NCBI GenBank assembly: GCA_964383765.1
Contig: CAYLHT010000006.1
Coordinates: forward strand, 1-58,764
Source of the DNA: an uncultured Gammaproteobacteria bacterium
GTDB lineage: Bacteria; Patescibacteriota; Patescibacteriia; SBBC01; CAIJZX01
Length of the DNA: 58,764 bases
Reading direction: 5' to 3'
Shown here: in pieces, positions 1-58,764 of the stretch
Position numbering within the stretch: position 1 is the first letter of the stretch
Layout: every line of letters begins with the position of its first letter
The notes under the pieces: model-generated
Told to the model about the DNA's origin: nothing
The model's database searches: none
Seen by the model: the letters and a program-made list of their open reading frames with translations, nothing else
Made by a program: the position numbers and the translations under genes

Positions 1-318
<318 letters not shown>

Positions 319-582
319 TATATCTGCCGTGACAGGCAGCATGCTGACCAGAACCATCAGTTGCGTTCTGGATTAGATAGTTGTTTCCACAAGTTGATTG
401 CTTGTTCGATGTCTGAGGGCGTGGTACGCTGTTTGACCCTATGGCCAAACGTGCACTCCCGCCGGTTGTTCGTGTGATAGCCACCTTGATGATCATCGCC
501 GGTTTTATCGGCTTGGTCTTCTGGCTGACACCGACCTCAACGGCCATCGGACATTAAATTACCCTTTCACAACAGGTACAGC

Positions 583-701
583 GTCTCCGTGATTCGAGCG
601 GTGAGGTCACACCCGATCCCATTCCGAACTCGGTCGTTAAGCTCACCAGCGCCGATGATACTGCGATGCATGTCGCGGGGAAAGTAGGCCGTCGCGGGGA
701 C
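583..701 (+). rRNA. rrf: 5S rRNA
   Basis: GGTCACACCCGATCCCATTCCGAACTCGG...AGCGCCGATGATACTG...GGGAAAGTAGG matches bacterial 5S. The terminal helix GTCTCCGTGAT / GTCGCGGGGAC pairs with G-U wobbles. Confidence 0.9.
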
Positions 702-773
702 GTTGTACCGGTTTCAAGACACTGCCACTCGGCAGTTGTTTTGTTTTTCATTTAGTTAGATTACAATAGTGAC

Positions 774-986
774 ATGGAAGACCAAGATCCCAAGTCATTC
801 AAGATAACGGGCCGTAGATCAAAAATAAAACCTTGGAATTTTCTAGTTATTGGTCTTGTTCTACTTTTACTTTCAGGGTTTGGAGCAAGCCCTGCGGTCA
901 CTCTCGTTGGTCTAATACTAATAGCCATTGGCATCGCAAGGTTTGTTAAAGAACGTCGAGCCAATGGAAAGACGCACAATGTTTAA
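774..986 (+). CDS. small hypothetical membrane protein (70 aa, one long hydrophobic segment)
   Basis: ORF with a hydrophobic core (LVIGLVLLLLSGFGASPAVTLVGLILIAIGIA). No recognisable family. Confidence 0.3.
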   Translation: MEDQDPKSFKITGRRSKIKPWNFLVIGLVLLLLSGFGASPAVTLVGLILIAIGIARFVKERRANGKTHNV

Positions 987-1612
987 GTGGCCCGTTTGAG
1001 CTTTAAGCCTAGAATTAGAGCGGCCGTCGCTGAACCTCGATTTTATTGCTAAAATCAGGCATTTGCAGCTCTTTTTCGGTGTGCTATAATACTTGTGATC
1101 ATTGAAAATATTTCCTTCGATGCACACGAAGGGGCAGGCAGGTCAGCCATGACCGAAATCGCGATAGTGGTTGGTACTCCGGGGATAGCAATATCCCTCG
1201 AGTGCAATAACGAGGGATGATTTCGATCATTACCTCGGAGTGCCTGCCATTGTGGCGATTTTTTACTAGTCACGAACGCGTCCGAAGTCTCGAGCGCATT
1301 CGGGGCCAGTAACGGTCCCACGCATCCCATTAGAGGGGTCGTCTAACTCATAAGTGAAAACTTGTGAAACTCTTATTGACGGCTCCCTGCACCGGGAGTT
1401 GTTAGGACGGATACGCGCTTTGTATTTTGCTATCAAGACGCGCCTGACTTAGCAATATACTTCTTTTGGGGAGCAAAAAATTTCTGGTGCGGCGCTAAGT
1501 TGTAGAGAGGTGACAGAAACGGGGCAGAGAACCCTGACCGGCGAATCAACAGTGCAAAACTGTAAATAGCTGGTGCAGCCTCATCCTGGAGCAGCGCCAA
1601 GTCAGTGGCAAG

Positions 1613-1642
1613 AACCGCCTATCTCAAAGCGGTTTTTGTTTT
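1613..1642 (+). terminator. rho-independent terminator-like hairpin
   Basis: AACCGC-ctatctcaaa-GCGGTT followed by TTTTGTTTT. A TGcTATAAT box lies immediately after it. Confidence 0.5.
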
Positions 1643-1656
1643 GCTATAATTTTTTT

Positions 1657-2262
1657 ATGCTACCAAGTCTTTCCAAGCACCGCTCCTCCCCCACCCAAGT
1701 CCAACTCTGGCTCCGTTCGTTGCGTTACAACCCAATGGACACCATGCGAACCTTGCCGGAAGTGGCGCGCAGAAAAACCGCCCATTGTCTCGAAGGCGCC
1801 TTAGCCGCCGCGGCATTACTCGAACCACATGGCTATCCCCCGCTGATTCTTGATTTAACCTCAATCGGGCCGCTTGATCACACAGTTTTTATTTACAAAC
1901 GCAAAGGCCGTTGGGGCAGCGTCGGCATGTCGCACGATATTGGTTTGCATGGACGCAAGTCGGTATTCAAAAGTGTTCACGCGCTGGTTCGAAGTTACAT
2001 CATCCCCTACATTGATCATCAATCGCGCCTAACCGGTTGGGGTGTGTTGGATTTGCGGACGCTCAAAAGTGATCGCTGGAAATATTCAAAGCACAATGTT
2101 TGGTACGTTGAGCGAGCGTTGCAGAAAATGAAACATCATCGGCTCAAAGTTTCACCGGCAGTCACGAAACACTGGCGCGAACAACACAAACACTTCAAGA
2201 AAAAACATCCTCACAAACAACCCGACTACTTTCCGAACCAACATCAGTGGGTATCAGGTTAA
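1657..2262 (+). CDS. hypothetical protein, possible transglutaminase-like/cysteine-peptidase fold
   Basis: ORF 1573..2262 trimmed to the ATG at 1657, because the terminator hairpin and a TATAAT box lie inside the longer version. Cys (HCLEGA) and His (LDHTVF) motifs suggest a papain/transglutaminase-like core. The C-terminus is basic and His-rich. Confidence 0.45.
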   Translation: MLPSLSKHRSSPTQVQLWLRSLRYNPMDTMRTLPEVARRKTAHCLEGALAAAALLEPHGYPPLILDLTSIGPLDHTVFIYKRKGRWGSVGMSHDIGLHGRKSVFKSVHALVRSYIIPYIDHQSRLTGWGVLDLRTLKSDRWKYSKHNVWYVERALQKMKHHRLKVSPAVTKHWREQHKHFKKKHPHKQPDYFPNQHQWVSG

Positions 2263-2281
2263 CCCTGTTCAAAGGGACAAA

Positions 2282-2303
2282 TTACCCTTTTGGGTAAAAG
2301 GGT
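2282..2303. repeat. palindromic motif TTACCCTTTTGGGTAAAAGGGT, copy 1 (upstream of arsR-like gene)
   Basis: Contains overlapping inverted repeats TACCC/GGGTA and CCCTTTT/AAAAGGG. A TTGACA hexamer starts 3 nt downstream. A 21-nt identical copy lies at 2636-2656. Confidence 0.7.
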
Positions 2304-2367
2304 GCTTGACAAAAAATCCAGTTTAGAATAGGTTGCTGACAGGTGGCTTGAGCTTCAAGCGGATTTT

Positions 2368-2625
2368 ATGCATACCCACCCACAATTTACTCAACAAGCT
2401 TTACTCCACCGAGGATTCGCGAATGAGCGACGGTTGTTTATTTTATCGCTGCTGGTACAACGCCCTCGAACTGGAATTGAGCTGGTACGAATTCTAGGTA
2501 TCCGACCATCGAATGTCAGTAAGCATCTTCGAATTCTAATGACGGCAGGGTTAGTTACAGGCGTACGGAGGAAAAGTGCGGTGGAGTTCTACGCACGAAA
2601 AAATATTGTACGTCGGTATTTCTAA
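2368..2625 (+). CDS. ArsR/SmtB-family winged-helix transcriptional regulator
   Basis: Translation ...ANERRLFILSLLVQRPRTGIELVRILGIRPSNVSKHLRILMTAGLV... shows the typical ArsR HTH signature. Confidence 0.8.
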   Translation: MHTHPQFTQQALLHRGFANERRLFILSLLVQRPRTGIELVRILGIRPSNVSKHLRILMTAGLVTGVRRKSAVEFYARKNIVRRYF

Positions 2626-2635
2626 AAAGAGCTTG

Positions 2636-2656
2636 TTACCCTTTTGGGTAAAAGGG
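2636..2656. repeat. palindromic motif TTACCCTTTTGGGTAAAAGGG, copy 2 (downstream of arsR-like gene)
   Basis: Exact 21-nt repeat of 2282-2302. Confidence 0.7.
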
Positions 2657-2699
2657 CTACTCAATAAGTGGGTGGCCTAGGAAATGGGCCTAAAGTAAC

Positions 2700-3101
2700 T
2701 CAGGCTTTGGCTTTTCGGACAAAATGATACGCCACCACATGCCCGGCATAACTGACCGGGATCATGTCCGTTTCGGCTGCAAAGGTTGAACCGTCGGTCC
2801 GCATCGCGGTAAACCGAAATGTAACCGGTCGGCTCAGGTTGGCAACGTGATCTTCATACATCTTCACAAATTTCTCGCGATCACTATCGGTTGCAATAAA
2901 ACTCTCAAGTGCTAAGTTCGCACTGCAATCTTCGGCCGTAGCGTAGCCGAGGAGCTTGGCTAATTTGTCATTACAGATCACATTCTTTTCGTCGAGCCAC
3001 AAGTACACCCCGTCTGGACTGTCTTCCAGGACCGGCTCGAAGTGATCGGCGATTTCGCTAATTAATTGGTCGTGTTGGTGCTGATGTTCAGTGTCGTCCA
3101 T
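2700..3101 (-). CDS. PAS domain-containing protein
   Basis: 133 aa. DGVYLWLDEKNVICNDKLAKLLGY...FTAMRTDGSTFAAETDMIPV resembles a single PAS fold. Confidence 0.6.
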   Translation of the reverse strand: MDDTEHQHQHDQLISEIADHFEPVLEDSPDGVYLWLDEKNVICNDKLAKLLGYATAEDCSANLALESFIATDSDREKFVKMYEDHVANLSRPVTFRFTAMRTDGSTFAAETDMIPVSYAGHVVAYHFVRKAKA

Positions 3102-3120
3102 GGGCTACACCCTAGCACAT

Positions 3121-3510
3121 TTACCGCCGCTGGCGAAACTCCGATTTAATGTACTCGGTGATCACGTAAATGACGACGGTACTCACCACCACGAAGACCA
3201 TTTCGTGCGGTAAGTGGTAGCCATGTTCCGCACCACCGAAAATCTCAATCCCGACCATCATCAGCAACATCCCGATCCACCCATACACAAAGTATTCGCC
3301 GTGTTGGTGGCGAGGGTTGTAATGATGGTGCCAACGGTGAATTTCTTTGTCGCCGGCGTAAAACGTTAGAATCAGGAGATAAATATCTGCCACTGATTTA
3401 CTCACCGCGGTTGCGCCATTGGTAAAAAATGACAGCGCAAACCAACCCATCAGAACAATCGTCCCGATATCGAACAACCGGACAAACGAGCGTTGGTAGG
3501 GTTTCATCAC
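3121..3510 (-). CDS. hypothetical integral membrane protein
   Basis: 129 aa with about 4 hydrophobic helices. A minus-strand terminator hairpin (3533-3560) lies just upstream of it. Confidence 0.5.
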   Translation of the reverse strand: MMKPYQRSFVRLFDIGTIVLMGWFALSFFTNGATAVSKSVADIYLLILTFYAGDKEIHRWHHHYNPRHQHGEYFVYGWIGMLLMMVGIEIFGGAEHGYHLPHEMVFVVVSTVVIYVITEYIKSEFRQRR

Positions 3511-3608
3511 GCTCAGTGTAGCATAAGAAAACGCGGGCCCGGTGATGCTGGGGCCCGCTCATGAGGTGTTAGTGTAAAGTTGAGCTAGCTGACTATCGAA
3601 GACGTTAG

Positions 3609-4049
3609 CTACTCAGGCCTCACTTCGGTGACATCCTGAAGCGACTTCAGGTACTTCGGATCGATCCAGTTGACCATGGCCAGTAGACGGCTGCTCGGGT
3701 TGACATACCCGAGTTGGTCACTGGCCGCGGCGGCAACGTACCACAGGGCCGGGTCGAATGGAGCGAAACACAGGCCGCGAACGGCGTCTTCCAAGCCACC
3801 GATCGGGTCGCCCGCATTGACCTTGTCTTCTCCTGACAAACAAAGCCTGGTGGCCATAGCCTGGTCCGGTGCCGGACCGTTACGGCGCAATCCCCGCTCC
3901 TTCACCTCCTCGGCAATCACGCACAGCTGAAGGATGTGGTACCCAGGCCGCACTTTCCGTAGAGCCATGCGGTGGTGAACCAGTTGTCCCGCCAGACTGC
4001 AGAGGACCGGAACGACGTCACCAGCTTGAAGCTCCTGTCGGTTTGGCAT
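3609..4049 (-). CDS. hypothetical protein, GC-rich, paralog of 4194..4610
   Basis: GGGGGAGGTGA Shine-Dalgarno before the ATG, TTGACA hexamer upstream (4123-4128, minus) and a terminator hairpin downstream. C-terminal similarity to its neighbour: APFDPALWYVAAAASDQLG...NWIDP versus APFHPQLWMLAGQAALQLG...EWINP. Confidence 0.6.
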   Translation of the reverse strand: MPNRQELQAGDVVPVLCSLAGQLVHHRMALRKVRPGYHILQLCVIAEEVKERGLRRNGPAPDQAMATRLCLSGEDKVNAGDPIGGLEDAVRGLCFAPFDPALWYVAAAASDQLGYVNPSSRLLAMVNWIDPKYLKSLQDVTEVRPE

Positions 4050-4193
4050 ATCACCTCCCCCAAAGGACGGGTTTCGAGAAACTTCACGAGATCGTCCGGA
4101 CTCTATACAAAAAATAGAATTTTGTCAACCCAGCCAACAAAAAACGCGGGTCCGGTGGTGATAGATCCGCGATGATGAGGCTGGTCCTTGATG

Positions 4194-4610
4194 TCACTCC
4201 CGACGCAGGCTTGGGTTGATCCACTCCGCCAGATCGATCAGTGTGGCGCTACTCTTTCCGTCCCCGAGCTGGAGTGCGGCTTGTCCAGCCAGCATCCACA
4301 GCTGCGGATGAAACGGAGCGTTGGCCAAACCTCGGCAAGCGCTGATCACGGCGACCGCGTGATTGCCCCGCCTGTTTGCAGACAGCCCGTCACTCAGCAA
4401 CTCTTCAGCGGCCCACGGGTTGGGAGGTGCATGCAAACCGGGAAAGGACCGTTCACGAATCTCATCCGCCATCTCCGACAACCGCACAGCTGCATACTCG
4501 GCCCTTTTCCTCGCCACCAGTCGGCGATCCACCATGACAGCCGCCATCTGCGCCAACTTGGGTTCAGGATCAAACCCAATGACGATTCGGCTCCTCGTCA
4601 CCTTGTGCAT
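4194..4610 (-). CDS. hypothetical protein, GC-rich, paralog of 3609..4049
   Basis: ORF 4194..4625 trimmed to the second ATG (MHKVTRS...), which is preceded by GGTGGAGGGA. Its own terminator hairpin lies at about 4141-4172 (minus). Confidence 0.55.
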   Translation of the reverse strand: MHKVTRSRIVIGFDPEPKLAQMAAVMVDRRLVARKRAEYAAVRLSEMADEIRERSFPGLHAPPNPWAAEELLSDGLSANRRGNHAVAVISACRGLANAPFHPQLWMLAGQAALQLGDGKSSATLIDLAEWINPSLRRE

Positions 4611-4730
4611 GGGTCCCTCCACCATCGTAGGTGCGTTTCAGTTCAGGTACCACAGGATTGCGGGACTGTAGACGAAAAATGTGGTTTTGTCAATGGTCGG
4701 TCCGGGAATGCGGAGTGCTATACTTAGTCT

Positions 4731-6014
4731 ATGCGCCTTTTCGCCGATCTCCACGTCCACTCGAAATATTCCCGCGCTGTCTCGCAAGACATGGACATCC
4801 CCCACATTGACCACTGGGCCAAGGTTAAAGGTATTGGCCTCATGGGCACTGGAGATTTTACGCACCCAGCCTGGTTTGGGTCGCTCAAGCAAGAGCTAGC
4901 TGAAGATGAATCAGGATTCTTACGCCGAAAAGAATCATCCGAGAAAACTCTATTCGTATTGTCAGCCGAAATTTCGTGTATTTATTCTCGAGCCGGCAAA
5001 ACACGCAGAATTCATAACATTGTACTGGCACCAGACTTTGCCACCGTTGAAAAACTCAATGGGTATTTGAGCTTGATCGGCAATCTGAAGTCTGACGGCC
5101 GACCGATTCTTGGACTCGATGCGGAAGAGCTCACCAAAATCGTGATGGACGCCAATCCGAAAAATATGGTTATCCCGGCTCACGCCTGGACACCCTGGTT
5201 TTCCTTGTTTGGATCAATGTCTGGCTTTGATAGCGTCGAAGAGTGTTTTGGCTCGATGAGTAAACACATTTACGCTCTGGAAACCGGGTTGTCATCCGAT
5301 CCAGCCATGAATTGGCGGTTGTCCCAACTTGATCGGATCGCCATCACCTCGTATTCCGATGCCCATTCACCCAAGCCGAACAAAATGGGGCGGGAAGCTA
5401 CCGAGTTTGACTTGGTCGAACCAACCTATGACAACTTGATTGAGGCGCTGAAAAGCCAGTCGATGATTGTCGACAGTCTGAAGCCGAAAAATACCATTGC
5501 CTCCACTATTGAATTCTTTCCGGAAGAAGGAAAGTATCATTGGGATGGTCATCGTGATCACAATATTCGCTGGTCACCGGAAGAATCGAAGTTGCACAAG
5601 AACATCTGTACTGTCTGCGGTAAGCCGATCACGATTGGTGTTGAAAATCGCGTTGAGCAACTAGCTGATCGTCCAGCAAATTTCAAACCCACCAATCGAC
5701 CACCCTTCACCAAGATGGTTCCGCTAGAGGAAATTATTGCTGAAGCGGTCGGCACGAAGCCCGGCACAAAAAAAGTCTCCGCCGTCTACGAAAAAATAAC
5801 GTCCGGGGCGAGCGAGTTCGATATTCTGACAAAGTTTTCAGATAGTGAGTTGCTGAGTCTCAACGAGCCGCGCGTGGTTGAAGGCATTCAACGCGTCCGC
5901 GCCGGGAAACTCGACATCGTCCCCGGTTACGACGGTGTCTTCGGCACCGTGCATATTTTCTCCAGCCGGCAACCGGCCACCACGCCGGTCAGGCCTCAAG
6001 CTTCACTCTTTTGA
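4731..6014 (+). CDS. PHP-domain nuclease, endonuclease Q-like
   Basis: N-terminal ADLHVHSKYSRA PHP motif, AHAWTPWFS, and a C-terminal CTVCGKPITIGVENRVEQLADR zinc-ribbon-like segment, as in the EndoQ family. Confidence 0.6.
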   Translation: MRLFADLHVHSKYSRAVSQDMDIPHIDHWAKVKGIGLMGTGDFTHPAWFGSLKQELAEDESGFLRRKESSEKTLFVLSAEISCIYSRAGKTRRIHNIVLAPDFATVEKLNGYLSLIGNLKSDGRPILGLDAEELTKIVMDANPKNMVIPAHAWTPWFSLFGSMSGFDSVEECFGSMSKHIYALETGLSSDPAMNWRLSQLDRIAITSYSDAHSPKPNKMGREATEFDLVEPTYDNLIEALKSQSMIVDSLKPKNTIASTIEFFPEEGKYHWDGHRDHNIRWSPEESKLHKNICTVCGKPITIGVENRVEQLADRPANFKPTNRPPFTKMVPLEEIIAEAVGTKPGTKKVSAVYEKITSGASEFDILTKFSDSELLSLNEPRVVEGIQRVRAGKLDIVPGYDGVFGTVHIFSSRQPATTPVRPQASLF

Positions 6015-6553
6015 TTCTCCTCATTTTTCTCTTTATTGTCCTCGCCGGCGCGATTGTGGCTGCGGTGTTCAGCTTGAACTCCATGTGGCAGACGCTTCGC
6101 ACTGGTTTGCCGTTTGTCTCGACACCACAATGGGCGATTGATTGGTTAGTCAATAATCTACGCCTCAGCTCATCCGATATTGTCTATGAGCTTGGTTGCG
6201 GTGATGCCCGTGTTTTGGCTGCCATTGCAAGAAAGTTTCCGGACGCAAAATTCATCGGCATTGAAATTCAATGGTGGCCATATCTTCTGGCAAAATGGCG
6301 AACGCGAAACTTGAAGAATGTGAAGATTGAGTTGAAAAATTTTCTGAATATGGACCTCTCGTCTGCCACCGTCGTCTATGGCTTCTACATCACTGTCATG
6401 GCGCCGAAAGTTGCGGCTAAACTTAAACAGGATTTGCGACCTGGCGCAAGGGCAATTTCCTATGGTTTTGATTTGCCGGGGTTGCGGGAAACCGAAAGCA
6501 TACGTAATCCACAACAGCCGAAGGGAAGCAAGATCCGAGTCTTCAGCCAGTAA
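6011..6553 (+). CDS. class I SAM-dependent methyltransferase with N-terminal TM helix
   Basis: VYELGCGDARVLAAIARKF is SAM-binding motif I. The start overlaps the upstream stop (ATGA-type coupling). Confidence 0.65.
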   Translation: MILLIFLFIVLAGAIVAAVFSLNSMWQTLRTGLPFVSTPQWAIDWLVNNLRLSSSDIVYELGCGDARVLAAIARKFPDAKFIGIEIQWWPYLLAKWRTRNLKNVKIELKNFLNMDLSSATVVYGFYITVMAPKVAAKLKQDLRPGARAISYGFDLPGLRETESIRNPQQPKGSKIRVFSQ

Positions 6554-6574
6554 TTTAACAATCTGCGAAAAGGT

Positions 6575-7192
6575 TTAGTGATTGTATTGTTGAGTTTTGT
6601 GAAAGTGACGATCTTCCGGTTGGGTGTTGGGAGCCAGCAAAAGGATTTCAGAATTCCCAAAGTGAAAATCCGTGAGCACCTCTTTCCAGGGTAGAGTGTA
6701 GTAGGCCGCAAAAATCATTTTGCCGATATCACCATGCGTTACCAGTAGGTAATTACCTGGTTGGCTTTGGGTGTTAAGCCAGCTCAGAAATTTTTTTGCT
6801 CGTACGATAAGTTGTGGAAACGTTTCGGCATCTGGTGGAGATAAAAAATAGGTAATGGTCCCTGTCACGATAATGTCAGGAGCACAGAGACGCTGAATAT
6901 CCTTGACTACTTTCCCGGTCATCACCCCAAAATCTCTCTCAATCAGAAGTTCAACTTTTTCCGGTGGTTCGAGATTGAGTCTTTGAGTGACTTCTAACGC
7001 CGTGTCATACGCTCGTTGCAGCGGGGAAGAAAAAACTTTTACAACCCCCAAGTTATTCTCTTGGACTTTGTCTGCGAGCAAATCTGCTTGTTGATGGCCC
7101 GTGGTTGTGAGTGGGCTATCTCTACGCCCATTCAAAATACCTTGTGCGTTATCTTGATCTTGGCCATGACGAACCAAAAAAATCTTTTTCAT
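6575..7192 (-). CDS. histidine phosphatase family protein (phosphoglycerate mutase-like)
   Basis: KIFLVRHGQ... RHG catalytic motif and LLVTHGD second His motif. Confidence 0.75.
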   Translation of the reverse strand: MKKIFLVRHGQDQDNAQGILNGRRDSPLTTTGHQQADLLADKVQENNLGVVKVFSSPLQRAYDTALEVTQRLNLEPPEKVELLIERDFGVMTGKVVKDIQRLCAPDIIVTGTITYFLSPPDAETFPQLIVRAKKFLSWLNTQSQPGNYLLVTHGDIGKMIFAAYYTLPWKEVLTDFHFGNSEILLLAPNTQPEDRHFHKTQQYNH

Positions 7193-7206
7193 GCTGCAGT
7201 ATGAAT

Positions 7207-7296
7207 TGGCGGAGGCGGAAGGATTCGAACCTTCGAGACCTTTTCAGGTCTAACGGTTTTCGAGACCGTCCGATTCAACCACTCTCGCACGCCTCC
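7207..7296 (-). tRNA. tRNA-Ser (anticodon CGA), long variable arm, encoded CCA
   Basis: The reverse complement reads GGAGGCG-TG-CGAGAGTGGTTGAATCG-G-ACGGT-CTCGAAA-ACCGT-TAGACCTGAAAAGGTCTC-GAAGGTTCGAATCCTTC-CGCCTCC-G-CCA. It has a 7-bp acceptor stem, a T-loop GGTTCGAATCC and the anticodon loop CT-CGA-AA. Confidence 0.9.
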
Positions 7297-7331
7297 GTAA
7301 CTCGCAGATTGTACGCTTTTTTGAAAAAAAA

Positions 7332-7748
7332 TCAAGTCCGACGACGTAAATTGCGAATAATCAACCACCCAATCAATATACCGAGTGGCCCAATGGTCAT
7401 ATCGCCCAGCAGGTTCCAGTTGGTTTCGGGCGTGAAGGCAAAGCCAGCGACGGCTTGTTTGAACGGCAAAATAAAGGCGTGATGATTTCGGTCAAGGTAT
7501 TGCAACGTTCGCTCAATTACTTCCCAAACAGCTAGTAACCCGACGCCGATCGTCCAGAGCCACTTTGGTTGACTGACCGTTTTCCGGCTGGCCAGAATCA
7601 ACCCAATAATCAAGCCAGAGGTGAAGTGAATCCCCGACCAGGGCCAATCATACATTGCCACGCTCGGCGTTCCGAAGATTTGCATATCGTCAGTATACCA
7701 TTCGCGCCGGCCCGTGTTATAGTTAGCACATTTGGTTGCTTTACGCAC
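7332..7748 (-). CDS. hypothetical membrane protein
   Basis: Hydrophobic 138-aa ORF. The true start may be the internal ATG at 7685, because the long form overlaps the divergent neighbour. Confidence 0.45.
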   Translation of the reverse strand: MRKATKCANYNTGRREWYTDDMQIFGTPSVAMYDWPWSGIHFTSGLIIGLILASRKTVSQPKWLWTIGVGLLAVWEVIERTLQYLDRNHHAFILPFKQAVAGFAFTPETNWNLLGDMTIGPLGILIGWLIIRNLRRRT

Positions 7749-8152
7749 TACTCTCCGCCGTCACCGCCGCCCTGGTTGCGATTTTCGGCAAACTCGGCCT
7801 GAGCAAACTTGATACCACGCTCGCCACAACGCTCCGGGCCATCATCATGGCCAGCTTTTTCATTATCGCATCACTGGTCTTACGAAAGTTTGAAGGTTTT
7901 CATTGGAATGCCTTAAATGCGAAGCAGTGGTGGTTTATCGTTTTGGCCGGCGTGGCCGGAGCGCTGTCGTGGTTGTTCTACTTCGCCGCGTTGAAAACCG
8001 GGGCGGCCTCGAAAGTTGCGGCGATTGATCGGTTGAGTGTCGTGTTCGTCTTCATTTTTGCGCTCCTCATCTTGTCGGAACCATTCAAACTCAAAGCGGC
8101 GCTGGGCGCGGCGATGATCGCCGGCGGTGCTATCTTAATGGTCGTTGCTTGA
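7736..8152 (+). CDS. EamA-like small DMT-family transporter
   Basis: 138 aa with 4-5 TM segments. LSAVTAALVAIFGKLGL...AALKTGAASKVAAIDRLSVVF resembles a single EamA domain. Non-ATG (TTG) start, uncertain. Confidence 0.55.
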   Translation: MLYALLSAVTAALVAIFGKLGLSKLDTTLATTLRAIIMASFFIIASLVLRKFEGFHWNALNAKQWWFIVLAGVAGALSWLFYFAALKTGAASKVAAIDRLSVVFVFIFALLILSEPFKLKAALGAAMIAGGAILMVVA

Positions 8153-8155
8153 TCC

Positions 8156-8368
8156 ATGCCAAAAACTCGACCATCACTACGATTCAAAGTCAGTGTTCCG
8201 CCGGACGTCGCCAAAGCGTTGCGGGCACGCCCGAAAATCATGAGAATCTTTCAAGCCTTCCCGCCCTCACATCAACGTCGGTACATTGATTGGATTCGTG
8301 AGGCCGTCAAAGAAACGACGCGGCGACGACGGACGAACGAGATGCTCGCTCGGATCGACAAATCATAA
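8156..8368 (+). CDS. YdeI/OmpD-associated family protein
   Basis: FQAFPPSHQRRYIDWIREAVKETTRRRRTNEMLARI matches the YdeI/OmdA C-terminal signature. Confidence 0.6.
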   Translation: MPKTRPSLRFKVSVPPDVAKALRARPKIMRIFQAFPPSHQRRYIDWIREAVKETTRRRRTNEMLARIDKS

Positions 8369-8401
8369 CCGCTAGCAACATCTCAGCCAGCACGCTACAC
8401 T

Positions 8402-9856
8402 GTGGCTATGCTTCAAGTTATCACAGACATTGCGAAACAGGTCAAAGCAGCTGGCGGCCAAACCTTTTTGGTCGGCGGTCCGGTGCGTGACCAATTGTTA
8501 GGCCTACCGGTCAAAGATTACGACTTAGAAATTTTCGGTTTGTCCGGTGATCAGATTCGGGCGATCGTTGAACATTTCGGTCGCGTCAAAGAAGTCGGTC
8601 AAATCTTCGGTATCTTGAAAGTTCAGGTTGGCGAGCACGAGATCGACGTCGCGGCGCCGCGCCGGGAGCGCAAAACCGGACCGGGACATCGTGGGTTTGA
8701 CGTCGCCATCGATCCCACCATGACCCCGGCCGAAGCGGCGCGGCGCCGTGATTTCACCATTAACGCCATCATGCAAGACGTGCAGACCGGTGAGATCATG
8801 GATCCGTATCACGGACAAGATGATCTGAAGAAAAAGATTTTACGGGTGGTGGATGCAAAAACATTTGTGGAAGATCCGCTGCGGGTGTTACGCGCCTTTC
8901 AGTTTGTGGCTCGATTTGATTTGATGGTTGACCCGGAGACCATGAAGATTTTGCATGAGATGTTGCCGTCGGTCGCAGAGTTACCGGGTGATCGGATTCG
9001 TGAGGAGTGGGTCAAGTTATTCATGAAGTCTTGGCATCCCTCGCTCGGCTTGAAACTCGCCATGGACATTGGATATTTTAAGAAGTTTACAGAATTTGAG
9101 AAGATGCAAACGACGGTTCAAGGGGCGGAGGTGCATCCGGAAGGTGACGTCTGGAAACACACCCTTATGGCCGTCGATAAGGGGGCCGAAGTTGCGACCC
9201 GAGATATGTTGACCGACGAAACACGGTTAATTTGTTTGCTGGCCGTGCTGTGCCATGACACCGGTAAACCATCGACGCTGGCGCTTGAAGGCGGCACGGT
9301 CAAAGTTCACGGTCATGCTCAGGCCGGCGTTAAACCAAGCCGACAGTTTTTGCTAGCTCAGGGATTTTCGGACACGATCATTGATCCGGTCTTGTCACTC
9401 GTTCGGCATCACATGGATTTGCATGAGTTGTACGAATCCGATAAACGCGCGCCGATTACTGACGGCGCGATTCGACGGCTACTCAATCGCCTCAAGCCGG
9501 CCACAATTCAGCAATTATTAACGGTTGGTGAATCAGACTTTCTCGGCCGCGGCCCATGGAAAGGGAAATACGGTCAGGACGTCTGGCCGAAACGTTATCC
9601 GCGTAAGGAATGGTTTCTCGATCGGATCGAACGCGCGCAGCTTGAAGATAATCCGCCCACGATTATTCAGGGTCGCGATTTGATTGCGCTGGGTTGGAAG
9701 CCGGGTCCGGATTTTTCGCGCGTCATTAAGGCGGCTGAAAAATACGCAGAAGATACAGGTGCGAATCACGATACGATTTTCAATTTGATTCGTGGGGCCG
9801 GATCGGCTGAGGAATCGCTAAAACGTTTGCAAGCCGTGCCTAACCCAACCTCATAG
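8402..9856 (+). CDS. cca: CCA-adding tRNA nucleotidyltransferase / poly(A) polymerase family with HD domain
   Basis: [22 protein letters not shown] head domain, RRDFTINA motif, and an HD region [12 protein letters not shown]. Confidence 0.8.
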
Positions 9857-9909
9857 TGGACAAGTAGTTGCGCATGGACAGCGCCATCAAAATGTGGTAG
9901 AATTTTTCC

Positions 9910-10794
9910 ATGGCCAAAACGCAGCCACGAAAAAAAATTCGCAAGGCAGTTATCCCGGTGGCCGGTTTCGGCACCCGATTTTTGCCGGCCACGATTGCGC
10001 AACCCAAGGAAATGCTGCCGATCGTCGACAAGCCGATTATTCAGTATATTGTCGAAGAGATGGTGGCGGCCGGAATTGAAGAAATCATCTTTGTGACTGG
10101 CCGCAACAAGCGGGCCATCGAAGATCACTTTGATTATTCTAGCGAGCTTGAACAATTACTTCGGGAGAACCAAAAAGATGAGTTGCTCAAAGAGGTTCAT
10201 CGGATTTCCCGTCTAGCCAAGTTTGTGTACGTTCGTCAAAACAAAATGCTCGGAATTGGTGATGCCTTGATGTGTGCTCGGGAGGTGGTCGGTGATGAAC
10301 CATTTGCCTTCGCGAATGGAGACGATGTGATCGACTCGCGGCAACCGGCGATTCGTCAGTTGATGAATGCTTTCGAACGCTACCGGGCACCGATTTTCGG
10401 CGTTTTGCCCGTGCAACCGGAAGTAGTCAATCGCTATGGCGTGGTCAGGCCGGCCGGTCGAATCAATGGAAAAACTTTCCGGATTGATGGCATAGTAGAA
10501 AAGCCCAAAATTGGCGAGGCGCCGTCGAAATTTGGAATTTTCGGTCGCTATATTTTCACTCCCACCATTTTCACGGCCCTCGAAAAGGCTAAACCTCGAC
10601 TGAGGAAGGAAATATACATTGCCGATGCGGCTGAAGTTATGTTACGTCGGGAACGAATGTACGCCCATCACATGACCGGACGCTACTTTGACTGTGGAAG
10701 TAAGCGTGAGTACATCAAGGCCAATATCTATTTTGCTCTCAAGCACAAAGAAATGAACACCGATATCCGAGCCTATCTGCGTAAACCGATTTAA
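9910..10794 (+). CDS. galU: UTP--glucose-1-phosphate uridylyltransferase
   Basis: KAVIPVAGFGTRFLPATIAQPKEMLPIVDKPIIQYIVEE is the canonical GalU N-terminus. Confidence 0.85.
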   Translation: MAKTQPRKKIRKAVIPVAGFGTRFLPATIAQPKEMLPIVDKPIIQYIVEEMVAAGIEEIIFVTGRNKRAIEDHFDYSSELEQLLRENQKDELLKEVHRISRLAKFVYVRQNKMLGIGDALMCAREVVGDEPFAFANGDDVIDSRQPAIRQLMNAFERYRAPIFGVLPVQPEVVNRYGVVRPAGRINGKTFRIDGIVEKPKIGEAPSKFGIFGRYIFTPTIFTALEKAKPRLRKEIYIADAAEVMLRRERMYAHHMTGRYFDCGSKREYIKANIYFALKHKEMNTDIRAYLRKPI

Positions 10795-10796
10795 AT

Positions 10797-12170
10797 ATGC
10801 GTCGCGTCCTAATCATCCTGGGCATCATTCTGATTCCAATTATTCCAGTCATCCTGGTCGTGACAGGCGTGATTTCGAAAAAACCGACCACCGTCGCGCC
10901 GGCCAGCTTGACGGTCTGGAGCACGGACTACCCCGAAAAAAGTTTCGACGGCATTATCGAACGGTACCGCGCCACCCACACCTACGTGACCATCACGGTC
11001 AAGCAGGTTCCGGCCGAAGACTACCTCCAACAATTATTGCAAGCCTGGGCCCAGGGCACCGGACCAGATGTCTTCTTTGTGCCCAACACCTGGATTGGCC
11101 AGATGTCAGCCTACGGGGTGGCTATGCCGGCTGACTTGGGAGTCCCGATTGTTAAAAACACGAAGGGGCTGTTCGGTGTCAGCCGCCAAGTAATTATCCA
11201 GCCGGCCAAAGCGCCGTCGATTGACGCCTTCAAGAATGCTTTTGTCGACGCGGTCGGAGCGGATATCGTCCGCGAGAATCAGGTCTGGGCTTTGCCGCTG
11301 TCGATGGATACGCTCGTCACCTACTACAACAAAGATTTACTCAACAACGCCAAGATTTTTGAGCCGGCTAAGACCTGGCCGGAGCTGGCTAGCCAAGTTG
11401 AAGCCAATCACCTGACCGTAACCGATACCCAAGGGAACCTGGTCCGCTCCGCCGTTGGTCTGGGCACGTCGAACAACGTTCCATACGCTAGTGATCTCTT
11501 GGCATTGTTGATGATGCAGAATGGCGCCCAGATGGTCGACGCCAACGGGCAGGCAAGTTTTAACCAGGCGCCAGGATTGACGGCTGTCAACTTCTATACC
11601 AGCTTTGCCCGCTCCAATAAAGTCACGTACAGCTGGGATGCGAATCAGAGCAACGCCAAAGACGCCTTTCTTCAGGGCAAGGTGGCCTACTACTTCGGTA
11701 CCTTAGCCGATCGTGAAGCCATTGCCGCCAGTAGTTTAAATTGGGGCGTCTCGCCGATGTTGCACCTGACGGCCGAAGGGGATAACGATGCCGACAGCCA
11801 AAGCCAACGCTTGATCGACGTCGCCCGCTACCCGGTGGGCATGATCAGTAAAACCGCCGAGACCGCTGGGCACGCGAAGTTGGCCTGGAATTTCCTACAG
11901 TTTGCGAGTCAATCGAGCAATGTCCCAGTCTTCCTGAACGCCCTGCACGGACTTTCAGCCCAGCGCAGTATTCTGGCCACGCAAAAAAACGATGCCACCT
12001 TCAGCGTCTATGCTGGGCAACTCTTGACGGCCAAAACCTGGTACCACGGCACTGGCGGACAAACGGTTGATGGATATTTGTCTGGTTTGATTACGAGCGT
12101 GGCCAGCGGCAAAACCGATCCCCAGGAAGCGTTGGATTTAGCCGTCAAGCAAGTCAATTCCACCCTATGA
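10797..12170 (+). CDS. extracellular solute-binding protein (ABC-type, sugar-binding family-like), membrane-anchored
   Basis: N-terminal TM anchor. WAQGTGPDVFFVPNTWIGQ and LPLSMDTLVTYYNKDLL are SBP family 1-like motifs. No permease or ATPase genes are adjacent. Confidence 0.6.
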   Translation: MRRVLIILGIILIPIIPVILVVTGVISKKPTTVAPASLTVWSTDYPEKSFDGIIERYRATHTYVTITVKQVPAEDYLQQLLQAWAQGTGPDVFFVPNTWIGQMSAYGVAMPADLGVPIVKNTKGLFGVSRQVIIQPAKAPSIDAFKNAFVDAVGADIVRENQVWALPLSMDTLVTYYNKDLLNNAKIFEPAKTWPELASQVEANHLTVTDTQGNLVRSAVGLGTSNNVPYASDLLALLMMQNGAQMVDANGQASFNQAPGLTAVNFYTSFARSNKVTYSWDANQSNAKDAFLQGKVAYYFGTLADREAIAASSLNWGVSPMLHLTAEGDNDADSQSQRLIDVARYPVGMISKTAETAGHAKLAWNFLQFASQSSNVPVFLNALHGLSAQRSILATQKNDATFSVYAGQLLTAKTWYHGTGGQTVDGYLSGLITSVASGKTDPQEALDLAVKQVNSTL

Positions 12171-13432
12171 GATTGCGTTGGGCTGGGCTGCTGATGGTAC
12201 TAGCGGTGGTTGGATTATCGGTGACGTCAAACGTCCGCGCGGCCGGCTTGGTGATTAGCTGTGATCAGGTCGAGGTCAAAACCTTCTGTTCCAACGACAC
12301 CCAGAAAGAGTGCACGGCCGCGAATCAAGCAACCGTGTGCGGCGCGAGCGCGACGTGCAGCGTCACTCGTAATGTCTTTACCAATCCATGCACGGTCAAC
12401 ACCTTTGTCGATCAGTTCGTGAAACTGTCACAGTACGCCCTGACCTTCGTGGTGGCACTCGCGGTGCTGATGTTCACGTACGGCGGATTTCAATTCATTA
12501 CCGCCGGCGGCCGGGCCCAGAAAGTCGACGAGGGTAAGCGGGTCATCGAGGGTACGATCGTTGGGCTCATTATTTCGTTTACCGCCTTTGTGATCATCAA
12601 CTTCGTGGTCGGCGCGGTCACCGGTTCCCCCGCCGCCAAACGCAATATCAACCCATTCGGCGCGATTGCCCGGGTCTTCGTCAACCCAACTGACAAGAAC
12701 ATTAGTCGGCCATTCAACACCACCGGCCAATCAACCGATTCCGGCAAATGTTACAGCCTGGATTCGGGTTGGGACAAAAATTGCACCCAAGTTCACTGCG
12801 CCGACACCAGCAAAGATAGCGGTGATATTCATACCATTCAACAAAAACTCACAGATTTGCACTGCGATCCCCAGGGCATCGACGGCTGTTATGGACCAAA
12901 AACACTCGAGGCGGTCCGACGGTTCCAAATCGCCAATGACCTTCCGCCGACCGGACAGGTTGACCAAGACACCCTGCAGAAACTCAACGCCACTCCGCGG
13001 GCCTGCGACGCTAATGCGGCCACGTCGGCCTTGGTCGGCGGTGTCAGTAGTCAGTTGCCGGCAGCCAGTGACTCGACCCAGGCCCTGGACCTGACTGGTT
13101 GCTGCGTCATCAGTAACGCCGGCAACAGCTTATTCTGTGCCAATCAAGTCAGCCAGCGGACGTGCGCGGCTCAGGGCGGAGAGTTCCATGCTGGTTCATT
13201 CAACTGTGCGACTGACCCTGAGACCCGTGATACCTGCGGGTACTGCGGAGATACTCGGTCACATCAATGTTTCGAAACGACCACGAATTACTGGTGCACG
13301 AATGTCGTCCGAGATACCGCCGACGCCAATTTTCGAATGACCTTCCAAGCCGGCCGAACCTGCGGTGGCGAGGCGGCGTGTAACGCAACTCAGAACGGCT
13401 GTGCCCAAGAATTATTGAATCTGCCGCCGTAG
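12167..13432 (+). CDS. secreted/membrane fusion protein: Cys-rich N-region + VirB2/TrbC-like pilin hairpin + peptidoglycan-binding domain + Cys-rich C-region
   Basis: Signal peptide. The pilin-like segment LAVLMFTYGGFQFITAGGRAQKVDEGKRVIEGTIVGLIISF is shared with the three small pilin-like ORFs. PG_binding_1-like IQQKLTDLHCDPQGIDGCYGPKTLEAVRRFQIANDLPPTG. Confidence 0.6.
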   Translation: MRLRWAGLLMVLAVVGLSVTSNVRAAGLVISCDQVEVKTFCSNDTQKECTAANQATVCGASATCSVTRNVFTNPCTVNTFVDQFVKLSQYALTFVVALAVLMFTYGGFQFITAGGRAQKVDEGKRVIEGTIVGLIISFTAFVIINFVVGAVTGSPAAKRNINPFGAIARVFVNPTDKNISRPFNTTGQSTDSGKCYSLDSGWDKNCTQVHCADTSKDSGDIHTIQQKLTDLHCDPQGIDGCYGPKTLEAVRRFQIANDLPPTGQVDQDTLQKLNATPRACDANAATSALVGGVSSQLPAASDSTQALDLTGCCVISNAGNSLFCANQVSQRTCAAQGGEFHAGSFNCATDPETRDTCGYCGDTRSHQCFETTTNYWCTNVVRDTADANFRMTFQAGRTCGGEAACNATQNGCAQELLNLPP

Positions 13433-13451
13433 TTTGATACGCTTGATACCT

Positions 13452-13817
13452 ATGCGACGCGTCCTCCCCATTGTGATTGTGCTGCTAATCGGTTTAGCTA
13501 TGGCTTTGCCTGTCTTGGCCGATACCAACACGAGCAGCGGAAGTCAGGTCGTCAACATTCCGAACCCGATCGCCTGTAATGATGCTACCTGTTTGATTAG
13601 CCAGGTCGTCCGGTACATCCTCGGCATCATCGCCATCTTGGCCACCCTGATGTTCGTGTGGGGCGGAGTCATGATGTTGACCTCGGGTGGGAATGCCGAG
13701 CGCGTTAAGCGGGCCAAAGAAACCTTAAGTTGGGCCGTGATTGGGATCGTCGTGATTTTATTGAGTTGGGCCATTATTCGGTTTGTCTTGGCCGGATTAC
13801 TCAACGCCCAAAAGTAG
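13452..13817 (+). CDS. VirB2/TrbC-like pilin family small membrane protein
   Basis: Signal peptide plus LATLMFVWGGVMMLTSGGNAERVKRAKETLSWAVIGIVVILL. ATG at 13452 is preferred over TTG at 13434. Confidence 0.65.
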   Translation: MRRVLPIVIVLLIGLAMALPVLADTNTSSGSQVVNIPNPIACNDATCLISQVVRYILGIIAILATLMFVWGGVMMLTSGGNAERVKRAKETLSWAVIGIVVILLSWAIIRFVLAGLLNAQK

Positions 13818-13823
13818 TTTCGC

Positions 13824-15875
13824 GTGGTCCCGCAGATGTCAGACATGTCTCAAGGCCTGACGTCTTGGCTTAATCGAGTGATGGAGGCCCGAGATCGAGG
13901 CGTGGTATTTGTTCAGCGTCGCGAGCGGTTGCTGCTCTGGCTGGGGGCCGGGGTGTTTGTCATATTATTCACCAGCTTGGCGGCCTGGAAGCTTTGGTCA
14001 TTCGGCTATAATGGCATTGACCTAGCCTACTACCGCCAAGTCTTTGAACACTCGGTTCGTGGTGATTGGTTTGGCTTTACCATCCACCCCTACAAATCGC
14101 TCGGTGATCACCTGGCCCTCTTCTTGGCGGTTCTGTGGCCGGTGTACGCCATTTGGAAACATCCAGTCGTCCTGCCGCTCGTGCAGGCCATCGCCTTAGC
14201 TTCGGCGGTCTGGCCGGTCGTGCGAATTGGCGCTCGAGTTGTTGGTCGGCCGTGGCACCTGGTGTTTGTGCTGGCGTATTTGGCCAACCCGATCGTTCAA
14301 AACTCGGCTGCTTTTGAGTTTCACGAGTTGCCGTTTGCGATTCCAATCCTCTTTTGGGCGATCCTGGCATACATGAACAAGCGTTTTGGACGCTATCTGG
14401 CGTTGCTCGTTCTAGCCATGACCGTGCGTGAGGATGTCCCCCTCGCCATCGTTGGCTTGGGGTTGTTAGCAATCGCTGATCGACGGCGATGGCAATGGTG
14501 GGCCGTACCGATCGGACTCGGCCTGGCCTGGTTTTTCGCGGCCACCAAGTTGACCAGTCACTTCAACGGCTACGATCACTACAAATTCATCGTCTACTAT
14601 CAATGGCTCGGCAAGAGTTGGTCGGCAATTCTCCGGAACGCTCTGACCCACCCCTGGTTGGTGGTGATGCATGTGGCGCGGTGGTCAACCGTGGGTTTGT
14701 TCTTCGTGACGCTGATGCCCGTGGCCTTTTTGCCCCTCCGTCGCGGACGCTGGTTAATTCCATTGGTGTTGGTCGTGCCCGAATTGCTGCTCGGATCTTC
14801 GCTTAGTTTGGCCGCGATTCAATCCCACTACTTAGCACTCTATGTTCCCTTTTTGCTGATGGCCTCAATGGTGGCTTGGGCGAGTTTGGTCAATCGCCCG
14901 ATTCGATTGACCTCGCAACTTGAAGTTCCATCAGCCGCTATCAAGTTGTTGGTGGTTGGGATTATCGTCTACGGCTCACTCGGACTCGGGCCCCTACCGA
15001 GTGCGGTATCCGCTTTGGCGCAATCGGGAAAAATTGCCGACCGCGTCCATCTTGAGCGGGCCATGGTCAGGGCACTGCCGGCCGGGACAACCGCGGCCAG
15101 CTTGGAGACGCTGACCGATGTGGCTGATCGAACGAAGCTGGTGTCACTGCATTACATCTTCCTTGGGCACCAACAGTTTTCCGATCGGCCGTATACGCTG
15201 CCAACCGATACCACGGCAGTGCTCATGGATCAACGCGACTTTTTGTTTTACCAGCTGCTGTATCCGATCGAAACGCCAGCAGGTCGGACTGGGTACCAAC
15301 GCCTACGCAACCTTTTGACCGAACGTGGGCTACATCTGACTGCTGCGACTGACCGTTTTATGGTATTCACGAAAGGTACCATCCCCCTCAATGTTCAGCC
15401 GCTCTATAGCATGGGTGCGGCGTCTCATCTCAACGGCACGCAGTCCACCCATGACGACATTCAGTTCCTCGGCTGGTCATCGGACTCCGGTTTACTCTCC
15501 ACCGTCACCTCATCATTCGGTGGTCACTCATTTCGACTCATGCCGGTGTCCTTTACCTTTGAAAAAACAACTGCTCAGCCTACGCTGTACCAACTCGAGT
15601 TTTCGTTCCGGACGAATGGAAAGGTTGTGTATCGACAAGTTATGCCGTTTGGTGGCGGCCTCTTCCCAACCAGTGATTGGTCTGCCGGACAACCGGTTAC
15701 GACGAATCTTCGATTGTTGCTCCCCGGGTGGTTGCGCGGTCAAACCGACGTCGAAGTTCGGGTGCTCAACCTCAACGGCGGGCTCGGTCTGAACGGGGTG
15801 CGAACAACCGTCCCCATCTACACGACGTATCGGGCGGTTGGTCCGGTGATCGACCTAGGAAAATTGACTTTATAA
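13824..15875 (+). CDS. large polytopic membrane protein, DUF2079-like (putative GT-C type transferase)
   Basis: The N-terminal half has more than 10 TM helices and the GIDLAYYRQVF motif typical of DUF2079, followed by a soluble C-terminal domain. Start codon uncertain (GTG 13824 or ATG 13836/13845). Confidence 0.55.
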   Translation: MVPQMSDMSQGLTSWLNRVMEARDRGVVFVQRRERLLLWLGAGVFVILFTSLAAWKLWSFGYNGIDLAYYRQVFEHSVRGDWFGFTIHPYKSLGDHLALFLAVLWPVYAIWKHPVVLPLVQAIALASAVWPVVRIGARVVGRPWHLVFVLAYLANPIVQNSAAFEFHELPFAIPILFWAILAYMNKRFGRYLALLVLAMTVREDVPLAIVGLGLLAIADRRRWQWWAVPIGLGLAWFFAATKLTSHFNGYDHYKFIVYYQWLGKSWSAILRNALTHPWLVVMHVARWSTVGLFFVTLMPVAFLPLRRGRWLIPLVLVVPELLLGSSLSLAAIQSHYLALYVPFLLMASMVAWASLVNRPIRLTSQLEVPSAAIKLLVVGIIVYGSLGLGPLPSAVSALAQSGKIADRVHLERAMVRALPAGTTAASLETLTDVADRTKLVSLHYIFLGHQQFSDRPYTLPTDTTAVLMDQRDFLFYQLLYPIETPAGRTGYQRLRNLLTERGLHLTAATDRFMVFTKGTIPLNVQPLYSMGAASHLNGTQSTHDDIQFLGWSSDSGLLSTVTSSFGGHSFRLMPVSFTFEKTTAQPTLYQLEFSFRTNGKVVYRQVMPFGGGLFPTSDWSAGQPVTTNLRLLLPGWLRGQTDVEVRVLNLNGGLGLNGVRTTVPIYTTYRAVGPVIDLGKLTL

Positions 15876-16007
15876 ACAAGCAGTGTACGTAACGACCACA
15901 AGGTTGAGGTGGTAGAAAATTTGACATTTTGGACTTTTCTTGTATACTATGGGCGTCGATCTGAAGGGTGTGCACATTCAAACGATTTATATATTAATGT
16001 CGAAAGT

Positions 16008-16370
16008 ATGAAGCTTTCTCGTATTGGAAAATGGGCCTTAGCGGCCGGAATGGTGGCTTCGGTGGCTTTGCCGATGGTCGCCAATGCTCTGAGTTTAGAA
16101 GATATCGGTTCGACGCTGGGGTACGGTACGGCTGACCTGAAAGCCACGGTCATCAAGATCATTAACCTGGTGCTCGGCCTGCTGGCCCTGATCGCAGTGA
16201 TCATGGTGATTTACGGTGGGTTCATTTGGTTGACCGCCGCCGGCAATGAGGAAAATGTCGAAAAAGCCAAACGTATCATTTCCGCCGCGGTGATTGGAAT
16301 TGTCATTATTCTATTGGCCTGGGCCGTCGTCATCTTCGTGGCCCGCACGACTGCCAACGTGACCACCTAA
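16008..16370 (+). CDS. VirB2/TrbC-like pilin family protein, tandem paralog A
   Basis: ORF trimmed to MKLSRIGKW... It is closely similar over the mature region to 16420..16776 (ALSLEDxGxTLGYGTADLKxTVIKIINLVLGLLALIAVIMVI...). Confidence 0.7.
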   Translation: MKLSRIGKWALAAGMVASVALPMVANALSLEDIGSTLGYGTADLKATVIKIINLVLGLLALIAVIMVIYGGFIWLTAAGNEENVEKAKRIISAAVIGIVIILLAWAVVIFVARTTANVTT

Positions 16371-16419
16371 TTCGATCTGTATCAGTTTTCAGTTATTCAC
16401 ATAAGGGAGGTGAAAAAAC

Positions 16420-16776
16420 ATGAAAAAACTCGCTAAGTTCGCAATGGTTGCCGGCACTGTCGCTGCCATCGCATTACCAACGGTCGCCAGCGCGTTGAGC
16501 TTGGAAGATCTGGGCAACACGCTCGGTTACGGCACTGCTGATTTAAAAGAAACCGTCATCAAGATCATCAACTTGGTGCTCGGCCTGCTCGCTTTGATCG
16601 CTGTCATTATGGTCATCATCGGTGGCTTCACCTGGTTGACTGCGGGTGGAAATGAAGAAAAGGTTGATAAAGCCAAGAAGATTATTTCCGCTGCCGTCAT
16701 CGGTCTGATCATCGTGCTATTGGCCTGGGCCGTCGTCATCTTCGTGGCCCGTACGACCGCTAATGTGACTGCGTAA
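16420..16776 (+). CDS. VirB2/TrbC-like pilin family protein, tandem paralog B
   Basis: Strong SD AAGGGAGGTG 8 nt before the ATG, a signal peptide, and the conserved GGFTWLTAGGNEEKVDKAKKII motif. Confidence 0.75.
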   Translation: MKKLAKFAMVAGTVAAIALPTVASALSLEDLGNTLGYGTADLKETVIKIINLVLGLLALIAVIMVIIGGFTWLTAGGNEEKVDKAKKIISAAVIGLIIVLLAWAVVIFVARTTANVTA

Positions 16777-16799
16777 ACTTTCCCTTGTCTTTTACACCG

Positions 16800-16821
16800 C
16801 CACGCCCCGATCGGGGCGTGG
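16800..16821. terminator. GC-rich hairpin between convergent genes
   Basis: CCACGCCCC-GATC-GGGGCGTGG perfect 9-bp stem between the pilin gene (+) and the GT39-like gene (-). Confidence 0.5.
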
Positions 16822-16840
16822 TTGGTTGTGGGCCCGAGTC

Positions 16841-18385
16841 CTACAATGACGACGAGGAGCCTTGAGTTACCTCAACCAAGGCCCAGTCGTGCTCATGCGG
16901 TCCGGCCACGGTCAGCCGTTCGAGCAGATGGCTGGTTGGATCAACCTGGCTGATCGGGGCAATCATCAGCGCTTGATCAGTCGGTTGGCAGCGGGTGCAG
17001 AAGTGGAATCGGCCAAAGACAATCGGCGCTTGGAGCGGCCCCTCGAAAGTTGGGATGGCCTGCCAGGTCACCGGTTGGCGTTGAAAATCTCGCGGGTCAT
17101 AGTGGGTTGCCCACAGGAAGTAGACCGGAATATTTGGATCCTCCATATACACAAAGACTGGTCGAGATGTTTGGTCAGCGGTGATAGTCTGAATGGCATG
17201 ATCAAAACCCCTAAATTCGGCTTCAATCCGCCAGTGCGGTCGAATATAGGCGACGGCCATCATCGTCCCGCTCGCGACGACGATCGCAAACACGCTGCCC
17301 ATGGCGCCTAACCTACCAAACCTCGCTCGCATGAGCGTCACCAGACTGAACAGCCCAGTCGCCGCCATGATCTCCAGGGCCCCGAGGGAACCAAGGATGC
17401 GGGGAACCGGGGCAATCGCCTCATGATAATTGGTGATCATGATCAAACCCGGGATCAATCCAATCACGAACCACCCAAAGACGAACAGGGCGATCGCCCT
17501 GTATTGTCTCCACCAGCTGACCACACCACCCAGGGCCAGAATCGGAACCAACGGCCAAACAGTTTGCGGATTGAAGAGGTACCCCCAGGTAAAGAAAAGT
17601 TTGGTGTTGGCCACCAAGAGACGCAGCGATTCCGAGTAGTGAAAAATATTTAGCCGCGAGAACTCCCCCTGCACCTCAGACCAGTGGAGCAGCTGCGTCA
17701 CAGCCAGCGGGAGCACCAACACGCTCCCCAGCCCAAGCCCGCCGATGACCCAGCGCCACTGTTTTCGCAGCGACGGCCAGATGAACCAAGCCGTCAGCGC
17801 CGCGAGGATCGGGCCGACGAATTTAAAAGGTTGATAGCCATACGCGCCGAGCGCTAAGGCCGTTCCAACCAGCCACCAAAACCGCGGCTGGTCCCGAGTC
17901 TTCAACATGCTCCAGACAAGCAGCAGCGCAAAGAACGCTAAAAAAATTGGATCGTGACCCTGCCGACTCATCAGGATGCTGGTTGGATTGATCGCCATCA
18001 TACCAGCCGCCACCAAGCTGGCCGCCGGTCGCAGCCGCAGTTGTCGAGCCACGAGATAGACCAACCACACAGTACCAATCCCGACCAGGGCCGACGGCCA
18101 TCTCATCATGACTGTCGTCGGATATCCAAATAGCGCGACTTCCCCTGCCATGATGTATGGCAAGAGCACGCTGGTGCGATTATCCCAAACATCACTAAAC
18201 CCTTTCAGATAGAGCGGCGGATGGCCGGTTTGGCGATGGTCAGTTCCGGTTCGTGCAATCGACCACCCATCGTAAGCGTAGAGGACTTCGTCCGAGCCGT
18301 ACCCGTGCCGGGCGTCGGCCAAGCCATACAGCCGCAAGCCCGCGGCCATGATCAGAATGGCAATCAGCCAGAGCTTAGCCGACAT
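16841..18385 (-). CDS. GT-C membrane glycosyltransferase, family 39 (ArnT/PMT-like)
   Basis: About 12 TM helices. The N-terminal RLYGLADARHGYGSDEVLYAYDGWSIARTGTDH resembles the GT39 first-loop acidic motif. Confidence 0.6.
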   Translation of the reverse strand: MSAKLWLIAILIMAAGLRLYGLADARHGYGSDEVLYAYDGWSIARTGTDHRQTGHPPLYLKGFSDVWDNRTSVLLPYIMAGEVALFGYPTTVMMRWPSALVGIGTVWLVYLVARQLRLRPAASLVAAGMMAINPTSILMSRQGHDPIFLAFFALLLVWSMLKTRDQPRFWWLVGTALALGAYGYQPFKFVGPILAALTAWFIWPSLRKQWRWVIGGLGLGSVLVLPLAVTQLLHWSEVQGEFSRLNIFHYSESLRLLVANTKLFFTWGYLFNPQTVWPLVPILALGGVVSWWRQYRAIALFVFGWFVIGLIPGLIMITNYHEAIAPVPRILGSLGALEIMAATGLFSLVTLMRARFGRLGAMGSVFAIVVASGTMMAVAYIRPHWRIEAEFRGFDHAIQTITADQTSRPVFVYMEDPNIPVYFLWATHYDPRDFQRQPVTWQAIPTFEGPLQAPIVFGRFHFCTRCQPTDQALMIAPISQVDPTSHLLERLTVAGPHEHDWALVEVTQGSSSSL

Positions 18386-19130
18386 GCTGAGCGGCGAACA
18401 GCGGGTCGGTCCGCAGGCCAGATCGATGCAGGCCGTACCGCCATAACACGCCGAGAATGCTGAGCCCGTAGTTCACGCTGGCCCACCAGCCGATACTCGA
18501 GGCATCTTTGAAGTATTTAGTCGGGATCGGTGTTTCACGGATCCGGAATCCCGCGTGTTTGAGTTGGACAATGATTTCAGTATCAAACACGAAATTGTCG
18601 GAATTATGCTCAAACGAAATTGATTCGAGCACGGCCCGGCTGTAGGCCCGAAAACCGGAGTGGTATTCGCTCAAATCTAGCCCCAGCACCCAGTTGGCGA
18701 CTGCGGTCAGCCCAACATTTGCCGCATACTTCCACCACGGCATGCCGCCGGCCAATGCACCACCATGAATCAACATGCGCGATCCGAAGGCGGCATCGGC
18801 CTGGCCGGAACTGATCAACCCGACCAGTTGCGCCGTATAGTGCGGGTCGTATTGATGGTCCGGGTGAATCATGATGACAATGTCGGCACCATCTGACAAA
18901 GCGGCGGCGTAACACGTCTTTTGGTTTCCGCCGTAACCACGATTGCGGTCGTGGACGATGGTCGTTAGTCCCAACTGGCGGCTGATAGCAACCGTTTGAT
19001 CTTGGCTATGGTCATCGACCAGGATAATTTCATCGACGATCTCGGACGGAATATCAGCCACGGTTTGGACCAAGGTCTTGGCGGCATTATAGGCCGGTAA
19101 GACGGCGATGACTTTTTTCCCGTCAATCAT
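18375..19130 (-). CDS. family 2 glycosyltransferase (polyprenol-phosphate sugar synthase-like)
   Basis: VIAVLPAYNAAKTL...ILVDDHSQDQT...GYGGNQK, with a C-terminal amphipathic/TM region. Confidence 0.75.
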   Translation of the reverse strand: MIDGKKVIAVLPAYNAAKTLVQTVADIPSEIVDEIILVDDHSQDQTVAISRQLGLTTIVHDRNRGYGGNQKTCYAAALSDGADIVIMIHPDHQYDPHYTAQLVGLISSGQADAAFGSRMLIHGGALAGGMPWWKYAANVGLTAVANWVLGLDLSEYHSGFRAYSRAVLESISFEHNSDNFVFDTEIIVQLKHAGFRIRETPIPTKYFKDASSIGWWASVNYGLSILGVLWRYGLHRSGLRTDPLFAAQHVG

Positions 19131-19218
19131 GGGTTCAGTATCGTTTGGGGTAAGCGTTCAGTTCAACCTAGTCAGTCTGAGTATACATGCCGGATCAGAA
19201 AAAAGCAGGTCAGCCGCT

Positions 19219-20829
19219 TCACTGATCATGCCTCAAATCGAAAACCTGAGCATCCATATTCACGTATACCAGACGGGCGGAAAAACCTCCTTGTCGAATG
19301 ATTGCCTGGGCCGCCTGGTCAGTGCCGCGAACCATCAAGAAATCGAGGTGGTGGCGGTCAATAAATGCTTGGGTTTGAAAACCTGAACCGGGTGTAAAAA
19401 ACTGTTGCAGGTTGTGAATTTTTTCTCCAGAATCGGAGCCAGACAAATCACTGTGCCCAAAGTAGACCCGCCGGCCGCTCCAGCCTGGCAACAGGTTGCC
19501 GTCGTAACCTTCGGCCAGAATGGCTGCGCTCTCGGGAGTGTGATCCCGAATCCAATCATAGGCCTGGGTCACGCCGCTTGGGATAAACATCGGTTCTGAC
19601 GCGATCCGCGCCAGCCGAAGATCGGTTGCAATGTGGGTAGGCCCGGTGACAACTAGGAAAAATGTTGTCAGCCCAGCTAATCCTATCCCGACAACATATC
19701 GAACCGTGACAGATTGTATGATGTGCGACAGTGCTTGCCAAATTGCCCTGACCCCGTATCCACCCACGATCGCCAACGGGAGCAACCAACCTTCTTCCAT
19801 CCGGCGTTGATACGGAAAGTTCGGGAGGTAGAGCAAGATCGGAACAACCAGGACCCAGGAGACCATCAACCAAGCACCCGGACTTGGATAGCGTTTGATC
19901 AGTCGCTTGATGCCGGTCAGGGCCAGGATGAATGGAATTCCAAACGCCGGCACATACCACCACCACTGCGGCGAGAGCGTCACGTTTGAGGCCGCCCAGC
20001 CTCGCAACGCTGGTTGGGCGTTAAAGATCAGCCGCTGTGTCACCAGTACCAGTCCAGCCGGGACGAGCACCGCGGCAACGTGACGGAGGTAGTCGATGGC
20101 CTGCGGCGGTGTCCAGCCGCGGTCAAACAAAATTCGAACGATCACGCCGACGACGAGCGTGCCGCCGATAATAAAGGTATCGTACGGATGAATGAAGGCG
20201 AGCAGCGCCACAAGCAGAGCCGCGCCCCACATTCGGCTACGATGAACGAAACTCGTGCAGAATAACCAGATGGCGCCCAACATCAGACACAGGGCCATAA
20301 TGAAGAGTGGGTTGTGGTACAGCGTCAAGAACAATGATGATTCCGGGATCCAGCGGTCGGCTGCTAGTGATAACCCTTGGAGAGGGAGGTGCACGGCTAT
20401 CAACACTCCGAAACCGGTGGTGATCAACGTACCGATCCAGGTCACATCACGTTGCCAACCGGGCGCGACCACCAAAGCGATGCACTGATAGATCAACCAC
20501 ATCAACACGAGGCCAAGCACTACCCGCATGATCTGGTAGATGGCTGGTGTACTGACGTTCAGAAGATTGGCGAGTTGGCCAATCACAAACCATTGCGGAC
20601 TGAAGACGGCCGGTGTTTGGGGCACCGCGGTATACAGGTTTTCCATGACTAACTTACCCTCACGGCCCTGCTGAATGAACGAATAGTAGACGGGAATATC
20701 GCCGGTGGTGAGGTGAAATAACCCAGTTGGAGTGTCGCCACTGTCGGTTCGCCAGGCAGACAGGTACGGCCAAGTCATCACGAGTGACAATGTCACCGCC
20801 ATGGCTGACAAAATAATTTTATGCCGCAT
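19219..20829 (-). CDS. large polytopic membrane protein, putative GT-C glycosyltransferase
   Basis: ORF 19219..20958 trimmed to MRHKIILS... so that it no longer overlaps the upstream gene by 120 nt. Many TM helices plus a C-terminal soluble domain. Confidence 0.45.
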   Translation of the reverse strand: MRHKIILSAMAVTLSLVMTWPYLSAWRTDSGDTPTGLFHLTTGDIPVYYSFIQQGREGKLVMENLYTAVPQTPAVFSPQWFVIGQLANLLNVSTPAIYQIMRVVLGLVLMWLIYQCIALVVAPGWQRDVTWIGTLITTGFGVLIAVHLPLQGLSLAADRWIPESSLFLTLYHNPLFIMALCLMLGAIWLFCTSFVHRSRMWGAALLVALLAFIHPYDTFIIGGTLVVGVIVRILFDRGWTPPQAIDYLRHVAAVLVPAGLVLVTQRLIFNAQPALRGWAASNVTLSPQWWWYVPAFGIPFILALTGIKRLIKRYPSPGAWLMVSWVLVVPILLYLPNFPYQRRMEEGWLLPLAIVGGYGVRAIWQALSHIIQSVTVRYVVGIGLAGLTTFFLVVTGPTHIATDLRLARIASEPMFIPSGVTQAYDWIRDHTPESAAILAEGYDGNLLPGWSGRRVYFGHSDLSGSDSGEKIHNLQQFFTPGSGFQTQAFIDRHHLDFLMVRGTDQAAQAIIRQGGFSARLVYVNMDAQVFDLRHDQ

Positions 20830-20837
20830 ACCAAAAC

Positions 20838-21572
20838 CTATGCCCGTGGACCTGCTGCCAAGCGTCCCCGTAGACGCCAGACAGGCCCCACAAAATCCTT
20901 GAAAATCTTTCTGAGGTTGACTGTGCTCTGCCGAGTGGCTGTCCTTGTTTCTACCCACTCGACTGGAATTTCACGCACGCGCAGGCCGAGACGTTCAGCC
21001 CAGGCTAAAAGTTCAGTGTCAAAAATCCAATTATTTTCAACGGTCAATGGCAAGATGCGCTGCGCGGCCTGCTGACTGACGGCTTTAAAACCGCACTGGG
21101 CATCGCGGGTCCGAAGCCGAATAATCATTTTCGTCAAAAGATTGTATCCAACAGACGTCAGGCTGCGTAGGAATGTCCGTTGCACCTTGGCCCCGGGCGC
21201 ATACCTGGAGCCGGTCGCGACATCGGCTCGTCCCGAAGTTATTGCCTCAATAATTGGTGGGATGGCTTTCAGGTCGACCGCCAAGTCGACGTCCTGATAC
21301 AAACTGACGTCATACGCTTGTTGTCCCCAGACGGTTCGCAGCGCTCGGCCGCGGCCTTTGGCGTCAAGTCGAAAGTATTTCAATCGCGGTTCCTGAGCTT
21401 GCAAGTGCTGAACCACGGCTCGGCTGTCATCCGTCGAGGCATTATCGACAACCATAATTTCCCAATCGTAGCTCATCATGTTGTCATGCAGAAATTTTGC
21501 CAAGGTTGAGATGCTCCAGGGTAACACCTTGGCTTCATTATAGGCCGGTAGCAGAAAGAGTACCCTGGTCAT
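20838..21572 (-). CDS. family 2 glycosyltransferase
   Basis: Trimmed to MTRVLFLLPAYNEAKVL..., whose ATG overlaps the upstream stop (ATGA). VVDNASTDDS and DVDLAVD (DxD) motifs. Confidence 0.75.
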   Translation of the reverse strand: MTRVLFLLPAYNEAKVLPWSISTLAKFLHDNMMSYDWEIMVVDNASTDDSRAVVQHLQAQEPRLKYFRLDAKGRGRALRTVWGQQAYDVSLYQDVDLAVDLKAIPPIIEAITSGRADVATGSRYAPGAKVQRTFLRSLTSVGYNLLTKMIIRLRTRDAQCGFKAVSQQAAQRILPLTVENNWIFDTELLAWAERLGLRVREIPVEWVETRTATRQSTVNLRKIFKDFVGPVWRLRGRLAAGPRA

Positions 21573-22837
21573 GCAAATTTCCGGCGAGAACGAAATACCC
21601 ACCACACGAACCAGGCGAGCACGATCAGGTTGATCATCGCCGCTGTGCCACCACCCGTTTGATTGGGTAAAATCAGTTGATTTGTTTGATGTGACCGCAT
21701 CAAGACCATCACCAGGTTCCAGGTGAAGGTTACTCCCAACACTCCCCATATCCACCTGATCGGTTTGTACGTCGGCAGTAACGGCAAGGCCAGCGCAAAA
21801 AACGGAAACAGGTAGCGTTCGTGCATCTCGGTTGGCAACATGAAAAAGGCCAGCGCTAAGAAAGCAGCCGCTACCCAGAGGCCATCAGCCGACTTCACTT
21901 GCGACCGCCACCAGACCACATAACCCACGGCCGCGAAGAATAGGGCAAAGCCAAAGAGCACCAGCGGCAAGCCCAAGAATGTTTGCAAATCAGAGCGGAT
22001 ACGTTGTCCGCCGCCGCCGATCAACCACCAGAGGTTGTATGCATTCAACGAAAGTCGCTGGTACGAACCGACGGCCCCGGCGATGACTCCGAGCACATTA
22101 ACGAGTTGCCCGGTTACGAGGAATGGGAGGTTGAGGACAATCGCCGTTCCAAAACCAGCCCCGAGCGACTTGATCAATTGGCGATGATGCCGAGCTAGCT
22201 CCATCACCAGGAGTGGTAACAGAATTATACTTTGCATTTTAAAGAAGAAAGCGATGGTGAAGGCCATCGTCGCTAGCGCGAAGCGACGTTGGGTCATGAA
22301 CCAGACCGTGAGGACCATAAAGAATGTGTTGATGGCATCAATTTGCCCCCAGACGGCCGAGTCAATCACCGCGACGGGCAGAAATGCATACAGTCCGGCC
22401 CCCAGTAGTGCCCAGCGCTCGCCCGACCGGCGTTTGATAATCCAGGCCAGCAGCAGCACGGTTGCGCCGTCAAAGAGCATCGCCGGGATTTTATAGATCA
22501 GGGATGACGTCGGACCTGTTTGGTTTCCGGGTACAACCCACCGCCGGATAGTTTCGGACGTCCAGAGAACATACAAATATGGGGGGAGGTAGTTCGGCTG
22601 CAGGATGAAGGGGTATTGGGGCGGACCTGGTGGGTGTCGGTACATGTCGACCACGCCGCCTTGTTTTCCGTAGTACCCCCAAATCCGCCACAGCTCCATG
22701 TCTCCCTGGTGTTCGAGTTTCGTCTGTGGGGCTAGGACTAATCGCACACTCAGAGCGGCTAGAACGATTGCGCCCAGAATCCATCGATACCGTCGAATGG
22801 TCGGTTGGGGTGATGAGATGTGATCTTGGTCGGTCAT
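21569..22837 (-). CDS. polytopic membrane protein, putative GT-C (GT87/DUF2029-like) glycosyltransferase
   Basis: 422 aa with more than 9 TM helices, translationally coupled on both sides. The family call is tentative. Confidence 0.4.
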   Translation of the reverse strand: MTDQDHISSPQPTIRRYRWILGAIVLAALSVRLVLAPQTKLEHQGDMELWRIWGYYGKQGGVVDMYRHPPGPPQYPFILQPNYLPPYLYVLWTSETIRRWVVPGNQTGPTSSLIYKIPAMLFDGATVLLLAWIIKRRSGERWALLGAGLYAFLPVAVIDSAVWGQIDAINTFFMVLTVWFMTQRRFALATMAFTIAFFFKMQSIILLPLLVMELARHHRQLIKSLGAGFGTAIVLNLPFLVTGQLVNVLGVIAGAVGSYQRLSLNAYNLWWLIGGGGQRIRSDLQTFLGLPLVLFGFALFFAAVGYVVWWRSQVKSADGLWVAAAFLALAFFMLPTEMHERYLFPFFALALPLLPTYKPIRWIWGVLGVTFTWNLVMVLMRSHQTNQLILPNQTGGGTAAMINLIVLAWFVWWVFRSRRKFA

Positions 22838-24486
22838 GTTCTTTTTGCTTGGTACACAACGACTTCATCATCACGGTACACTTGATGAAAGTCGGAGCTG
22901 GACTGGAACTCTTCATCCATCGCCTGGTGACCGCTCGCGACCAAGACATATTGGCTCCCGAGCTTCCTCGTCACCGCGTCATACAAATTACCTTTAAACT
23001 TGCCCAGGGTGATATTCGCCCACGTCCAATAGGTATCCGGATCCGCTTTGTACAAAAAAGTTGGATCCAGACCGGCGATATACGTGTTATGACTGTCCAC
23101 GTAAAACAGCACCGGGAACTCGTCCCAGTCCGAATGCACAATCCGGCTACCCGGAGGGGTGTTCAACGCTAACCACGTGCCAACGGGCTGGAATTTGTTC
23201 AAGGCAAAACCTTGGCGCAGGTCGTTGCGTTCGTTATAAAAGTCCCGGCCGACAATATAGCCCAGGCCGAACAGGATGTAGGCAGCCAGCAGCGCTCCCA
23301 CGATACGCCGCCAACCCGGTCGGAAGAGCTTGCTCAGCTCCCGCCAAAGTTGCCGATTCGGCAGTGATTGGAGGCCATCCGAGATGGCAAAGGCACTAAA
23401 GATAACTGCGGTTGGGATATAGTACTCGACGTAACGACGCGACTTCAGGGTCAGCAGGAAAAAGAAGATGGTGAGAACCAGAAGCGCCCAGGTCTGCTTT
23501 GATTGCTGTTTCATTCGAAACACAATTGCGAGCACGGCCAATAACATCAGCAATGAGGCGATCGCTCCGTTCGCGACTAAGTTGCCGAAACCGTAGGGGT
23601 ACCACTCAGCCCCAACGCCGATCACGCGTTGGAAATTGATGATCCCAATATTGACGACTTGGTGCCAGTAGAACATCAGGTTGTGTGGGAAGTAGACATT
23701 GATCACCAGCCCGGCCAGTAATCCACCCGCCACCGTGGCCAGCATCTCCAAATTCAGGCGTCGTGCGCGGCCACGTCGAAGATGGCGACCGATCAGACTA
23801 AAAACTTTTTCCACGTACCGGTGGCTCGCAATTCGATGATAGCGATTGTACAACCAACTGGTACCGGAAGACACCGCCGCCGCGACACCGAGGAGTGGCC
23901 AGCCGCCGTAATACCAGACATAGGCAAAGGCTAAGACAAATAGGCGCCGTAACCGATACTGGAAAATCCAGGTTAATCCCACGAACAAAAAAATCAACGA
24001 GGTGCTTGGTGCTTTCGCTAAGGAAACTCTGAAGGTAAACGGGCGAATCATCAACAGTAGCACAATAAAAACAAACGCCCAACGAATTTTAAACTGGCGC
24101 AGCATCCAATACAACACGGTCAACAACGTGGAACCGAAAAAAACCGTGGCCAGCTTCAATCCAATGAGTGGCGGCAGCCAAGTGACAAACGGAATTAGTA
24201 GGACGTGGTACAAAAAATGCTGGTCAGTGTAGTTTTGACCGAGGACCGTCAGCTTCAGCCAGATAAAATCGTGAATCGGACCCTGATCTCGAATCAGGAG
24301 CGCCATTTTGGCGTGGTAGAAGGAGTCCGGATCAGCAAAGTAGGGTGAGGCTTGCAACGTTAAGAGCACCACAAAGGCGATCGCGAAGATGATCAGGTAG
24401 GATAGCCACGGCCACTCCTCATGCCAGTACCTCCAGAACAACGAAGCTCCTGATTTCATGCTCAAAGTATACCAAAAGTTGGTCAA
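22834..24486 (-). CDS. polytopic membrane protein, putative GT-C transferase with C-terminal soluble domain
   Basis: YFADPDSFYHAKMAL acidic first-loop motif, many TM helices, first gene of the minus-strand cluster. Confidence 0.4.
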   Translation of the reverse strand: MTNFWYTLSMKSGASLFWRYWHEEWPWLSYLIIFAIAFVVLLTLQASPYFADPDSFYHAKMALLIRDQGPIHDFIWLKLTVLGQNYTDQHFLYHVLLIPFVTWLPPLIGLKLATVFFGSTLLTVLYWMLRQFKIRWAFVFIVLLLMIRPFTFRVSLAKAPSTSLIFLFVGLTWIFQYRLRRLFVLAFAYVWYYGGWPLLGVAAAVSSGTSWLYNRYHRIASHRYVEKVFSLIGRHLRRGRARRLNLEMLATVAGGLLAGLVINVYFPHNLMFYWHQVVNIGIINFQRVIGVGAEWYPYGFGNLVANGAIASLLMLLAVLAIVFRMKQQSKQTWALLVLTIFFFLLTLKSRRYVEYYIPTAVIFSAFAISDGLQSLPNRQLWRELSKLFRPGWRRIVGALLAAYILFGLGYIVGRDFYNERNDLRQGFALNKFQPVGTWLALNTPPGSRIVHSDWDEFPVLFYVDSHNTYIAGLDPTFLYKADPDTYWTWANITLGKFKGNLYDAVTRKLGSQYVLVASGHQAMDEEFQSSSDFHQVYRDDEVVVYQAKRT

Positions 24487-24750
24487 TTCGTTGATTCGTC
24501 ACCCTTCGTAGCCATTTGTAGGCAAAGTGAACTCCTGCCCAAGCATGGTTGGCAGGAATTCGACTTGATCGAGTTGAATTTCGTAGGCCGCAGACGATCT
24601 GCCGCGGTCTAGTGTCCGTACTCTAGCAAAGGGTTATGCACAAATCAAGACCGGACAAAACTTTCCTTTGCTGAGTTGACCAAAAGCGAAAAATTTGGTA
24701 GATTGGCAACAGGTTTTTGCCTGCGCTGAGCGAAAAACACGCCTTCATGT

Positions 24751-24914
24751 TCCCGTTAGAGGTGGTCAAATCAATTCGATTATTTCAACTCAACGCTGTG
24801 AGCACTTTGGTCAATCTTCAGTGGGGACGGGCCCGTGTGTGGTAGCTGCTTGGCATGTCTAACGACCCATACAGGCTAGACAAGTTGCTTAATTTATAAT
24901 CCACCTCTAACGGG
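24751..24914. mobile_element. MITE-like element copy 1 (164 bp) inserted at the yebC start codon
   Basis: Perfect terminal inverted repeat TCCCGTTAGAGGTGG ... CCACCTCTAACGGG(A). Flanked by ATGT (24747-24750) and ATGT (24915-24918). Confidence 0.7.
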
Positions 24915-25637
24915 ATGTCGGGTCATTCCAAGTGGTCAACCATCAAACGTCAGAAAGCGGTCACTGATGCCCGCCGTTCGGCCGTCTTTACCAAGTACGG
25001 ACGGTTGATTAGCGTCGCCGCACGTCAGGGCGGAGCAGATCCGGCTACAAATTTTCGTTTACGCCTGGCGATTGATAAGGCCAAGGCCGCAAATTTGCCT
25101 AATTCCAACATTGACCGCGCCATTCAAGCTGGAAGTGGTGCCGGAAATGAAGGTCAGAGCAAGGATGTCGTGTACGAAGGCTTTGGTCCGGGCGGGGCGG
25201 CAGTCATGGTTGAGGCCATTACCGACAATCCCAACCGCACCGCCTCTGAAGTCCGGCAAACGTTCACCAAACATGGCGGGTCGATGGGTGGTCAAAACAG
25301 CGTGGGCTGGATGTTCACCAGTAAAGGCGTGATAACCCTCCCCACCTTGTCAGTCACAGCCGACCGTGATCAATTTCAGCTCGACGCCATTGATGCCGGG
25401 GCCGAAGATGTCCGAATGGATGATGACCACATCACCATCATTGCAGCACCAGATCACGTACAAGCGATGAAGGACTGGTTGTCTGATCGAAAACTTGATC
25501 AAGCGACAGTTGAATTGACGTTAGTGCCGACCTCAACCACCACGCTCTCCCCCGCTGATCAAGACAAACATTACGGACTCATGTCGGCGCTCGATGATTT
25601 GGATGATGTCACGAATGTCATCAGTAACGATGTCTAA
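24915..25637 (+). CDS. yebC: YebC/PmpR family DNA-binding transcriptional regulator
   Basis: MSGHSKWSTIKRQKAVTDARRSAVFTK... is the canonical YebC N-terminus. Confidence 0.9.
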   Translation: MSGHSKWSTIKRQKAVTDARRSAVFTKYGRLISVAARQGGADPATNFRLRLAIDKAKAANLPNSNIDRAIQAGSGAGNEGQSKDVVYEGFGPGGAAVMVEAITDNPNRTASEVRQTFTKHGGSMGGQNSVGWMFTSKGVITLPTLSVTADRDQFQLDAIDAGAEDVRMDDDHITIIAAPDHVQAMKDWLSDRKLDQATVELTLVPTSTTTLSPADQDKHYGLMSALDDLDDVTNVISNDV

Positions 25638-26124
25638 ACCGCAACGCACCTTCGGGATTGATCCGGGTCTGGCGACCCTCGGTTGGGCGGTGATTGAATC
25701 TGCGCATGGCCAAGTACAACTGATTGAGTGCGGTGCGATTACCACACCGGCTGGTAATCCAATTGAGCATCGCTTGCAACAACTACATGATGACCTGCTG
25801 GCTTTAATCAAACAATTCCAACCAGATCAAGTCTCCATGGAAAAACTTTTGTTCACGAAGAACGTCAGTTCAGCTATGGCCGTCGGCCAAGCCCGCGGCG
25901 TCGCGACACTGGCCGTCTCGGAAGCGGGTATGCCACTGGTCGAGTTTACCCCGACAGCGATTAAACTCAGCGTGACCGGCGACGGACGAGCAGATAAGCG
26001 TCAAATTCAGCAGATGCTCAAGTTGTTGTTGAAGGTGAAAACGCTGCCAAGGAACGACGACACCACCGACGCAGTCGCGATTGCTTTGTGTGGTGCGCAG
26101 ACCCATAATTTTTCTGAGGCATGA
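25630..26124 (+). CDS. ruvC: crossover junction endodeoxyribonuclease RuvC
   Basis: Trimmed to MSKPQRTFGIDPGLATLGWAVIE. C-terminal DTTDAVAIAL acidic motif. Confidence 0.85.
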   Translation: MSKPQRTFGIDPGLATLGWAVIESAHGQVQLIECGAITTPAGNPIEHRLQQLHDDLLALIKQFQPDQVSMEKLLFTKNVSSAMAVGQARGVATLAVSEAGMPLVEFTPTAIKLSVTGDGRADKRQIQQMLKLLLKVKTLPRNDDTTDAVAIALCGAQTHNFSEA

Positions 26125-26289
26125 TCCCGTTAGAGATTCGCGCTAAGAAAATGATGATACTCTACAATCAACCCAGTCAGTGTACACAATCCCCCGGGCT
26201 GATGGGCTCATGTGACGAATCATGGTTCGCGGGTAGGCGCCGGGCAACCCGGGGTCCAAGTATAACTATTTTATGGAATCTCTAACGGG
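26125..26289. mobile_element. MITE-like element copy 2 (165 bp) between ruvC stop and glgA start
   Basis: Perfect TIR TCCCGTTAGAGATTC ... GAATCTCTAACGGG(A). Flanked by ATGA (26121-26124, containing the ruvC stop) and ATGA (26290-26293, containing the glgA start). Confidence 0.7.
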
Positions 26290-27753
26290 ATGAAACCGCT
26301 CCACATCGCGATTCTAGCGGCTGAAGTAGCGCCGTTTTCTAAGGTTGGGGGCTTGGCCGACGTGGCCCACGCCCTACCCAAGCACGTCGCCCGTCTGGGA
26401 CATCAGGTCAGCGTCGTCACACCGTACTACAAGTTTATGGATGAGCAAAACTTGCCAAAACAGCTGGTGGGCGAGGCCGTGGTCAAACTCGGCGGAAAAG
26501 ATTACCCAGTAAAATTCCTCAAAGTTCCGCTTGATCCGGATGTCGACGTGCCGCTGTACTTCGTGTATCAATCGGAGCTCTTCAGTTCACGTCCGAATGT
26601 CTATGGATACCCCGATGATGCGGTTCGCTTTGCCGTCTTTGACCGTGCCACTTTCCACTTGTTTGAGGTGCTCGGCCAAGCTCCTGACCTTATTCATTGT
26701 AACGATTGGCAGGCTGGTTTGGTTCCAAATTATTTAGATTCAGAATTCGGTAAACAAGATTTTTGGAAACATACGGCCACCGTGTTCACGATTCACAACT
26801 TGCCATTTCAAATGCAAGGCATGTGGTACGACGTGCCCGAAGACAAACGTGATCAGGGCCGCGGCGCGCCACCCGACGATGCGAAGAAATTAGCCACTAC
26901 GAATTTTACTTTGCGCGCGATCAAGCACGCCGACCTGATCAATACCGTCAGCGAACGCTACGCCGAGGAAATACTGACTAAGCAGTTCGGTGAAGGATTA
27001 GATGGTCACTTGCGGCGCCGGCGCGATCGTGTCTTCGGCATCATCAACGGTATTGACTACACGGTCTTCAACCCGAGTTTCGATCAACACCTATCCATTC
27101 ACTACGACTGGAACTCGCTCGATAAAAAACTCCAGAATAAGTTAGCGCTCCAGCGTGAGTTCGGTTTGACGGAGTCAGCCGATACACCCCTGGTTGGTCT
27201 GGTCCACCGCTTGACCGAGCAGAAAGGTTTTGATCTGATCATGGAAATTTTGCCGACGCTGTTGCGGCAACGGGTTCAAGTCATGGTCGTCGGTCACGGA
27301 CAAAAAGACTACATGAATTTTTTTCGAAGTATGGCCAAGAAATATCCCCAACAACTGGCCGCCCGATTAGAGTTCATGGAAGGTTCGCGTGTCTACGCCG
27401 GTTCAGATATGTTCTTGATGCCAAGTCGGTATGAACCCTGTGGCATTTCCCAGTTGATTAGTCTGCGCTACGGTTCGATCCCGATTGTGCACCGCACCGG
27501 CGGTTTGGCTGAAACCATTACGGATTTTGATCCCAAAACCGGCATCGGTACTGGTTTCGTGTTTGACACCTATTCCGGGCCGGACTTACTGATGGCGTTG
27601 ACGCGGGCGATTGAAACCTACAAATATCCGAAGGTCTGGGAGCATTTGACCTGGCAGGCCATGCGCCAATCATTCTCCTGGGAACTCCCGGCGCGCAAGT
27701 ACGTCGAACTCTACCAGCAGGCAGTCAAGGAACGTCGCGATGCTCCCGGTTAG
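26290..27753 (+). CDS. glgA: glycogen/starch synthase (GT5), copy 1
   Basis: MKPLHIAILAAEVAPFSKVGGLADV is the KVGGL motif. The last 3 codons plus the stop lie inside MITE-like copy 3. Confidence 0.85.
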   Translation: MKPLHIAILAAEVAPFSKVGGLADVAHALPKHVARLGHQVSVVTPYYKFMDEQNLPKQLVGEAVVKLGGKDYPVKFLKVPLDPDVDVPLYFVYQSELFSSRPNVYGYPDDAVRFAVFDRATFHLFEVLGQAPDLIHCNDWQAGLVPNYLDSEFGKQDFWKHTATVFTIHNLPFQMQGMWYDVPEDKRDQGRGAPPDDAKKLATTNFTLRAIKHADLINTVSERYAEEILTKQFGEGLDGHLRRRRDRVFGIINGIDYTVFNPSFDQHLSIHYDWNSLDKKLQNKLALQREFGLTESADTPLVGLVHRLTEQKGFDLIMEILPTLLRQRVQVMVVGHGQKDYMNFFRSMAKKYPQQLAARLEFMEGSRVYAGSDMFLMPSRYEPCGISQLISLRYGSIPIVHRTGGLAETITDFDPKTGIGTGFVFDTYSGPDLLMALTRAIETYKYPKVWEHLTWQAMRQSFSWELPARKYVELYQQAVKERRDAPG

Positions 27754-27914
27754 AGGTTGGTGTGTTTGAATTTCGGGTTTATACTCAACCATAATGTCAC
27801 AAATCACATCTCGTGCGGGAATCGCATGGGCTCATGCCCACGGGTCAAGCGCCGATGTTCGGCCAACTCTAGCCGGGCCGGAAGTCATAGATGTATCTCA
27901 CAACCTTTAACGGG
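27744..27914. mobile_element. MITE-like element copy 3 (171 bp) between glgA and the GH57 gene
   Basis: TIR TCCCGGTTAGAGGTTG ... CAACCTTTAACGGG(A), with one indel and one mismatch. Flanked by ATGC (27740-27743) and ATGC (27915-27918). Confidence 0.65.
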
Positions 27915-29141
27915 ATGCGCTGGAGTAATTTTTTTCATCTGTATCAGCCGCCGGCCTGGGACGCGGATATCGTGCGCCGGGCGACTGATCAAGCCTACCG
28001 ACCGTTAGTTGATATTCTGGAACGGCATCCAGACGTTAAGATTACCCTCAACATCACCGCGGCGCTGGTTGAACAATTGACATCGCTTGGCTTGGGTGAT
28101 GTGCTGAAAAAAATGCGGGTGCTGGCTGAGCGTGGTCAGGTTGAGCTCGTGGGCAGCGCCGCTTACCACCCGATTCTCCCGCTGTTGCCCGCGCCAGAAA
28201 TAAATCGGCAAATTGAACTTCAAGACCAGGCTCTCAAGCACGTCTTCGGTGCCGCTTACCATCCCAAAGGTTTCTTTCCGCCGGAGATGGCGTACGGTGA
28301 ACCGCTCGACAAGATTTTGTCAGCTCACGGATACGAATGGGTAATTATGGATGAACCGGCCGCCACCGGCACCGTGGGCGATATCGACTTTACCCATCGG
28401 TACCGCACGCCCAACGGACTTGGTGTCGTCTTCCGCAATCGCCATCTCAGCGATTTCTTGTCCTTCTCGGCCGTCATCGAACAACCCGAGGTCTCAGTCA
28501 AGTCGCTGCAAGGCGACCGACGGAGTCAGCAGTTCTTAATTACCGCCATGGACGGCGAGAATCTCGGCCACCATCGCCCCGGTGTCGATAAACTTTGGGA
28601 AGTCCTCGTCACCTGGCCGGGGGTCAGCACCGCCACCATTTCCGAATATCGAAATGAGCTGAAGCAAGAACGCGTGGTCGACGTGATGGCCTCAAGTTGG
28701 TCATCGCAACCAGATGAACTGCAACGCCATATCCCCTACGGCCTTTGGAATCATCCTGATAATCCCATTCATCAGGCCCAGTGGGAATTAACGTATGTAG
28801 TGATCGAAGCGGTCAACGCTCAAACGAAAAGTCCGGCCTATGATACTGCCCGGCGATTACTCGACCAAGCCCTGACCTCCGACAAATACTGGTGGGCCTC
28901 GGCCTCGCCGTGGTGGGATAGCACCATTATTATTCGCGAAACCCAGCGTTTAGCCGACGTGATTGCCCCCCTAGAAAGCTTACCAGCCTCAACCAAGAAT
29001 AAAGTTGAACGGATTATGAAGCGCGTAGCTTCAACGGTCGAACTCTGGGAAAAAACCGGGCTGGCTAAACAACGTCAACAAACGTATTTGCAACACACCG
29101 GCGCCACGCATTTCATGGGTGGACAACAAGTGACGGGATAA
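27915..29141 (+). CDS. glycoside hydrolase family 57 protein
   Basis: Trimmed to MRWSNFFHLYQPP by comparison with the paralog MYWANFLHFYQPP. AMDGENLGHHRPG catalytic region. Confidence 0.75.
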   Translation: MRWSNFFHLYQPPAWDADIVRRATDQAYRPLVDILERHPDVKITLNITAALVEQLTSLGLGDVLKKMRVLAERGQVELVGSAAYHPILPLLPAPEINRQIELQDQALKHVFGAAYHPKGFFPPEMAYGEPLDKILSAHGYEWVIMDEPAATGTVGDIDFTHRYRTPNGLGVVFRNRHLSDFLSFSAVIEQPEVSVKSLQGDRRSQQFLITAMDGENLGHHRPGVDKLWEVLVTWPGVSTATISEYRNELKQERVVDVMASSWSSQPDELQRHIPYGLWNHPDNPIHQAQWELTYVVIEAVNAQTKSPAYDTARRLLDQALTSDKYWWASASPWWDSTIIIRETQRLADVIAPLESLPASTKNKVERIMKRVASTVELWEKTGLAKQRQQTYLQHTGATHFMGGQQVTG

Positions 29142-29175
29142 GCCTGACTTGATATACTGAGGGCCTACAATATAT

Positions 29176-30543
29176 ATGTACTGGGCCAATTTCCTCCACT
29201 TCTACCAGCCACCGACGCAGAAGAAATACTGGATCGATAAAATCACGGCCGAATCGTACCGGCCCCTGGTTCAGGGTTTGCTGCAGCACCCCAAGGCGAA
29301 GGTCACGCTCAACATCAACGGCGTGCTCGACACCCTGCTCGACCAACACGGCCACCGCGACGTGCTCGACGGTATTCGACAGTTACTCGAGCGCGGTCAA
29401 CTCGAACTAACGGGTTCGGCGATGTACCATCCGCTGCTACCGATGCTGCCGGACGATGAAGTCATTCGGCAAATTGAATTGAACACCGCCACCCACCGCA
29501 AGTACTTCGGCGACCTCTACCAGCCCAAAGGTTTCTTCCCGCCGGAGATGGCGTTTTCGAAGCACGTGGCCGAGATCGTGGCGAAGCTTGGGTATGAATG
29601 GATTATCGCGGATGAATTATCGTGCGCCGATCAACATCGGCAAGTTGACTACAGTAAAATTTACACGGTCGAGGGTTTAGATGATTTTGCTATATACTTC
29701 CGCGAACGTGCCACGAGTTTCAAAATTCTGTCCGGTCAACTCGGCACCGGTCAGTTATTGATTCAGGGTCTCAGTGATCGGTTGAAAAAAGACGAATACT
29801 TGTTGACGGCCATGGACGGCGAAACCTTTGGTCATCACCGCCCGGGTTTGGAATTGTTACTCTTTGAAATTGCCGATTCGCCGCAGATTGAGAATGTCTT
29901 GATTACCGATCTACCGAAGCACTTCACCAAGCGCGAGGCGATTGACCCGCGACCGTCGACCTGGGCCCTGATGGAAAAAGATTTGGAGCGCAACAAACCG
30001 TTTTCGCGCTGGCTCGACGATGATAATCCCATTCATAAAGGCCAGTGGGAATTAACACGGCTCGCGATCGACGTCGTGCACAAAGCTAAGTCGACGACCA
30101 AGGGTTTTTCAGCTGCCCGAGAACTCTTGGACCGCGCGCTCCACTCCGATCAATACTGGTGGGCCTCGGCCCGACCATGGTGGTCGCTCGAAATGATTGA
30201 GCGCGGCGCCAAGGAATTGCGCGACTCAATTTTGAAAACGCCGGGCGTCAGCGCCAGCAACAAAACCAAAGCGCAAAAACTCTACGAGCAAGTCATCTTC
30301 ACGGGTTTTGAATGGCAGCGCGAAGGCATTGTCGAACAACTCGCCCATCAAGAAGACGAACAGATCCGCCAGCAAACCGACCAAGCCGTTCCGCAACTTC
30401 CAAAAAAAGAAATTGACGCGATGGTGGCACGCTTGGACAAAGAACGGGTGCAGTTAGCCGAGCGCCAAGAATACGAACGGGCCGCTCAAATTCGGGATCG
30501 GATTAAAGAGCTCCGGTCGTATGAAGCGAAGCCGAACACGTAG
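29176..30543 (+). CDS. glycoside hydrolase family 57 protein with C-terminal UVR-like coiled segment
   Basis: HFYQPP and AMDGETFGHHRPG motifs. The C-terminal QEYERAAQIRDRIKELR resembles a UVR motif. Confidence 0.75.
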   Translation: MYWANFLHFYQPPTQKKYWIDKITAESYRPLVQGLLQHPKAKVTLNINGVLDTLLDQHGHRDVLDGIRQLLERGQLELTGSAMYHPLLPMLPDDEVIRQIELNTATHRKYFGDLYQPKGFFPPEMAFSKHVAEIVAKLGYEWIIADELSCADQHRQVDYSKIYTVEGLDDFAIYFRERATSFKILSGQLGTGQLLIQGLSDRLKKDEYLLTAMDGETFGHHRPGLELLLFEIADSPQIENVLITDLPKHFTKREAIDPRPSTWALMEKDLERNKPFSRWLDDDNPIHKGQWELTRLAIDVVHKAKSTTKGFSAARELLDRALHSDQYWWASARPWWSLEMIERGAKELRDSILKTPGVSASNKTKAQKLYEQVIFTGFEWQREGIVEQLAHQEDEQIRQQTDQAVPQLPKKEIDAMVARLDKERVQLAERQEYERAAQIRDRIKELRSYEAKPNT

Positions 30544-30557
30544 CGCAACGGGCCGGT

Positions 30558-31619
30558 ATGCCTGAGGGACGCTACTCCATTCTCCCCAGCGCTCCCGAGC
30601 TGATCAGCCGGACGCTCTCCGGTTTGCGCGTTCGACCACACCCCACCTCATTCACCCCGGCCGTCGCCACCCGTCGCCACGCCCGTTATTATATGACCCC
30701 GGTCAGCGACCGGCGCGGACGATTGGCCTGGTTCAAGGCGACGCTCCAACGCACGCCGTGGTTACGGCATAGTTTGCGCGAGGAAATCCGGGTCCAGCGC
30801 GCCTTCGGTGAGTATGAGAAACGCTATCATCCCAACTTCGATTCCCCCTCGTACATCGCGAGTCACGACAATCGCCACGGGTTCGTGTGGTTGCTGCGCA
30901 AATACTGGCTCGGGTTGTTTGCTGGCGACATGGACAAATGGTTTGGCGTCGCCCCGACGTTTTTTCGTCATGTCACCGCCCAGAAGATGGCCGCAGTCCT
31001 GGCTGACGTACGCGCCATGACGCCGTTCATGAAACGCCGCATTGATATGGATGTGCATGATGCCGGTTGGTACCTGCTCGATTTTCACTACTACCGCAAA
31101 CATTTCTTTCCGGATTTTCTCAAGGACAAGCGCAATCCGGGTTGGAAACTTGACGACGTTGATCGACTCGAAGAGATCATCCACAAACACCGAACGTTCT
31201 TATCGACCCATGCCAACTCATTTACCCACGGCGACTTTTATCCAAACAACATCATGTTGCGTCCCGGTGCCACGCGACCCGTCGTATTGTTCGATTGGGA
31301 ATTATCGCACCTCAACTTGCCCACGTTTGATGCGGTCATGATGTATCTCCAGGCGTGGCGGAAACCAACGTGGCAAGCCACATTCCGGACCAGCACTTTG
31401 CGCCACATGGGAAACTCGAAGTCCATGGTCACGGCCTGGAATCTTGCCACCGTATCACTCGCCACCCGACTTGCCGGATTTTGCTTTATTCGTTTGAACA
31501 ATTCTCAACCGGAACGTTATCCCAAATTGCCGGCGGCTCAGCGTCCAACCCTCGAGCGGTTATTTCGGATGCACCTGGCACATTTACAGGCCGCGTACAC
31601 ACAACTGCGCAAATCATGA
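30558..31619 (+). CDS. aminoglycoside-phosphotransferase-fold kinase (possible sugar kinase)
   Basis: FTHGDFYPNNIM (HGDxxxxN catalytic loop) and FDWELS. Embedded in the glycogen cluster. Confidence 0.55.
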   Translation: MPEGRYSILPSAPELISRTLSGLRVRPHPTSFTPAVATRRHARYYMTPVSDRRGRLAWFKATLQRTPWLRHSLREEIRVQRAFGEYEKRYHPNFDSPSYIASHDNRHGFVWLLRKYWLGLFAGDMDKWFGVAPTFFRHVTAQKMAAVLADVRAMTPFMKRRIDMDVHDAGWYLLDFHYYRKHFFPDFLKDKRNPGWKLDDVDRLEEIIHKHRTFLSTHANSFTHGDFYPNNIMLRPGATRPVVLFDWELSHLNLPTFDAVMMYLQAWRKPTWQATFRTSTLRHMGNSKSMVTAWNLATVSLATRLAGFCFIRLNNSQPERYPKLPAAQRPTLERLFRMHLAHLQAAYTQLRKS

Positions 31620-33061
31620 AGATATTATTCGTGGCCGCGGAAGTCGCGCCGCTCGTCAAAGTCGGCGGCTTGGCAGACGTGGTCGGATCACTCCCGCTCG
31701 CCTTACGCGAACTTGGTCACGATGTGCGAGTGGTGATTCCAAGCTACGGCGCGATCGATCGATCAAAACTTTCACTTCGCTCTGGACCGAGCTTCACGTC
31801 TCAAGTTGAAGGGCATCCGCAAACAATCACAGTCTCGCAGACCATGGTTCCACAGTCCGACGTCCCGCTGTATCTGATTGACTTCCCCCCACTCTTTCAA
31901 GACAACGGAGTTTACCCGGTGGGTCAAGCCGTTGAGATTCAGCGCCTCGGACTTCAGCGTTTTGTGATGTTCTCGAGTTTCGTCGCGCAGTGGCTGGCGG
32001 TCAGCGACTGGCAACCCGAGGTGGTTCACTGTCATGACTGGCACGCTGGTTTGGTGCCGATTGCCTTGGCGATTCATCATCAGCCGGTCCACACCATCCT
32101 GACGATTCACAACCTTCACAACCAGGGCGTCTGGAATGCGGCTGAAGTCTGGTCATGGCTCGGATGGCGCGGCGATGAACATCCGCTGCTGGCGGAGCTA
32201 GATCAGCACAATGATCTCAATATTTTGCAATTAGCCATCCATAGCGCCTCCATCGTCAATACCGTTAGCCCGACCTATGCCCAGGAAATCGTAACCGCGC
32301 CCTACGGTGAAGGGTTAGCTGATGACTTAGCCACGCACCGGCCGCCGCTGGTTGGGATTTTGAATGGCCTCGATCAAGTCGCTTATGATCCGAGCCGAGA
32401 TCAGCACCTAGCCGAGCAATACACCATCAAAACCGTCATGACCGGTAAGGCAACCAATAAATCGGCGGTTCAGCAAAAGTTAAATCTTGAACCAGCGGCG
32501 GCCGCACCGTTGTTTGTCGCGATCAGCCGCCTCAGCCCGCAAAAAGGTTTTGATCTTTTTCCACCGGTAATTGATGATATAGTACGGGCTGGAGGCCAAG
32601 TCGCGATTCTCGGTAGCGGTTGGCCCGAAATCGAGGGTGAATTACATCGCTTGGCTGATGACCACCCACGAGCTGTGGCGATTCACTTGGGTTTTGATGC
32701 GGCCCTGGCGCAACAACTATACGCGGCGGCAGATTTCTTCTTAATGCCGTCGCGATTTGAGCCGTGCGGCCTTGGTCAAATGATTGCCATGCGGTACGGG
32801 AGCGTACCGATTGTTCGTGATACTGGTGGACTACATGACACGGTCACCGATCTCCGGCACGACCCGGACCAAGGCACTGGTTTCGTTTTCCCTCGTTTCG
32901 ACGCCGGGGATTTTCGCCAAGCCATTCAGGCGGCTGTACAACTGTATCGCCGACCGGCTACACTAGCTACTGTGATTGGCCGGGACATGCGTCACGACTT
33001 CTCGTGGGCGCGCTCGGCACACGACTACATGAAACTCTATGCCCAAGCCGAAAACGCCTAA
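31616..33061 (+). CDS. glgA: glycogen/starch synthase (GT5), copy 2
   Basis: Trimmed to MKILFVAAEVAPLVKVGGLADV. Its ATG overlaps the upstream stop (ATGA). Confidence 0.85.
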   Translation: MKILFVAAEVAPLVKVGGLADVVGSLPLALRELGHDVRVVIPSYGAIDRSKLSLRSGPSFTSQVEGHPQTITVSQTMVPQSDVPLYLIDFPPLFQDNGVYPVGQAVEIQRLGLQRFVMFSSFVAQWLAVSDWQPEVVHCHDWHAGLVPIALAIHHQPVHTILTIHNLHNQGVWNAAEVWSWLGWRGDEHPLLAELDQHNDLNILQLAIHSASIVNTVSPTYAQEIVTAPYGEGLADDLATHRPPLVGILNGLDQVAYDPSRDQHLAEQYTIKTVMTGKATNKSAVQQKLNLEPAAAAPLFVAISRLSPQKGFDLFPPVIDDIVRAGGQVAILGSGWPEIEGELHRLADDHPRAVAIHLGFDAALAQQLYAAADFFLMPSRFEPCGLGQMIAMRYGSVPIVRDTGGLHDTVTDLRHDPDQGTGFVFPRFDAGDFRQAIQAAVQLYRRPATLATVIGRDMRHDFSWARSAHDYMKLYAQAENA

Positions 33062-34004
33062 AGCTCCACAACCAGAAATCCGGGTCGATTACGTCCACGA
33101 TCGCCAGGTGATTATCGCGCCCGGCCGAGCCAAGCGACCCCACGATGTGAATTTTCCGGCCACCGGTGGTCCGTCCCCACTCTCACCCCAAGATGACACG
33201 TTTAGTCCGGAGCGGTTGAAAGGGGTCAAGGCACTCTTGACTGTCGGTGGACAAAAACCATGGAAAATCAAGGTGATTAAGAATCTATTCCCAGTTGTTA
33301 GCCCGGACTATCCTAAGGCCTACGGCTATCAAGAGGTGGTCGTCGAAACACCGGAATATGGAATTGAGTTGGCGAACCTGTCGGAAGACCATGTGGCGGA
33401 TGTTTTGCGCGTCTACGGTCATCGCGTTCGCGCCATTCAAAAAGACAAAAAAATTCGATACATCCTTGTCTTCAAGAATAACGGCGGGCGGGCCGGCGCA
33501 TCGATCAATCACGCCCACTCCCAAATTTTCGCCTCGGCCTATGTTCCGCCACACATCGTGACCCGCCGCAAACGCGCCCAAGAATATCGGGTGGTCTACA
33601 ACCGTGATTACTACAGCGACCTCCTGATCAAAGAAGAGAATGGTCCGCGTTGGATTGCTTCCGGCAGCCAGGTGTGTGCGCTCACACCATATGCTTCAGT
33701 CTACAACTACGAAGCGTGGATTATGCCCTGGCGTCGCGTGGACAATGTTTCGCAACTCAACGATAAAGAGGTGCGCGAAATGGCGCACTACCTGAAGTTG
33801 CTGCTCGGCCGCCTCAACCAAGAAAACTTGCCGTACAATTTCTACATGCACCAGGTCGTCGGCGACCAATCTGAACACCTGTATTTACGCATTTCCCCAC
33901 GTCGTGATGTCTGGGCAGGTTTAGAGCTCGGTTCGCGCTTGGTTGTGAATAGCGTTTCGCCCGAAGAAGCCGCCAAGTTCTACCAGCAAGCATTCAAGAA
34001 GTAG
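33039..34004 (+). CDS. galT: GalT-like hexose-1-phosphate nucleotidyltransferase (HIT superfamily branch III)
   Basis: NNGGRAGASINHAHSQIF is the HxHxQ motif. Size and layout fit the galactose-1-phosphate uridylyltransferase / ADP-glucose phosphorylase family. Confidence 0.65.
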   Translation: MPKPKTPKAPQPEIRVDYVHDRQVIIAPGRAKRPHDVNFPATGGPSPLSPQDDTFSPERLKGVKALLTVGGQKPWKIKVIKNLFPVVSPDYPKAYGYQEVVVETPEYGIELANLSEDHVADVLRVYGHRVRAIQKDKKIRYILVFKNNGGRAGASINHAHSQIFASAYVPPHIVTRRKRAQEYRVVYNRDYYSDLLIKEENGPRWIASGSQVCALTPYASVYNYEAWIMPWRRVDNVSQLNDKEVREMAHYLKLLLGRLNQENLPYNFYMHQVVGDQSEHLYLRISPRRDVWAGLELGSRLVVNSVSPEEAAKFYQQAFKK

Positions 34005-34013
34005 TTCTCTCCG

Positions 34014-34865
34014 CTATAACGGGCTCTGGATACTTTTCAGTTTCGGGTTTGTCACCTGGGTGTACCGCTGGGTGGTCCGGATATTGTCATGTCCAAGCAA
34101 AACTTGCACATAGCGAATGTCCGTGCCGTTTTCGAGCAGGTGCGTAGCGAAACTGTGGCGCAAGCTATGGAATGTGGCGGGTTTGTTGATCCTGGCTTTG
34201 GCCAGCGCCTGTTCAAAAATCTTTTGGGCCGTTCGGGTCGTCAGCTTGCCGCCCCATTCGCTTGGAAAAACCAGGTCACGTCCTACCCTTCCAGAAATCA
34301 TGCTTTGTAAATCGCCAACTAATTTTTCAGGTAAAACGCTGATGCGATCTTTTCGGCCTTTGGCTTGCTTAATGTGAATCGTCTTTTCCGTGAAATCAAG
34401 GTCTTGAACTTTCAACACTACAACTTCACTAACCCGCAGCCCGGCGCCATAAGCCAGCCCCAGCATCAGCCGGTGTTTCGGATTCGTGGTGACGTCCAAC
34501 ATCCGGGCAATCTCTTCGCGTGACAAAACGATCGGTAAACTATGGCTTCGCTTGGCAGTCTGAATCACAATCGGCACACTTGTGCTTTCAATGTGCCGAT
34601 AGTAAAACTTCAAGGCGCTCAAACACAGGTTGCGAGTTTGTGGGGACGCCCCCCGGTTCTCAAGCGCCAACAAGAATTCCTTAATCCGCGCTTCGGGCAT
34701 ATTCACCGGCACGTCAAACTGAAACGCCAAAAAACCCTTCACAAAATACAGGTAGGTTTTGAGTGTTTTTGGGCTATAATTCCGTAGTCGCAATTCGGCT
34801 TCGGTTTTGTTGAGTTGTGAGTCAAAATTTTCCATAATAAATAAGTGGCTTTCTTGCCACCACAT
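34014..34865 (-). CDS. tyrosine recombinase, integron-integrase-like but short (Xer-length)
   Basis: Catalytic signature GAGLRVSE (R), KGRKDR (K), HSLRHSFATHLL (HxxR), LLGHDNIRTTQRYTQV (H..Y). The motifs are close to IntI1, from my recollection of its sequence (LDFDHGTIIVREGKGSKDR, ITKPATPHTLRHSFAT, LLGHSDVSTTMIYTHV, ...RSPL). Only about 58 aa separate KDR and HxxR. An alternative start is the ATG at 34835. Confidence 0.85.
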   Translation of the reverse strand: MWWQESHLFIMENFDSQLNKTEAELRLRNYSPKTLKTYLYFVKGFLAFQFDVPVNMPEARIKEFLLALENRGASPQTRNLCLSALKFYYRHIESTSVPIVIQTAKRSHSLPIVLSREEIARMLDVTTNPKHRLMLGLAYGAGLRVSEVVVLKVQDLDFTEKTIHIKQAKGRKDRISVLPEKLVGDLQSMISGRVGRDLVFPSEWGGKLTTRTAQKIFEQALAKARINKPATFHSLRHSFATHLLENGTDIRYVQVLLGHDNIRTTQRYTQVTNPKLKSIQSPL

Positions 34866-34913
34866 TTGTCCTAACGCGACCCTAGCACAGCCTCACAAAA
34901 TAAGCAATAATGG

Positions 34914-34954
34914 TATTATTATACGAACCAAGTTCGCATAATAACGAGATAGGC
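34914..34954 (+). other. attI-like site / first junction (G|ATAGGC at 34948/34949)
   Basis: GATAGGC (34948-34954) is the exact complement of GCCTATC, which opens attC-like site 1. It is preceded by the hairpin TATTATACGAAC-caa-GTTCGCATAATA (34917-34943). Confidence 0.6.
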
Positions 34955-35066
34955 GAAATAGTGCCCTTATTGACAGGAATTTAGTTTCTCGATAAGATTC
35001 TGTGTTCTTTCACAACAAATACTTTTAGGAAGCTTGCTCACGTCGCTTGGAAAGGAGGGTGCCACA

Positions 35067-35294
35067 GTGTTCACGACTCAAAGTACGCTTTCGGTGCTCA
35101 CTGGCTTCGGGTTCATCGCCGCCTGGATTTTTATCGGTTTCTTCGGCATTCACCTCTGGGCGGCCTGCTTTTCAGTGCCTCTTACCTACCGCTGGAAAAC
35201 GTGGCTTGCGATCGTTTTTGGACCCCTGACGTTTTGCCTCGTGGTCGTGTGGATCATCGCGGCTGCAGTGGACGATGTCGTCGAAGATCTGTGA
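35067..35294 (+). CDS. cassette 1: small two-TM membrane protein
   Basis: GTG start 7 nt after AAGGAGGG, in frame with ORF 35034..35294. TTGACA-17-TAAGAT promoter-like boxes at 34969-34997. Confidence 0.5.
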   Translation: MFTTQSTLSVLTGFGFIAAWIFIGFFGIHLWAACFSVPLTYRWKTWLAIVFGPLTFCLVVVWIIAAAVDDVVEDL

Positions 35295-35368
35295 ACGCTC
35301 CTTGTTTCCTTTGCGGGAAGGCCTCGCTTTCCCGCTTCCTAAAAGTATTTGTTGCCGCTAGCACAGTA

Positions 35369-35424
35369 TGCACTACCTCGCCTATCAGCGCGTATACGCC
35401 AAATAGGTTCGGCGTATGACGCGC
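35369..35424 (+). other. attC-like site 1 (short simple-hairpin class)
   Basis: GCCTATC-A-GCGCGTATACGCC-aaataggttc-GGCGTATGACGCGC-AAAC-GTTGTAT. One extrahelical G in the 3' arm. Confidence 0.8.
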
Positions 35425-35504
35425 AAACGTTGTATGCCATAGCGAACATGAAGAGATAAGTGCCTCGATCTCGGGGCGCGTGCCCCAAGTCCGAGGCACA
35501 CATG

Positions 35505-36088
35505 TTCGCCACCGCATACAACAGCGGATATGAGACGAAGGAAATCGGGTTTGGTTTTTAGTAAGTGAAAAAATAGCAGGCTTGGTAGCCTGTTATTTCG
35601 CTTCAGTGAAGATAGTTTTTCAGTCGTTAATCTTCTTCGGAATACACATCACTAATTTCTCGCCGAAGATTATCTAATTCATCATACTTTGCCTGTGATT
35701 CTACAGTAACAACGGGGGTGCTTGCGCCAGGCTTGGGCATGATCTTGCTCATTTCTTCATCGAGTTTTTCCACAATTTGTGGCATACGCATATTATCAGT
35801 AACTTCAATAAACTTTGCCGCACGGTCCCGAAAAGCTTTTTTTGATTCTTCCGTCATTGGTCCCCAAGTCCGACCCTCAAAATCTTCCGGCATATATAGT
35901 GACATTATTAGTTAATATATGGGAAAAATAACATGTGCCCACAAATAAAACAAGTGTTCATTGTAGCTTATTGACAATGTAGCAACCAAACCCGATTTCC
36001 TTCGTGCAAATTGCTACCTCGCTCCGGCGGTGGTAAAATTGTACCGCCGGATCGAAACAGCAACTTCTCATATCCGCAAACGTTAGGA
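35505..36088 (+). other. attC-like site 2 (branched class E, carries an ORF in helix-2 loop)
   Basis: ATACAAC-AGCGGATATGAGA...TCTCATATCCGC-AAAC-GTTAGGA. The inner helix CGAAGGAAATCGGGTTTGG / CCAAACCCGATTTCCTTCG encloses 35627..35905. A third hairpin lies around GGCGGTGGTAAAATTGTACCGCC. Confidence 0.7.
35627..35905 (-). CDS. hypothetical acidic protein (92 aa) located inside attC-like site 2
   Basis: AT-rich ORF. A minus-strand terminator hairpin (AATAACAGGC..GCCTGCTATTTTTT) lies at 35558-35587. Confidence 0.5.
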   Translation of the reverse strand: MSLYMPEDFEGRTWGPMTEESKKAFRDRAAKFIEVTDNMRMPQIVEKLDEEMSKIMPKPGASTPVVTVESQAKYDELDNLRREISDVYSEED

Positions 36089-36191
36089 GAAATAACGCCT
36101 CGCTTGTCTATTGACAGACAAGCACATATATGCCAGGGTTCCCTGGCTCATTAAGCTAACCAAAAAAGTGCACTCCTTCAGGAGGTGCGGC

Positions 36192-36584
36192 ATGACAGCG
36201 AAAGATCCGGAGAAAACTTGGGGGATCGCCCTAAGAGCCGCTAAGAACTATCTCGAGGGCGAGATCCAGAAGCATGAGTGTGGCGATCTTCTGGTAAAAC
36301 TGGAAGATCCCAAGGTTCGTCTCCTCGTGGGCCGCAACGTCAAGTTCCTGCGAACCGTGCAAGGTTTAACAGGATCAGAGCTTGAAGTGGTTGCGGGGTT
36401 GTCCAAGAACCTGGTCGGGAAATTCGAGTCAGGGGTCAAGGTCAACCCACGGTATGTGCTCATGATGGCAGCCACGTTCAAGGTTCTGCCGCACCTCCTG
36501 TTCCGGGAAGACCTGATTGAGCACCTGCGTGGCGTGGTCGCTCAAGAAATCAAAAGGTTCGGGGAGGAAAATCCTCGGTCATAG
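36192..36584 (+). CDS. cassette 3: XRE-family helix-turn-helix protein
   Basis: Trimmed to the ATG after AGGAGG. LRTVQGLTGSELEVVAGLSKNLVGKFESGVKVNPRYVLMMAATF is an HTH_XRE-like motif. Confidence 0.6.
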   Translation: MTAKDPEKTWGIALRAAKNYLEGEIQKHECGDLLVKLEDPKVRLLVGRNVKFLRTVQGLTGSELEVVAGLSKNLVGKFESGVKVNPRYVLMMAATFKVLPHLLFREDLIEHLRGVVAQEIKRFGEENPRS

Positions 36585-36655
36585 CACGTTGGAGGAAGGG
36601 GGCTCGCTCTCTTCCTCCACCCCTTTTTGTTATATTAGAAGCGAGGCGTTACATC

Positions 36656-36794
36656 TCCTAACAGCGCGTAACCGACGCGGTTTCTGGCGTCCGGCGAAGC
36701 CTGCCGCTTGCGAAACCGCTACATTTGCTGGTGTTTAGCCGCTCCGCGGCGTATGATAACACCAGCAAAAGTCGGTTACGCGCGGACGATAGCT
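36656..36794 (+). other. attC-like site 3 (139-bp three-helix class A)
   Basis: TCCTAAC-AGCGCGTAACCGAC...GTCGGTTACGCGC-GGAC-GATAGCT. Inner hairpins are GCGGTTTC..GAAACCGC and TGCTGGTGTT..AACACCAGCA. Confidence 0.85.
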
Positions 36795-37057
36795 GAAATT
36801 CCCTTTTTATTTTTCCGGTTTATCTACCGGAAATACAAAAAACTTTTTTAATTTCTTCTGTTATACTTTTTTTACTTTCCTGCCTGAATTAACATTATTG
36901 CTAGCTCAGGTAGGAGCACCAGCAAGATTCTGCTGATGCTTAAGGTGCTGTGGTCTCGCCCAAGGATTATGGTTTGCCTTGGATCCCCACTCTAGGGCAG
37001 GCGTCGCGGGCGCGACTTAAAGGCCTGACCTTTGGCTCGGTCCAGACTTGTCGCCGA

Positions 37058-37660
37058 TTATCCCTTGAGGAGATAATCGAGCATGAGATGCCAGGACTTC
37101 ACCCAGTCAAAATGTTCCTCACGGAACACTTCGGGATCGGGCTTGTCCTTGCAAATCTCGTACAAGTCGTTGTGACCGAATGGCTTGACCGGGTCACCGC
37201 CGCGCTCATAGGCATTGATCCAGCCCCTGTTGTTCGTCAGGAGCACCCGGCACTCGCCGACCATGAAAGGCGTCGGTTCAGCCTCACTCGCGTTGAAAGC
37301 GTCGAGGCAGGCAGAGGCGGGATGAGCGTGATGGTTCGAGTCGGTCAGCAGGCCTATGCACTTGGCGCCGTTTTTGATTGCGGCGTAAAGTACGAGGAAG
37401 ATGCCAACAGGCATCTCCTGGCCAGCATACGACATCCCCCGGTTGCCAAGGAGCGCAGCGCTGGCTGGCATGAGCAGATCACAGAGCACCACGTCGTACT
37501 GCTGACGGACGCTCTGGATGCTCTCCAGGTGCTCCCCGATCACGAACATGGCCTGCATCGCTTCGTCATACGACGAAACGGCGGTCACATCATGGTCGGC
37601 GAGCTGCGCTTTGGCAGCCCCCAAGTGTTTGGGATTGTCGTCGATCACGAGGATCTTCAT
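37058..37660 (-). CDS. cassette 4: CheY-like receiver-domain protein with unknown C-terminal extension
   Basis: MKILVIDDNPKHL...YDVVLCDLLMP has receiver-like acidic residues. GGGAGGTGA SD, TTGACA hexamer at 37744-37749 (minus), GC-rich. Confidence 0.55.
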   Translation of the reverse strand: MKILVIDDNPKHLGAAKAQLADHDVTAVSSYDEAMQAMFVIGEHLESIQSVRQQYDVVLCDLLMPASAALLGNRGMSYAGQEMPVGIFLVLYAAIKNGAKCIGLLTDSNHHAHPASACLDAFNASEAEPTPFMVGECRVLLTNNRGWINAYERGGDPVKPFGHNDLYEICKDKPDPEVFREEHFDWVKSWHLMLDYLLKG

Positions 37661-37829
37661 GCGGTCACCTCCCGATTGGAGTGGGTTTTGGTCAAAGGTC
37701 TAGCTAAAACGAGACCGGCCAGCATAGCATGGCCAATTCTTTTTGTCAATAGTTAGGCCAACTATAGAAATTAAAAAAGTTTTTTTGTATACGTTCCGTC
37801 AAAACGGAACAAAATAAAAAGGGAACATC

Positions 37830-37954
37830 AGCTATCAGCGCGTAAGCGGCTCCGGCTTACTCCGTTCCTCCGTAAGCCTGCGCCTAAGTTGCGCGAGTGT
37901 CGCCTTCGGCATATTATACACTCGCGCAACTTCGCTTACGCGCGGACGTTGTGC
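37830..37954 (+). other. attC-like site 4 (125-bp three-helix class B)
   Basis: AGCTATC-AGCGCGTAAGCG...CGCTTACGCGC-GGAC-GTTGTGC. Inner hairpins are GGCTTAC-tccgttcctcc-GTAAGCC and TTGCGCGAGTGT..ACACTCGCGCAA. Confidence 0.85.
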
Positions 37955-38045
37955 GCCATCGTGTTTTTTTGTAAAACAAATGAGACCCTTATTTATACTC
38001 CTTGGGTCTCAGTAGGAGTGTGGGCGCCTAGCCCTTCTATGAACC

Positions 38046-38393
38046 TTACGATTTCAGATATGCGGGCTTGTCCTCGACGAACAGTCGCCCCTTGCGCAGG
38101 TCCGTAGCGTAGACGCCCTCGACCATACGAAGGTGCGGCCACTTGCTGTCGGTGACATACGCGTTGAAGTGCCAGACATCAGCCGCACCGTGCAGAACGT
38201 CGTCGTTTTCTGCGCCAGCCGTGGTCGACCCTCGCGCCAGTTGATCGATGAACATGTGGATCGCGCCCAAGCCACCGAGATGCATGATGACTGGGAGGCG
38301 ATGGCCGTGCTGGTTGGTTTCTCCAGCACCCAACGAAGCGAGCAGATTATACTTGCTCGGTCCGTCGACGACGTTCAACGGTTGCTTTGACAT
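38046..38393 (-). CDS. cassette 5: hypothetical protein (115 aa), GC-rich
   Basis: Trimmed to MSKQPLNV..., preceded by GAAGGAGA. TTGACA hexamer at 38513-38518 (minus). Confidence 0.5.
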   Translation of the reverse strand: MSKQPLNVVDGPSKYNLLASLGAGETNQHGHRLPVIMHLGGLGAIHMFIDQLARGSTTAGAENDDVLHGAADVWHFNAYVTDSKWPHLRMVEGVYATDLRKGRLFVEDKPAYLKS

Positions 38394-38554
38394 AACGAAT
38401 CTCCTTCTGTAAGGAGCCTGGCGCACTTGTACGGCGGCGCCCACCCTTCTCCGTTTCCGGAGGGCTCGATCATCCGATCGAACAAAGTAGGTTAGCATGA
38501 AATGCTGCAATTTGTCAAGCCCGAATGTTTCTTAAAACGAAAAAACACGACAGC

Positions 38555-38693
38555 GCACAACAGCGCGTAACCGCCTCGGTTTCTGGCGTCCGGCATAGCC
38601 GTCCGCTTCCGAAACCGCTACATTTGCTGGTGTTTAGCCGCTCCGCGGCGTATGATAACACCAGCAACAGTCGGTTACGCGCAAACGTTGTCC
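38555..38693 (+). other. attC-like site 5 (class A)
   Basis: GCACAAC-AGCGCGTAACCG...CGGTTACGCGC-AAAC-GTTGTCC. Near-identical core to sites 3, 7 and 15. Confidence 0.85.
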
Positions 38694-38779
38694 GAAAATT
38701 TGCCTCCCTCGTTGTAAGATAAGCGCGGTTTCCATAAAATAAAGATGGTTGTTACTCTTCCTAAGGTATAGCAGACAAT

Positions 38780-39373
38780 ATGTCCCTATTTAACAAACGT
38801 TTAGATTCGTACGATAGTCAGGTACTCCAAACTCTTGAGAACCAAGTGAACGTATTATTCTCAGTACTTGGAGAATCGCCAAATGAGATGCATAAATTGG
38901 CCAAGAAGTTTCTTGATCAAAGTATTAGGTTATCAGAAAAGAATGGATATCGACATAAAACCAATCTTGGTGATGAAAGAATAAAGGATGTGACTTGGCT
39001 AAACAAACGAATAGCTGAAGGGTTGACCGCGGAAGACTGTAAAGATTTCTGGAATCGTGCACACGAAGTGATCTTGGGTGAATTTATCATTAATGATGTT
39101 TGGAGAAGGGGTCGAGCAAATGCATACAAGCTAACTGGGATGTCCTGGGAAGATGCTGTTAAAAGGGTTCAAAAAGATCACATCATTTATGGCGAACCAG
39201 ATCAAATTGAAGGAGGCTTCATTGGCGACAGTCGGTATATTTATCCTGAATTTGCGAAAAGATTTGAACACTGGAGAAGTACTGTCACCACCGAGCAAGA
39301 AGTAGAGCTATCTCAAAAGTATGAGACATATAATGCAATGGTTAGGGATCTGATCATTAAGAACAAAATCTGA
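38780..39373 (+). CDS. cassette 6, gene 1: hypothetical protein (197 aa), AT-rich
   Basis: Clean ORF with no recognisable motifs. Confidence 0.5.
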   Translation: MSLFNKRLDSYDSQVLQTLENQVNVLFSVLGESPNEMHKLAKKFLDQSIRLSEKNGYRHKTNLGDERIKDVTWLNKRIAEGLTAEDCKDFWNRAHEVILGEFIINDVWRRGRANAYKLTGMSWEDAVKRVQKDHIIYGEPDQIEGGFIGDSRYIYPEFAKRFEHWRSTVTTEQEVELSQKYETYNAMVRDLIIKNKI

Positions 39374-39381
39374 AGACGCAA

Positions 39382-39789
39382 ATGCCACAAACGAAATATG
39401 ATCAATCAATAATAAAAGAAGCGGTCCGCCACATTCAGAACGAATGGGATAATTTCAAGATATGTTATCAACAGTTGCACAGCCCAAACAATGCTATTTA
39501 CTTTGAATGTTTCTTATTGCACGCTCGGAATTTATATGATTTTTTCTTTACACCCAAGAAAATAAATGATGATGTTACTATAACCGACTTTGTTCCTTCT
39601 CCTTTAAAAGGTAATTCATACGTATTCCCAAAAGAGGCGATAAATAAACAGCTAAGCCATATCACATATTCAAGAGTTATTAATCCAATAAATTTATTCC
39701 CGGAACAGGATCAAATCTATTCCTACATCCACAACACACTTATCGATTACAATAATATTGCAGATGAGAGATACCGAATAACGGAATGA
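39382..39789 (+). CDS. cassette 6, gene 2: hypothetical protein (135 aa), AT-rich
   Basis: ORF 8 nt downstream of gene 1, probably co-transcribed. Confidence 0.5.
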   Translation: MPQTKYDQSIIKEAVRHIQNEWDNFKICYQQLHSPNNAIYFECFLLHARNLYDFFFTPKKINDDVTITDFVPSPLKGNSYVFPKEAINKQLSHITYSRVINPINLFPEQDQIYSYIHNTLIDYNNIADERYRITE

Positions 39790-39827
39790 AACCGCGCTTA
39801 TCTTTATGGGTCGGTCGGCAAATCTAC

Positions 39828-39885
39828 GGACAACAGCGAGTCATACGAAATAGCAAGTACTTCGTATGACTCGCAAACGTTGTAC
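39828..39885 (+). other. attC-like site 6 (short simple-hairpin class)
   Basis: GGACAAC-A-GCGAGTCATACGAA-atagcaagtac-TTCGTATGACTCGC-AAAC-GTTGTAC. Confidence 0.85.
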
Positions 39886-39959
39886 GAAATGGAGCGAGGT
39901 TTATGTAAATGAAGAGACCGCCCACAACGCGTTAGCGTGGGGCGGCCTTTGTCGCTGAT

Positions 39960-40262
39960 CTACAGCAACTTGAACGTACCTACAGGGCGATCGGCGTTTT
40001 CGTCCGTGGACTCGACGACCCATACGTTCGGTACCACACCCGGAACGTACTTGAGACGTCGGATCGTGACCCCTTGGAACCGGGGCGAAGACACATACAG
40101 CGCGATGCCTTCCTTGTCGCCGTACCCGATTGAAGTCACTGTTCCCGCGATCATGTGAGAGCTACCGAACAGGAACGGCCGCCCCACGATCTGCGTCGGA
40201 TTGTCGGGCAAACCACAGTCCGTAAGTGCTTGGCCGAACTGCGCTTCGTTCAACTGGAACAT
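39960..40262 (-). CDS. cassette 7: hypothetical protein (100 aa), GC-rich
   Basis: Trimmed to MFQLNEAQ..., preceded by AAGGAGGA. TTGACA-17-TTAAAT boxes at about 40332-40360 (minus). Confidence 0.5.
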   Translation of the reverse strand: MFQLNEAQFGQALTDCGLPDNPTQIVGRPFLFGSSHMIAGTVTSIGYGDKEGIALYVSSPRFQGVTIRRLKYVPGVVPNVWVVESTDENADRPVGTFKLL

Positions 40263-40380
40263 CGCAATCCTCCTTGTCGTTGCTACGTACACAGAGAGTG
40301 GCTGGCCAAACCTGGTGCGAACGAACTGGGCATTTAAGCACAGTTTCTCTGTACTGTCAAGGCCAACCTCGCTCCAAATC

Positions 40381-40519
40381 GTACAACAGCGCGTAACCGA
40401 CGCGGTTTCTGCCGCCCGGCGAAGCCGTTCGCATTCGAAACCGCTAAGTTTGCTGGCGTTAAGCCGCTCCGCGGCGTATGATAACACCAGCAAAAGTCGG
40501 TTACGCGCGGACGATAGTC
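40381..40519 (+). other. attC-like site 7 (class A)
   Basis: GTACAAC-AGCGCGTAACCGAC...GTCGGTTACGCGC-GGAC-GATAGTC. Confidence 0.85.
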
Positions 40520-40807
40520 GAAATATTTATTTTCTTTTTTCGGGCTAACGCCCGATTGTTTACAAAAATTTTCCAATTTCTTTTTCTCTTGAATAGAGGG
40601 GAAGTGGGTGTTTTCTCCGCTTCGCTGCGAAAACGCTTTGTTTTTGAGGGGAATCTAAAATAGCAAAACGAAACTGGGGAAAGCATGTTAATTCGCTGAA
40701 ATACGTCATTTCTCATGAAAATAAAGCTCTTCATCATATACCGGCTTGACAAGTAATATACATACGTTATACCCTTACTCAGGGTATATAATTATAAAAG
40801 GTGGTAT

Positions 40808-41029
40808 ATGGCAGCGGAATTAAGCAAACGCGACCGTTTCAAAAAACTGGCTGTTTATCGTACAAACGAAGTTTTGAAGCGACTCAAGGTCCTAGGAAAT
40901 TGTTCAAATAGAAGTGCGTACGAATACACTGAGGAAGAAGTAAATAAGATTTTTCAAGAAATTGACCGCCGGACTAAGGAAGTAAAGTCAAAGTTTTATT
41001 TTCCTAAAAATCGAAACTTTCAGCTGTAA
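40808..41029 (+). CDS. cassette 8, gene 1: small basic protein (73 aa)
   Basis: First ORF of a tightly coupled three-gene operon (TAATG overlap with the next gene). Promoter-like TTGACA-16-TATACC at 40746-40773. Confidence 0.5.
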   Translation: MAAELSKRDRFKKLAVYRTNEVLKRLKVLGNCSNRSAYEYTEEEVNKIFQEIDRRTKEVKSKFYFPKNRNFQL

Positions 41030-41925
41030 TGAAACATAACTTACCAAAACTTGCGTATAAAACTCCCTACGGCAAGATGTTCCAGGGCCTTGCTGAGCAG
41101 GTTCTTGATTCATCCAAGTTGAAACGGTATGAAGGCAAAGTTCAATTGATTTTCACTTCCCCGCCGTTTCCTCTAAACCGAAAGAAAAGGTACGGCAATA
41201 TTAAAGGTGATCCATACATTAGTTGGCTCACAAGCTTTGCGGAACTTTTTAAAAAATATTTAAAGAAAAGCGGTTCAATTGTAATTGAAATGGGAAATTC
41301 ATGGGAGCCGGGAGAGCCTATTATGTCCACCCTTGCTCTCCGTTCTTTGATCGCCTTTCACGACGTTGGAAACTATAATTTGTGCCAACAATTTGTCGTG
41401 TATAATCCGGCGCGTTTACCAAGTCCAGCGCAATGGGTCACCATTGAAAGAATTAGGGTAAAAGATGCATTTACCCACTTTTGGTGGATGTCGCCTTCTG
41501 TTAACCCAAAAGCAAGCAACAAACGAGTTTTGTCAGAATACAGTGCTTCTATGAAGCGTCTTTTGGCTAGTAAAAAATATAATGCCGGTAAAAGACCTTC
41601 GGAACATAACATTGGTGCAACGTCTTTCTTAAAAAACAACAAAGGCGCGATTAGTTCAAATGTCATTACGGCATCAAACACGAATTCCAGTGATAATTAC
41701 CAAAAGTATTGTCGAGAAAAGGGCATTGACCCTCACCCTGCAAGGATGCAAATGAAGGTCGCCGAATTTTTTATTAAGTTCCTCACTAATAAAAATGATT
41801 TAGTGCTTGATCCTTTTGCGGGGAGTAATACAACTGGAGCAGCGGCCGAGTATCTAAAACGCAAATGGATTTCTATTGAACCGTTGAAGTCGTATATTCA
41901 AGGTTCTAAAGGAAGATTCTTATGA
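41029..41925 (+). CDS. cassette 8, gene 2: DNA methyltransferase, beta-class (N4-cytosine or N6-adenine)
   Basis: Motif IV FTSPPFP comes near the N-terminus and motif I LDPFAGSNTTGAAA near the C-terminus (order IV then I). SPPF is typical of N4C/N6A enzymes. Confidence 0.75.
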   Translation: MKHNLPKLAYKTPYGKMFQGLAEQVLDSSKLKRYEGKVQLIFTSPPFPLNRKKRYGNIKGDPYISWLTSFAELFKKYLKKSGSIVIEMGNSWEPGEPIMSTLALRSLIAFHDVGNYNLCQQFVVYNPARLPSPAQWVTIERIRVKDAFTHFWWMSPSVNPKASNKRVLSEYSASMKRLLASKKYNAGKRPSEHNIGATSFLKNNKGAISSNVITASNTNSSDNYQKYCREKGIDPHPARMQMKVAEFFIKFLTNKNDLVLDPFAGSNTTGAAAEYLKRKWISIEPLKSYIQGSKGRFL

Positions 41926-44195
41926 AACTTGATGAGTTATTCAAACGATTTTCGATTGGAGAAGATATTGATGTTCTAAGTTCTGCCTTAGAAAAGTTTG
42001 TTTCAGAAAACAGAGACGCGGATTGGCATCCTATCGGGGATAAAATCAATAATAAAGGCCCGATTGAAGTCTCAGCTGACCCAGGGCGAGCATTAGTTGA
42101 AAGAGTTACTAATGCTGCTGACGCAGTTTTAGAGCTTGAGCATCATAAACATAACGGACAACCCGAGTGTCGAAGTCCACGTGAAGCGGCAACAGCTTGG
42201 CTGAATGTTCCCAATGAGGGCTTAAGTAAATTATCTACCGCCGAGCGTCGATCTTTGGCTCAAAAAGTTAAAGTAACTATCCAAAAGGGACGTACACGCC
42301 AAAACAGGATTTTTTCAGTGCGAGATTTAGGTCTCGGCATTCTTCCAGAGGACATGGGAAAGACAATCCTTTCACTTAATGAAAGCAATAAACTAGAAAA
42401 GCACTACCTGGCCGGTACTTACGGGCAAGGAGGTTCAGCAACTTTCAGTGTTAGCCAACTCTCATTTATTGCCAGTAGGAAGGCCGGTCAGAATAAAGTG
42501 GGATTCACAGTGGTGAAGTATCAAGAACTGGATCCTGAGCGGTACAAAACGGGTAATTATGTTTATCTAAGGATTAATGATCAAGTTCCTGTATTAGAAA
42601 CTAGTGATCAGGCCTTCCCTGCTGGAACACTAGTTAGGCATTTTGGTTATGACCTTAGTAAATATAACTCTTCGCTGGGCTCAGCAAGTGTATATGGCTT
42701 ATTAAATCAAGTTCTTTTTGACCCCGTGCTTCCAATTTGGCTCGACGATGACGTACAGGGATATCGAAGAACTATTAAAGGTTCCCGGAATGCGCTAAAT
42801 GGAGCTGTTGATGAAGAAGGCAAGGGCCCGTCACTTGTTCACAATATGCCTATGTTTTTTGTCGAACTGCCGGAGTATGGGCGCATAGGAATTGAGTATT
42901 GGGTTCTCGAAAGACCAACTAGTGCAGGAAAGAATCCTGCTGAAGCGTTTGTTAATTCGTCAAAACCCATTGTTCTTTCCTTAAACGGACAGAATCACGC
43001 TGAGTTGCCCAAGCTTCTCATTACCAAAGAGGCTGGAGTTCCGTACCTTGGTAACAGAGTTATTGTGCATATAGACTGCAACAGCTTGACTGGTTATGGC
43101 AAACGTAAACTTTTTTCCTCAAATCGTGAGGATGCTCGTCAGGGCCATGCACTTGAGTTAATCCGCAAAGAGGTTGTTAAAGCTCTCAATTCGGACGATG
43201 AGCTTATTAAGTTGAATAATGAAGCAAAACAATCGGTGGAAAGACAGCGAGACGAAAGCACCGTAAAGGAGATGAAAGCAGAAGTCGCTAGATTATTGAG
43301 GCTACAGGGACTCGAAATTGCAGAAGATGTTGGTTCTTCGGGGAAAAAAGGTAAAACTTCTGGAAAACGCCCTGTCCATCCAGGCCCTGGGCCATCAGTC
43401 CTTCCCCCTATAGAAATTCATGAACCACCAACTTATATTAATATTCTTTGGGATCCCGAAAAAACAATTTCATTCTATTCTGGTCAGCGACGTTATTTGC
43501 GGATTATTACTGACGCGAGCGAATCGTATCACAATGTCACAAACCCCAACCTATCGAAAGTAAATGTAATTATTTCTGGTGGAAATGATATACAGATGAA
43601 AGGAAGCACTCCTCTAAAAGGAGGAAGAATGCGTTTAATTCTCCAAGGTTCCTCTGATAAAGTTGGCACAAAACTAAAAATACGAGTCGAGCTTCAAAGA
43701 TCGGGCATGCCAGCATTATTTGATGAAAGAGAAATGGAGATGGTAAAAGAACCTGAGAAACCTAAATCTGAGTCCAGACCGACTTTGCCACCTTTTGAGG
43801 TCATTCCTGTTGGCCAAACTGACACAGACACGTGGTCAATGTTACAGTGGCCCGAAAACGTAGCCGGAGTTGCGTGTTCGGCTCTGGAAGATCAGGGCAC
43901 GCATACTGTTTATTACAATACTGATTTTCCTAAGTATGCTGAGCAGAAGGCGCAGCTTGAATCTAGAGATGTATCAATGTCTCAGTCTTTCACGAAGCGC
44001 TACGAGATTTGGCTTGCAGTCTATTCTTTATTGATGAAACAAGATGAAGAAAACGGCGTGAATAAAGACATAGAAATTGACCCAGACGTTTTGTCGAATA
44101 TTGAACGTCAAGAAAGAATTAGGACAGCAGTAATGTCAGTCATGTTCGCAAAGCGAGAGGTTCAATTTGAAACCAACACTGAAGCCGAAGAATAA
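41922..44195 (+). CDS. cassette 8, gene 3: large GHKL-type ATPase-like protein (757 aa)
   Basis: Bergerat-fold motifs ERVTNAADAV (N box), RDLGLGILPEDM (G1) and GTYGQGGSATF (G2). The long C-terminal region is uncharacterised. ATGA overlap with the methyltransferase gene. Confidence 0.55.
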   Translation: MKLDELFKRFSIGEDIDVLSSALEKFVSENRDADWHPIGDKINNKGPIEVSADPGRALVERVTNAADAVLELEHHKHNGQPECRSPREAATAWLNVPNEGLSKLSTAERRSLAQKVKVTIQKGRTRQNRIFSVRDLGLGILPEDMGKTILSLNESNKLEKHYLAGTYGQGGSATFSVSQLSFIASRKAGQNKVGFTVVKYQELDPERYKTGNYVYLRINDQVPVLETSDQAFPAGTLVRHFGYDLSKYNSSLGSASVYGLLNQVLFDPVLPIWLDDDVQGYRRTIKGSRNALNGAVDEEGKGPSLVHNMPMFFVELPEYGRIGIEYWVLERPTSAGKNPAEAFVNSSKPIVLSLNGQNHAELPKLLITKEAGVPYLGNRVIVHIDCNSLTGYGKRKLFSSNREDARQGHALELIRKEVVKALNSDDELIKLNNEAKQSVERQRDESTVKEMKAEVARLLRLQGLEIAEDVGSSGKKGKTSGKRPVHPGPGPSVLPPIEIHEPPTYINILWDPEKTISFYSGQRRYLRIITDASESYHNVTNPNLSKVNVIISGGNDIQMKGSTPLKGGRMRLILQGSSDKVGTKLKIRVELQRSGMPALFDEREMEMVKEPEKPKSESRPTLPPFEVIPVGQTDTDTWSMLQWPENVAGVACSALEDQGTHTVYYNTDFPKYAEQKAQLESRDVSMSQSFTKRYEIWLAVYSLLMKQDEENGVNKDIEIDPDVLSNIERQERIRTAVMSVMFAKREVQFETNTEAEE

Positions 44196-44327
44196 ATAGT
44201 TGTTTGCTAGTCGCCGGGCATTCACCCCTTTAATTCCCCTCTGCCCGGCGACCGATTGAGAAAAAGAAATTGGAAAACTTTTGTAAACAAGTCCCGCTGC
44301 CGCGGGACAAAATAATATAAATACATC

Positions 44328-44453
44328 GACTATCAGCGCGTTTGCGGCTACGGCTCGCTCCGTTCCTCCGCGAGCCTTCGCCTATATTGCGCGGGTGTCG
44401 CCTTCGGCATATGATACACCCGCGCAACAATCGCAAACGCGCGGACGTTAGGC
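44328..44453 (+). other. attC-like site 8 (class B)
   Basis: GACTATC-AGCGCGTTTGCG...CGCAAACGCGC-GGAC-GTTAGGC. Inner hairpins are GGCTCGC-tccgttcctcc-GCGAGCC and TTGCGCGGGTGT..ACACCCGCGCAA. Confidence 0.85.
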
Positions 44454-44503
44454 GACATTTTACTCAAAAATAATTATCTGTATATTGTGGGACGAAAAGT
44501 TTC

Positions 44504-44989
44504 ATGATCAAAGCATTTGTCAGCGACTTTTCCAGAGTCCTGTTATCACCGAAAGATGACAGCTACACCGAAGGACTAAATGCGCTGCATAAAAAACTGT
44601 CATCCGGTGGAGATTATGACTTTTGGTCATACTTTCGACTAAATCAAGATTTGCTTACTTTTTACAAAAAACTTAGCGCGGATATTCCTATTTATATGTT
44701 TACCACCGAGTATATTCAGGAACATCCAGCGCTTCAACCTGAACTAGCTGGAGTTTTCAAAAAAGTTTTTAGTGGGGCGGGTTTGCACTTGGAAAAAACT
44801 GATCCGCAATCATACTACTTCATCGCCAGAGAGCTTGGACTTAACACAAATGAAGTCTTGTACTTAGATGATAAACAAGCAAATCTTGATGCTGCTAAAA
44901 AAGCTGGTATGACTGTTATCGCTTATGAAGCAAACGAACAAGCACAACAGGATATCACTAAAACATTGAAAAACTTTTCGTCCCAATAA
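44504..44989 (+). CDS. cassette 9: HAD-superfamily hydrolase-like protein
   Basis: FVSDFSRVLL (motif I-like) and LYLDDKQANLDAAKKAGM (motif III/IV-like). Confidence 0.55.
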   Translation: MIKAFVSDFSRVLLSPKDDSYTEGLNALHKKLSSGGDYDFWSYFRLNQDLLTFYKKLSADIPIYMFTTEYIQEHPALQPELAGVFKKVFSGAGLHLEKTDPQSYYFIARELGLNTNEVLYLDDKQANLDAAKKAGMTVIAYEANEQAQQDITKTLKNFSSQ

Positions 44990-45014
44990 GTTAAATTATT
45001 TTTGAGAAAACGCC

Positions 45015-45646
45015 GCCTAACACGGGCTAGCCGGAGAGCGAACGAAATACTACTTTAATCTATGAGTTTCTACATTATTATTCGAGGTCCGCTCGGCTGC
45101 GGAAAATCTACGATTTCAGAAAAGCTATCTCAGCAATTCAATGCTGAACATATTGCAGTTGATCGCGTTCTTGACGAACACAATCTTACCGAAGACAAAG
45201 AGGACGGTTACATTTCACAAACAAGTTTCAAGCGAGTGAATGAATTAATCGCTCCGAAAGCACAATCATTATTAGAAAATGGAAAAACCGTTATCTTTGA
45301 CGGGAACTTTTACTGGAAATCACAGCTTGATGACTTAATTCAACGCCTGGATTTCCGCCATTACGTTTTCACACTGAAAGCACCACTTGAACTCTGCATC
45401 GAACGCGATCAAGCGCGAGACAAAACTCATGGGAAAGACGCAGCCGAGGCCGTATACAATAAATCAACTTCTTTTGAATATGGCACGTTGATTGATACAA
45501 CTGGAATTATTGACGAAACGGTACAGAAAATTCTTGAACATTTGCCAATAACAAAGTAGTATTTCGTTCGCTCTCCAAAATTGCGTAAGTGTACGCTTCG
45601 CGATAGTATACACCTACGCAACTTCGGCTAGCCCGAAACGTTGTGC
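45015..45646 (+). other. attC-like site 9 (class B-related, carries an ORF in helix-2 loop)
   Basis: GCCTAAC-ACGGGCTAGCCG...CGGCTAGCCCG-AAAC-GTTGTGC. The 20-bp helix GAGAGCGAACGAAATACTAC / GTAGTATTTCGTTCGCTCTC encloses 45062..45559. The third hairpin TTGCGTAAGTGTA..TACACCTACGCAA resembles class B. Confidence 0.7.
45062..45559 (+). CDS. P-loop kinase-like ATPase (AAA_33-like) located inside attC-like site 9
   Basis: Walker A IIIRGPLGCGKSTISEKL. Small nucleotide/metabolite kinase-like size (165 aa). Confidence 0.6.
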   Translation: MSFYIIIRGPLGCGKSTISEKLSQQFNAEHIAVDRVLDEHNLTEDKEDGYISQTSFKRVNELIAPKAQSLLENGKTVIFDGNFYWKSQLDDLIQRLDFRHYVFTLKAPLELCIERDQARDKTHGKDAAEAVYNKSTSFEYGTLIDTTGIIDETVQKILEHLPITK

Positions 45647-45762
45647 GCCATAAAATCTCGGCTTCGAATATTTAAAGAAGGTTTCCTGAATCAGATCATT
45701 ATGGTCACATCGAAAATCATGGCTTATACTTAGAACAGTCTTTTCAATAAACCTACAAATTT

Positions 45763-46392
45763 ATGCTCAAAAAAGCTTTCCTGCTTGCGGTAATAGCCTT
45801 CAGCATTGCCGTCACCGCTATTCCTGCTTCAGCCGCAACGAAAACAAAAATCTACACAAACCGGTCACTGGGATTTTCGTTGAAGTACAATGCGAAATTC
45901 CAATGGTCGACTGGTGGGTGCGACAATGCTCATAATAATATTTTTTTTCAACTCAATCCGTCCGATAAACTCAAATTGGAGAAAACTCAGCGTACCTATG
46001 ATATAGGTGTGCAATTATTGAATTTTAACGATGACGGGTGTTCTTTTGCTGTAACAATAGGACCGAAACTAAGAAAAACCTTACGGACAAGGGGTTGGGC
46101 TTCATTCATTTCTCAATATATAAAAGAAGTTGTCGACCCGAATCCATTCGAATCTGTTGCGGTTCAGGCGTACGGCTTAAATGGATATACCGCAACCATT
46201 ATTACAACCCATGAAAAGGGAGTTCAATATGTTGGTGGAACTGTCGAACACCATATTCTTGTCACTTCTGATAAAGTACATGTTTATGACATTAGCGATC
46301 AATTATATTCACCAAACTACAAAAAAATATTTTCCCCCAATCCCTACGCATACGACTTTCGTGCACTCGCACAAAGTTTCCGTATTCTCTAA
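45763..46392 (+). CDS. cassette 10: secreted hypothetical protein
   Basis: Signal peptide MLKKAFLLAVIAFSIAVTAIPASA. No recognisable domain. Confidence 0.5.
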   Translation: MLKKAFLLAVIAFSIAVTAIPASAATKTKIYTNRSLGFSLKYNAKFQWSTGGCDNAHNNIFFQLNPSDKLKLEKTQRTYDIGVQLLNFNDDGCSFAVTIGPKLRKTLRTRGWASFISQYIKEVVDPNPFESVAVQAYGLNGYTATIITTHEKGVQYVGGTVEHHILVTSDKVHVYDISDQLYSPNYKKIFSPNPYAYDFRALAQSFRIL

Positions 46393-46439
46393 GCTTTCTT
46401 GAAACAGTCACCTGAAGAACAACGCCGAGATTTTACGGC

Positions 46440-46551
46440 GCACAACACGGCGTATACGACATCCCTTCCTCTCTTCGGGGGTAACTCGCACAGCTCGATA
46501 TTCTACCCCCTGCGTTCAGTCGGGACGGTCGTATACGCCGAAACGTTGTAC
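46440..46551 (+). other. attC-like site 10 (112-bp class C)
   Basis: GCACAAC-ACGGCGTATACGAC...GTCGTATACGCCG-AAAC-GTTGTAC. Inner hairpin GGGGTAA..TACCCC. Homologous to site 13. Confidence 0.8.
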
Positions 46552-46631
46552 GCCATGGCGAACATGAAAGTATAAGTGCCTCGACCTCGGGGCGCGTGCC
46601 CCAAGTCCGAGGCACACATGTTCGCCACAGC

Positions 46632-47612
46632 ATACAACAGCGGATATGAGACGGAGGAAATCGGGTTTGGTTTTTTTATAGCAAGAAACCCCCGGAAGGC
46701 ACAGTTGTCCTTGCGGGGGCTGCGATCACGATGATCGCGAAGGTTCATTCAATGGGTAGAGAGTGTTCAGGCCAATGCGACTCGATGGGTCTCGCGGGAC
46801 AACCCATGCAGTCCGGCATACGTAGCCAGGATCTGGCTGGCTGTCATCACCTTACACGGATTCTCAGCATTCACGTCCATTTCGACGTCGTTGATCATGC
46901 CAGATTCGTAGATCCGCACATGAGGCTCGCCGATCTTGTCGTACGCACGGAAGACCGTGAACACCAGGTAATGCGGAAACCACATGGTGGCGCTTCCCTC
47001 GCCGCCGTACAGCCGGATGGTCGCGGTCACTCGCCGAAGCTCGTGCCGAACGTCCTGCGCTGGGGCATCGGGGAACGACCGCTCGAATGGGCCGATGAGA
47101 GCGTCGATCTCGACGATTCGGAACATGTCCGAATAGTACTTCAGCTCATTCTCGGCGCGGTCCTGACGCGAGCCGAAGCCTTTTCGGGACACCGGCGGGG
47201 CCGTTACGTTGGAGCGGTAGAGCTGGATTCCAGGACCGTACAGCTTGGCCAGCTCGGCTCGCAACAGCTCCTCTGCGAGTGACACTGAAAAGGGTCGGTC
47301 GGAACGATGCAGTTTCTTGAACATGGTATTCCTCCCATCACGGGAGCGTATAGGGATATTCCTACACGGCTACCATCTCGGCAGCGAACTAGCCAAGAGT
47401 ATTAACCTCTCTGCTAAATCGCTACCGAGGTACGGATGGAAGAGCTGAAATGAACAAACAGGTCACACTACACTATATACTGGCATTTGTCAATGCCAGA
47501 CACAAAAAACCAATTCCCATTTCCTCCGTCCAAATTGCTGCTTCGTTCCGGCGGTAGTATAATTGTACCGCCTCCACTTCGCAGCAACTTCTCATATCCG
47601 CGGACGTTGTAT
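46632..47612 (+). other. attC-like site 11 (class E, carries an ORF in helix-2 loop)
   Basis: ATACAAC-AGCGGATATGAGA...TCTCATATCCGC-GGAC-GTTGTAT. The inner helix CGGAGGAAATCGGGTTTGGTTTTTT / AAAAAACCAATTCCCATTTCCTCCG encloses 46767..47324. Homologous to site 2. Confidence 0.7.
46767..47324 (-). CDS. hypothetical protein (185 aa), GC-rich, located inside attC-like site 11
   Basis: GGGAGGAA SD 7 nt before the ATG. TTGACA hexamer at 47488-47493 (minus). Preferred over the antisense ORF 46731..47282. Confidence 0.5.
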   Translation of the reverse strand: MFKKLHRSDRPFSVSLAEELLRAELAKLYGPGIQLYRSNVTAPPVSRKGFGSRQDRAENELKYYSDMFRIVEIDALIGPFERSFPDAPAQDVRHELRRVTATIRLYGGEGSATMWFPHYLVFTVFRAYDKIGEPHVRIYESGMINDVEMDVNAENPCKVMTASQILATYAGLHGLSRETHRVALA

Positions 47613-47688
47613 GAAATATACTTTTCCTTTCCGCCTATCGGCTACTGCTTTTCTGAATGAGCAAATTTGATTAGTTACAAAAAGCAAC

Positions 47689-48873
47689 GTGCGAATTCTA
47701 ATTACAGCTGGAGGAACGATAGTAAAAATTGATGATGTTAGACACATCGGGAATTTTAGTACTGGTTCATTTCCAGCAAAAATCGCCGATGCTGCTTTAA
47801 TAAAAGGACATAGTGTTATTTACCTACATGCAAAAAATGCGAAGATTCCGGCTATAAAAAAGAAACTTAAGCTATTTGAGTACGAAACCTACGATGATTA
47901 CGCTCGCCAATTAAAAATCATTCTGAAAAAGAATGATATTGATGTCGCATTTTTAGCAGCTGCAGTATCTGATTATGGGGTCAAACAGTCTAAAGGAAAA
48001 ATCTCCTCATCAAAACCATCACTGGTAATCCGACTTTTTCGTCTGCCTAAGGTAATAAAAGGAGTTAAGAGGTGGTCAAGAAAACCGCTCTTTCAAGTAG
48101 GCTTTAAATTATTATCCGGTGTAAACCAAAAAGAGCTTTTTGAGGTAGCTTATAAATCCAGTTTAGAAAACCATTCGGATCTAACTATAGCTAACGATTT
48201 ATCAAACATACATAAAGGCAAGAGAGGGGTTATTTTAGTTACCCCAGAAAAAGGATTGATTAAACTGCAAGAACCAAAACTAGCCGAAAAAATTATTTCT
48301 TTCGTAGAAAAAAGATCACAAGTACAGCATTTTAGTACAGTTTTATCTCTAAAAAAGAATATCAATAAGAAATTTCGTCGAGAAATTATACTTTTTAAAA
48401 GGCTATGTCACCAGTTAAGTAAACAAGGACATATGCCTGATTTTTATCAGGGTGCCGAATCGGGACACGGTAGTTTGGCTCTAAGAACTAGCAAACATGG
48501 CTTCTTAATTACAGCGCGTGGTAGTAACAAAAAGAGCCTTCGTCCTCATGATGTTGTGTTCGTAAAAAAAGTAGATTGGAAGAAACGAGAAATTTTCGTT
48601 GAATCTGCTACAAATGAAAAGGCTTCTTTTAACGCAATTCTAGTAGCAAATATTTTCAAAAAACTTCCCTCGGTTAAAGCAGTGGTACACACACATAAAT
48701 TCTTTCGGGGTGTTCCGAGTACCGAATTCCCCTTTATGCCCGGCACTCTCCAGTATGCCGTAATACCCGCGCACCTATTTAGGGATAAAACCAGAGTTAT
48801 TAATCTCAAGAATCATGGCTTAATAGCTGTAGGAACTGATTTACAAGAAACTGTAAACCATGTACTACGGTAA
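47689..48873 (+). CDS. cassette 12, gene 1: fusion of CoaB-like (DFP/phosphopantothenate-cysteine ligase fold) and class II aldolase/adducin-like domains
   Basis: N-terminal ILITAGGTIVKIDDVRHIGNFSTGSF and AAAVSDYGV...GKISS are CoaB-like. C-terminal GFLITARGSNK, VVHTHKFF and LKNHGLIAVG are class II aldolase-like. GTG start. Confidence 0.6.
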   Translation: MRILITAGGTIVKIDDVRHIGNFSTGSFPAKIADAALIKGHSVIYLHAKNAKIPAIKKKLKLFEYETYDDYARQLKIILKKNDIDVAFLAAAVSDYGVKQSKGKISSSKPSLVIRLFRLPKVIKGVKRWSRKPLFQVGFKLLSGVNQKELFEVAYKSSLENHSDLTIANDLSNIHKGKRGVILVTPEKGLIKLQEPKLAEKIISFVEKRSQVQHFSTVLSLKKNINKKFRREIILFKRLCHQLSKQGHMPDFYQGAESGHGSLALRTSKHGFLITARGSNKKSLRPHDVVFVKKVDWKKREIFVESATNEKASFNAILVANIFKKLPSVKAVVHTHKFFRGVPSTEFPFMPGTLQYAVIPAHLFRDKTRVINLKNHGLIAVGTDLQETVNHVLR

Positions 48874-49576
48874 TTCGTACAAAAAGTTCCCAGGGCTTTA
48901 CGATTTGTTATATCAAAGGTTTCTAAAAACTGTTCCAGATTTTGTATCTCTGGTTAAGAAGAATACTCCAAAAAGAGGCCTCATTTTAGACTTAGCTGCT
49001 GGAACTGGCGAAGTGACAATCCCCTTGCTACGTCACGGATTTACCGTGGTGAGCCTAGACGCCAGCATAGGGATGCTCAAACAATTACAAAAAAAAGCAA
49101 AAATGGCTGGAATAAAGAAGTATCGCACGAAAGTGCTTGATATGAAAAAATTGAACTACCAGGGTAAATTTGATGTAGTCTGTATACGACAGGCAATCAA
49201 TTATTTTATGGGAACGCGGTCACTAACATCAGGGCTAAAGAGAATTAACGCATCGCTCAAGCGGGATGGTAAGTTTATTTTTAATGCTCCAAATTATCAA
49301 GGTCAGAAAAACTACAAGACCACCTATCATTATTACAATAAAGCATCACAAAGCGCTGTCGTTGTTGAAACAAACACTATCGAAAGAAAAACTTTAAGGC
49401 ATACCCAGTATTCTATAGTTTGGCGGAATAACAATATGCCAACTTTCGTAAACGACGAAAATTCTTTTTATATATTTACAAAAAAGGAATTTGAGAGTTC
49501 TTTAAAAAAGAGTGGTTTTTCAAAGATTCGATTTAGTGGATCCGCTAAAACACTATATGGTGTAGCAACAAAATGA
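48860..49576 (+). CDS. cassette 12, gene 2: class I SAM-dependent methyltransferase
   Basis: LILDLAAGTGEVTIPL is motif I. Overlaps both neighbours. Confidence 0.7.
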   Translation: MYYGNSYKKFPGLYDLLYQRFLKTVPDFVSLVKKNTPKRGLILDLAAGTGEVTIPLLRHGFTVVSLDASIGMLKQLQKKAKMAGIKKYRTKVLDMKKLNYQGKFDVVCIRQAINYFMGTRSLTSGLKRINASLKRDGKFIFNAPNYQGQKNYKTTYHYYNKASQSAVVVETNTIERKTLRHTQYSIVWRNNNMPTFVNDENSFYIFTKKEFESSLKKSGFSKIRFSGSAKTLYGVATK

Positions 49577-50472
49577 GCCCTGCGACCAAAATTTGGATAA
49601 ATGGAAAAATAGTTTCTATTAAAAAAGCTAGCTTCTTTAGCTTCCACCAGGGTTTAAACTATGGTGCTTGTGTTTATGATGGAATCCGCTTTTACAAAAA
49701 CAAAAACGGTTCGGCGATTTTCAGGTTAGATGACCACCTGAAACGGTTTCTTTACTCTGCGTCAGTTTTGGAGATGGATCTGGGGACTAGTAAAAAAGAA
49801 TTCCAAAAGGCAGTAATCGCCCTAATAAAAGCAACCAAGCTTTCATCTGGATACATTCGGCCAATAGCATTTTACTCCGAGCCTAAAATGGGCATAAATA
49901 TTATCGGAGCAAAATTAACCGTCATGATCCTTGTATGGCCGTGGAGAAATGAGAAGAAAGAGAGATCTGTGAGCATGAAGATTGTCAAACAAAGACGACT
50001 CGATCCAAGAACAGTAGACTTAAAGGCAAAAATAGGCGGATATTATGCAAACGGATTACTAGGCTTTATTGAGGCACGTAAAGAAGGCTTTGATGAACCA
50101 TTATTTCTTGATACGAACGGATTTATAGCCGAGGGGGCAGTTAATAATATTTTTGTTATTAAAAATAAGACTATTTATACTCCGAAACTAAAAACTATTT
50201 TGGGCGGAATTACACGGGACAGTATCATGACAATTGCCAGAAACAAAGGGCTGAGAATTGTTCAGAAAAATATGCGCCCTTATTTTCTTCGTCAGGCCGA
50301 TGAAGTTTTCCTTACAGGTACAGGCATTGAACTCGAACATGTAAAAAGTATTCATAAATTTTTTTCAAAACCAAAATTATCAAATTCTGTATTTGAAAGT
50401 TTGCGGGAAGAATATAGAAAAGTTATTACAGGCGAGTCAACAAAATATAGAAAATGGCTCACGGTAGTGTGA
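49573..50472 (+). CDS. cassette 12, gene 3: class IV PLP aminotransferase (BCAT / aminodeoxychorismate lyase family)
   Basis: GYIRPIAFY, EGAVNNIFVIKNKTIYTP and LGGITRDSI are motifs typical of fold type IV enzymes. Confidence 0.7.
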   Translation: MSPATKIWINGKIVSIKKASFFSFHQGLNYGACVYDGIRFYKNKNGSAIFRLDDHLKRFLYSASVLEMDLGTSKKEFQKAVIALIKATKLSSGYIRPIAFYSEPKMGINIIGAKLTVMILVWPWRNEKKERSVSMKIVKQRRLDPRTVDLKAKIGGYYANGLLGFIEARKEGFDEPLFLDTNGFIAEGAVNNIFVIKNKTIYTPKLKTILGGITRDSIMTIARNKGLRIVQKNMRPYFLRQADEVFLTGTGIELEHVKSIHKFFSKPKLSNSVFESLREEYRKVITGESTKYRKWLTVV

Positions 50473-50559
50473 TAATGACGTGGCCCTGCTGTCACGGTTA
50501 ATCAAATTTGCTCATTCAGAAAAGCGCCTGATACAATCAGGAAAGGAAAAGTATAAATC

Positions 50560-50616
50560 ATACAACAGCGCGTATACGATATACTACGTACAATCGTATA
50601 CGCGCGGACGTTAGCT
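50560..50616 (+). other. attC-like site 12 (short simple-hairpin class)
   Basis: ATACAAC-A-GCGCGTATACGAT-atactacgtaca-ATCGTATACGCGC-GGAC-GTTAGCT. Confidence 0.85.
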
Positions 50617-50719
50617 GAAATGTTGCTCTTGACATGAGGACGCTATCGGTCCAAAATCGGTTATTCGAACTTTCACAATAAAAATATTCTTAGGGGGCGC
50701 CCATGAAAGGAGGAAGTGG

Positions 50720-50941
50720 ATGTCTGAGAACACCAGGCTTCTCTTGGCACGCGTCTATCTTTTGGGCGCGATCGTGATTCTGGTTCTGCTGTTGTTCAAC
50801 GAAGAAAGCCACGTCCTCATTCTCACGCTTATCGGCTGGACCCTCACGCTTCCGATCATCTCGTTTGTTGGTGACCAGATCACAATCAACAAAGCAATTA
50901 AACGAGATGAGGAAAACAGCCGCACAACAGCACCCGAGTGA
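50720..50941 (+). CDS. cassette 13: small two-TM membrane protein (73 aa)
   Basis: AAAGGAGGAAG SD before the ATG. Hydrophobic ORF. Confidence 0.5.
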   Translation: MSENTRLLLARVYLLGAIVILVLLLFNEESHVLILTLIGWTLTLPIISFVGDQITINKAIKRDEENSRTTAPE

Positions 50942-51026
50942 ATCGCCCTTTCTAGAGGAGATGGAACGCCCCCATCTTCTCGCCCCCTAAGAATATTTTC
51001 TCTTTCACATAGCTACGCAACACATC

Positions 51027-51138
51027 CGATAACACGGCGTATCCGACTTCCCTTTTTCTCTTCGGGGGTAACTCGCACAGCTCGAAATTTTACCCCCTAC
51101 GTTCAGTCGGGACGGTCGTATACGCCGAAACGTTGTCG
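51027..51138 (+). other. attC-like site 13 (class C)
   Basis: CGATAAC-ACGGCGTATCCGAC...GTCGTATACGCCG-AAAC-GTTGTCG. Core homologous to site 10. Confidence 0.75.
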
Positions 51139-51172
51139 GAAACTTTCGTCTCATTTTCCTCAAGATTGAAAC

Positions 51173-51742
51173 ATGCCCAAAGACTATATAAAAAAATCAT
51201 CTAGATTGCTGAGACCAAATACTCCATTGGTCTTCGCTGACGGAACACGGGTTTATAAAAAGCTTGCTAAGAAGTACGTTGTTCACAAAGTTGGTTACTT
51301 TATTTTGGCTCCTTCTGGGGCTGGTAAAACGTACTTTATTGAAAATCAAAAGAAAAAACATTGGATGGATGGCGACGAAATTTGGATGATGGGTAAAGCT
51401 CACCCCGAGGGCCAGTGGTGGCTACAGAACATACCAGTCATTGATGAGATTGATCAGCGAAGTGACGTTATTACAATGGAAGCCAAGAAATATGGTTTTT
51501 GGATTATGGGTGCATCCAATTATTGGCTAAAGCCTGATGCCGTTTGTATTCCCGACTGGAACACTCACAGAAGGTTTGTTCTCAACAGAGAAAAAGAAAA
51601 TTATGATGGTGGGGCGACCAGCAAAAGTTTCGACCGCCTGAAAAAAAGTAGAAACTGGATGTCTAGATGGAAAAAAGAAGGAGTTCCGGTCTTTCGTTCA
51701 ATCAAAGAAGCGGTTACATTTTTAGAAAAAAGAGCAAAATAA
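51173..51742 (+). CDS. cassette 14, gene 1: P-loop NTPase/kinase-like protein
   Basis: Walker A ILAPSGAGKTYF. 189 aa. Confidence 0.55.
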   Translation: MPKDYIKKSSRLLRPNTPLVFADGTRVYKKLAKKYVVHKVGYFILAPSGAGKTYFIENQKKKHWMDGDEIWMMGKAHPEGQWWLQNIPVIDEIDQRSDVITMEAKKYGFWIMGASNYWLKPDAVCIPDWNTHRRFVLNREKENYDGGATSKSFDRLKKSRNWMSRWKKEGVPVFRSIKEAVTFLEKRAK

Positions 51743-51743
51743 A

Positions 51744-52631
51744 ATGAGCGCTGAGCACCCCGAGTTTAATTTACCCAAAGAGATTAGTAAGAGCGATTTG
51801 GAGCCTGTTCCTATCGGTCTAGGAGAAACTGAGGTTGTTCTCCAAAGACATGGGAAATACGAACGCTCCATAGAAAGTACCAATGTCGGAAGTCTTTCTG
51901 AAGAGGGACGAGAAGACGTTGAAGCCTTAGCGGGTAGCTTTTTTGAACAACTATTCGAATCAATTCCAGAATCTGAAAGAAAAAACCTCGATATATTGTT
52001 ACTTGCTAGCGATACACAATATAGAGGTGGCGGTCGTCGCTCAATGGAAACGGCGGACCACGTCATGGAAGCGGCAAAAGAAAAAATAGAAAAATACGGA
52101 CTGGGAGGTAACCAACTATTGAATGCAACTGGTCGTTTTCATGGTGATGGCGGAACGAGACCGGAACCAAAATTGAGAGAGCCACAGATGATTGAAAACT
52201 CCCCTGAGTTCCTGGATTTTTTGAAATCAAAGTATGGGGATATGGGTAGGGACTTTTGGATAGCGTTCGAGGAGGATAGAGAAAAAGAGGCTCGAGAACA
52301 AATGGGGGCCGAGGGACCGGATCAGATTGCCGATAGATTGAGCACTGTTGTGGAGACTTTGTCACGATTTAGCAGATTCCATCATGACAAAAACCCAGGT
52401 CGTCGACTGCTCATTTGGGCGGTGACTCATTACGACACCATTAGTCCATACACAAAGAGAGAAATATTACGTACAACCAAGGAAGCTCCCCTAGGAGTTG
52501 ACTACGGCGCTGGCATCGTAATCAAAATCGACGAGAAAGGTGAAAGGAAGGTTCAGCTATCAGGGGACGAGTACACCGTTCCGAAAAGAAAAAGAGAGAA
52601 TGAGACGAAAGCGTCCGACAACAGCGTATAA
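51744..52631 (+). CDS. cassette 14, gene 2: histidine-phosphatase-superfamily-like protein
   Basis: VVLQRHGKYE (RHG motif) and AVTHYDT (second His). The last codons and the stop lie inside attC-like site 14. Confidence 0.45.
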   Translation: MSAEHPEFNLPKEISKSDLEPVPIGLGETEVVLQRHGKYERSIESTNVGSLSEEGREDVEALAGSFFEQLFESIPESERKNLDILLLASDTQYRGGGRRSMETADHVMEAAKEKIEKYGLGGNQLLNATGRFHGDGGTRPEPKLREPQMIENSPEFLDFLKSKYGDMGRDFWIAFEEDREKEAREQMGAEGPDQIADRLSTVVETLSRFSRFHHDKNPGRRLLIWAVTHYDTISPYTKREILRTTKEAPLGVDYGAGIVIKIDEKGERKVQLSGDEYTVPKRKRENETKASDNSV

Positions 52632-52669
52632 ACGATATTGAAACGATCGTTTATACGCGAACGTAGTCG
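52616..52669 (+). other. attC-like site 14 (short class, irregular 3' core)
   Basis: CGACAAC-A-GCGTATAAACGAT-attgaaac-GATCGTTTATACGC-GAAC-GTAGTCG. The core reads G-TAGTC instead of G(T/A)TAGTC. Confidence 0.7.
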
Positions 52670-52714
52670 AAATCGGGCTTCGCTTCTGCAAATACGATTA
52701 AGTTAATAAATTTT

Positions 52715-53599
52715 TTGACAGTCACCGAAATAATAAAACTGTCGCCTGTAAAGGAGACGATCCGCCGCCTCTTTCAGAATAAAGAAACAGAGCTGATTCA
52801 ACGGCCCGGCTCTTATATTTTGAAACTTTTACATGAACCCGAGGAACAGATTTTTAGAATTATCCTACTTCCCCCACATGGCTATACCTCAAACCAGGTG
52901 GACGAAACTTCACCACATCCGGAAGCACGACGAGCAAAAATAACAGTGAAAGGAGGAATCAAGCCACACAATTCTGGTTTTAGTATTTTGAAAGACATTA
53001 TCAAATACCAATACTACAGCGATCGTGACATCAAAATTGCAAATGACTTTCCCTATCCAAAGACTGGTGGCACAGATTTCAAGGAAAAACTAATTTCAGC
53101 AAAGCAAGCTGTGTTCGTTGTCCAAGAAAATGGCATCGGATTTTATCATAACCTGGTGAATCTCTCGCGCGAGTGGGTTCTTCTGGTATTAGAAAAAGAA
53201 TTACGGCTGCAAAAAAATCCACAGATCGAACTTGCGATTCATTCACTCAATGCAGAAGATAAAAGAACATTGCTCACGTTGTATAAAAAGATCCTTCGCT
53301 ACGGCGATTTACTGTTTGATAACGACAAACAGCTTATTAATAAAGTGTGCAATTTTGATGTCACGAAAAGTATTCCTCCTTTGATTGAAATGTTAAATGT
53401 CCACGAAACTGGTAAACATGAAGCATGTACAGTATTTGGAATAATTTTAAAAATTGGAAAAAAGAACCCTGAAAAAGTTCTTAAATATCTGAAAGAGGCG
53501 GCTGTTCAAAAAAGCGCCCCCATTTATTTACTAAAAAAGTTGCAAAAAAAGCTTGGTAGCTTAACAACGGCGAAGCCCGAATCGCCTAACAGCGCGTAG
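52715..53599 (+). CDS. cassette 15: hypothetical protein (294 aa), AT-rich
   Basis: Long ORF with a non-ATG (TTG) start. The 3' end runs into attC-like site 15 (stop TAG at 53597-53599). Confidence 0.45.
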   Translation: MTVTEIIKLSPVKETIRRLFQNKETELIQRPGSYILKLLHEPEEQIFRIILLPPHGYTSNQVDETSPHPEARRAKITVKGGIKPHNSGFSILKDIIKYQYYSDRDIKIANDFPYPKTGGTDFKEKLISAKQAVFVVQENGIGFYHNLVNLSREWVLLVLEKELRLQKNPQIELAIHSLNAEDKRTLLTLYKKILRYGDLLFDNDKQLINKVCNFDVTKSIPPLIEMLNVHETGKHEACTVFGIILKIGKKNPEKVLKYLKEAAVQKSAPIYLLKKLQKKLGSLTTAKPESPNSA

Positions 53600-53718
53600 C
53601 CGAAGCGGTTTCTGCGTCCGGCGTAGCCGTTCTCCGAAACCGCTAAACTAGCTGGTGTTTAGCCGCTCCGCGGCGTATGATAACACCAGCTAGCCTCGGC
53701 TACGCGCAAACGTTAGAC
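53584..53718 (+). other. attC-like site 15 (class A variant)
   Basis: GCCTAAC-AGCGCGTAGCCGA...TCGGCTACGCGC-AAAC-GTTAGAC. Compensatory changes relative to sites 3, 5 and 7. Confidence 0.85.
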
Positions 53719-53811
53719 GCAAATTGGGTTGGGTCTTTGACCAATTTTTCGATTACATGAAAGGAGCCCCGCACAAAGTACGAGGCTCCGTAAGCATCTT
53801 TGGTGAGAGCG

Positions 53812-54144
53812 TCAGGCCCGCGCCGCCGAACCCGAGACCTCCGGCGGGGTCAGGTTCTTGCCCTGGCAGTAGGACGTGACACACTCCTCGATGCCCTGAC
53901 AGATGGATCGCCAGTCGACGACCTGCGTCCTTACGACACGCATCTTGTATCGGTCGACCCACGCGTCCTGGACGCCGTGGATCTTGAAGGATGCGCGGAG
54001 CAAATCGGAACCGCGCACGTCCTTCTCGCTCTTCTCGAGAGAGGATTCCAACAGGGTGACGTCACTCAGCAGAACGTTCGTGTGCAGCCAGGCGCTGGTA
54101 GAATCTCCGGTGGCCTGGTCCCATGCGAACTTGATCTCATTCAT
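53812..54144 (-). CDS. cassette 16: hypothetical protein (110 aa), GC-rich
   Basis: Trimmed to MNEIKFAW..., preceded by GGAGG. TTGACA hexamer at 54263-54268 (minus). Confidence 0.5.
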   Translation of the reverse strand: MNEIKFAWDQATGDSTSAWLHTNVLLSDVTLLESSLEKSEKDVRGSDLLRASFKIHGVQDAWVDRYKMRVVRTQVVDWRSICQGIEECVTSYCQGKNLTPPEVSGSAARA

Positions 54145-54313
54145 CGAAAGAACCTCCAGCGCACAAGGAAGGGGTGGCGCGGGCCCCGTTCTCATGACTG
54201 CCACGAGCACACAGTTGGCCGGGCAGTTGAGAACCTGATACGGTACTCCTAATTAGGCGTGTTGTCAATACCTTGGCGACTGACGCTTATCAAAATTGCT
54301 CAACCCAAACATC

Positions 54314-54413
54314 TCCTAACACGGCGCGTACGAAATGGCTCGGTCGTTCCGGCGGTCAAAAAAGTGTACCGCCCCCACCCTGTTACAAAATCAAATATGC
54401 CGGAACGTTAGAC
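54314..54413 (+). other. attC-like site 16 (terminal, degenerate, class E-related)
   Basis: TCCTAAC-ACGGCG...GCCGG-AAC-GTTAGAC. The inner TTCCGGCGGT..TACCGCC resembles the third hairpin of sites 2 and 11. The 3' core overlaps the tyrS stop codon. Confidence 0.6.
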
Positions 54414-55610
54414 CAACTTCACCTTCGCAAACTTCCGTTTGCCGATTTGAATAATCGCGCCGTCATCCGGTTCAACCTCAGCTTGCCAATCGGTGACTGC
54501 GCGCTTGTCGATTTTGACACCGCCTTGTTCAATGAGGCGCCGCGCTTCGGAGCGGCTGCCAGCTAGGCGGTGACTAACCAGCAAGTTCAACAGTGGGTGC
54601 GGTCCGGATTTGAGTTCAATCACGGGGATTGATGACGGTGTTCCGCGTTTTCGAAAGACCTGCTCAAAGTCATTCGCGGCCGCATCGGCCGCCGCTTGAC
54701 CGTGGTATAGCCGTACAATCTCTTTCGCCAATTTCACTTTGGCGTCGCGTGGGTTCATCGACTTCTTACGCAACTCTTTTTTGAGATCGGCCACGGTCAT
54801 GGCCGGGACGTCCGTGCACAGCTCAAAGTAATGCACGATCAGCTTGTCCGGAATCGACATGGTTTTGCCGAACATGTCAGCCGGCGTATCGTCCAGGGCA
54901 ATGATGTTATTCTCGGTCTTGCTCATTTTCTTCTTGCCGTCGGTGCCGGTCAAGTACGTCATGGTCATGATGTCCTGCGGGTCTTGGTGGTAGCGCGGTT
55001 GGATGTCGCGGCCAGTCAACAGATTGAAGGTTTGATCAACGCCGCCGAGCTCGACGTCGGCCTCAACCGCCACCGAGTCATAGCCTTGCAACAGCGGATA
55101 GCTCAGCTCTTGTAATCCAAGCGGCAAACCGGCGTCCAGGCGTTTCTTAAACGTTTCGTGTGAGAGTAGGTGATTAACGGTGGTTTGGCCGAGGAGTTGG
55201 ACAAAATCTTTGGCGCTGAAACGCGAAAACCACTCGCTATTGTACCGAACTTCGGTTCGACTCAGGTTCAGCACGCGTCCAACTTGGTCGAGGTAGGTGG
55301 CGGAAAATTTCTTGGTCTGCTCATGCGACAGTGCGATTCGAGATTTGTCGCGGCCGCTAGGATCGCCAACTTGGGCAGTGTAGTCACCGATGATCAGCAC
55401 CGCCTGATGTCCGGCATCTTGCCAAGCGCGCAATTTGCGCAGCGTCACCACGTGCCCAAGGTGAAGTTGGTAGCCAGTCGGGTCAATTCCGTGTTTTACT
55501 CGGAGCGGTTTGCGTCGTCGCAGCTTGGCGCGGAGCGATTTCTCCTCAATCACCTGCTCGACCCCCCGGGTCAACAGGTCGTCAATTTCGGGCGTGAGAT
55601 CGGTAGCCAT
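54408..55610 (-). CDS. tyrS: tyrosine--tRNA ligase with C-terminal S4 domain
   Basis: Trimmed to MATDLTPEIDDLL. HIGH-like DPTGYQLHLGHVV, KMSKT motif (KKMSKTE), and S4-like LVSHRLAGSRSEARRLIEQGGVKID. Confidence 0.85.
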   Translation of the reverse strand: MATDLTPEIDDLLTRGVEQVIEEKSLRAKLRRRKPLRVKHGIDPTGYQLHLGHVVTLRKLRAWQDAGHQAVLIIGDYTAQVGDPSGRDKSRIALSHEQTKKFSATYLDQVGRVLNLSRTEVRYNSEWFSRFSAKDFVQLLGQTTVNHLLSHETFKKRLDAGLPLGLQELSYPLLQGYDSVAVEADVELGGVDQTFNLLTGRDIQPRYHQDPQDIMTMTYLTGTDGKKKMSKTENNIIALDDTPADMFGKTMSIPDKLIVHYFELCTDVPAMTVADLKKELRKKSMNPRDAKVKLAKEIVRLYHGQAAADAAANDFEQVFRKRGTPSSIPVIELKSGPHPLLNLLVSHRLAGSRSEARRLIEQGGVKIDKRAVTDWQAEVEPDDGAIIQIGKRKFAKVKLV

Positions 55611-55654
55611 AGGCTTGAAAGTATACCAAAAATGTTGTAGCCTCAACAACGCTT

Positions 55655-58534
55655 ATGGCTTTGTTTCCGTCGCGCCGGTCGCGCCGACGCCCCACCACGA
55701 TTAGTCACCTCAGCCCGGCTGGGCGGCGTTTGCCGGTCAGTCGTTTTCCGGGTTTGGGCTGGCGGCCGGGGGTCCAGTGGCAGCGCCGGCTCGTCCAGGT
55801 GGTCTTAGTGCTGATTGTGATCGGCGTGCTCGGCACCGTTGCGACGGTGGCCTGGGTCTCGCAAGACCTGCCCGACCCGAATAGGCTCAATGCCCGAGTG
55901 ATTGCCCAGAGCACCAAGATTTTTGCGCGGGATGGCACGACGCTCCTCTACGAAATTCACGGTGACCAGCGCCGAACCGTGGTGCAGCTGAACGACATCA
56001 ACCCCGACGTCATCCACGCCGTCTTATCAATTGAAGACAAAGATTTTTACAAGCATTCGGGCATTTCCTTACGCGGCATCATTCGCTCGATTTGGGTCGA
56101 CGTGACACATGGCTCAGCCTCACAGGGAGGTTCAACCATTACCCAACAGCTCGTCAAGAATTCGATTCTGACACCGAAGAAAAGCTTGAGCCGGAAGATC
56201 AAAGAGGTGATTCTGGCCTATCAAATGGAGCAGCGCTTCTCCAAGGACCAGATCATCAAACTCTACTTCAACGAAATTCCCTGGGGCTCGAGCGCCTACG
56301 GCGTCGAGGCGGCCTCCGAAACCTACTTTGGAAAACGCGCGAAAGATCTCGACCTGGCCGAGAGCGCCTTGCTGGCGGCCATGGTCCAACGACCATCGTA
56401 CTACTCGCCGACCGGCAGCCATCGTGATGACTTGGTCGCCCGCCAACACCTCGTGCTCTCGTTGATGGTCGACCAAAAATACATCACCAAAGCCCAGGCT
56501 GACCAAGCCAAGGCGGTCGATATTTTGAAGCGTGTCAGCCCGTATCGCGACCGCGTGATTGCGCCCCACTTTGTCTTTTATGTGCGCGATTTGCTGGTCC
56601 AAAAGTATGGCGACGTCGCGGTTGAGCGCGGCGGGTTGCGGGTGGTCACGACGCTGGATGCCAAGCTCCAGAAGATCGCGGAAGAAGAGGTGGCCGCCGG
56701 GGCAGCCAAGAATGAGTCAAAATATCGAGCCAGTAACGCCGCGCTGGTGGCGACGGATCCAAAAACTGGACAAATTTTAGCCATGGTGGGTTCGCGCGAC
56801 TTTTTTGACACCGACCATGATGGCAATTTTAATGTCGCGACCGCGCTGCGTAACCCGGGCTCATCATTTAAGCCGATCGTGTATTTGACGGCCTTCACCA
56901 AGGGCTATTCCCCTGACACGCTGCTGTTTGATTTAGTGACGGACTTTGGGCCCGATGGTTCGGGCAAAGACTTCATCCCAAAAAACTACGATGGCAAGGA
57001 ACATGGGCCGCTGAAAATGCGTCAAACCCTGGCCGGATCGTTGAATATCCCGGCCGTCAAAACGTTGTACCTGGCCGGATTGCCGAACGTGCTCGACTTG
57101 GCCAATCAACTTGGATACACCACCTTTGATCGCTCCAAGGTTGGGTTGGCCCTGGCGATTGGCGGCGGCGCCGTTAAACTGATCGAGCACGTCGGGGCCT
57201 TTGGCGTGCTGGCAAATGATGGGGTGCGTGAGCCACTCACCCCGATTATTCGGATTGAGGACAATCGCGGCAAAGTCCTCGAGCAATTCAAGAAAAATGA
57301 AGTTCGGGTGGTTGATCAACAGTATGTGCGGCTGGTGAATGGCGTGTTGACGGACAACAACGCGCGCGCTTTCGTCTTTGGGTCGCACAGCCCACTAATT
57401 TTATCGGATCGTCCGGTGGCCGCCAAAACCGGAACCACTAATGACTATAAAGATGGCTGGACCATGGGCTTTACTCCGTCACTGGCGGCTGGGGTGTGGG
57501 TCGGGAATAACGACAACTCGCCGTTTCGGGCTGGGTCGGATGGCGTGGTCGTGGCCGCCCCGATCTGGCACAACTTTATGCAGCGGGCGCTTCAGGGTAA
57601 GCCGGTTGAAAAGTTCCAAAGCCCGCTGCCGGCGACCGAGACTAAGCCCGTCTTACAGGGAAAACTCCAGGCGGAGGTGCCACTGTATGTCGATAGCCTG
57701 ACGGGCCGCCGAATACCAGATAGTTGTGTGGCGAATTGGCCGGCCCAGTATCTGAAGGCGGTCAAAATTAAAGAGGTTCACGATATTTTGTACTACCTGA
57801 ACAAGGACGATCCTAATGGGGGTGCGCCCAGCGATCCGTCCGCCGACCCGATGTTTAGCCGCTGGGAATCTCCGGTCCAGGCCTGGGCCAAGAAAAATCA
57901 CTACCTGGCCACGGCGCCGCCACTGGAGGATTGCAATTTGCGAACCTCGGCCACCGGCCCCTCGATCTCATTCACCAACCCCTTGCCGAATAGCACGGTG
58001 ACCACGACGACTTTACCGGTGTCGGTCACGGTCAGTTCAGACCATGGCGTCAATTCGGTCCAATATAGTATCGACGGAACGGTGCTGGCCACCTCAACCA
58101 GTAGCCCGTTCGACGCCACCCTCGATGTCACGGCGACGGGCAACGGTTTTCACACTCTCCGCGCAACCGCCACCGATGGGGCGGGGGGCGTATCATCAGC
58201 CGAGATTTCGATCAATGTCTTGTCCGATAAAACCGTTCCCACCACCTACTTTATTTCTCCTCAGCCGCACACCACCATCAGCTCCAGCAACTTTCCTCAA
58301 GAAGTTCAGGTCTTCGCGTATGACCCCGATGGCGTGACCAATGTGACGCTGTCTTTGAAAAACCCAGACGGCTCAACCGTGGTGGTCGACACCGCCGATA
58401 AGCCGGCTGACCAGGTCGTCAACCTGTCGTGGTCAACGACGCCGCCGGGTTCCTATCAGCTCTTCATCACGATCAAAAGTAAAAAGGGTCGCACGACCCA
58501 AAGCGATTACCTGGACGTCACGGTGACGTCCTGA
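55655..58534 (+). CDS. class A penicillin-binding protein (transglycosylase + transpeptidase) with two C-terminal Ig-like domains
   Basis: GT51 motifs AVLSIEDKDFYKHSGI and GGSTITQQLVKN. Transpeptidase motifs SSFKP, SLN and KTGTT. The C-terminal beta-rich repeats are Ig-like. Confidence 0.85.
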   Translation: MALFPSRRSRRRPTTISHLSPAGRRLPVSRFPGLGWRPGVQWQRRLVQVVLVLIVIGVLGTVATVAWVSQDLPDPNRLNARVIAQSTKIFARDGTTLLYEIHGDQRRTVVQLNDINPDVIHAVLSIEDKDFYKHSGISLRGIIRSIWVDVTHGSASQGGSTITQQLVKNSILTPKKSLSRKIKEVILAYQMEQRFSKDQIIKLYFNEIPWGSSAYGVEAASETYFGKRAKDLDLAESALLAAMVQRPSYYSPTGSHRDDLVARQHLVLSLMVDQKYITKAQADQAKAVDILKRVSPYRDRVIAPHFVFYVRDLLVQKYGDVAVERGGLRVVTTLDAKLQKIAEEEVAAGAAKNESKYRASNAALVATDPKTGQILAMVGSRDFFDTDHDGNFNVATALRNPGSSFKPIVYLTAFTKGYSPDTLLFDLVTDFGPDGSGKDFIPKNYDGKEHGPLKMRQTLAGSLNIPAVKTLYLAGLPNVLDLANQLGYTTFDRSKVGLALAIGGGAVKLIEHVGAFGVLANDGVREPLTPIIRIEDNRGKVLEQFKKNEVRVVDQQYVRLVNGVLTDNNARAFVFGSHSPLILSDRPVAAKTGTTNDYKDGWTMGFTPSLAAGVWVGNNDNSPFRAGSDGVVVAAPIWHNFMQRALQGKPVEKFQSPLPATETKPVLQGKLQAEVPLYVDSLTGRRIPDSCVANWPAQYLKAVKIKEVHDILYYLNKDDPNGGAPSDPSADPMFSRWESPVQAWAKKNHYLATAPPLEDCNLRTSATGPSISFTNPLPNSTVTTTTLPVSVTVSSDHGVNSVQYSIDGTVLATSTSSPFDATLDVTATGNGFHTLRATATDGAGGVSSAEISINVLSDKTVPTTYFISPQPHTTISSSNFPQEVQVFAYDPDGVTNVTLSLKNPDGSTVVVDTADKPADQVVNLSWSTTPPGSYQLFITIKSKKGRTTQSDYLDVTVTS

Positions 58535-58764
58535 GCCCCGACCTCGTCATCAGCCCGGTCACCGGTTCCTGGCGACGCGGAAATTGTTCGGCCAGGTGGC
58601 GATTAATCTCGGTCAGCAGTTCGGTCTGCTGGTGTTGAATTTGGCCGGCGATGGCGCTGTGGGCGACGCGAATGATGACCTGTCCGCGCTGAAAGCTTTC
58701 GGCCCGAGCCTGGTGATCTGCCCAGTGGCGTTGTAGGGCTTGGTTGGTCGCCGCTACCACCGCC
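58518..58764 (-). CDS. partial ORF (C-terminal part), possibly DUF721/DciA-like
   Basis: The ORF runs off the window end. ...VIIRVAHSAIAGQIQHQQTELLTEINRHL... is reminiscent of DUF721. The assignment is weak. Confidence 0.3.
   Translation of the reverse strand, partial: AVVAATNQALQRHWADHQARAESFQRGQVIIRVAHSAIAGQIQHQQTELLTEINRHLAEQFPRRQEPVTGLMTRSGLRTSP

Follow-up and report, generated by a model that had tools for sequence, protein, structure and literature searches.

Branched attC-like sites in an integron-like gene-cassette array of a Patescibacteria genome

The window, that is, the whole analyzed stretch of 58,764 nucleotides, belongs to a genome of Patescibacteria (CPR) and contains an array of gene cassettes flanked by chromosomal genes, including those for rRNA, CCA-adding enzyme, glycogen synthases and PBP1a. 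The named homologs of the glycogen synthase come from Kerfeldbacteria and other Patescibacteria MAGs. The array comprises 16 attC-like sites in the same orientation, with an attI-like site at its left end and, next to that, a divergently oriented gene encoding a tyrosine recombinase (Table 1). Four of the 16 sites form a class of long, GC-rich repeats, denoted class A (A1 to A4), which are the main subject of this analysis.

The closest relative of the window by synteny is the locus L085, with a glycogen synthase that is 82% identical. The entire unit of recombinase gene, attI and array (34005-54407, 20.4 kb) is missing from the syntenic region of this locus (L085:16597-18788), where the GalT-like and tyrosyl-tRNA synthetase genes abut or overlap. 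The last junction of the array (G↓TTAGACC; here and below, the arrow marks the junction or crossover), which coincides with the stop codon of the synthetase gene, is homologous to C↓TTAGGTC in L085. In another locus, L084, the recombinase gene adjoins the same GalT-like gene. The joint absence of the recombinase and the array from L085 implies that the platform is accessory or itself mobile. The GC skew in the 58.8-kb window, considered as an indicator of a terminus (dif) location, was discarded as weak and confounded by the foreign cassettes. Outside the array, the window contains a 300-nt direct repeat with 75% identical copies 406 nt apart (16044-16343 and 16450-16749), and two tandem paralogous genes (27891-30543) that share several matching stretches of 50-70 nt and have counterparts annotated as Glyco_hydro_57 in L084 and L085.

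Table 1. Positions of the recombinase gene, attI, cassette array and class A sites in the window
Feature	Position	Strand	Remarks
Tyrosine recombinase, 283 aa	34014-34865	-	directly left of the array and divergent from it
attI, dif-like core	34931-34959	+	left arm AGTTCGCATAA, center TAACGAG, crossover after G34948, right arm ATAGGCGAAAT
Cassette array	34949-54407	+	16 attC-like sites, all +; last junction abuts stop codon of tyrosyl-tRNA synthetase gene
Start of the cassette ending in A1	36083-36105	+	reverse complement of 36639-36662 except positions 10-11
A1 outer stem, 5' strand	36639-36651	+	AAGCGAGGCGTTA
Class A site A1	36656-36794	+	by folding, alignment and covariance model
A1, R''	36656-36662		TCCTAAC
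A1, spacer	36663		A, unpaired
A1, helix 1	36664-36676		paired with 36771-36783
A1, hairpin 2	36677-36719		
A1, hairpin 3	36724-36769		
A1, bulge	36784-36787		GGAC
A1, crossover	36788		G
A1, last six bases	36789-36794		ATAGCT, already part of the following cassette
A2 outer stem, 5' strand	38537-38550		partner at cassette start, 37959-37971
Class A site A2	38555-38693	+	crossover G 38687
A3 outer stem, 5' strand	40365-40376		partner at cassette start, 39890-39901
Class A site A3	40381-40519	+	crossover G 40513, then ATAG instead of TTAG
Class A site A4	53584-53718	+	site 15 of the original prediction; crossover G 53712; three compensatory pair changes
Shared starts, cassettes after A1 / A3	36789-36857 / 40514-40582		
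Shared ends, cassettes after A1 / A3	37776-37959 / 44274-44457		
Promoter-like elements	36011-36039, 47530-47560, 37890-37925, 44390-44425, 45583-45615		

The original prediction described the class A repeats as four copies of a single architecture with an outer helix and two hairpins, and both alignment and folding of the two strands agree with it. With DNA parameters, either strand of each copy folds into a 12-13 bp helix that carries two hairpins, that is, the same three-way junction, with folding energies of -42 to -51 kcal/mol (z -6.7 to -8.5) that none of 200 shuffles equals. All three predicted helices are correct; only the leading A of the strand given as 'AGCGCG' (36663) is not part of the helix, being an unpaired 1-nt spacer. 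The mean column identity among the four copies is 91% across the sites and 85% including the flanks. At 135-139 nt, the class A sites are within the range of the imperfect palindromes of about 57-141 nt that fold as hairpins in attC sites.

Substitutions in the helices are compensated. Both changes predicted for A4 are present (pair 16-121, A-T to G-C; pair 71-112, T-A to A-T), and we detected a third one (pair 69-114, T-A to C-G). Against a consensus structure drawn up by hand, with 47 pairs, the four copies have 95.7% of their cells paired; sliding the partners by 1-3 columns lowers this share to 31-43%. The four-copy covariation value is attained in 7 of 500 shuffles because all three double changes sit in A4 alone. 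A covariance model built from the four copies, which themselves score 158-170 bits, recovered a fifth full-length copy with 130 bits, L004:293-436(-), on a metagenome contig of another organism, whose recombinase is 72% identical to that of the window. This sole new copy, where randomly broken helices would have spoken against the prediction, retains every helix; it differs in loop sequence and contains two further compensatory pairs, C-G to U-A at the tip of hairpin 2 and G-C to U-A at the tip of hairpin 3. In the alignment of the five copies, fitted to the covariance model, 5 pairs (7 cells) are changed on both sides, the pairing is still 95.7%, and 0-1 of 500 shuffles match. The class-A-specific support for the hairpins thus comes from five copies in two organisms, with the changes confined to A4 and the L004 copy.

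Within the window, the plus-strand matches of the covariance model all fall inside the cassette array (35380-53723), and no match was found in 15 further loci. A search of viral contigs with the outer-helix pattern yielded 0 matches, and an exact search of the metagenome collection with the invariant 20-mer of hairpin 3 (GCCGCTCCGCGGCGTATGAT) yielded none. The single match to this 20-mer in the genome collection, inside a coding region of an Anaerolineales MAG, was dismissed as a chance match. Judging from these exact 20-mer searches, the loop of hairpin 3 is not widely conserved; it also differs in the L004 copy. Class A, with 4 of the 16 sites in the window, is a GC-rich and unusually stable local version of a broader type (about -45 kcal/mol, compared with -8 to -30 kcal/mol for most other sites), and the class A repeat is an ordinary member of the local site family.

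To describe this family, we compiled a non-redundant set of 45 sites that are built alike; the 23 sources comprise the window and metagenome loci. The sites were chosen by complementarity at stem positions 1-9; only positions 10-12, the diversity of pair types and the test against cassette starts described below are independent of the selection. At their 5' end, all 45 carry (A/T)AC, and at their 3' end ACG↓(T/A)T, in agreement with the inverse core boxes of attC sites, R'' (RYYYAAC) and R' (G↓TTRRRY); the 5' boxes of class A are TCCTAAC, GCACAAC, GTACAAC and GCCTAAC. Stem positions 1, 2, 4, 5 and 8-10 each display 3-5 Watson-Crick pair types, and positions 10-12 are paired in 93-100% of the cases. 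Thus, the predicted conservation of pairing rather than sequence holds within class A and, much more strongly, across the 45 sites.

Beside the R stem, four bases (RRAC) on the 3' side face a lone A on the 5' side, after which the next stem, of 12-13 bp, is unbroken and without a bulged base. Extrahelical bases of the canonical attC kind were not found in the L stem, and the sites are irregular only in the 4-versus-1-nt loop bordering the R stem and in a 2x2 mismatch on the outer side of that stem. At least two hairpins are carried on the stem by 33-34 of the 42 long sites (~80%); the motif CC(C/A)A(A/T)ATT occurs in 19 of these 33-34 branched sites and, in the folds that were examined, lies between the two hairpins. 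The three-way junction is therefore the norm in this family. The original prediction considered such a junction unusual as the dominant class, which does not hold given the branched majority of long sites here and the branched tips of the VCR sites. The bottom strand is more stable than the top one in 40 of the 45 sites (mean 2.1 kcal/mol, p 5.5e-8) and, in the full class A sites, by 3.4-5.8 kcal/mol; this bias could stem from base composition. We also considered the inner stem as a copy of the left arm of attI; the two have only a (G)TATA-like core in common, at a variable offset, and no claim is made.

The sites in the array end in ...ACGC(G/C)C-RRAC-G↓TT(A/G)NNNG(A/C)(A/C)AT. For A1, A2, A3 and six others, an exact reverse complement of the 5' box, 8-9 nt long, lies at and after the G of the previous site, that is, at the start of the cassette that the given site closes (8/8 to 9/9 matches in A1, A2 and A3); the box of A4 matches only if a 1-nt deletion at the previous junction is allowed. 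A 5' box that is the reverse complement of the start of its own cassette is the signature of circularizing cassettes with the crossover at G↓TT. Across the family, an exact 9-mer of the cassette start was found within 6 kb upstream for 29 of the 45 sites, compared with 1 of 45 in the downstream control. The complementarity is 9 nt long and is then broken, at position 10 in 26 and at position 11 in all 29 of these cases; beyond the break, it resumes for at least 12 nt in about two thirds of the cases and runs to about 70 nt in the site class that follows A1 and A3.

In a circularized cassette, a class A site folds, from the outside inward, into an outer stem of 12-13 bp, a 2x2 loop, an R stem of 9-10 bp, a 3-nt bulge, a 13-bp stem and the three-way junction. 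For A1, the start of the cassette is predicted from this complementarity to complete the R stem by its far half and to provide the outer stem with its 3' strand. The site boundaries of the original prediction leave out this outer stem, which extends at least 12-13 bp beyond the R box and forms only in the circular cassette.

After A1, A3 and attI, the canonical TT is replaced with AT (G↓ATAG...). The cassettes that start with AT after A1 and A3 have TATC, not TAAC, in their own 5' boxes (37830-37836 and 44328-44334), and the T-to-A change at position 2 (G↓AT) is always paired with TATC in the R'' of the same cassette. The base at position 2 thus travels with the cassette, which places the crossover 5' of this base; in the system of the window, the 'GTT' triplet is not invariant at its middle base. 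Both the junction preceding A4 (G↓TAGTCG) and the final site of the array look decayed, so that some cassettes may be immobile.

The GC content of the array is locally as low as 37-48%. The cassettes after A1 and A3 have starts of about 60 nt and ends of about 180 nt in common and carry different cargo; the shared starts represent the far strand of the ~70-bp outer stem of their own site class. A 141-nt repeat with a long palindrome inside (93% identical; 35419-35559 and 46535-46675) is located just after sites 1 and 10, and the cassettes that open with it end in the same site class (35984-36048 and 47508-47572, 85% identical). At 45015-45646, one attC-like site is split by a gene, with the 5' box and one stem half at 45015-45036 and the 3' half at 45622-45646; its 'hairpin 2' is a perfect 24-bp inverted repeat (45033-45056 and 45553-45576), with an AAA_33 kinase ORF (45062-45559) in the loop of about 500 nt. 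A cassette of about 3.9 kb (40808-44195) encodes an N6/N4 DNA methylase (41029-41925) followed by a 757-aa ORF without a Pfam match, and is possibly a restriction-modification cassette. Another one, at 47689-50472, contains three genes, for a DFP/aldolase fusion, a methyltransferase and a class IV aminotransferase, and is large for an integron cassette.

Several site classes contain promoter-like elements on the cassette strand inside hairpin 3, such as TTGCTA-N17-TAAAAT, TTGCTG-N17-TATAAT and TTGCGY-N17-TA(T/G)(T/G)AT, which may drive the next cassette; TAAAAT or TATGAT loops are likewise common among the related loci. Promoter-like sites are not enriched in the array (35, compared with 30.3 +/- 5.1). 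A promoter in class A itself, with TATGAT in the asymmetric loop of hairpin 3, was rejected on account of its 21-nt spacing and because the scan did not call it.

The recombinase matches the phage-integrase fold and the integron integrase family TIGR02249 as its best Pfam and NCBIfam hits, the latter in two pieces with 218.9 bits, below the cutoff of 265 bits; the score against the archaeal XerA model is nearly the same, 210 bits. The nearest solved protein is the integron integrase IntI4 (PDB 2a3v), both by sequence (151 bits) and by predicted fold (AlphaFold pLDDT 83; Foldseek E 1.7e-16, 32-33% identity), with archaeal XerA as the next solved relative. However, residues 183-245 of IntI4, the region of the IntI-specific domain, remain unmatched; the recombinase has 20 residues in their place, modelled without a helix. 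Thus, the gene adjacent to the array does not encode an IntI with the IntI-specific additional (I2) domain. The homologs of 56-76% identity span 266-318 aa, all but one being shorter than 305 aa, and those with names are mostly from Patescibacteria; the catalytic residues R144, K169, H233, R236, H259 and Y268 are invariant in 23 homologs. An exact-sequence lookup of the window recombinase returned nothing on record. The IntI-specific insertion is held to define integron integrases or to be essential for them (Ghaly 2022; Smyshlyaev 2021, PMC8138268).

The attI site has the architecture of a Xer/dif-type core, with 11-bp inverted arms around a 7-nt center (11-7-11), the centers of such cores being 6-8 bp long. 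Its consensus, A.TTCGYATAA-WAACGAG-TTAT..GAAAT, was derived from 56 sources with 53 distinct sequences upstream of the recombinase gene, and the distance to that gene is about 110 nt in the four loci that were checked. The attI of the window resembles the dif site of E. coli (GGTGCGCATAA TGTATA TTATGTTAAAT). Its right arm (ATAGGCGAAAT) is the start of cassette 1, and the R arm of the attC-like sites, TTRNNNGAAAT, represents the same consensus as the right arm of attI. The variable cassette sequence starts exactly where the center of attI meets the right arm, and AACGAG of the center is always retained at the first junction, as expected if the exchange occurs only at the boundary of the right arm.

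In 23 of the 33 loci with at least 1 kb of flanking sequence, the expected reverse-complement 9-mer, with A and a stem behind it, closes the first cassette, compared with 0 matches in the control; several of the other loci contain arrays by the motif criterion, and the site motif upstream of the recombinase gene is strongly strand-biased. The linkage in 23 of 33 loci and the additional motif-based arrays indicate that the recombinase, attI and the cassettes constitute a recurrent unit. The attI motif TTCGYATAAWAACGAGTT also occurs in 12 contigs of the viral collection (L087-L098, IMG/VR).

We consider it probable that the class A repeats are attC-analogue sites of four mobile cassettes in an integron-like platform of Patescibacteria. 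This reading builds on the anatomy, covariation and cassette signature of the sites, the conservation of attI and the domain missing from the recombinase; from these, we infer which strand reacts, that single strands are exchanged and that the neighboring recombinase is the enzyme. The site would fold when the DNA is single-stranded, most likely as the bottom strand. The 9-bp R stem would carry the crossover, 5'-..YAA↓C on the bottom strand, corresponding to G↓TT on the top strand, and would be followed by the 3-4 nt bulge, an uninterrupted stem of 12-13 bp and a variable tip, in class A consisting of two GC-rich hairpins. In the excised circular cassette, the conserved 2x2 mismatch and the outer stem of at least 12 bp would extend the R stem outward.

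The folded duplex would mimic the adjacent attI with its 11-7-11 dif-like core, such that the neighboring I2-less, IntI/Xer-like recombinase could bind both sites and swap the bottom strands only, at the boundary between the center and the right arm. Bound to the right arm, the recombinase would cleave the strand that reads 5'-arm↓center, which is the bottom strand (..YAA↓C), and replication would resolve the resulting junction, as it does in integrons and in the integration of the CTX phage at dif. The presence of a single junction boundary and the unlike centers of attI and the sites fit such an exchange of single strands followed by replication. In place of the extrahelical bases of canonical sites, the bulge and the 2x2 mismatch may determine the choice of the strand and block the second cleavage. 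The two class A hairpins are the branched tip typical of the family and are probably not read base by base; their compensatory changes reflect selection for the fold.

An alternative that we regard as improbable is double-stranded Xer recombination, as proposed for the pdif modules of Acinetobacter, with the junctions functioning as duplex dif-like sites and both palindromes and hairpins being incidental. The regular duplex core of attI and the right arm of the same consensus at every junction are compatible with such a mechanism, but the two halves of every site form an inverted repeat and covary with each other, and neither the conserved asymmetry of 1 versus 4 nt nor the conserved 2-nt mismatch would have a role in a duplex site. 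Furthermore, the centers differ, WAACGAG in attI and RAACG in the sites, which disfavors the exchange of two strands, and the sites all have one orientation, unlike those of pdif modules.

It is also improbable that the locus is part of an ordinary integron with canonical attC sites and an IntI encoded elsewhere, the neighboring gene being the Xer of the cell that happens to adjoin a CALIN-type array, one with cassettes but no integrase. To be sure, the R''/R' boxes (YAAC ... G↓TTR) and the length, orientation and cassette signature of the sites are all canonical, and the recombinase family has been read earlier as Xer of candidate phyla (Smyshlyaev 2021, PMC8138268). Several observations conflict with this explanation: at least 23 of 33 independent loci show the first cassette linked to the conserved attI and the recombinase gene, the R arm of the sites and the right arm of attI share a consensus, the stems lack the extrahelical bases that the I2 domain of canonical IntI is described as recognizing, and recombinase and array are both missing from L085.

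Finally, palindromic repeats without a role in recombination, such as REP-like elements, transcription terminators or structured RNA, which could account for very stable intergenic hairpins and for the T-rich tracts after A1 and A3, are a highly improbable explanation: no Rfam family matches within the array, the two strands adopt folds of equivalent form, copies are confined to the borders between cassettes, the cassette starts to which the boxes correspond lie hundreds to thousands of bases from them, and terminator-like sites show only a modest excess (31, compared with a shuffle mean of 22.3 +/- 4.2), with none called in a class A site.

Beyond the identification of the class A repeats as probable attC analogues, the broader interpretation, that this is a natural I2-less integron in which a Xer-like relative of IntI with a dif-like attI acquires gene cassettes by way of folded single-stranded sites, a bulge and mismatches taking the place of extrahelical bases, and that such integrons are widespread in Patescibacteria, is one that we put forward tentatively. 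If it is true, the system would be a 'missing intermediate' between Xer/IMEX systems and integrons, or an independent parallel. The gain of the I2 helix, which reads the extrahelical bases of attC, is thought to have enabled recombination of folded single strands by integron integrases, raising the chicken-and-egg question of how I2 or attC could have been selected without the other (Escudero 2016). In the absence of known intermediates, an origin of integrons from a Xer-like ancestor hijacked by single-stranded IMEX at dif has been proposed (Escudero 2020). The platform of the window matches the stage postulated in these two studies: it unites an IntI-like enzyme that lacks I2, a dif-like attI and attC-like cassettes whose sequence signatures suggest that they work, and may show how integrons arose and bear on the question of I2 versus attC. 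Its proteins and sites, among them the very stable class A site, are also suited to existing strand-specific recombination assays. Surveys that require the IntI-specific domain would miss such platforms as complete integrons. Patescibacteria make up a large but little-known share of bacterial diversity, and their traffic of gene cassettes may therefore be overlooked. In a literature search, which was not exhaustive, we found no description of integron, attC or Xer cassette systems in Patescibacteria/CPR.

Compared with attC and VCR (Vibrio cholerae repeat) sites, the sites of the window are likewise imperfect palindromes that close, on the 3' side, cassettes of one orientation; they share the boxes YAAC ... 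G↓TTR and the crossover at G↓TT, a 5' box that matches the start of their own cassette, and near-identical site classes within one array. The branched variable tip of the long sites is also shared, being known from the VCR sites of sedentary chromosomal integrons (Bouvier 2009). The window sites probably work like attC sites, with which they agree in four respects: boxes, palindrome, cassette signature and array context. They differ in that the L stem has no extrahelical bases and a bulge of 4 versus 1 nt is found instead of the symmetric central spacer, which is unpaired in attC; in that the R arm is conserved over 11 nt (TTRNNNGAAAT) and a 2x2 mismatch and an outer stem lie beyond the R box; and in that the presumed cognate recombinase of the platform lacks I2 and its attI is dif-like. 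Hence, the attC-like identity in the original prediction is borne out as regards recombination sites whose boxes match the start of their own cassette, whereas they are not attC sites in the strict sense, which have 2-3 extrahelical bases in the L box that set the choice of the strand and are served by an IntI with I2.

With the integron integrases VchIntIA/IntI4, the window shares a recombinase gene that is divergent from the array and located beside attI, and IntI4 is the best solved match; the window enzyme, with its 283 aa, has no counterpart of IntI4 183-245 and scores below the TIGR02249 cutoff. The lack of I2 and the target core with 11-bp inverted arms are instead features of Xer/dif and IMEX systems. 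As in IMEX such as the CTX phage, with its single-stranded forked hairpin at dif, a folded single strand would mimic a duplex site, as proposed here for the window, and insertions accumulate in tandem at one site. In contrast to Xer/IMEX insertions, those of the window are 16 gene-sized cassettes of 0.5-3.8 kb that lack phage and replication genes, share one orientation and each possess an attC-like site. The modules of the pdif type are bounded by duplex 28-bp sites that alternate in orientation; the window sites, all in one orientation and each a long palindrome, do not form such modules. The location of attI just upstream of the recombinase gene resembles that of difSL relative to xerS (PMC1914069). 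The 'Cand' subgroup comprises simple, Xer-related tyrosine recombinases of candidate phyla that were grouped with housekeeping enzymes of the Xer type (Smyshlyaev 2021, PMC8138268); the window recombinase, the named homologs of which come from Patescibacteria MAGs, is a putative member. Cassette arrays and folded sites are not mentioned in that study.

Three features of the platform are unusual, namely, an I2-less recombinase that is nearest to IntI4, a dif-like attI with the 11-7-11 layout, and sites free of extrahelical bases with a 4-versus-1-nt bulge and an outer stem. A branched tip as such is already known from VCR; it is the site family and the enzyme that are new within the integron kind.

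Follow-up and report, generated by a model that had tools for sequence, protein, structure and literature searches.

Probable attC-type sites with a three-way junction in an integron-like cassette array of Patescibacteria

The DNA analysed here (58,764 nucleotides, contig CAYLHT010000006.1, in the following called the window) comes from an uncultured member of the Patescibacteria (CPR). It carries a tyrosine recombinase gene, a dif-like site of attI type and an array of 15 co-oriented sites, which were located by repeat finding, a strict pattern scan and covariance models (Table 1). The recombinase gene and attI adjoin the array. The initial annotation was right about this recombinase context, and also about the numbering of the two sites of interest, which are indeed the fourth and the eighth of the 15 attC-type sites. 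The array sites share the design NNNAAC (or ATC), A, L'' stem, interior, L' stem, NNAC and G/TT, where the slash marks the crossover. G/AT is found as a variant of G/TT, and G/TA once; sites 4 and 8 use G/AT.

The ORFs of the array are mostly co-oriented with the sites, which sit at their 3' ends. Recognizable cargo consists of the cassette 8 methylase (Pfam N6_N4_Mtase, 1.7e-32) with its 757-aa partner, a HAD hydrolase, a P-loop kinase, a methyltransferase and an aminotransferase, while numerous cassette ORFs have no Pfam match. Restriction-modification and other defence genes are also among the cassettes. The GC content of the array is 0.39-0.46 versus 0.52-0.57 in the flanks, and we count the lower value as support for cassettes of presumably foreign origin. 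With Rfam 15, the 23S, 5S and one tRNA alone pass the gathering score in the window, and the sites match no family. Alternative cassette joints were absent from the contigs of the runs that contain the window or locus L039, in which depth is about 5 and contigs break at repeats.

Table 1. Features of the recombinase locus, of the cassette array and of sites 4 and 8, with the two related sites from other loci
Feature	Position	Strand	Remarks
Tyrosine recombinase gene	34014..34865	-	283 aa; transcribed away from the array
attI-like, dif-like site	34932..34959	+	GTTCGCATAATAACGAG/ATAGGCGAAAT; crossover after G34948
Cassette array	34949..53712	+	15 co-oriented attC-type sites; pattern scan and covariance-model matches
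Array sites 1 to 5	approx. 35382-35433, 35514-36087, 36658-36792, 37830-37954, 38557-38691	+	
Array sites 6 to 10	approx. 39830-39883, 40383-40517, 44328-44453, 45557-45643, 46442-46549	+	
Last five array sites	approx. 46634-47610, 50562-50614, 51029-51136, 52616-52668, 53586-53716	+	
Cassette 4	36789..37948	+	start ATAGCTGA; end = site 4
Upstream hairpin H2, site 4 module	37793..37810	+	GTTCCG-TCAAAA-CGGAAC, then A-rich tract to R''
R'' box, site 4	37832..37836	+	CTATC
L'' half of 11-bp L stem, site 4	37838..37848	+	GCGCGTAAGCG; partner 37933-37943
Arm 2, site 4	37849..37883	+	loop 1 TCCGTTCCTCC at 37861-37871
Arm 3, site 4	37886..37932	+	GCC-TTC-GGC mini-hairpin 37902-37910; ATATTAT bulge 37911-37917
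L' and unpaired 4-nt GGAC, site 4	37933..37948	+	L' CGCTTACGCGC; crossover G = 37948
Cassette 8	40514..44447	+	start ATAGTCGA; DNA methylase and 757-aa ORF; end = site 8
Upstream hairpin H2, site 8 module	44291..44308	+	GTCCCGC-TGCC-GCGGGAC
Site 8 core	44330..44447	+	R'' 44330-44334; L'' 44336-44346; L' 44432-44442
Arm 2, site 8	44347-44381	+	loop 1 at 44359-44369
Arm 3, site 8	44384-44431	+	mini-hairpin 44400-44408; bulge ATATGAT 44409-44415
GGAC, site 8	44443-44446	+	crossover G = 44447
Site 9	45557..45643	+	class B-like arm 3: CGC-TTC-GCG mini-hairpin, bulge ATAGTAT
Class B homologue	L271:3805-3933		loop 1 TTCGTTCCTCC; arm 2 GGCTTGC/GCAAGCC; CGC-TTC-GCG; bulge ATAGTAT
Class B homologue	L269:8472-8597		arm 3 exactly as in site 4; loop 1 replaced by CCC-TATC-GGG

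The recombinase matches Pfam Phage_integrase (3.7e-43). The best model is TIGR02249 (integron integrase), whose match is divided into two stretches and scores 218.9 bits (cutoff 265), and XerA_Arch reaches 210 bits against a cutoff of 220. The best sequence match in the PDB is 2a3v (VchIntIA; VchIntI4), and a Foldseek search with the AF2 model (pLDDT 83.7) also places 2a3v first, with XerA next. The catalytic RKHRH-Y residues of IntI are present (R144, K169, H233, R236, H259, Y268) and are invariant in 21 homologues, but the IntI-specific additional domain is not. Residues 192-211 (20 aa) align where 2a3v has residues 183-245 (63 aa), so that the protein is about 43 residues shorter over the domain that holds the I2 helix, and the model has no helix in 191-209. 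By sequence and predicted structure, the recombinase is most similar to IntI and lacks the I2 segment. More than 7,500 database proteins are homologous at E < 1e-30. The top matches are 60-76% identical (about 273 aa), and all named ones among them come from Patescibacteria.

The 8 nt past G34948 in attI are the reverse complement of the R'' of site 1 (8/8). In the first four loci that were fetched, TTCGCATAATAACGAG lies upstream of the recombinase gene (4/4), and the cassettes that come after it have sites of the design given above; degenerate copies are found in many CPR loci. The attI of the window, AGTTCGCATAA-TAACGAG-TTAGTCGAAAT, is similar in both arms to E. coli dif, GGTGCGCATAA-TGTATA-TTATGTTAAAT.

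The cassette boundaries were examined by comparing the 8 nt that end just ahead of the final C of R'' with the start of the site's own cassette, with its own downstream flank and with unrelated flanks. Complementarity to the own cassette start is 7.4/8 on average and perfect in 9/13 comparisons, the junction between attI and cassette 1 included, compared to 5.1/8 for the flank past the own crossover and 4.7/8 for unrelated flanks; the boundary of site 13b adds another match of 8/8. For cassette 4, the 8 nt of R'' in site 4 give ATAGCTGA when reverse-complemented, and the same sequence follows the crossover of site 3 (8/8); the boundary of cassette 8 is equally complementary (8/8). Since each R'' complements the start of its own cassette, these comparisons show the cassettes to have been inserted, as far as boundaries record it, by crossovers exactly at G/TT or G/AT. 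The presence of CTATC instead of CTAAC in sites 4 and 8 is explained in the same way, because their cassettes start with ATAGCTGA and ATAGTCGA. The match is the scar that would be expected if a circular cassette with a complete site had been inserted just after the G, as in an integron. The ends of the two site intervals, 37949-37954 and 44448-44453, are part of the following cassettes and not of the sites' own cassettes.

Sites 4 (37830-37954) and 8 (44328-44453), here called class B, lie at the coordinates originally assigned to them and are 92% identical in a 130-column alignment. Both are imperfect inverted repeats, R''-L''...L'-R', with a hairpin fold. On folding as single-stranded DNA, both strands of both sites form a three-way junction of an outer stem and two arms, with energies of -40 to -44 kcal/mol and z-scores of -5.3 to -6.9, which none of the shuffles equals (0/200). 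When a structure of 43 pairs is written out by hand on the alignment, 97.7% of the cells hold standard pairs, whereas only 24-49% do so in a control with the 3' partners slid by 1-3 columns. Seven pairs are fully compensated, with changes on both sides. From site 4 to site 8, two of them are found in the outer L stem (AA/TT to TT/AA), three in arm 2 (TA/TA to CG/CG, and C-G to A-U; columns 25-53) and two in arm 3 (A-T to G-C, and A-T to T-A; columns 60-105). The paired changes in all three helices that the initial annotation described are therefore real, and the five pairs that it listed are joined by two that it had overlooked, at columns 25-53 in arm 2 and columns 60-105 in arm 3. Only one pair is lost on the top strand, where G-C turns into A.C; the bottom strand retains it as a T.G wobble.

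The L stem of sites 4 and 8 consists of 11 perfect pairs with zero extrahelical bases. The sole interruption near it is a 1-by-4 loop, in which A faces NNAC and the L'-R' arm holds the surplus bases. The hairpin H2 upstream of the sites keeps its position in 4/4 class B members (see below) and covaries among them. We considered H2 as a terminator and ruled this out, because on both strands a T-tract precedes the hairpin and an A-tract follows it. Site 9, which has an arm 3 like that of class B, is devoid of an R''/L'' partner, and its 3' end folds locally; this variant is kept in L271:9096-9201 and in L272.

Originally, both loops of sites 4 and 8 were described as fixed. This is correct for loop 1 (TCCGTTCCTCC), which is the same in both, but 'loop 2' differs at one base. 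Moreover, 'loop 2' is not a true loop, but a 3-bp mini-hairpin, GCC-TTC-GGC, with a 7-nt A/T-rich bulge. Its CTTCGG does not represent a UUCG RNA tetraloop, since the flanking bases would not pair, and TCC or TGC tips do not fit. Between sites 4 and 8, differences affect 15/78 paired and 2/34 unpaired columns (Fisher p = 0.09), so the proposed contrast of fixed loops and changing stems is not significant for this pair.

With the two homologues from loci L271 and L269, the class B set grows to four members from three genomes. The helices continue to covary in the larger set, with 12 double-change pairs and 95.9% of the cells paired, and the mini-hairpin takes part in this covariation (CGC-TTC-GCG in relatives). 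The loops fare differently: 17/34 unpaired columns vary, versus 23/78 paired ones. Loop 1 is restricted to sites 4, 8 and L271 (10/11 bases), and L269 has a small hairpin in its place. A search for loop 1 in 203 other loci was negative, and the match in L271, which came later, is the only one in other CPR loci. Scans of viral contigs with the two loop motifs gave 2 + 62 matches, none of them attC-like by the family model described below. A metagenome scan with the class B 5' pattern CAGCGCGTNNGCGGCT returned GC-rich chance matches only, and the class B covariance model found no locus past E = 0.1 among the loci of that scan. The initial annotation had stated that its reading would fall if further homologues had variable loops or helices that did not covary; the former is the case for loop 1, and the latter is not. 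In summary, it was sound on the covarying helices and the recombinase context, and over-read loops that are no fixed property of the class. Class B sites are also mosaic, in that L271 combines the arm 3 stem of site 8 with a different mini-hairpin and L stem.

Loop 1 is confined to close relatives, and variation in the unpaired columns is no lower than in the paired ones. Most of the loop identity of sites 4 and 8 is therefore a matter of shared recent ancestry. A narrower constraint survives. It affects the TTC or TCC triloop of the arm 3 mini-hairpin, the adjoining A/T-rich bulge and the junction nucleotides, which all recur over phylum-level distances. Triloop and bulge, the two parts of 'loop 2', are thus encountered again throughout the family. 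In L039, a locus from Peregrinibacteria with a recombinase that is only 49% identical, three sites have GTCGCCCTTCGGGCATATTATAC or near variants on quite different stems, and bulges like those of class B are present in a dozen loci.

The wider family was collected from species-representative genomes, which were scanned with the recombinase alignment and yielded 80 loci. All sequences compared are metagenomic contigs. A family covariance model built from 17 sites gave 64 matches at E <= 0.01, and six close-homologue loci contributed 17 more. All matches outside the window (68/68) are located upstream of a recombinase homologue and on the opposite strand. Such matches are carried by 28/31 of those CPR loci whose upstream sequence extends over 900 nt or more, so that the layout of the window, with co-oriented sites, integrase gene and attI, is found there as well. 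The model has zero matches in flavobacterial, proteobacterial and archaeal loci. An attC-like match in L001/L003 was rejected, since it is a tRNA gene between the arms of a long inverted repeat. In 21/52 CPR-type contigs, the sequence stops within 900 nt upstream of the recombinase gene, as would be expected if repeats at this place break assemblies.

Among 63 distinct family sites, 89.3% of the cells pair, compared to 59.6% in shuffles and 33-41% in slid controls, and there are 603 double-change cells versus 185 in shuffles; the alignment is fitted to the model structure, which inflates the pair counts, but the margin is large all the same. In the L stem and both junction arms, the alignment shows that pairing and not sequence is conserved. 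The family consensus, TCnnnTAAC-A-ncGnaTATncG, GcTC...nCC, CAaATT...AACtT and CgnATAtnCnn-aaAC-GTTa, keeps the junction and the junction nucleotides. Judging from this consensus, the three-way junction is therefore the family norm rather than a class B trait. The junction design that was originally pointed out is indeed common to sites 4 and 8, but it is no speciality of theirs. We found no description of integrons in CPR in the literature searched, which did not cover subscription journals. The papers on archaeal integrons (Ghaly et al. 2022, PMC9668308) and on IntegronFinder 2.0 do not mention CPR.

The two strands of the sites are not equivalent. The 63 sites contain 150 triloop hairpins of at least 3 bp. 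In top-strand reading, the loop is TNC (bottom-strand GNA) in 37 of them and GNA in 5, compared to 8.1 and 6.4 in shuffles. The TTC triloop of the top strand corresponds to GAA, a GNA triloop, on the bottom strand. In DNA, GNA triloops are of exceptional stability when a 5'-C...G-3' pair closes them (PMC13037366, PMC3201870). At the base of arm 3, a top-strand A.C mismatch, which is a G.T wobble on the bottom strand, is conserved in 49/56 sites; besides this position, there is no asymmetry of wobbles (56 vs 48). With DNA parameters, the bottom strand is the more stable one in 67/78 sites, by 2.3 kcal/mol on average (p = 5e-11), and RNA parameters assign the better fold to the antisense (bottom) strand in 71/77 sites. 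The triloop bias, the A.C mismatch and the folding energy all favour a folded bottom strand of DNA, and speak against a role as sense RNA. Most likely, to judge from these asymmetries, the site works as a folded single DNA strand, namely the bottom strand.

Taken together, sites 4 and 8 are probably paralogous attC-type sites, each closing one cassette of an integron-like array that is served by the recombinase and attI. The platform for the recombinase would consist of the R box, the 1-by-4 internal loop (A opposite NNAC) and the L stem, and the three-way junction would stand in for the variable terminal structure that classical attC sites have. The paired changes would be accounted for by selection on foldability, and loop 1 and most of the other loop identity by the recent common ancestry of the two copies. 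Real constraint would then be limited to few elements, the C-TTC-G triloop, the adjoining A/T-rich bulge and the junction nucleotides. On the bottom strand, C-GAA-G may act as a GNA mini-hairpin that nucleates folding. The bottom-strand tips in arms 3 and 2 (C-GAA-G, C-GGA-G and T-GCA-A) conform to the GNA triloop with a 5'-C...G-3' closing pair, as known from the hyperstable d(GCGNAGC) mini-hairpins (PMC13037366, PMC3201870). In the CPR sites, they are part of a larger natural recombination site, where they could serve as folding nuclei.

The attC sites of sedentary chromosomal integrons, above all large ones such as the Vibrio VCRs with their branched variable terminal structure (Bouvier et al. 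2009, PMC2727003), are similar in many respects. They have the same imperfect inverted repeat R''-L''...L'-R', and a G/TT crossover with the bases after it belonging to the next cassette. They are likewise co-oriented, located at cassette 3' ends and next to a divergent recombinase gene and attI, about 120 nt long, branched in their terminal structure and favoured on the bottom strand. In both cases, paralogues within an array are similar, and structure is conserved rather than sequence. In classical attC sites, the R''-L'' arm carries 2-3 extrahelical bases, and each arm contributes about 5 nt to an unpaired central spacer (PMC2727003). In contrast, the L stem of the CPR sites has no extrahelical bases, and the spacer is the conserved 1-by-4 loop with its surplus on the L'-R' arm. 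Moreover, the junction is conserved family-wide, so the terminal structure can hardly be called 'variable', and G/AT and G/TA cores occur in the array.

The recombinase shows a comparable mixture. It has VchIntIA (2a3v) as its best match in sequence and fold, the RKHRH-Y residues and a gene divergent from the array, all as for IntI, but has no IntI insert and scores under the TIGR02249 cutoff. Archaeal integrons, which also have arrays of the integron type and are known from MAGs of little-studied lineages, encode IntIs that keep the IntI-specific additional domain (PMC9668308), whereas the CPR recombinase is devoid of it. In the outline given by Escudero et al. 2020 (eLife, PMC7790495), it was the gain of I2 that took integron integrases from double- to single-strand DNA recombination. 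We have counted the lack of any recombination event in the contigs examined, the I2-less recombinase, the L stem without extrahelical bases, the surplus on the L'-R' arm and the absence of wobble asymmetry beyond the one A.C position against the interpretation as attC-type sites. By sequence comparison, the system departs from classical integrons in recombinase and site architecture, while its sites appear to behave in an attC-like manner.

The Xer-like recombinase without I2 and the dif-like attI are also reminiscent of Xer/dif systems. In chromosome-dimer resolution, the Xer site has 28 bp, with two inverted binding arms on either side of a 6-8 bp centre, and lies at the replication terminus. 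The attP of the CTX phage is a folded single strand that mimics a core site, and pdif modules have 28-bp duplex sites without a fold. Unlike such exploiters of Xer/dif, the CPR locus has many independently bounded cassettes, hairpin sites and a recombinase gene that is fixed beside the insertion site. In principle, the enzyme could still be a CPR Xer that acts on double-stranded sites, with dif or a dif-like attI and a duplex L'-spacer-R' core, on Xer-exploiting modules comparable to IMEX or the pdif of Acinetobacter, and hairpin potential could be a by-product. The absence of I2, a XerA score nearly equal to the IntI score, the resemblance of attI to E. coli dif, and the very widespread occurrence of homologues at 60-76% identity in CPR would all agree with this. 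Nevertheless, we consider it improbable, because a duplex core would not select for the hundreds of double changes that keep R''/R', L''/L' and arm pairing in the 63 sites, and because triloops and folding energy differ between the strands in a way that suggests a folded single strand. An RNA function of the transcribed site was among the options of the initial annotation. The sites could act in cassette transcripts as a terminator, in processing or stability, or as a regulatory element, and the link to the recombinase would then be secondary. The strong conservation of the structure, the position of the sites at 3' ends of mostly co-oriented ORFs and the CCUCC of loop 1, which resembles an anti-Shine-Dalgarno sequence, might be quoted for it. 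The sense strand, however, folds worse in 71/77 sites and has the conserved A.C mismatch, the tips are triloops complementary to GNA and not UUCG tetraloops, the structure is not followed by a U-tract, no Rfam family matches at the gathering score, and the complementarity between R'' and cassette start is a scar of DNA recombination. We therefore regard the RNA role as very unlikely, and as the least likely of all the options.

Two further proposals do not conflict with a recombination site. The apex of arm 3 could be an embedded promoter. On the top strand, TTGCGC-N17-TATTAT (or TATGAT) would then drive the next cassette, and on the bottom strand, the bulge (TATAAT/TATCAT) could be the start signal of an antisense RNA or an RNA primer, or could serve in the folded strand as a pre-melted -10 element to which a protein binds. 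Hexamers similar to -10 elements (TAnnnT, at least 5/6) are indeed enriched in arm 3, with 30 per strand compared to 14 +/- 3.5 after shuffling, and the perfect hexamer TATAAT is found 11 times on the bottom strand, as opposed to twice on the top strand. The TTG at the arm 3 base is kept family-wide and lies 17 nt from the hexamer in site 9 and in classes B and C (18 nt in two sites of L039), and in L002 the decayed last site has TTGACA-N17-TAATGT directly before a pilin gene. Then again, the spacing is 21-24 nt in class A and several others, many sites with a short arm 3 have no motif, and the motif is quasi-palindromic and therefore scores on both strands. The -35 candidate of class B agrees in 3/6 positions, and a generic sigma-70 scan does not call the class B sites; over the array, its 38 sites are not above shuffles (29.5 +/- 5.1 expected). 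A stronger promoter-like site is located at 44459-44486, between site 8 and the next ORF. An embedded promoter is thus rather unlikely, though it is less so than the other alternatives. Finally, the paired changes could be mutational and not selected, arising by templated repair or strand switching in a quasi-palindrome together with gene conversion between paralogues. The mosaic nature of class B, with the arm 3 of site 4 in L269 and the arm 3 stem of site 8 in L271, and the presence of only two alleles at an arm 3 position in three genomes (GAGTGT/ACACTC and GGGTGT/ACACCC) fit this idea. It leaves the persistence of the fold over phylum-level divergence, with wholly different stems, unexplained, and we give it as little credit as double-stranded sites of the Xer/dif type. 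In any case, it would explain the origin of double changes, and is compatible with attC-type sites rather than a replacement for them.

If sites 4 and 8 are attC-type sites, compensated changes between them are what integrons predict for sister sites, and are thus ordinary on their own. The setting is not. An I2-less recombinase together with attC-type arrays and the integron crossover signature, distributed across Patescibacteria, is unusual. It may suggest, as a tentative idea that we think has perhaps a minority chance of being right, that class B gives a view of a CPR-wide integron lineage, in which an Xer-like recombinase without I2 operates and the junction replaces extrahelical bases and I2. 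In such a lineage, strand selection and recognition would be tasks of the three-way junction, with its bottom-strand GNA mini-hairpins, TATAAT-like single-stranded bulge and 1-by-4 loop. The system would then either be a surviving relative of the transition from Xer to IntI, or have invented single-strand cassette capture independently.

The arrays may explain why many CPR contigs stop just upstream of the recombinase gene. The defence cargo suggests a way of capturing genes for ultra-small bacteria with reduced genomes. Should the system be active, then either single-strand cassette recombination dispenses with I2, or a conserved DNA junction substitutes for it. In that case, the CPR arrays would provide a concrete system for the origin of integrons from Xer-type recombinases.

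Two attC-type sites of the array, termed class C, enclose a gene. Their 5' parts are approximately 93% identical and their 3' parts approximately 85% identical, with different ORFs between them, neither of which has a Pfam match. Each ORF is located in the loop of the 21-bp arm 2 stem, CGAAGGAAATCGGGTTTGGTT / AACCAAACCCGATTTCCTTCG. In effect, class C is a recombination site with a gene inside, and this gene is exchanged within a conserved frame.

Positions of array sites, enclosed ORFs and promoter-like sites in the window and in loci with recombinase homologues (L numbers)
Feature	Position	Strand	Remarks
First class C site	window 35514-36087
ORF inside first class C site	window 35627-35905	minus	92 aa
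Second class C site	window 46631-47608
ORF inside second class C site	window 46767-47324	minus	185 aa
Site 9 type	window 45557-45643; L271:9096-9201; L272:2-107
Site 13b, short extra site	window 52616-52668		G|TA core; between two ORFs
Last site of L002 array	L002:8430-8545	minus	3' end decayed, without NNAC-GTT
attI-like site	window 34932-34959; L001:629-644; L002:9893-9908; L003:9917-9932
Promoter-like site upstream of attI crossover	window 34892-34919		CTCACA-N16-TATTAT (with TG); reads into array
Promoter-like site downstream of attI crossover	window 34970-34998		TTGACA-N17-TAAGAT; inside cassette 1

The site 9 type has an arm 3 like that of class B (sites 4 and 8) and a normal R' end, lacks R''/L'' partners, and has a self-folding 3' part (TTCGG-CTAG-CCGAA). 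This same variant is kept in another genome, adjoining the attI of that genome. In view of this conservation, the site 9 type may represent a site class of its own and not a product of decay. Site 13b, which escaped the first site scans of the window, has an R'' that matches the start of its own cassette at 8/8 positions. The decayed last site of the L002 array holds TTGACA-N17-TAATGT, directly 5' of a T4SS-pilin-like gene.

The attI-like insertion site is similar to bacterial dif in both arms, and its centre comprises 7 nt. Many CPR loci have degenerate copies (CGYATARWAACGAG) on the upstream side of the recombinase gene, at a distance of approximately 100 nt. The promoter-like site upstream of the attI crossover could be a Pc analogue.

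In two related genomes, a tRNA gene located downstream of the recombinase gene is enclosed by two flanks of approximately 16 nt that are perfectly complementary (CCAGCACCAGTTTGGCC...GGCCAAACTGGTGCTGG; L001:2935-3052(-), L003:12207-12325(-)). Tandem paralogous stretches in the window, outside the array (16044-16749 and 28244-30183; 300 nt with 75% identity at a spacing of 406 nt, and several 50-70 nt blocks at a spacing of ~1264 nt) look like duplicated neighbouring genes.

Among the CPR-type contigs (L005-L053), 21 of 52 end on the upstream side of the recombinase gene within 900 nt of it. This suggests that the arrays routinely break assemblies from short reads, and are under-represented in metagenome-assembled CPR genomes. 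In a 980-kb CPR contig, the array (L271:1-9850) is crowded with defence-type genes, namely an AlwI-family restriction enzyme, three methylases, SduA_C (Shedu), and GmrSD_N with HNH.

A non-coding stretch of approximately 130 nt that lies upstream of site 8 (window 44200-44330) and is composed of a hairpin (GTCGCCGGGCA...TGCCCGGCGAC), an A-rich spacer and TTTTGTAAACA recurs nearly identically in this contig (L271:3934-4065(-)). The adjoining proteins of the window and L271 are unrelated (BLASTP E = 3.5). Therefore, a 3' module of approximately 250 nt travels with different genes, which is relevant to how cassettes are formed.

Follow-up and report, generated by a model that had tools for sequence, protein, structure and literature searches.

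The window, that is, the whole stretch of 58,764 nucleotides analysed here, carries 16 cassettes that adjoin a divergent tyrosine recombinase (34948-54407), and the question it raises is why each cassette start shows complementarity, far past 7 bp, to the stretch that precedes the inverse core of the same cassette. We favour, with some reserve, the reading that this is an integron-like system in which a Xer-type recombinase acts on a folded bottom-strand site with a full-length, mismatch-marked R arm; the identification of the locus as a sedentary integron-like array of cassettes on the chromosome of a Patescibacteria (CPR) bacterium is part of the same reading and shares its standing. No description of such a system was found in the searched literature. 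The long-stem design, common to many related genomes, may show the origin of integron-type systems and their cassettes. The main elements of the locus are:

34014-34865, minus strand: tyrosine recombinase, 283 aa, IntI/XerA-like, divergent from the array (PDB match, HMM scores, alignment with IntI1)
34917-34959, plus strand: attI, with a layout common to 16 CPR loci and the window
34948-54413, plus strand: whole array of 16 cassettes (series of crossover Gs and cognate arm pairing)
Putative crossover G positions, first half: 34948, 35429, 36082, 36788, 37948, 38687, 39879, 40513, 44447
Putative crossover G positions, remainder: 45640, 46545, 47606, 50610, 51132, 52663, 53712, 54407

The recombinase is closest to integron integrases. 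Its best PDB match is VchIntIA (2a3v), with about 43 aa skipped between two aligned segments, and it scores 218.9 against the TIGR02249 cut-off of 265 and 210 against 220 for NF040815. In the alignment with IntI1, 12+19+11 additional residues are present in IntI1 only and the catalytic residues are kept. The enzyme lacks the IntI-specific additional domain (~42 aa) and is not a canonical integron integrase. Homologues are so conserved across CPR (60-76% identity) that it may be a housekeeping Xer, array recombination then being a side activity. The attI is composed of TTCGCATA (34933-34940), AACGA (34943-34947), the putative crossover G (34948) and, on the cassette side, the arm of the first cassette (ATAGGCGAAAT, 34949-34959), and also holds an inverted copy, TATTATACGAAC, at 34917-34928. 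This layout is kept in the 16 CPR loci and the window (TTCGYATA at -15 to -8, AA at -5/-4 and GA at -2/-1), and the conserved 12-nt arm of the cassettes is found on the cassette side of the conserved attI as well.

Cognate arms are present in 16 of 16 cassettes, with lengths from 17 to 100 nt (17-27 typical; 46-100 in cassettes c4, c6, c8, c9 and c12). Apart from those of c8, treated below, they are:

34948-34964 and 35370-35386, plus strand: arms of c1, 17 nt
Arms of c2 and c11: 22 nt, plus a hairpin occupying the remainder of the cassette (c2/c11 outer hairpin at 35429-35522)
36082-36105 and 36639-36662, plus strand: arms of c3, 24 nt
36788-36856 and 37766-37836, plus strand: left and right arms of c4, 62/75 columns matching
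37948-37972 and 38537-38561, plus strand: arms of c5, 25 nt
38687-38732 and 39788-39834, plus strand: arms of c6, ~46 nt, 37/48 columns matching
39879-39901 and 40365-40387, plus strand: arms of c7, 23 nt
44447-44502 and 44971-45021, plus strand: arms of c9, ~55 nt, 47/57 columns matching
45640-45662 and 46424-46446, plus strand: arms of c10, 23 nt
47606-47673 and 50499-50566, plus strand: arms of c12, ~68 nt, 60/72 aligned columns (inverted repeats I4 and I5)
50610-50626 and 51017-51033, plus strand: arms of c13, 17 nt
51132-51158 and 52596-52622, plus strand: arms of c14, 27 nt
52663-52683 and 53570-53589, plus strand: arms of c15, 21 nt
53712-~53728 and ~54304-54320, plus strand: arms of c16, ~17 nt with a 4-nt bubble

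An earlier, sequence-only reading of this DNA had noticed the complementarity past the 7-bp core, which is real in every cassette, and had given arms of 17-30 bp for a list of cassettes; that length fits most of them, c6, c9 and c12 being longer, and cassettes missing from the list are armed too. Matches arising by chance or from low complexity in AT-rich intergenic DNA would suit the A/T-rich composition of the arms. When only sequence past the 7-nt core was scored, and the paralogous shells c2/c11 and c4/c8 were excluded from the non-cognate set, cognate pairs scored 6-64 against a non-cognate mean of 2.9 (sd 1.4, maximum 9) in the same array, and 15 of the 16 outscored all non-cognate pairs. 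The contrast was repeated across other loci; the controls refute a chance origin, to which we attach practically no weight. The same reading had limited the canonical match to 6-7 bp, which is too narrow: from start to R'', class 1 arrays match at 6/7 positions in dfrA12, about 9/10 in gcuF, 10/12 in aadA1 and 12/12 in aadA2. The extension past the core is 0-5 nt in canonical class 1 cassettes versus 10-93 nt in the window.

A position profile built on 48 unique cassettes from the window and related loci reveals three layers. Sequence is conserved over positions 1-12 (G|TTRKNYGAAAT), information content being high at positions 1-5 and 8-12 only, and the bases at positions 12-22 pair but are not conserved. 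Matches account for a fraction of 0.79-1.0 at positions 1-9, of 0.12 and 0.02 at 10 and 11, and of 0.69-0.85 at 12-22. Positions 10-11 are thus almost never paired, and both of their sides are conserved. This fixed 2-nt mismatch appears as T.T with a G.T wobble when the bottom strand is read and as A.A with A.C when the top strand is (G.T wobble 33 times on the bottom strand, 0 on the top). The bottom-strand fold is the more stable one in 13/13 cassettes, by 5.1 kcal/mol on average, and folding attributes about 21 kcal/mol above the array context to the cognate arms.

In the mechanism that we propose, the cassette unit is canonical in type, G|TT...cargo...R''-L''-loop-L'-G, and in a single-stranded excised cassette or a displaced bottom strand a single long rod would form from the two ends together with the attC. 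Positions 1-12 (after the cleaved G, TTRKNYGAAAT) may form a full-length, roughly 11-bp Xer/Cre-type recombinase-binding arm, the same as the one on the cassette side of the double-stranded attI. The fixed 10-11 mismatch would mark the folded bottom strand as substrate, which in canonical integrons is the task of extrahelical bases and the I2 helix, and positions 12-22 would act as a sequence-free clamp holding the arm double-stranded. The recombinase is thereby predicted, from sequence patterns, to bind the arms, cut at G|TT on the bottom strand and require the stem. The binding arm accounts for about 12 bp and the clamp for about 10 more, and the 70-100 nt of the longest arms are left unaccounted for by both. 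The elements of cassette 8 and its borders are:

40381-40519, plus strand: attC of cassette 7, 139-nt class, layout R''-A-L''(11)...L'(11)-GGAC-G|AT, L pairing 11/11; its R' box provides G 40513, the start of cassette 8
40513-40524, plus strand: conserved 12-nt R arm of cassette 8, GATAGTCGAAAT (48-cassette position profile and wobble analysis); positions 10-11, facing the fixed mismatch, are 40522-40523
40513-40610, plus strand: left arm of cassette 8, type-A chassis (inverted repeat, joined-end fold)
40595-40650, plus strand: LM element at the inner end of the left arm; it comprises AGAGGGGAAGTGGGTG, with complementarity to the loop of RM, then a hairpin GTTTTC...GAAAAC (40610-40634)
40808-44195, plus strand: cargo, with a 73-aa ORF (40808-41029), an N6/N4 DNA methyltransferase (41029-41925) and a 757-aa protein (41922-44195)
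44212-44250, plus strand: RM hairpin (covariation across other loci), stem CGCCGGGC / GCCCGGCG and conserved 23-nt loop ATTCACCCCTTTAATTCCCCTCT (44220-44242)
44221-44334, plus strand: right arm of cassette 8 (inverted repeat, joined-end fold), with the conserved R'' arm ACATCGACTATC (44323-44334)
44328-44453, plus strand: attC of cassette 8, 126 nt (layout and 11/11 L pairing), with R'' box 44328-44334, spacer GGAC 44443-44446 and putative crossover G 44447

The two imperfect arms of about 100 bp described by the sequence-only reading were recovered at the same place, each with its internal hairpin (left 40540-40555, right 44291-44308), the right arm having the RM hairpin in addition. The stretch 40513-40588 pairs with 44258-44334 at 65/80 aligned columns, including a 33-nt, 97% stem (40556-40588 / 44258-44290), and in the joined-end fold pairing reaches about 40610 / 44228, via AGAGGGGAA / TTCCCCTCT. 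Joined-end DNA folds do give the structure that had been envisaged, a long branched hairpin centred on the core. The arms of c4, likewise reported earlier as about 70 bp long and homologous to those of cassette 8, are so indeed (repeat families D1, 82%, and D5, 77%), and c4 is a c8-like chassis without LM and RM. The 757-aa protein had no match in a family search; the cargo is probably a restriction-modification system.

The left arm of cassette 8 is 81% identical to those of L021, L018 and L008, and the right arm 72% identical to that of L021, the two type-A arms changing in concert between the window and L021. LM has an equivalent position in cassettes of L008, L011, L018, L020, L021 (twice), L024, L035 and L037 and of metagenome loci, and RM is represented in other loci by 64 unique variants with compensatory changes at 12/13 stem pairs. 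Arms of the c8 type at least 90% identical recur across many metagenomes, where they enclose unrelated cargo of 1.4-9.2 kb (type-A arms of L021, L091, L100, L106, L132, L152 and L155), mostly restriction-modification genes, and the type-A chassis is empty in one contig, L181. The cargo is flanked by the direct repeat AAGGWGTTTT. The 70-100-nt arms of c8 and c4 belong to a conserved chassis; they would be the two halves of an originally ORF-less palindromic cassette, with cargo modules lodged at a fixed point beside the conserved hairpin RM. The idea that cargo sits in the loop of a conserved shell is supported for c8/c4 and c2/c11, and does not extend to most other cassettes, whose arms are cassette-specific.

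Comparative breakpoints locate the units. The paralogues c2 and c11 share 93% identity between one G|TT and the following one; their neighbours to left and right are unrelated, and the cargo is replaced exactly inside the loop; six independent contigs with the same left arm start it exactly at GTT after unrelated sequence; and units with a common attC are followed by different cassettes directly after ...ACGTT. Each unit is therefore bounded at its two ends by G|TT, the integron pattern, and not by the inner arm ends; the crossover itself would fall at G|TT. Downstream of type-A arms at least 90% identical, the attCs reach a median identity of only ~68%, so arms and attC cores reassort at the R''|L'' boundary, which a strictly canonical one-crossover model does not predict.

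Could the arms be a mere by-product of cassette construction, either halves of a palindromic ORF-less cassette split by cargo insertion in its loop or homology arms for cargo swap between genomes, with only the 7-12-bp core mattering to the recombinase? The empty chassis, the ORF-less hairpin cassettes (the c2/c11 outer hairpin and those of 41-43 nt in L100 and L130, which are two 12-nt arms and a loop only), the exact in-loop replacement in c2/c11, the direct repeat around the cargo and the conservation of chassis arms beyond pairing around unrelated cargo all speak for it. It leaves unexplained, however, the short cassette-specific arms that pair at positions 12-22 without sequence conservation in most cassettes, and the fixed strand-asymmetric mismatch. 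We regard it as unlikely on its own; for the 70-100-nt arms it is largely compatible with the integron-like reading.

A function at the RNA level is more doubtful still. The arms would pair in the array transcript, like rRNA-flanking processing stalks, and insulate, process or stabilise each cassette mRNA, LM and RM being 5' and 3' UTR elements; RM does lie 0-6 nt past the last stop codon and the first ATG about 95 nt past LM, the RM stem covaries as in a structured RNA, and the hairpin loops of the two type-A arms are the same on one strand (TATC) rather than mutual reverse complements. The wobble asymmetry, by contrast, favours the bottom strand, antisense to most cargo, the 5' part of LM is upstream of a promoter-like TTATTT-N16/17-TACAAT, and the arms start exactly at the recombination core. 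Moreover, arms of the same kind flank minus-strand cargo that has a promoter of its own inside them (c4, c5, c7, c16), so that the mRNA cannot hold both arms. Least credible of these three are transposon- or MITE-like units moved by a transposase, with the attC-like hairpins as mere target, despite terminal inverted repeats of 17-100 bp with a conserved 12-nt tip and modules reassorting at R''|L'': a transposase is absent from all 25 LM/RM units and from the window cassettes, no target-site duplication was seen, paralogous and orthologous units extend through the downstream attC as far as the following G|TT, and every array is headed by a tyrosine recombinase and a matching attI. A crossover at the arm ends, bounding such a unit, had been named as the outcome that would contradict the long-stem idea, and the breakpoints gave no sign of it.

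The integron-like reading also agrees with other CPR genomes, where the same architecture stands beside homologous recombinases (L035, L021, L016, L024, L007, L020), with arms of 20-31 nt in 15/17 cassettes traceable along those arrays; against it, some cassettes of other arrays extend little past the core or have a 40-55-nt insert at the mismatch position. Like sedentary chromosomal integrons (e.g. the Vibrio cholerae superintegron, with IntIA and VCR-type attC), the locus has a recombinase gene divergent from attI followed by a cassette array, imperfect palindromic sites (RYYYAAC...GTTRRRY), G|TT unit boundaries, an inverse core matching its own cassette start, a bottom strand that folds better than the top, array-specific attC families, ORF-less cassettes, and cargo mostly of unknown function that includes defence genes. 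It differs in a recombinase missing the additional domain of IntI (I2 helix region) and scoring under the TIGR02249 cut-off, in a perfect 11-bp L stem without extrahelical base, in an unpaired spacer of 1 x 4 nt, in an R stem that spans about 22 bp and contains the fixed 2-nt mismatch (class 1 cassettes checked: 7-12 bp), in arms of up to 100 nt with conserved chassis families, and in an ORF inside the attC loop of three cassettes. The earlier claim of a geometry unlike that described for attC is accordingly sound in degree, with the qualification that the first 12 nt form a conserved sequence that resembles a protein arm and contains the fixed 2-nt mismatch, that canonical pairing goes up to 12 bp and that the recombinase is itself non-canonical.

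IS and MITE terminal inverted repeats are similar in that they bound a mobile unit and combine a conserved tip with a variable interior, whereas the window units have neither transposase nor target duplication, include the downstream hairpin site and are bounded by G|TT. The pdif or Xer-site modules of Acinetobacter plasmids are also bounded by inverted Xer-type recombinase arms and reassort, but are 28-bp double-stranded XerC/XerD plasmid sites without hairpin attC, recombinase-headed array or long stems. Single-recombinase Xer/dif systems (archaeal XerA, XerH/difH, XerS/difSL) share a short, simple recombinase without accessory domains, the window enzyme being colinear with XerA (4a8e, 5hxy), as well as a site directly beside the recombinase gene and arms of roughly 11 nt that enclose a short central region; the window locus differs in stacking up to 16 cassettes, each with its own hairpin site, and in arms drawn from two cassette ends. 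CTX phage, an IMEX that exploits Xer/dif, integrates by exchange of one strand, as a folded single-stranded hairpin whose central region is imperfect, and so offers a precedent for this kind of substrate.

The recombinase gene and the array show an integron-type layout, in which the recombinase gene adjoins and diverges from attI and is followed by cassettes in a single orientation; the same layout is present in other loci. The locus comprises:

33039-34004, galT-like gene, left flank of recombinase gene and array
34014-34865, minus strand, tyrosine recombinase gene (283 aa), divergent from and adjoining attI
about 34917-34959, attI, between the recombinase gene and the first cassette (c1)
34948-54407, array of 16 cassettes (c1 to c16), all in one orientation, right of the recombinase gene
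54408-55649, minus strand, tyrS, right flank of the array

The gene order glgA, galT-like gene, recombinase also occurs in a Patescibacteria MAG (L023; L-numbers denote the related loci and metagenome contigs compared with the window). This order, together with the origin of the recombinase relatives from Patescibacteria/CPR assemblies, indicates a sedentary, chromosomal array belonging to the CPR. Across the window, cumulative GC skew is lowest where the recombinase gene meets the array (about 35000-36000); a replication origin or terminus was considered for this locus and dropped, because the skew is too noisy and is confounded by foreign cargo.

Two populations of cargo are present in the array. 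One consists of low-GC cassettes (about 38-44% GC) with ORFs on the plus strand, the other of higher-GC cassettes with minus-strand ORFs, each having its own TTGACA-N17/18 promoter-like sequence just inside the right arm (named spans: 36858-37765, 37973-38536, 39902-40364, 46677-47503 and 53750-54290; the higher-GC promoter-bearing examples are c4, c5, c16 and the inner cargo of c2 and c11). In c8, a promoter-like TTGACA and a palindrome (TATACCCTTACTCAGGGTATA) lie at 40740-40800, upstream of an ORF of 73 aa, and resemble the operator of a restriction-modification controller protein. The 757-aa protein encoded after the methyltransferase of the same cassette (41922-44195) has no match to any Pfam or NCBIfam family.

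All 16 attC sites of the window have paired R''/R' (RYYYAAC / GTTRRRY) and L''/L' boxes around a variable loop. Their layout, R''(RYYYAAC)-A-L''(11 nt)...L'(11 nt)-NNAC-G|TTRRRY, is an imperfect palindrome closing each cassette, where G|TT is the putative crossover core. The core reads GTT in 12 cassettes, GAT in three (c1, c4, c8) and GTA in one (c15). Site length is 54-139 nt, and far greater in the three cassettes that hold an ORF inside attC; among the 13 sites without an interrupting ORF, 11 pair 10-11 of the 11 L-box positions. The L stems are uninterrupted, the sole asymmetry being a 1-nt versus a 4-nt spacer and a mismatch at positions 10-11 from the G, outside the R box. An Rfam scan of the array and of c8, at the gathering threshold and at E<=1, returned zero matches.

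In the three long attC sites (c2, 35516-36088; c9, 45015-45646; c11, 46632-47612), a whole ORF lies in the variable loop between L'' and L', and each of these loops is closed by an extra stem of 22-27 bp that is 89-100% complementary. The surrounding shells of c2 and c11 are 85-93% identical and the enclosed ORFs are unrelated; the inner ORF of c9 codes for an AAA_33 kinase-like protein.

35535-35556 / 35984-36005, loop-closing stem of c2
45033-45056 / 45553-45576, loop-closing stem of c9
46650-46676 / 47504-47530, loop-closing stem of c11
35627-35905, minus strand, inner ORF of c2, with its own promoter- and terminator-like signals
46767-47324, minus strand, inner ORF of c11, likewise with its own signals

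In the array, every cassette (16/16) is complementary between its own two ends well beyond 7 nt. Each cassette start was anchored at the G and aligned to the reverse complement of the stretch ending at its own inverse core. When only the sequence past the 7-nt core was scored, cognate arms (both ends of one cassette) reached 6-64, against a mean of 2.9 (sd 1.4, maximum 9) for non-cognate pairs from the same array, and 15 of the 16 cognate pairs outscored every non-cognate pair. The sequence-only reading had held that canonical cassettes match over 6-7 bp only. This is slightly too strict, the total complementarity of four class 1 cassettes being 6/7, about 9/10, 10/12 and 12/12, but the contrast with the 17-100 nt found here stands. 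End-to-end alignment reproduced the long arms that it had placed in two cassettes:

40513-40610 / 44221-44334, left and right arms of c8
36788-36856 / 37766-37836, left and right arms of c4

Its range of 17-30 bp for the other cassettes does not apply to c6 (~46 nt), c9 (~55 nt) and c12 (~68 nt), which are all longer. Joined cassette ends folded with DNA parameters do form the long branched rod it had foreseen, with G|TT in the interior. Likewise, cargo sits in the loop of a conserved shell in c8 and c4, and also, in a different position, in c2 and c11.

A profile of 48 unique cassettes pooled from the window and related loci, with positions counted from the G, resolves the arm into layers, positions 1-5 and 8-12 being conserved in sequence:

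left-arm consensus, G T T R K n y G M A A T
right-arm consensus (reverse complement), G T T R K n y G M T G T
positions 1-9, pairing fraction 0.79-1.0
positions 10 and 11, conserved on both sides, pairing fraction 0.12 and 0.02
positions 12-22, essentially without sequence conservation, pairing fraction 0.69-0.85
beyond about 22, without sequence conservation, pairing fraction dropping to about 0.5

Pairing without sequence conservation at positions 12-22 indicates true covariation. The fixed mismatch at positions 10-11 is strand-asymmetric, giving a G.T wobble 33 times on the bottom strand and never on the top strand. Moreover, the bottom-strand fold was the more stable in all 13 cassettes tested, by 5.1 kcal/mol on average, and cognate arms stabilise an attC by about 21 kcal/mol relative to its array context. 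It is these fold energies and the wobble bias that suggest a preference for the bottom strand.

A core placed inside a long stem, as the sequence-only reading had inferred, requires crossover at G|TT. Several comparisons bear on this point. Cassettes c2 and c11 share 93% identity between ...AAAC|GTTGTA and the following ...AC|GTT, with unrelated neighbours on both sides and unrelated cargo. The c8-type left arm starts exactly at GTTAGCTGAAAT in six contigs, after six unrelated upstream sequences, and among units with the same attC type, different cassettes directly follow ...ACGTT across contigs. Finally, L021 and L130 have cargo, right arm and attC in common, and their homology ends at G|TT. 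The breakpoints from these comparisons coincide with GTT, give or take a few nt, and point to the canonical cassette boundary as the unit boundary, rather than to a unit bounded by the arms. From the sequences we infer that cleavage would occur at G|TT, on the bottom strand, and that the adjoining recombinase would be the responsible enzyme. A further boundary is suggested by right arms at least 90% identical that precede attC sites of just 0.68 median identity, and by attC cores common to unrelated window cassettes (c3/c5/c7/c15; c10/c13 at 93%) while their R'' arms differ; arm-plus-cargo modules and attC cores therefore also reassort at the R''|L'' boundary. Speculatively, occasional use of the top strand, with cutting at R'', could yield this reassortment.

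The nearest solved structure to the recombinase is VchIntIA, matched in two pieces that skip about 43 residues, and in alignment the protein is colinear with archaeal XerA structures. Relative to IntI1, 12+19+11 residues of the IntI-specific domain are missing and the catalytic residues are kept; about 42-43 aa of this additional domain (around patch III, I2 helix) are thus absent with respect to both VchIntIA and IntI1. Integron-integrase models score under their cut-offs (TIGR02249, 218.9 vs 265; NF011946, 152.9 vs 435), and so do Xer models (NF040815 (XerA), 210.2 vs 220; TIGR02224, 170.8 vs 335; TIGR02225, 166.2 vs 330). The enzyme is a simple recombinase without accessory domains, highly conserved within the lineage at 60-76% identity across CPR classes; its exact sequence has no record in public assemblies. 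Xer-like recombinases of the CPR have been put in a "Cand" subgroup and presumed to be Xer, with arrays unmentioned (PMC8138268).

Across CPR classes, attI keeps the pattern TTCGYATA at -15..-8, followed by AA, GA and G|TTRKNYGAAAT, which the window shares with at least 16 CPR loci:

34917-34959 (window), attI pattern TTCGYATA-N2-AANGA-G|TTRKNYGAAAT
L003, L004, L007-L010, L012, L014, L016, L018, L020-L022, L024, L026 and L049, attI upstream of the recombinase

A second TTCGYATA lies about 45 nt farther upstream, and the TTCGYATA at -15..-8 and the 11-nt arm after the G are only loosely inverted copies of each other. Since the 12 conserved nt at every cassette start are also found in the attI beside this enzyme family, they represent its cassette-side arm, and as a sequence they would fit a binding arm of 11 bp of the Xer/Cre type.

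Arrays organised like that of the window are present upstream of the recombinase in L016, L035, L024, L021, L007, L020 and other loci, including a Peregrinibacteria locus (L035) whose recombinase is 49% identical. In L035 and L021, the cognate arms are 24-35 nt long and have the same 10-11 mismatch. A first automatic pairing of cassette ends outside the window mixed non-consecutive sites and gave poor cores in 25 of 64 pairs; it was replaced by a filter on at least 6/7 cognate core matches combined with a site-to-site walker. Because the walker breaks down at c1 of the window and in several loci, the resulting counts are lower bounds. With this lower-bound tracing, 15 of 17 cassettes (L007, L010, L014, L020, L021, L024, L035, L037) have arms of 20-31 nt, and in six of the 17 the right arm is interrupted near the mismatch position by an insert of 40-55 nt. 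This insert module contains ...GGGGCGTTGCAC..., and arm complementarity picks up again beyond it (L021, about 5415-5374, minus strand; also right arms in L024, L035, L160, L007 and L020). Minimal ORF-less cassettes of 41-43 nt, made of a 12-nt R' arm, a 17-19-nt loop and a 12-nt R'' arm followed by a normal attC, were found at two places:

L100, about 6582-6542, minus strand
L130, about 3662-3620, minus strand

The recombinases of Flavobacterium loci (L043, 11357-14562, plus strand; L039) are 41-43% identical and likewise devoid of the additional domain. Their arrays lie downstream of the recombinase gene, with sites of roughly 147 nt and cognate arms of about 15 nt having a single A/G mismatch at position 11.

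Homologues of the c8 arms are present in L021, L018, L008, L011, L010 and L037, and a metagenome scan with the right-arm motif yielded 120 stretches, including 64 unique versions of the hairpin RM, the element at the inner end of the right arm. RM carries a conserved 23-nt loop, ATTCACCCCTTTAATTCCCCTCT, on a stem with compensatory changes in 12 of 13 pairs, and lies 0-6 nt past the last cargo stop codon. The left arm has a counterpart, LM, at its inner end, which consists of AGAGGGGAATAAGGTG and a small hairpin and approximates the reverse complement of the RM loop; downstream of LM are a promoter-like TTATTT-N16/17-TACAAT and, about 95 nt from the LM start, the first ATG. LM and the 5' foot of RM share a 10-nt direct repeat, AAGGWGTTTT.

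40595-40650, LM of c8
44212-44250, RM of c8
L081-L200, further RM/LM pairs

The same motif scan also returned hairpins of similar sequence (CACCCCTTTAATTCCCCTCC...GGAGGGG), set aside as an unrelated family. Local hairpins that look unrelated but use almost identical words (CCACCCCTTTAATTCCCCTCC-loop-GGAGGGGA...GGGGTGG) occur in non-array contexts of metagenome contigs (L084-L199, for example L087, L093, L117, L156, L179, L180 and L183). A scan of viral contigs for the RM loop motif gave 0 matches, hence no sign of the shell travelling on known phages.

The palindromic shell of the c8 family, here called the type-A chassis, has the form GTTAGCTGAAATATTCCTTTTCTTTT-hairpin-TTGTTTTAAAAAATTTTCAAATTTCTTTTTC and is found in L021, L091, L100, L106, L132, L152 and L155, where each of the two arms reaches at least 90% identity; c8 itself is a diverged member in which both arms are altered in concert. 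The type-A cargo (1.4-9.2 kb) has almost nothing in common, only six protein clusters among 63 ORFs spanning contigs. Chassis cargo consists mostly of restriction-modification genes and ATPases, with a tRNA synthetase and a dehydrogenase as other examples. As tblastn of the c8 cargo against the arm-sharing loci gave a weak MTase match only, the similarity of the arms is not carried along by that of the cargo. An empty c8-type chassis is present in L181 (2392-2602, plus strand) as the first unit after an attI-like sequence, with the left arm and the 5' part of LM fused to RM and the right arm at ATGGAGTTTT|GGGC and no cargo. Further families with arms of 60-97 nt occur in L090/L164, L168, L188 and L106/L160/L184. 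The arms of 70-100 nt are best read as the halves of palindromic cassettes, themselves ORF-less, with cargo now lying between them, and their extra stem may be either an aid to recombination, for example by holding the cassette ends together, or a legacy of cassette construction. Two RM-type hairpins in tandem, the second again preceded by GTGTTTT, end some single cassettes (L100, 298-386, minus strand; also L132, L152, L118/L122, L116, L184, L196 and L200), and look as if modules each carrying such a hairpin had been stacked.

The simplest account of these sequences would be an integron-like system with a Xer-type enzyme as its recombinase. On folding, the bottom strand of a cassette would rebuild the core recombination site, with an R arm that bears the mismatch and has its full length (about 11 bp past the cut), a sequence-free clamp lengthening it to about 22 bp, and the attC stem serving as L arm across the 1 x 4-nt bulge. 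Chance complementarity is excluded by the non-cognate controls. A role of the arms at the RNA level is less likely, given that the wobble bias and the fold energies favour the antisense strand and that the same arms flank cassettes with minus-strand cargo and internal promoters. We also rate lower the possibility of transposon- or MITE-like units delimited by the arms, whose cargo has no shared transposase and which show no duplications; the arm flanks are parts of attC, and the units include attC.

A bolder version of the integron-like account, which we consider rather unlikely, is a Xer-derived "proto-integron" of the CPR, in which a domain-less recombinase and attI would stack single-strand-folding cassettes and ORF-less chassis would act as landing pads for cargo inserted at RM (AAGGWGTTTT). 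The R arm would then be read by its full length and mismatch, not through extrahelical bases, and RM would be a second hairpin site for the insertion of cargo into the chassis seen empty in L181. If correct, this version would make a route of cassette genesis visible, a step that to our knowledge has never been observed for integrons.

A full-text literature search found no description of integron-like arrays in the CPR, of integron-type integrases working without the additional domain, or of cassette-end stems this long or extended beyond the R box. Because they require the IntI domain, standard integron finders would probably overlook such arrays, reporting nothing or an integrase-less attC cluster. 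The arrays nevertheless hold many restriction-modification and other defence genes of CPR genomes. If the integron-like account holds, the integron principle would be wider than thought, reaching the candidate phyla radiation, which makes up a large and little-understood share of bacterial diversity, and running on a recombinase without the domain taken to define integron integrases. This would bear directly on the evolution of these integrases from Xer-like enzymes and provide a natural test case for folded-single-strand recognition without the I2 helix. In addition, the long arms would expose the modularity of cassettes (arm-plus-cargo module versus attC core), and the modular boundaries, with chassis both filled and empty, would give a handle on how cassettes are made.

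The second upstream TTCGYATA of attI recalls the direct repeats of attI1, and the position of attI next to the recombinase gene recalls single-recombinase Xer systems, where the site lies beside the gene. Integrons have an integrase with the additional domain and a curated score, whereas the window recombinase lacks the domain and scores under the cut-off. The array would work like an integron, yet its recombinase departs from the integron integrases in these two defining respects, and the geometry of its sites also differs.
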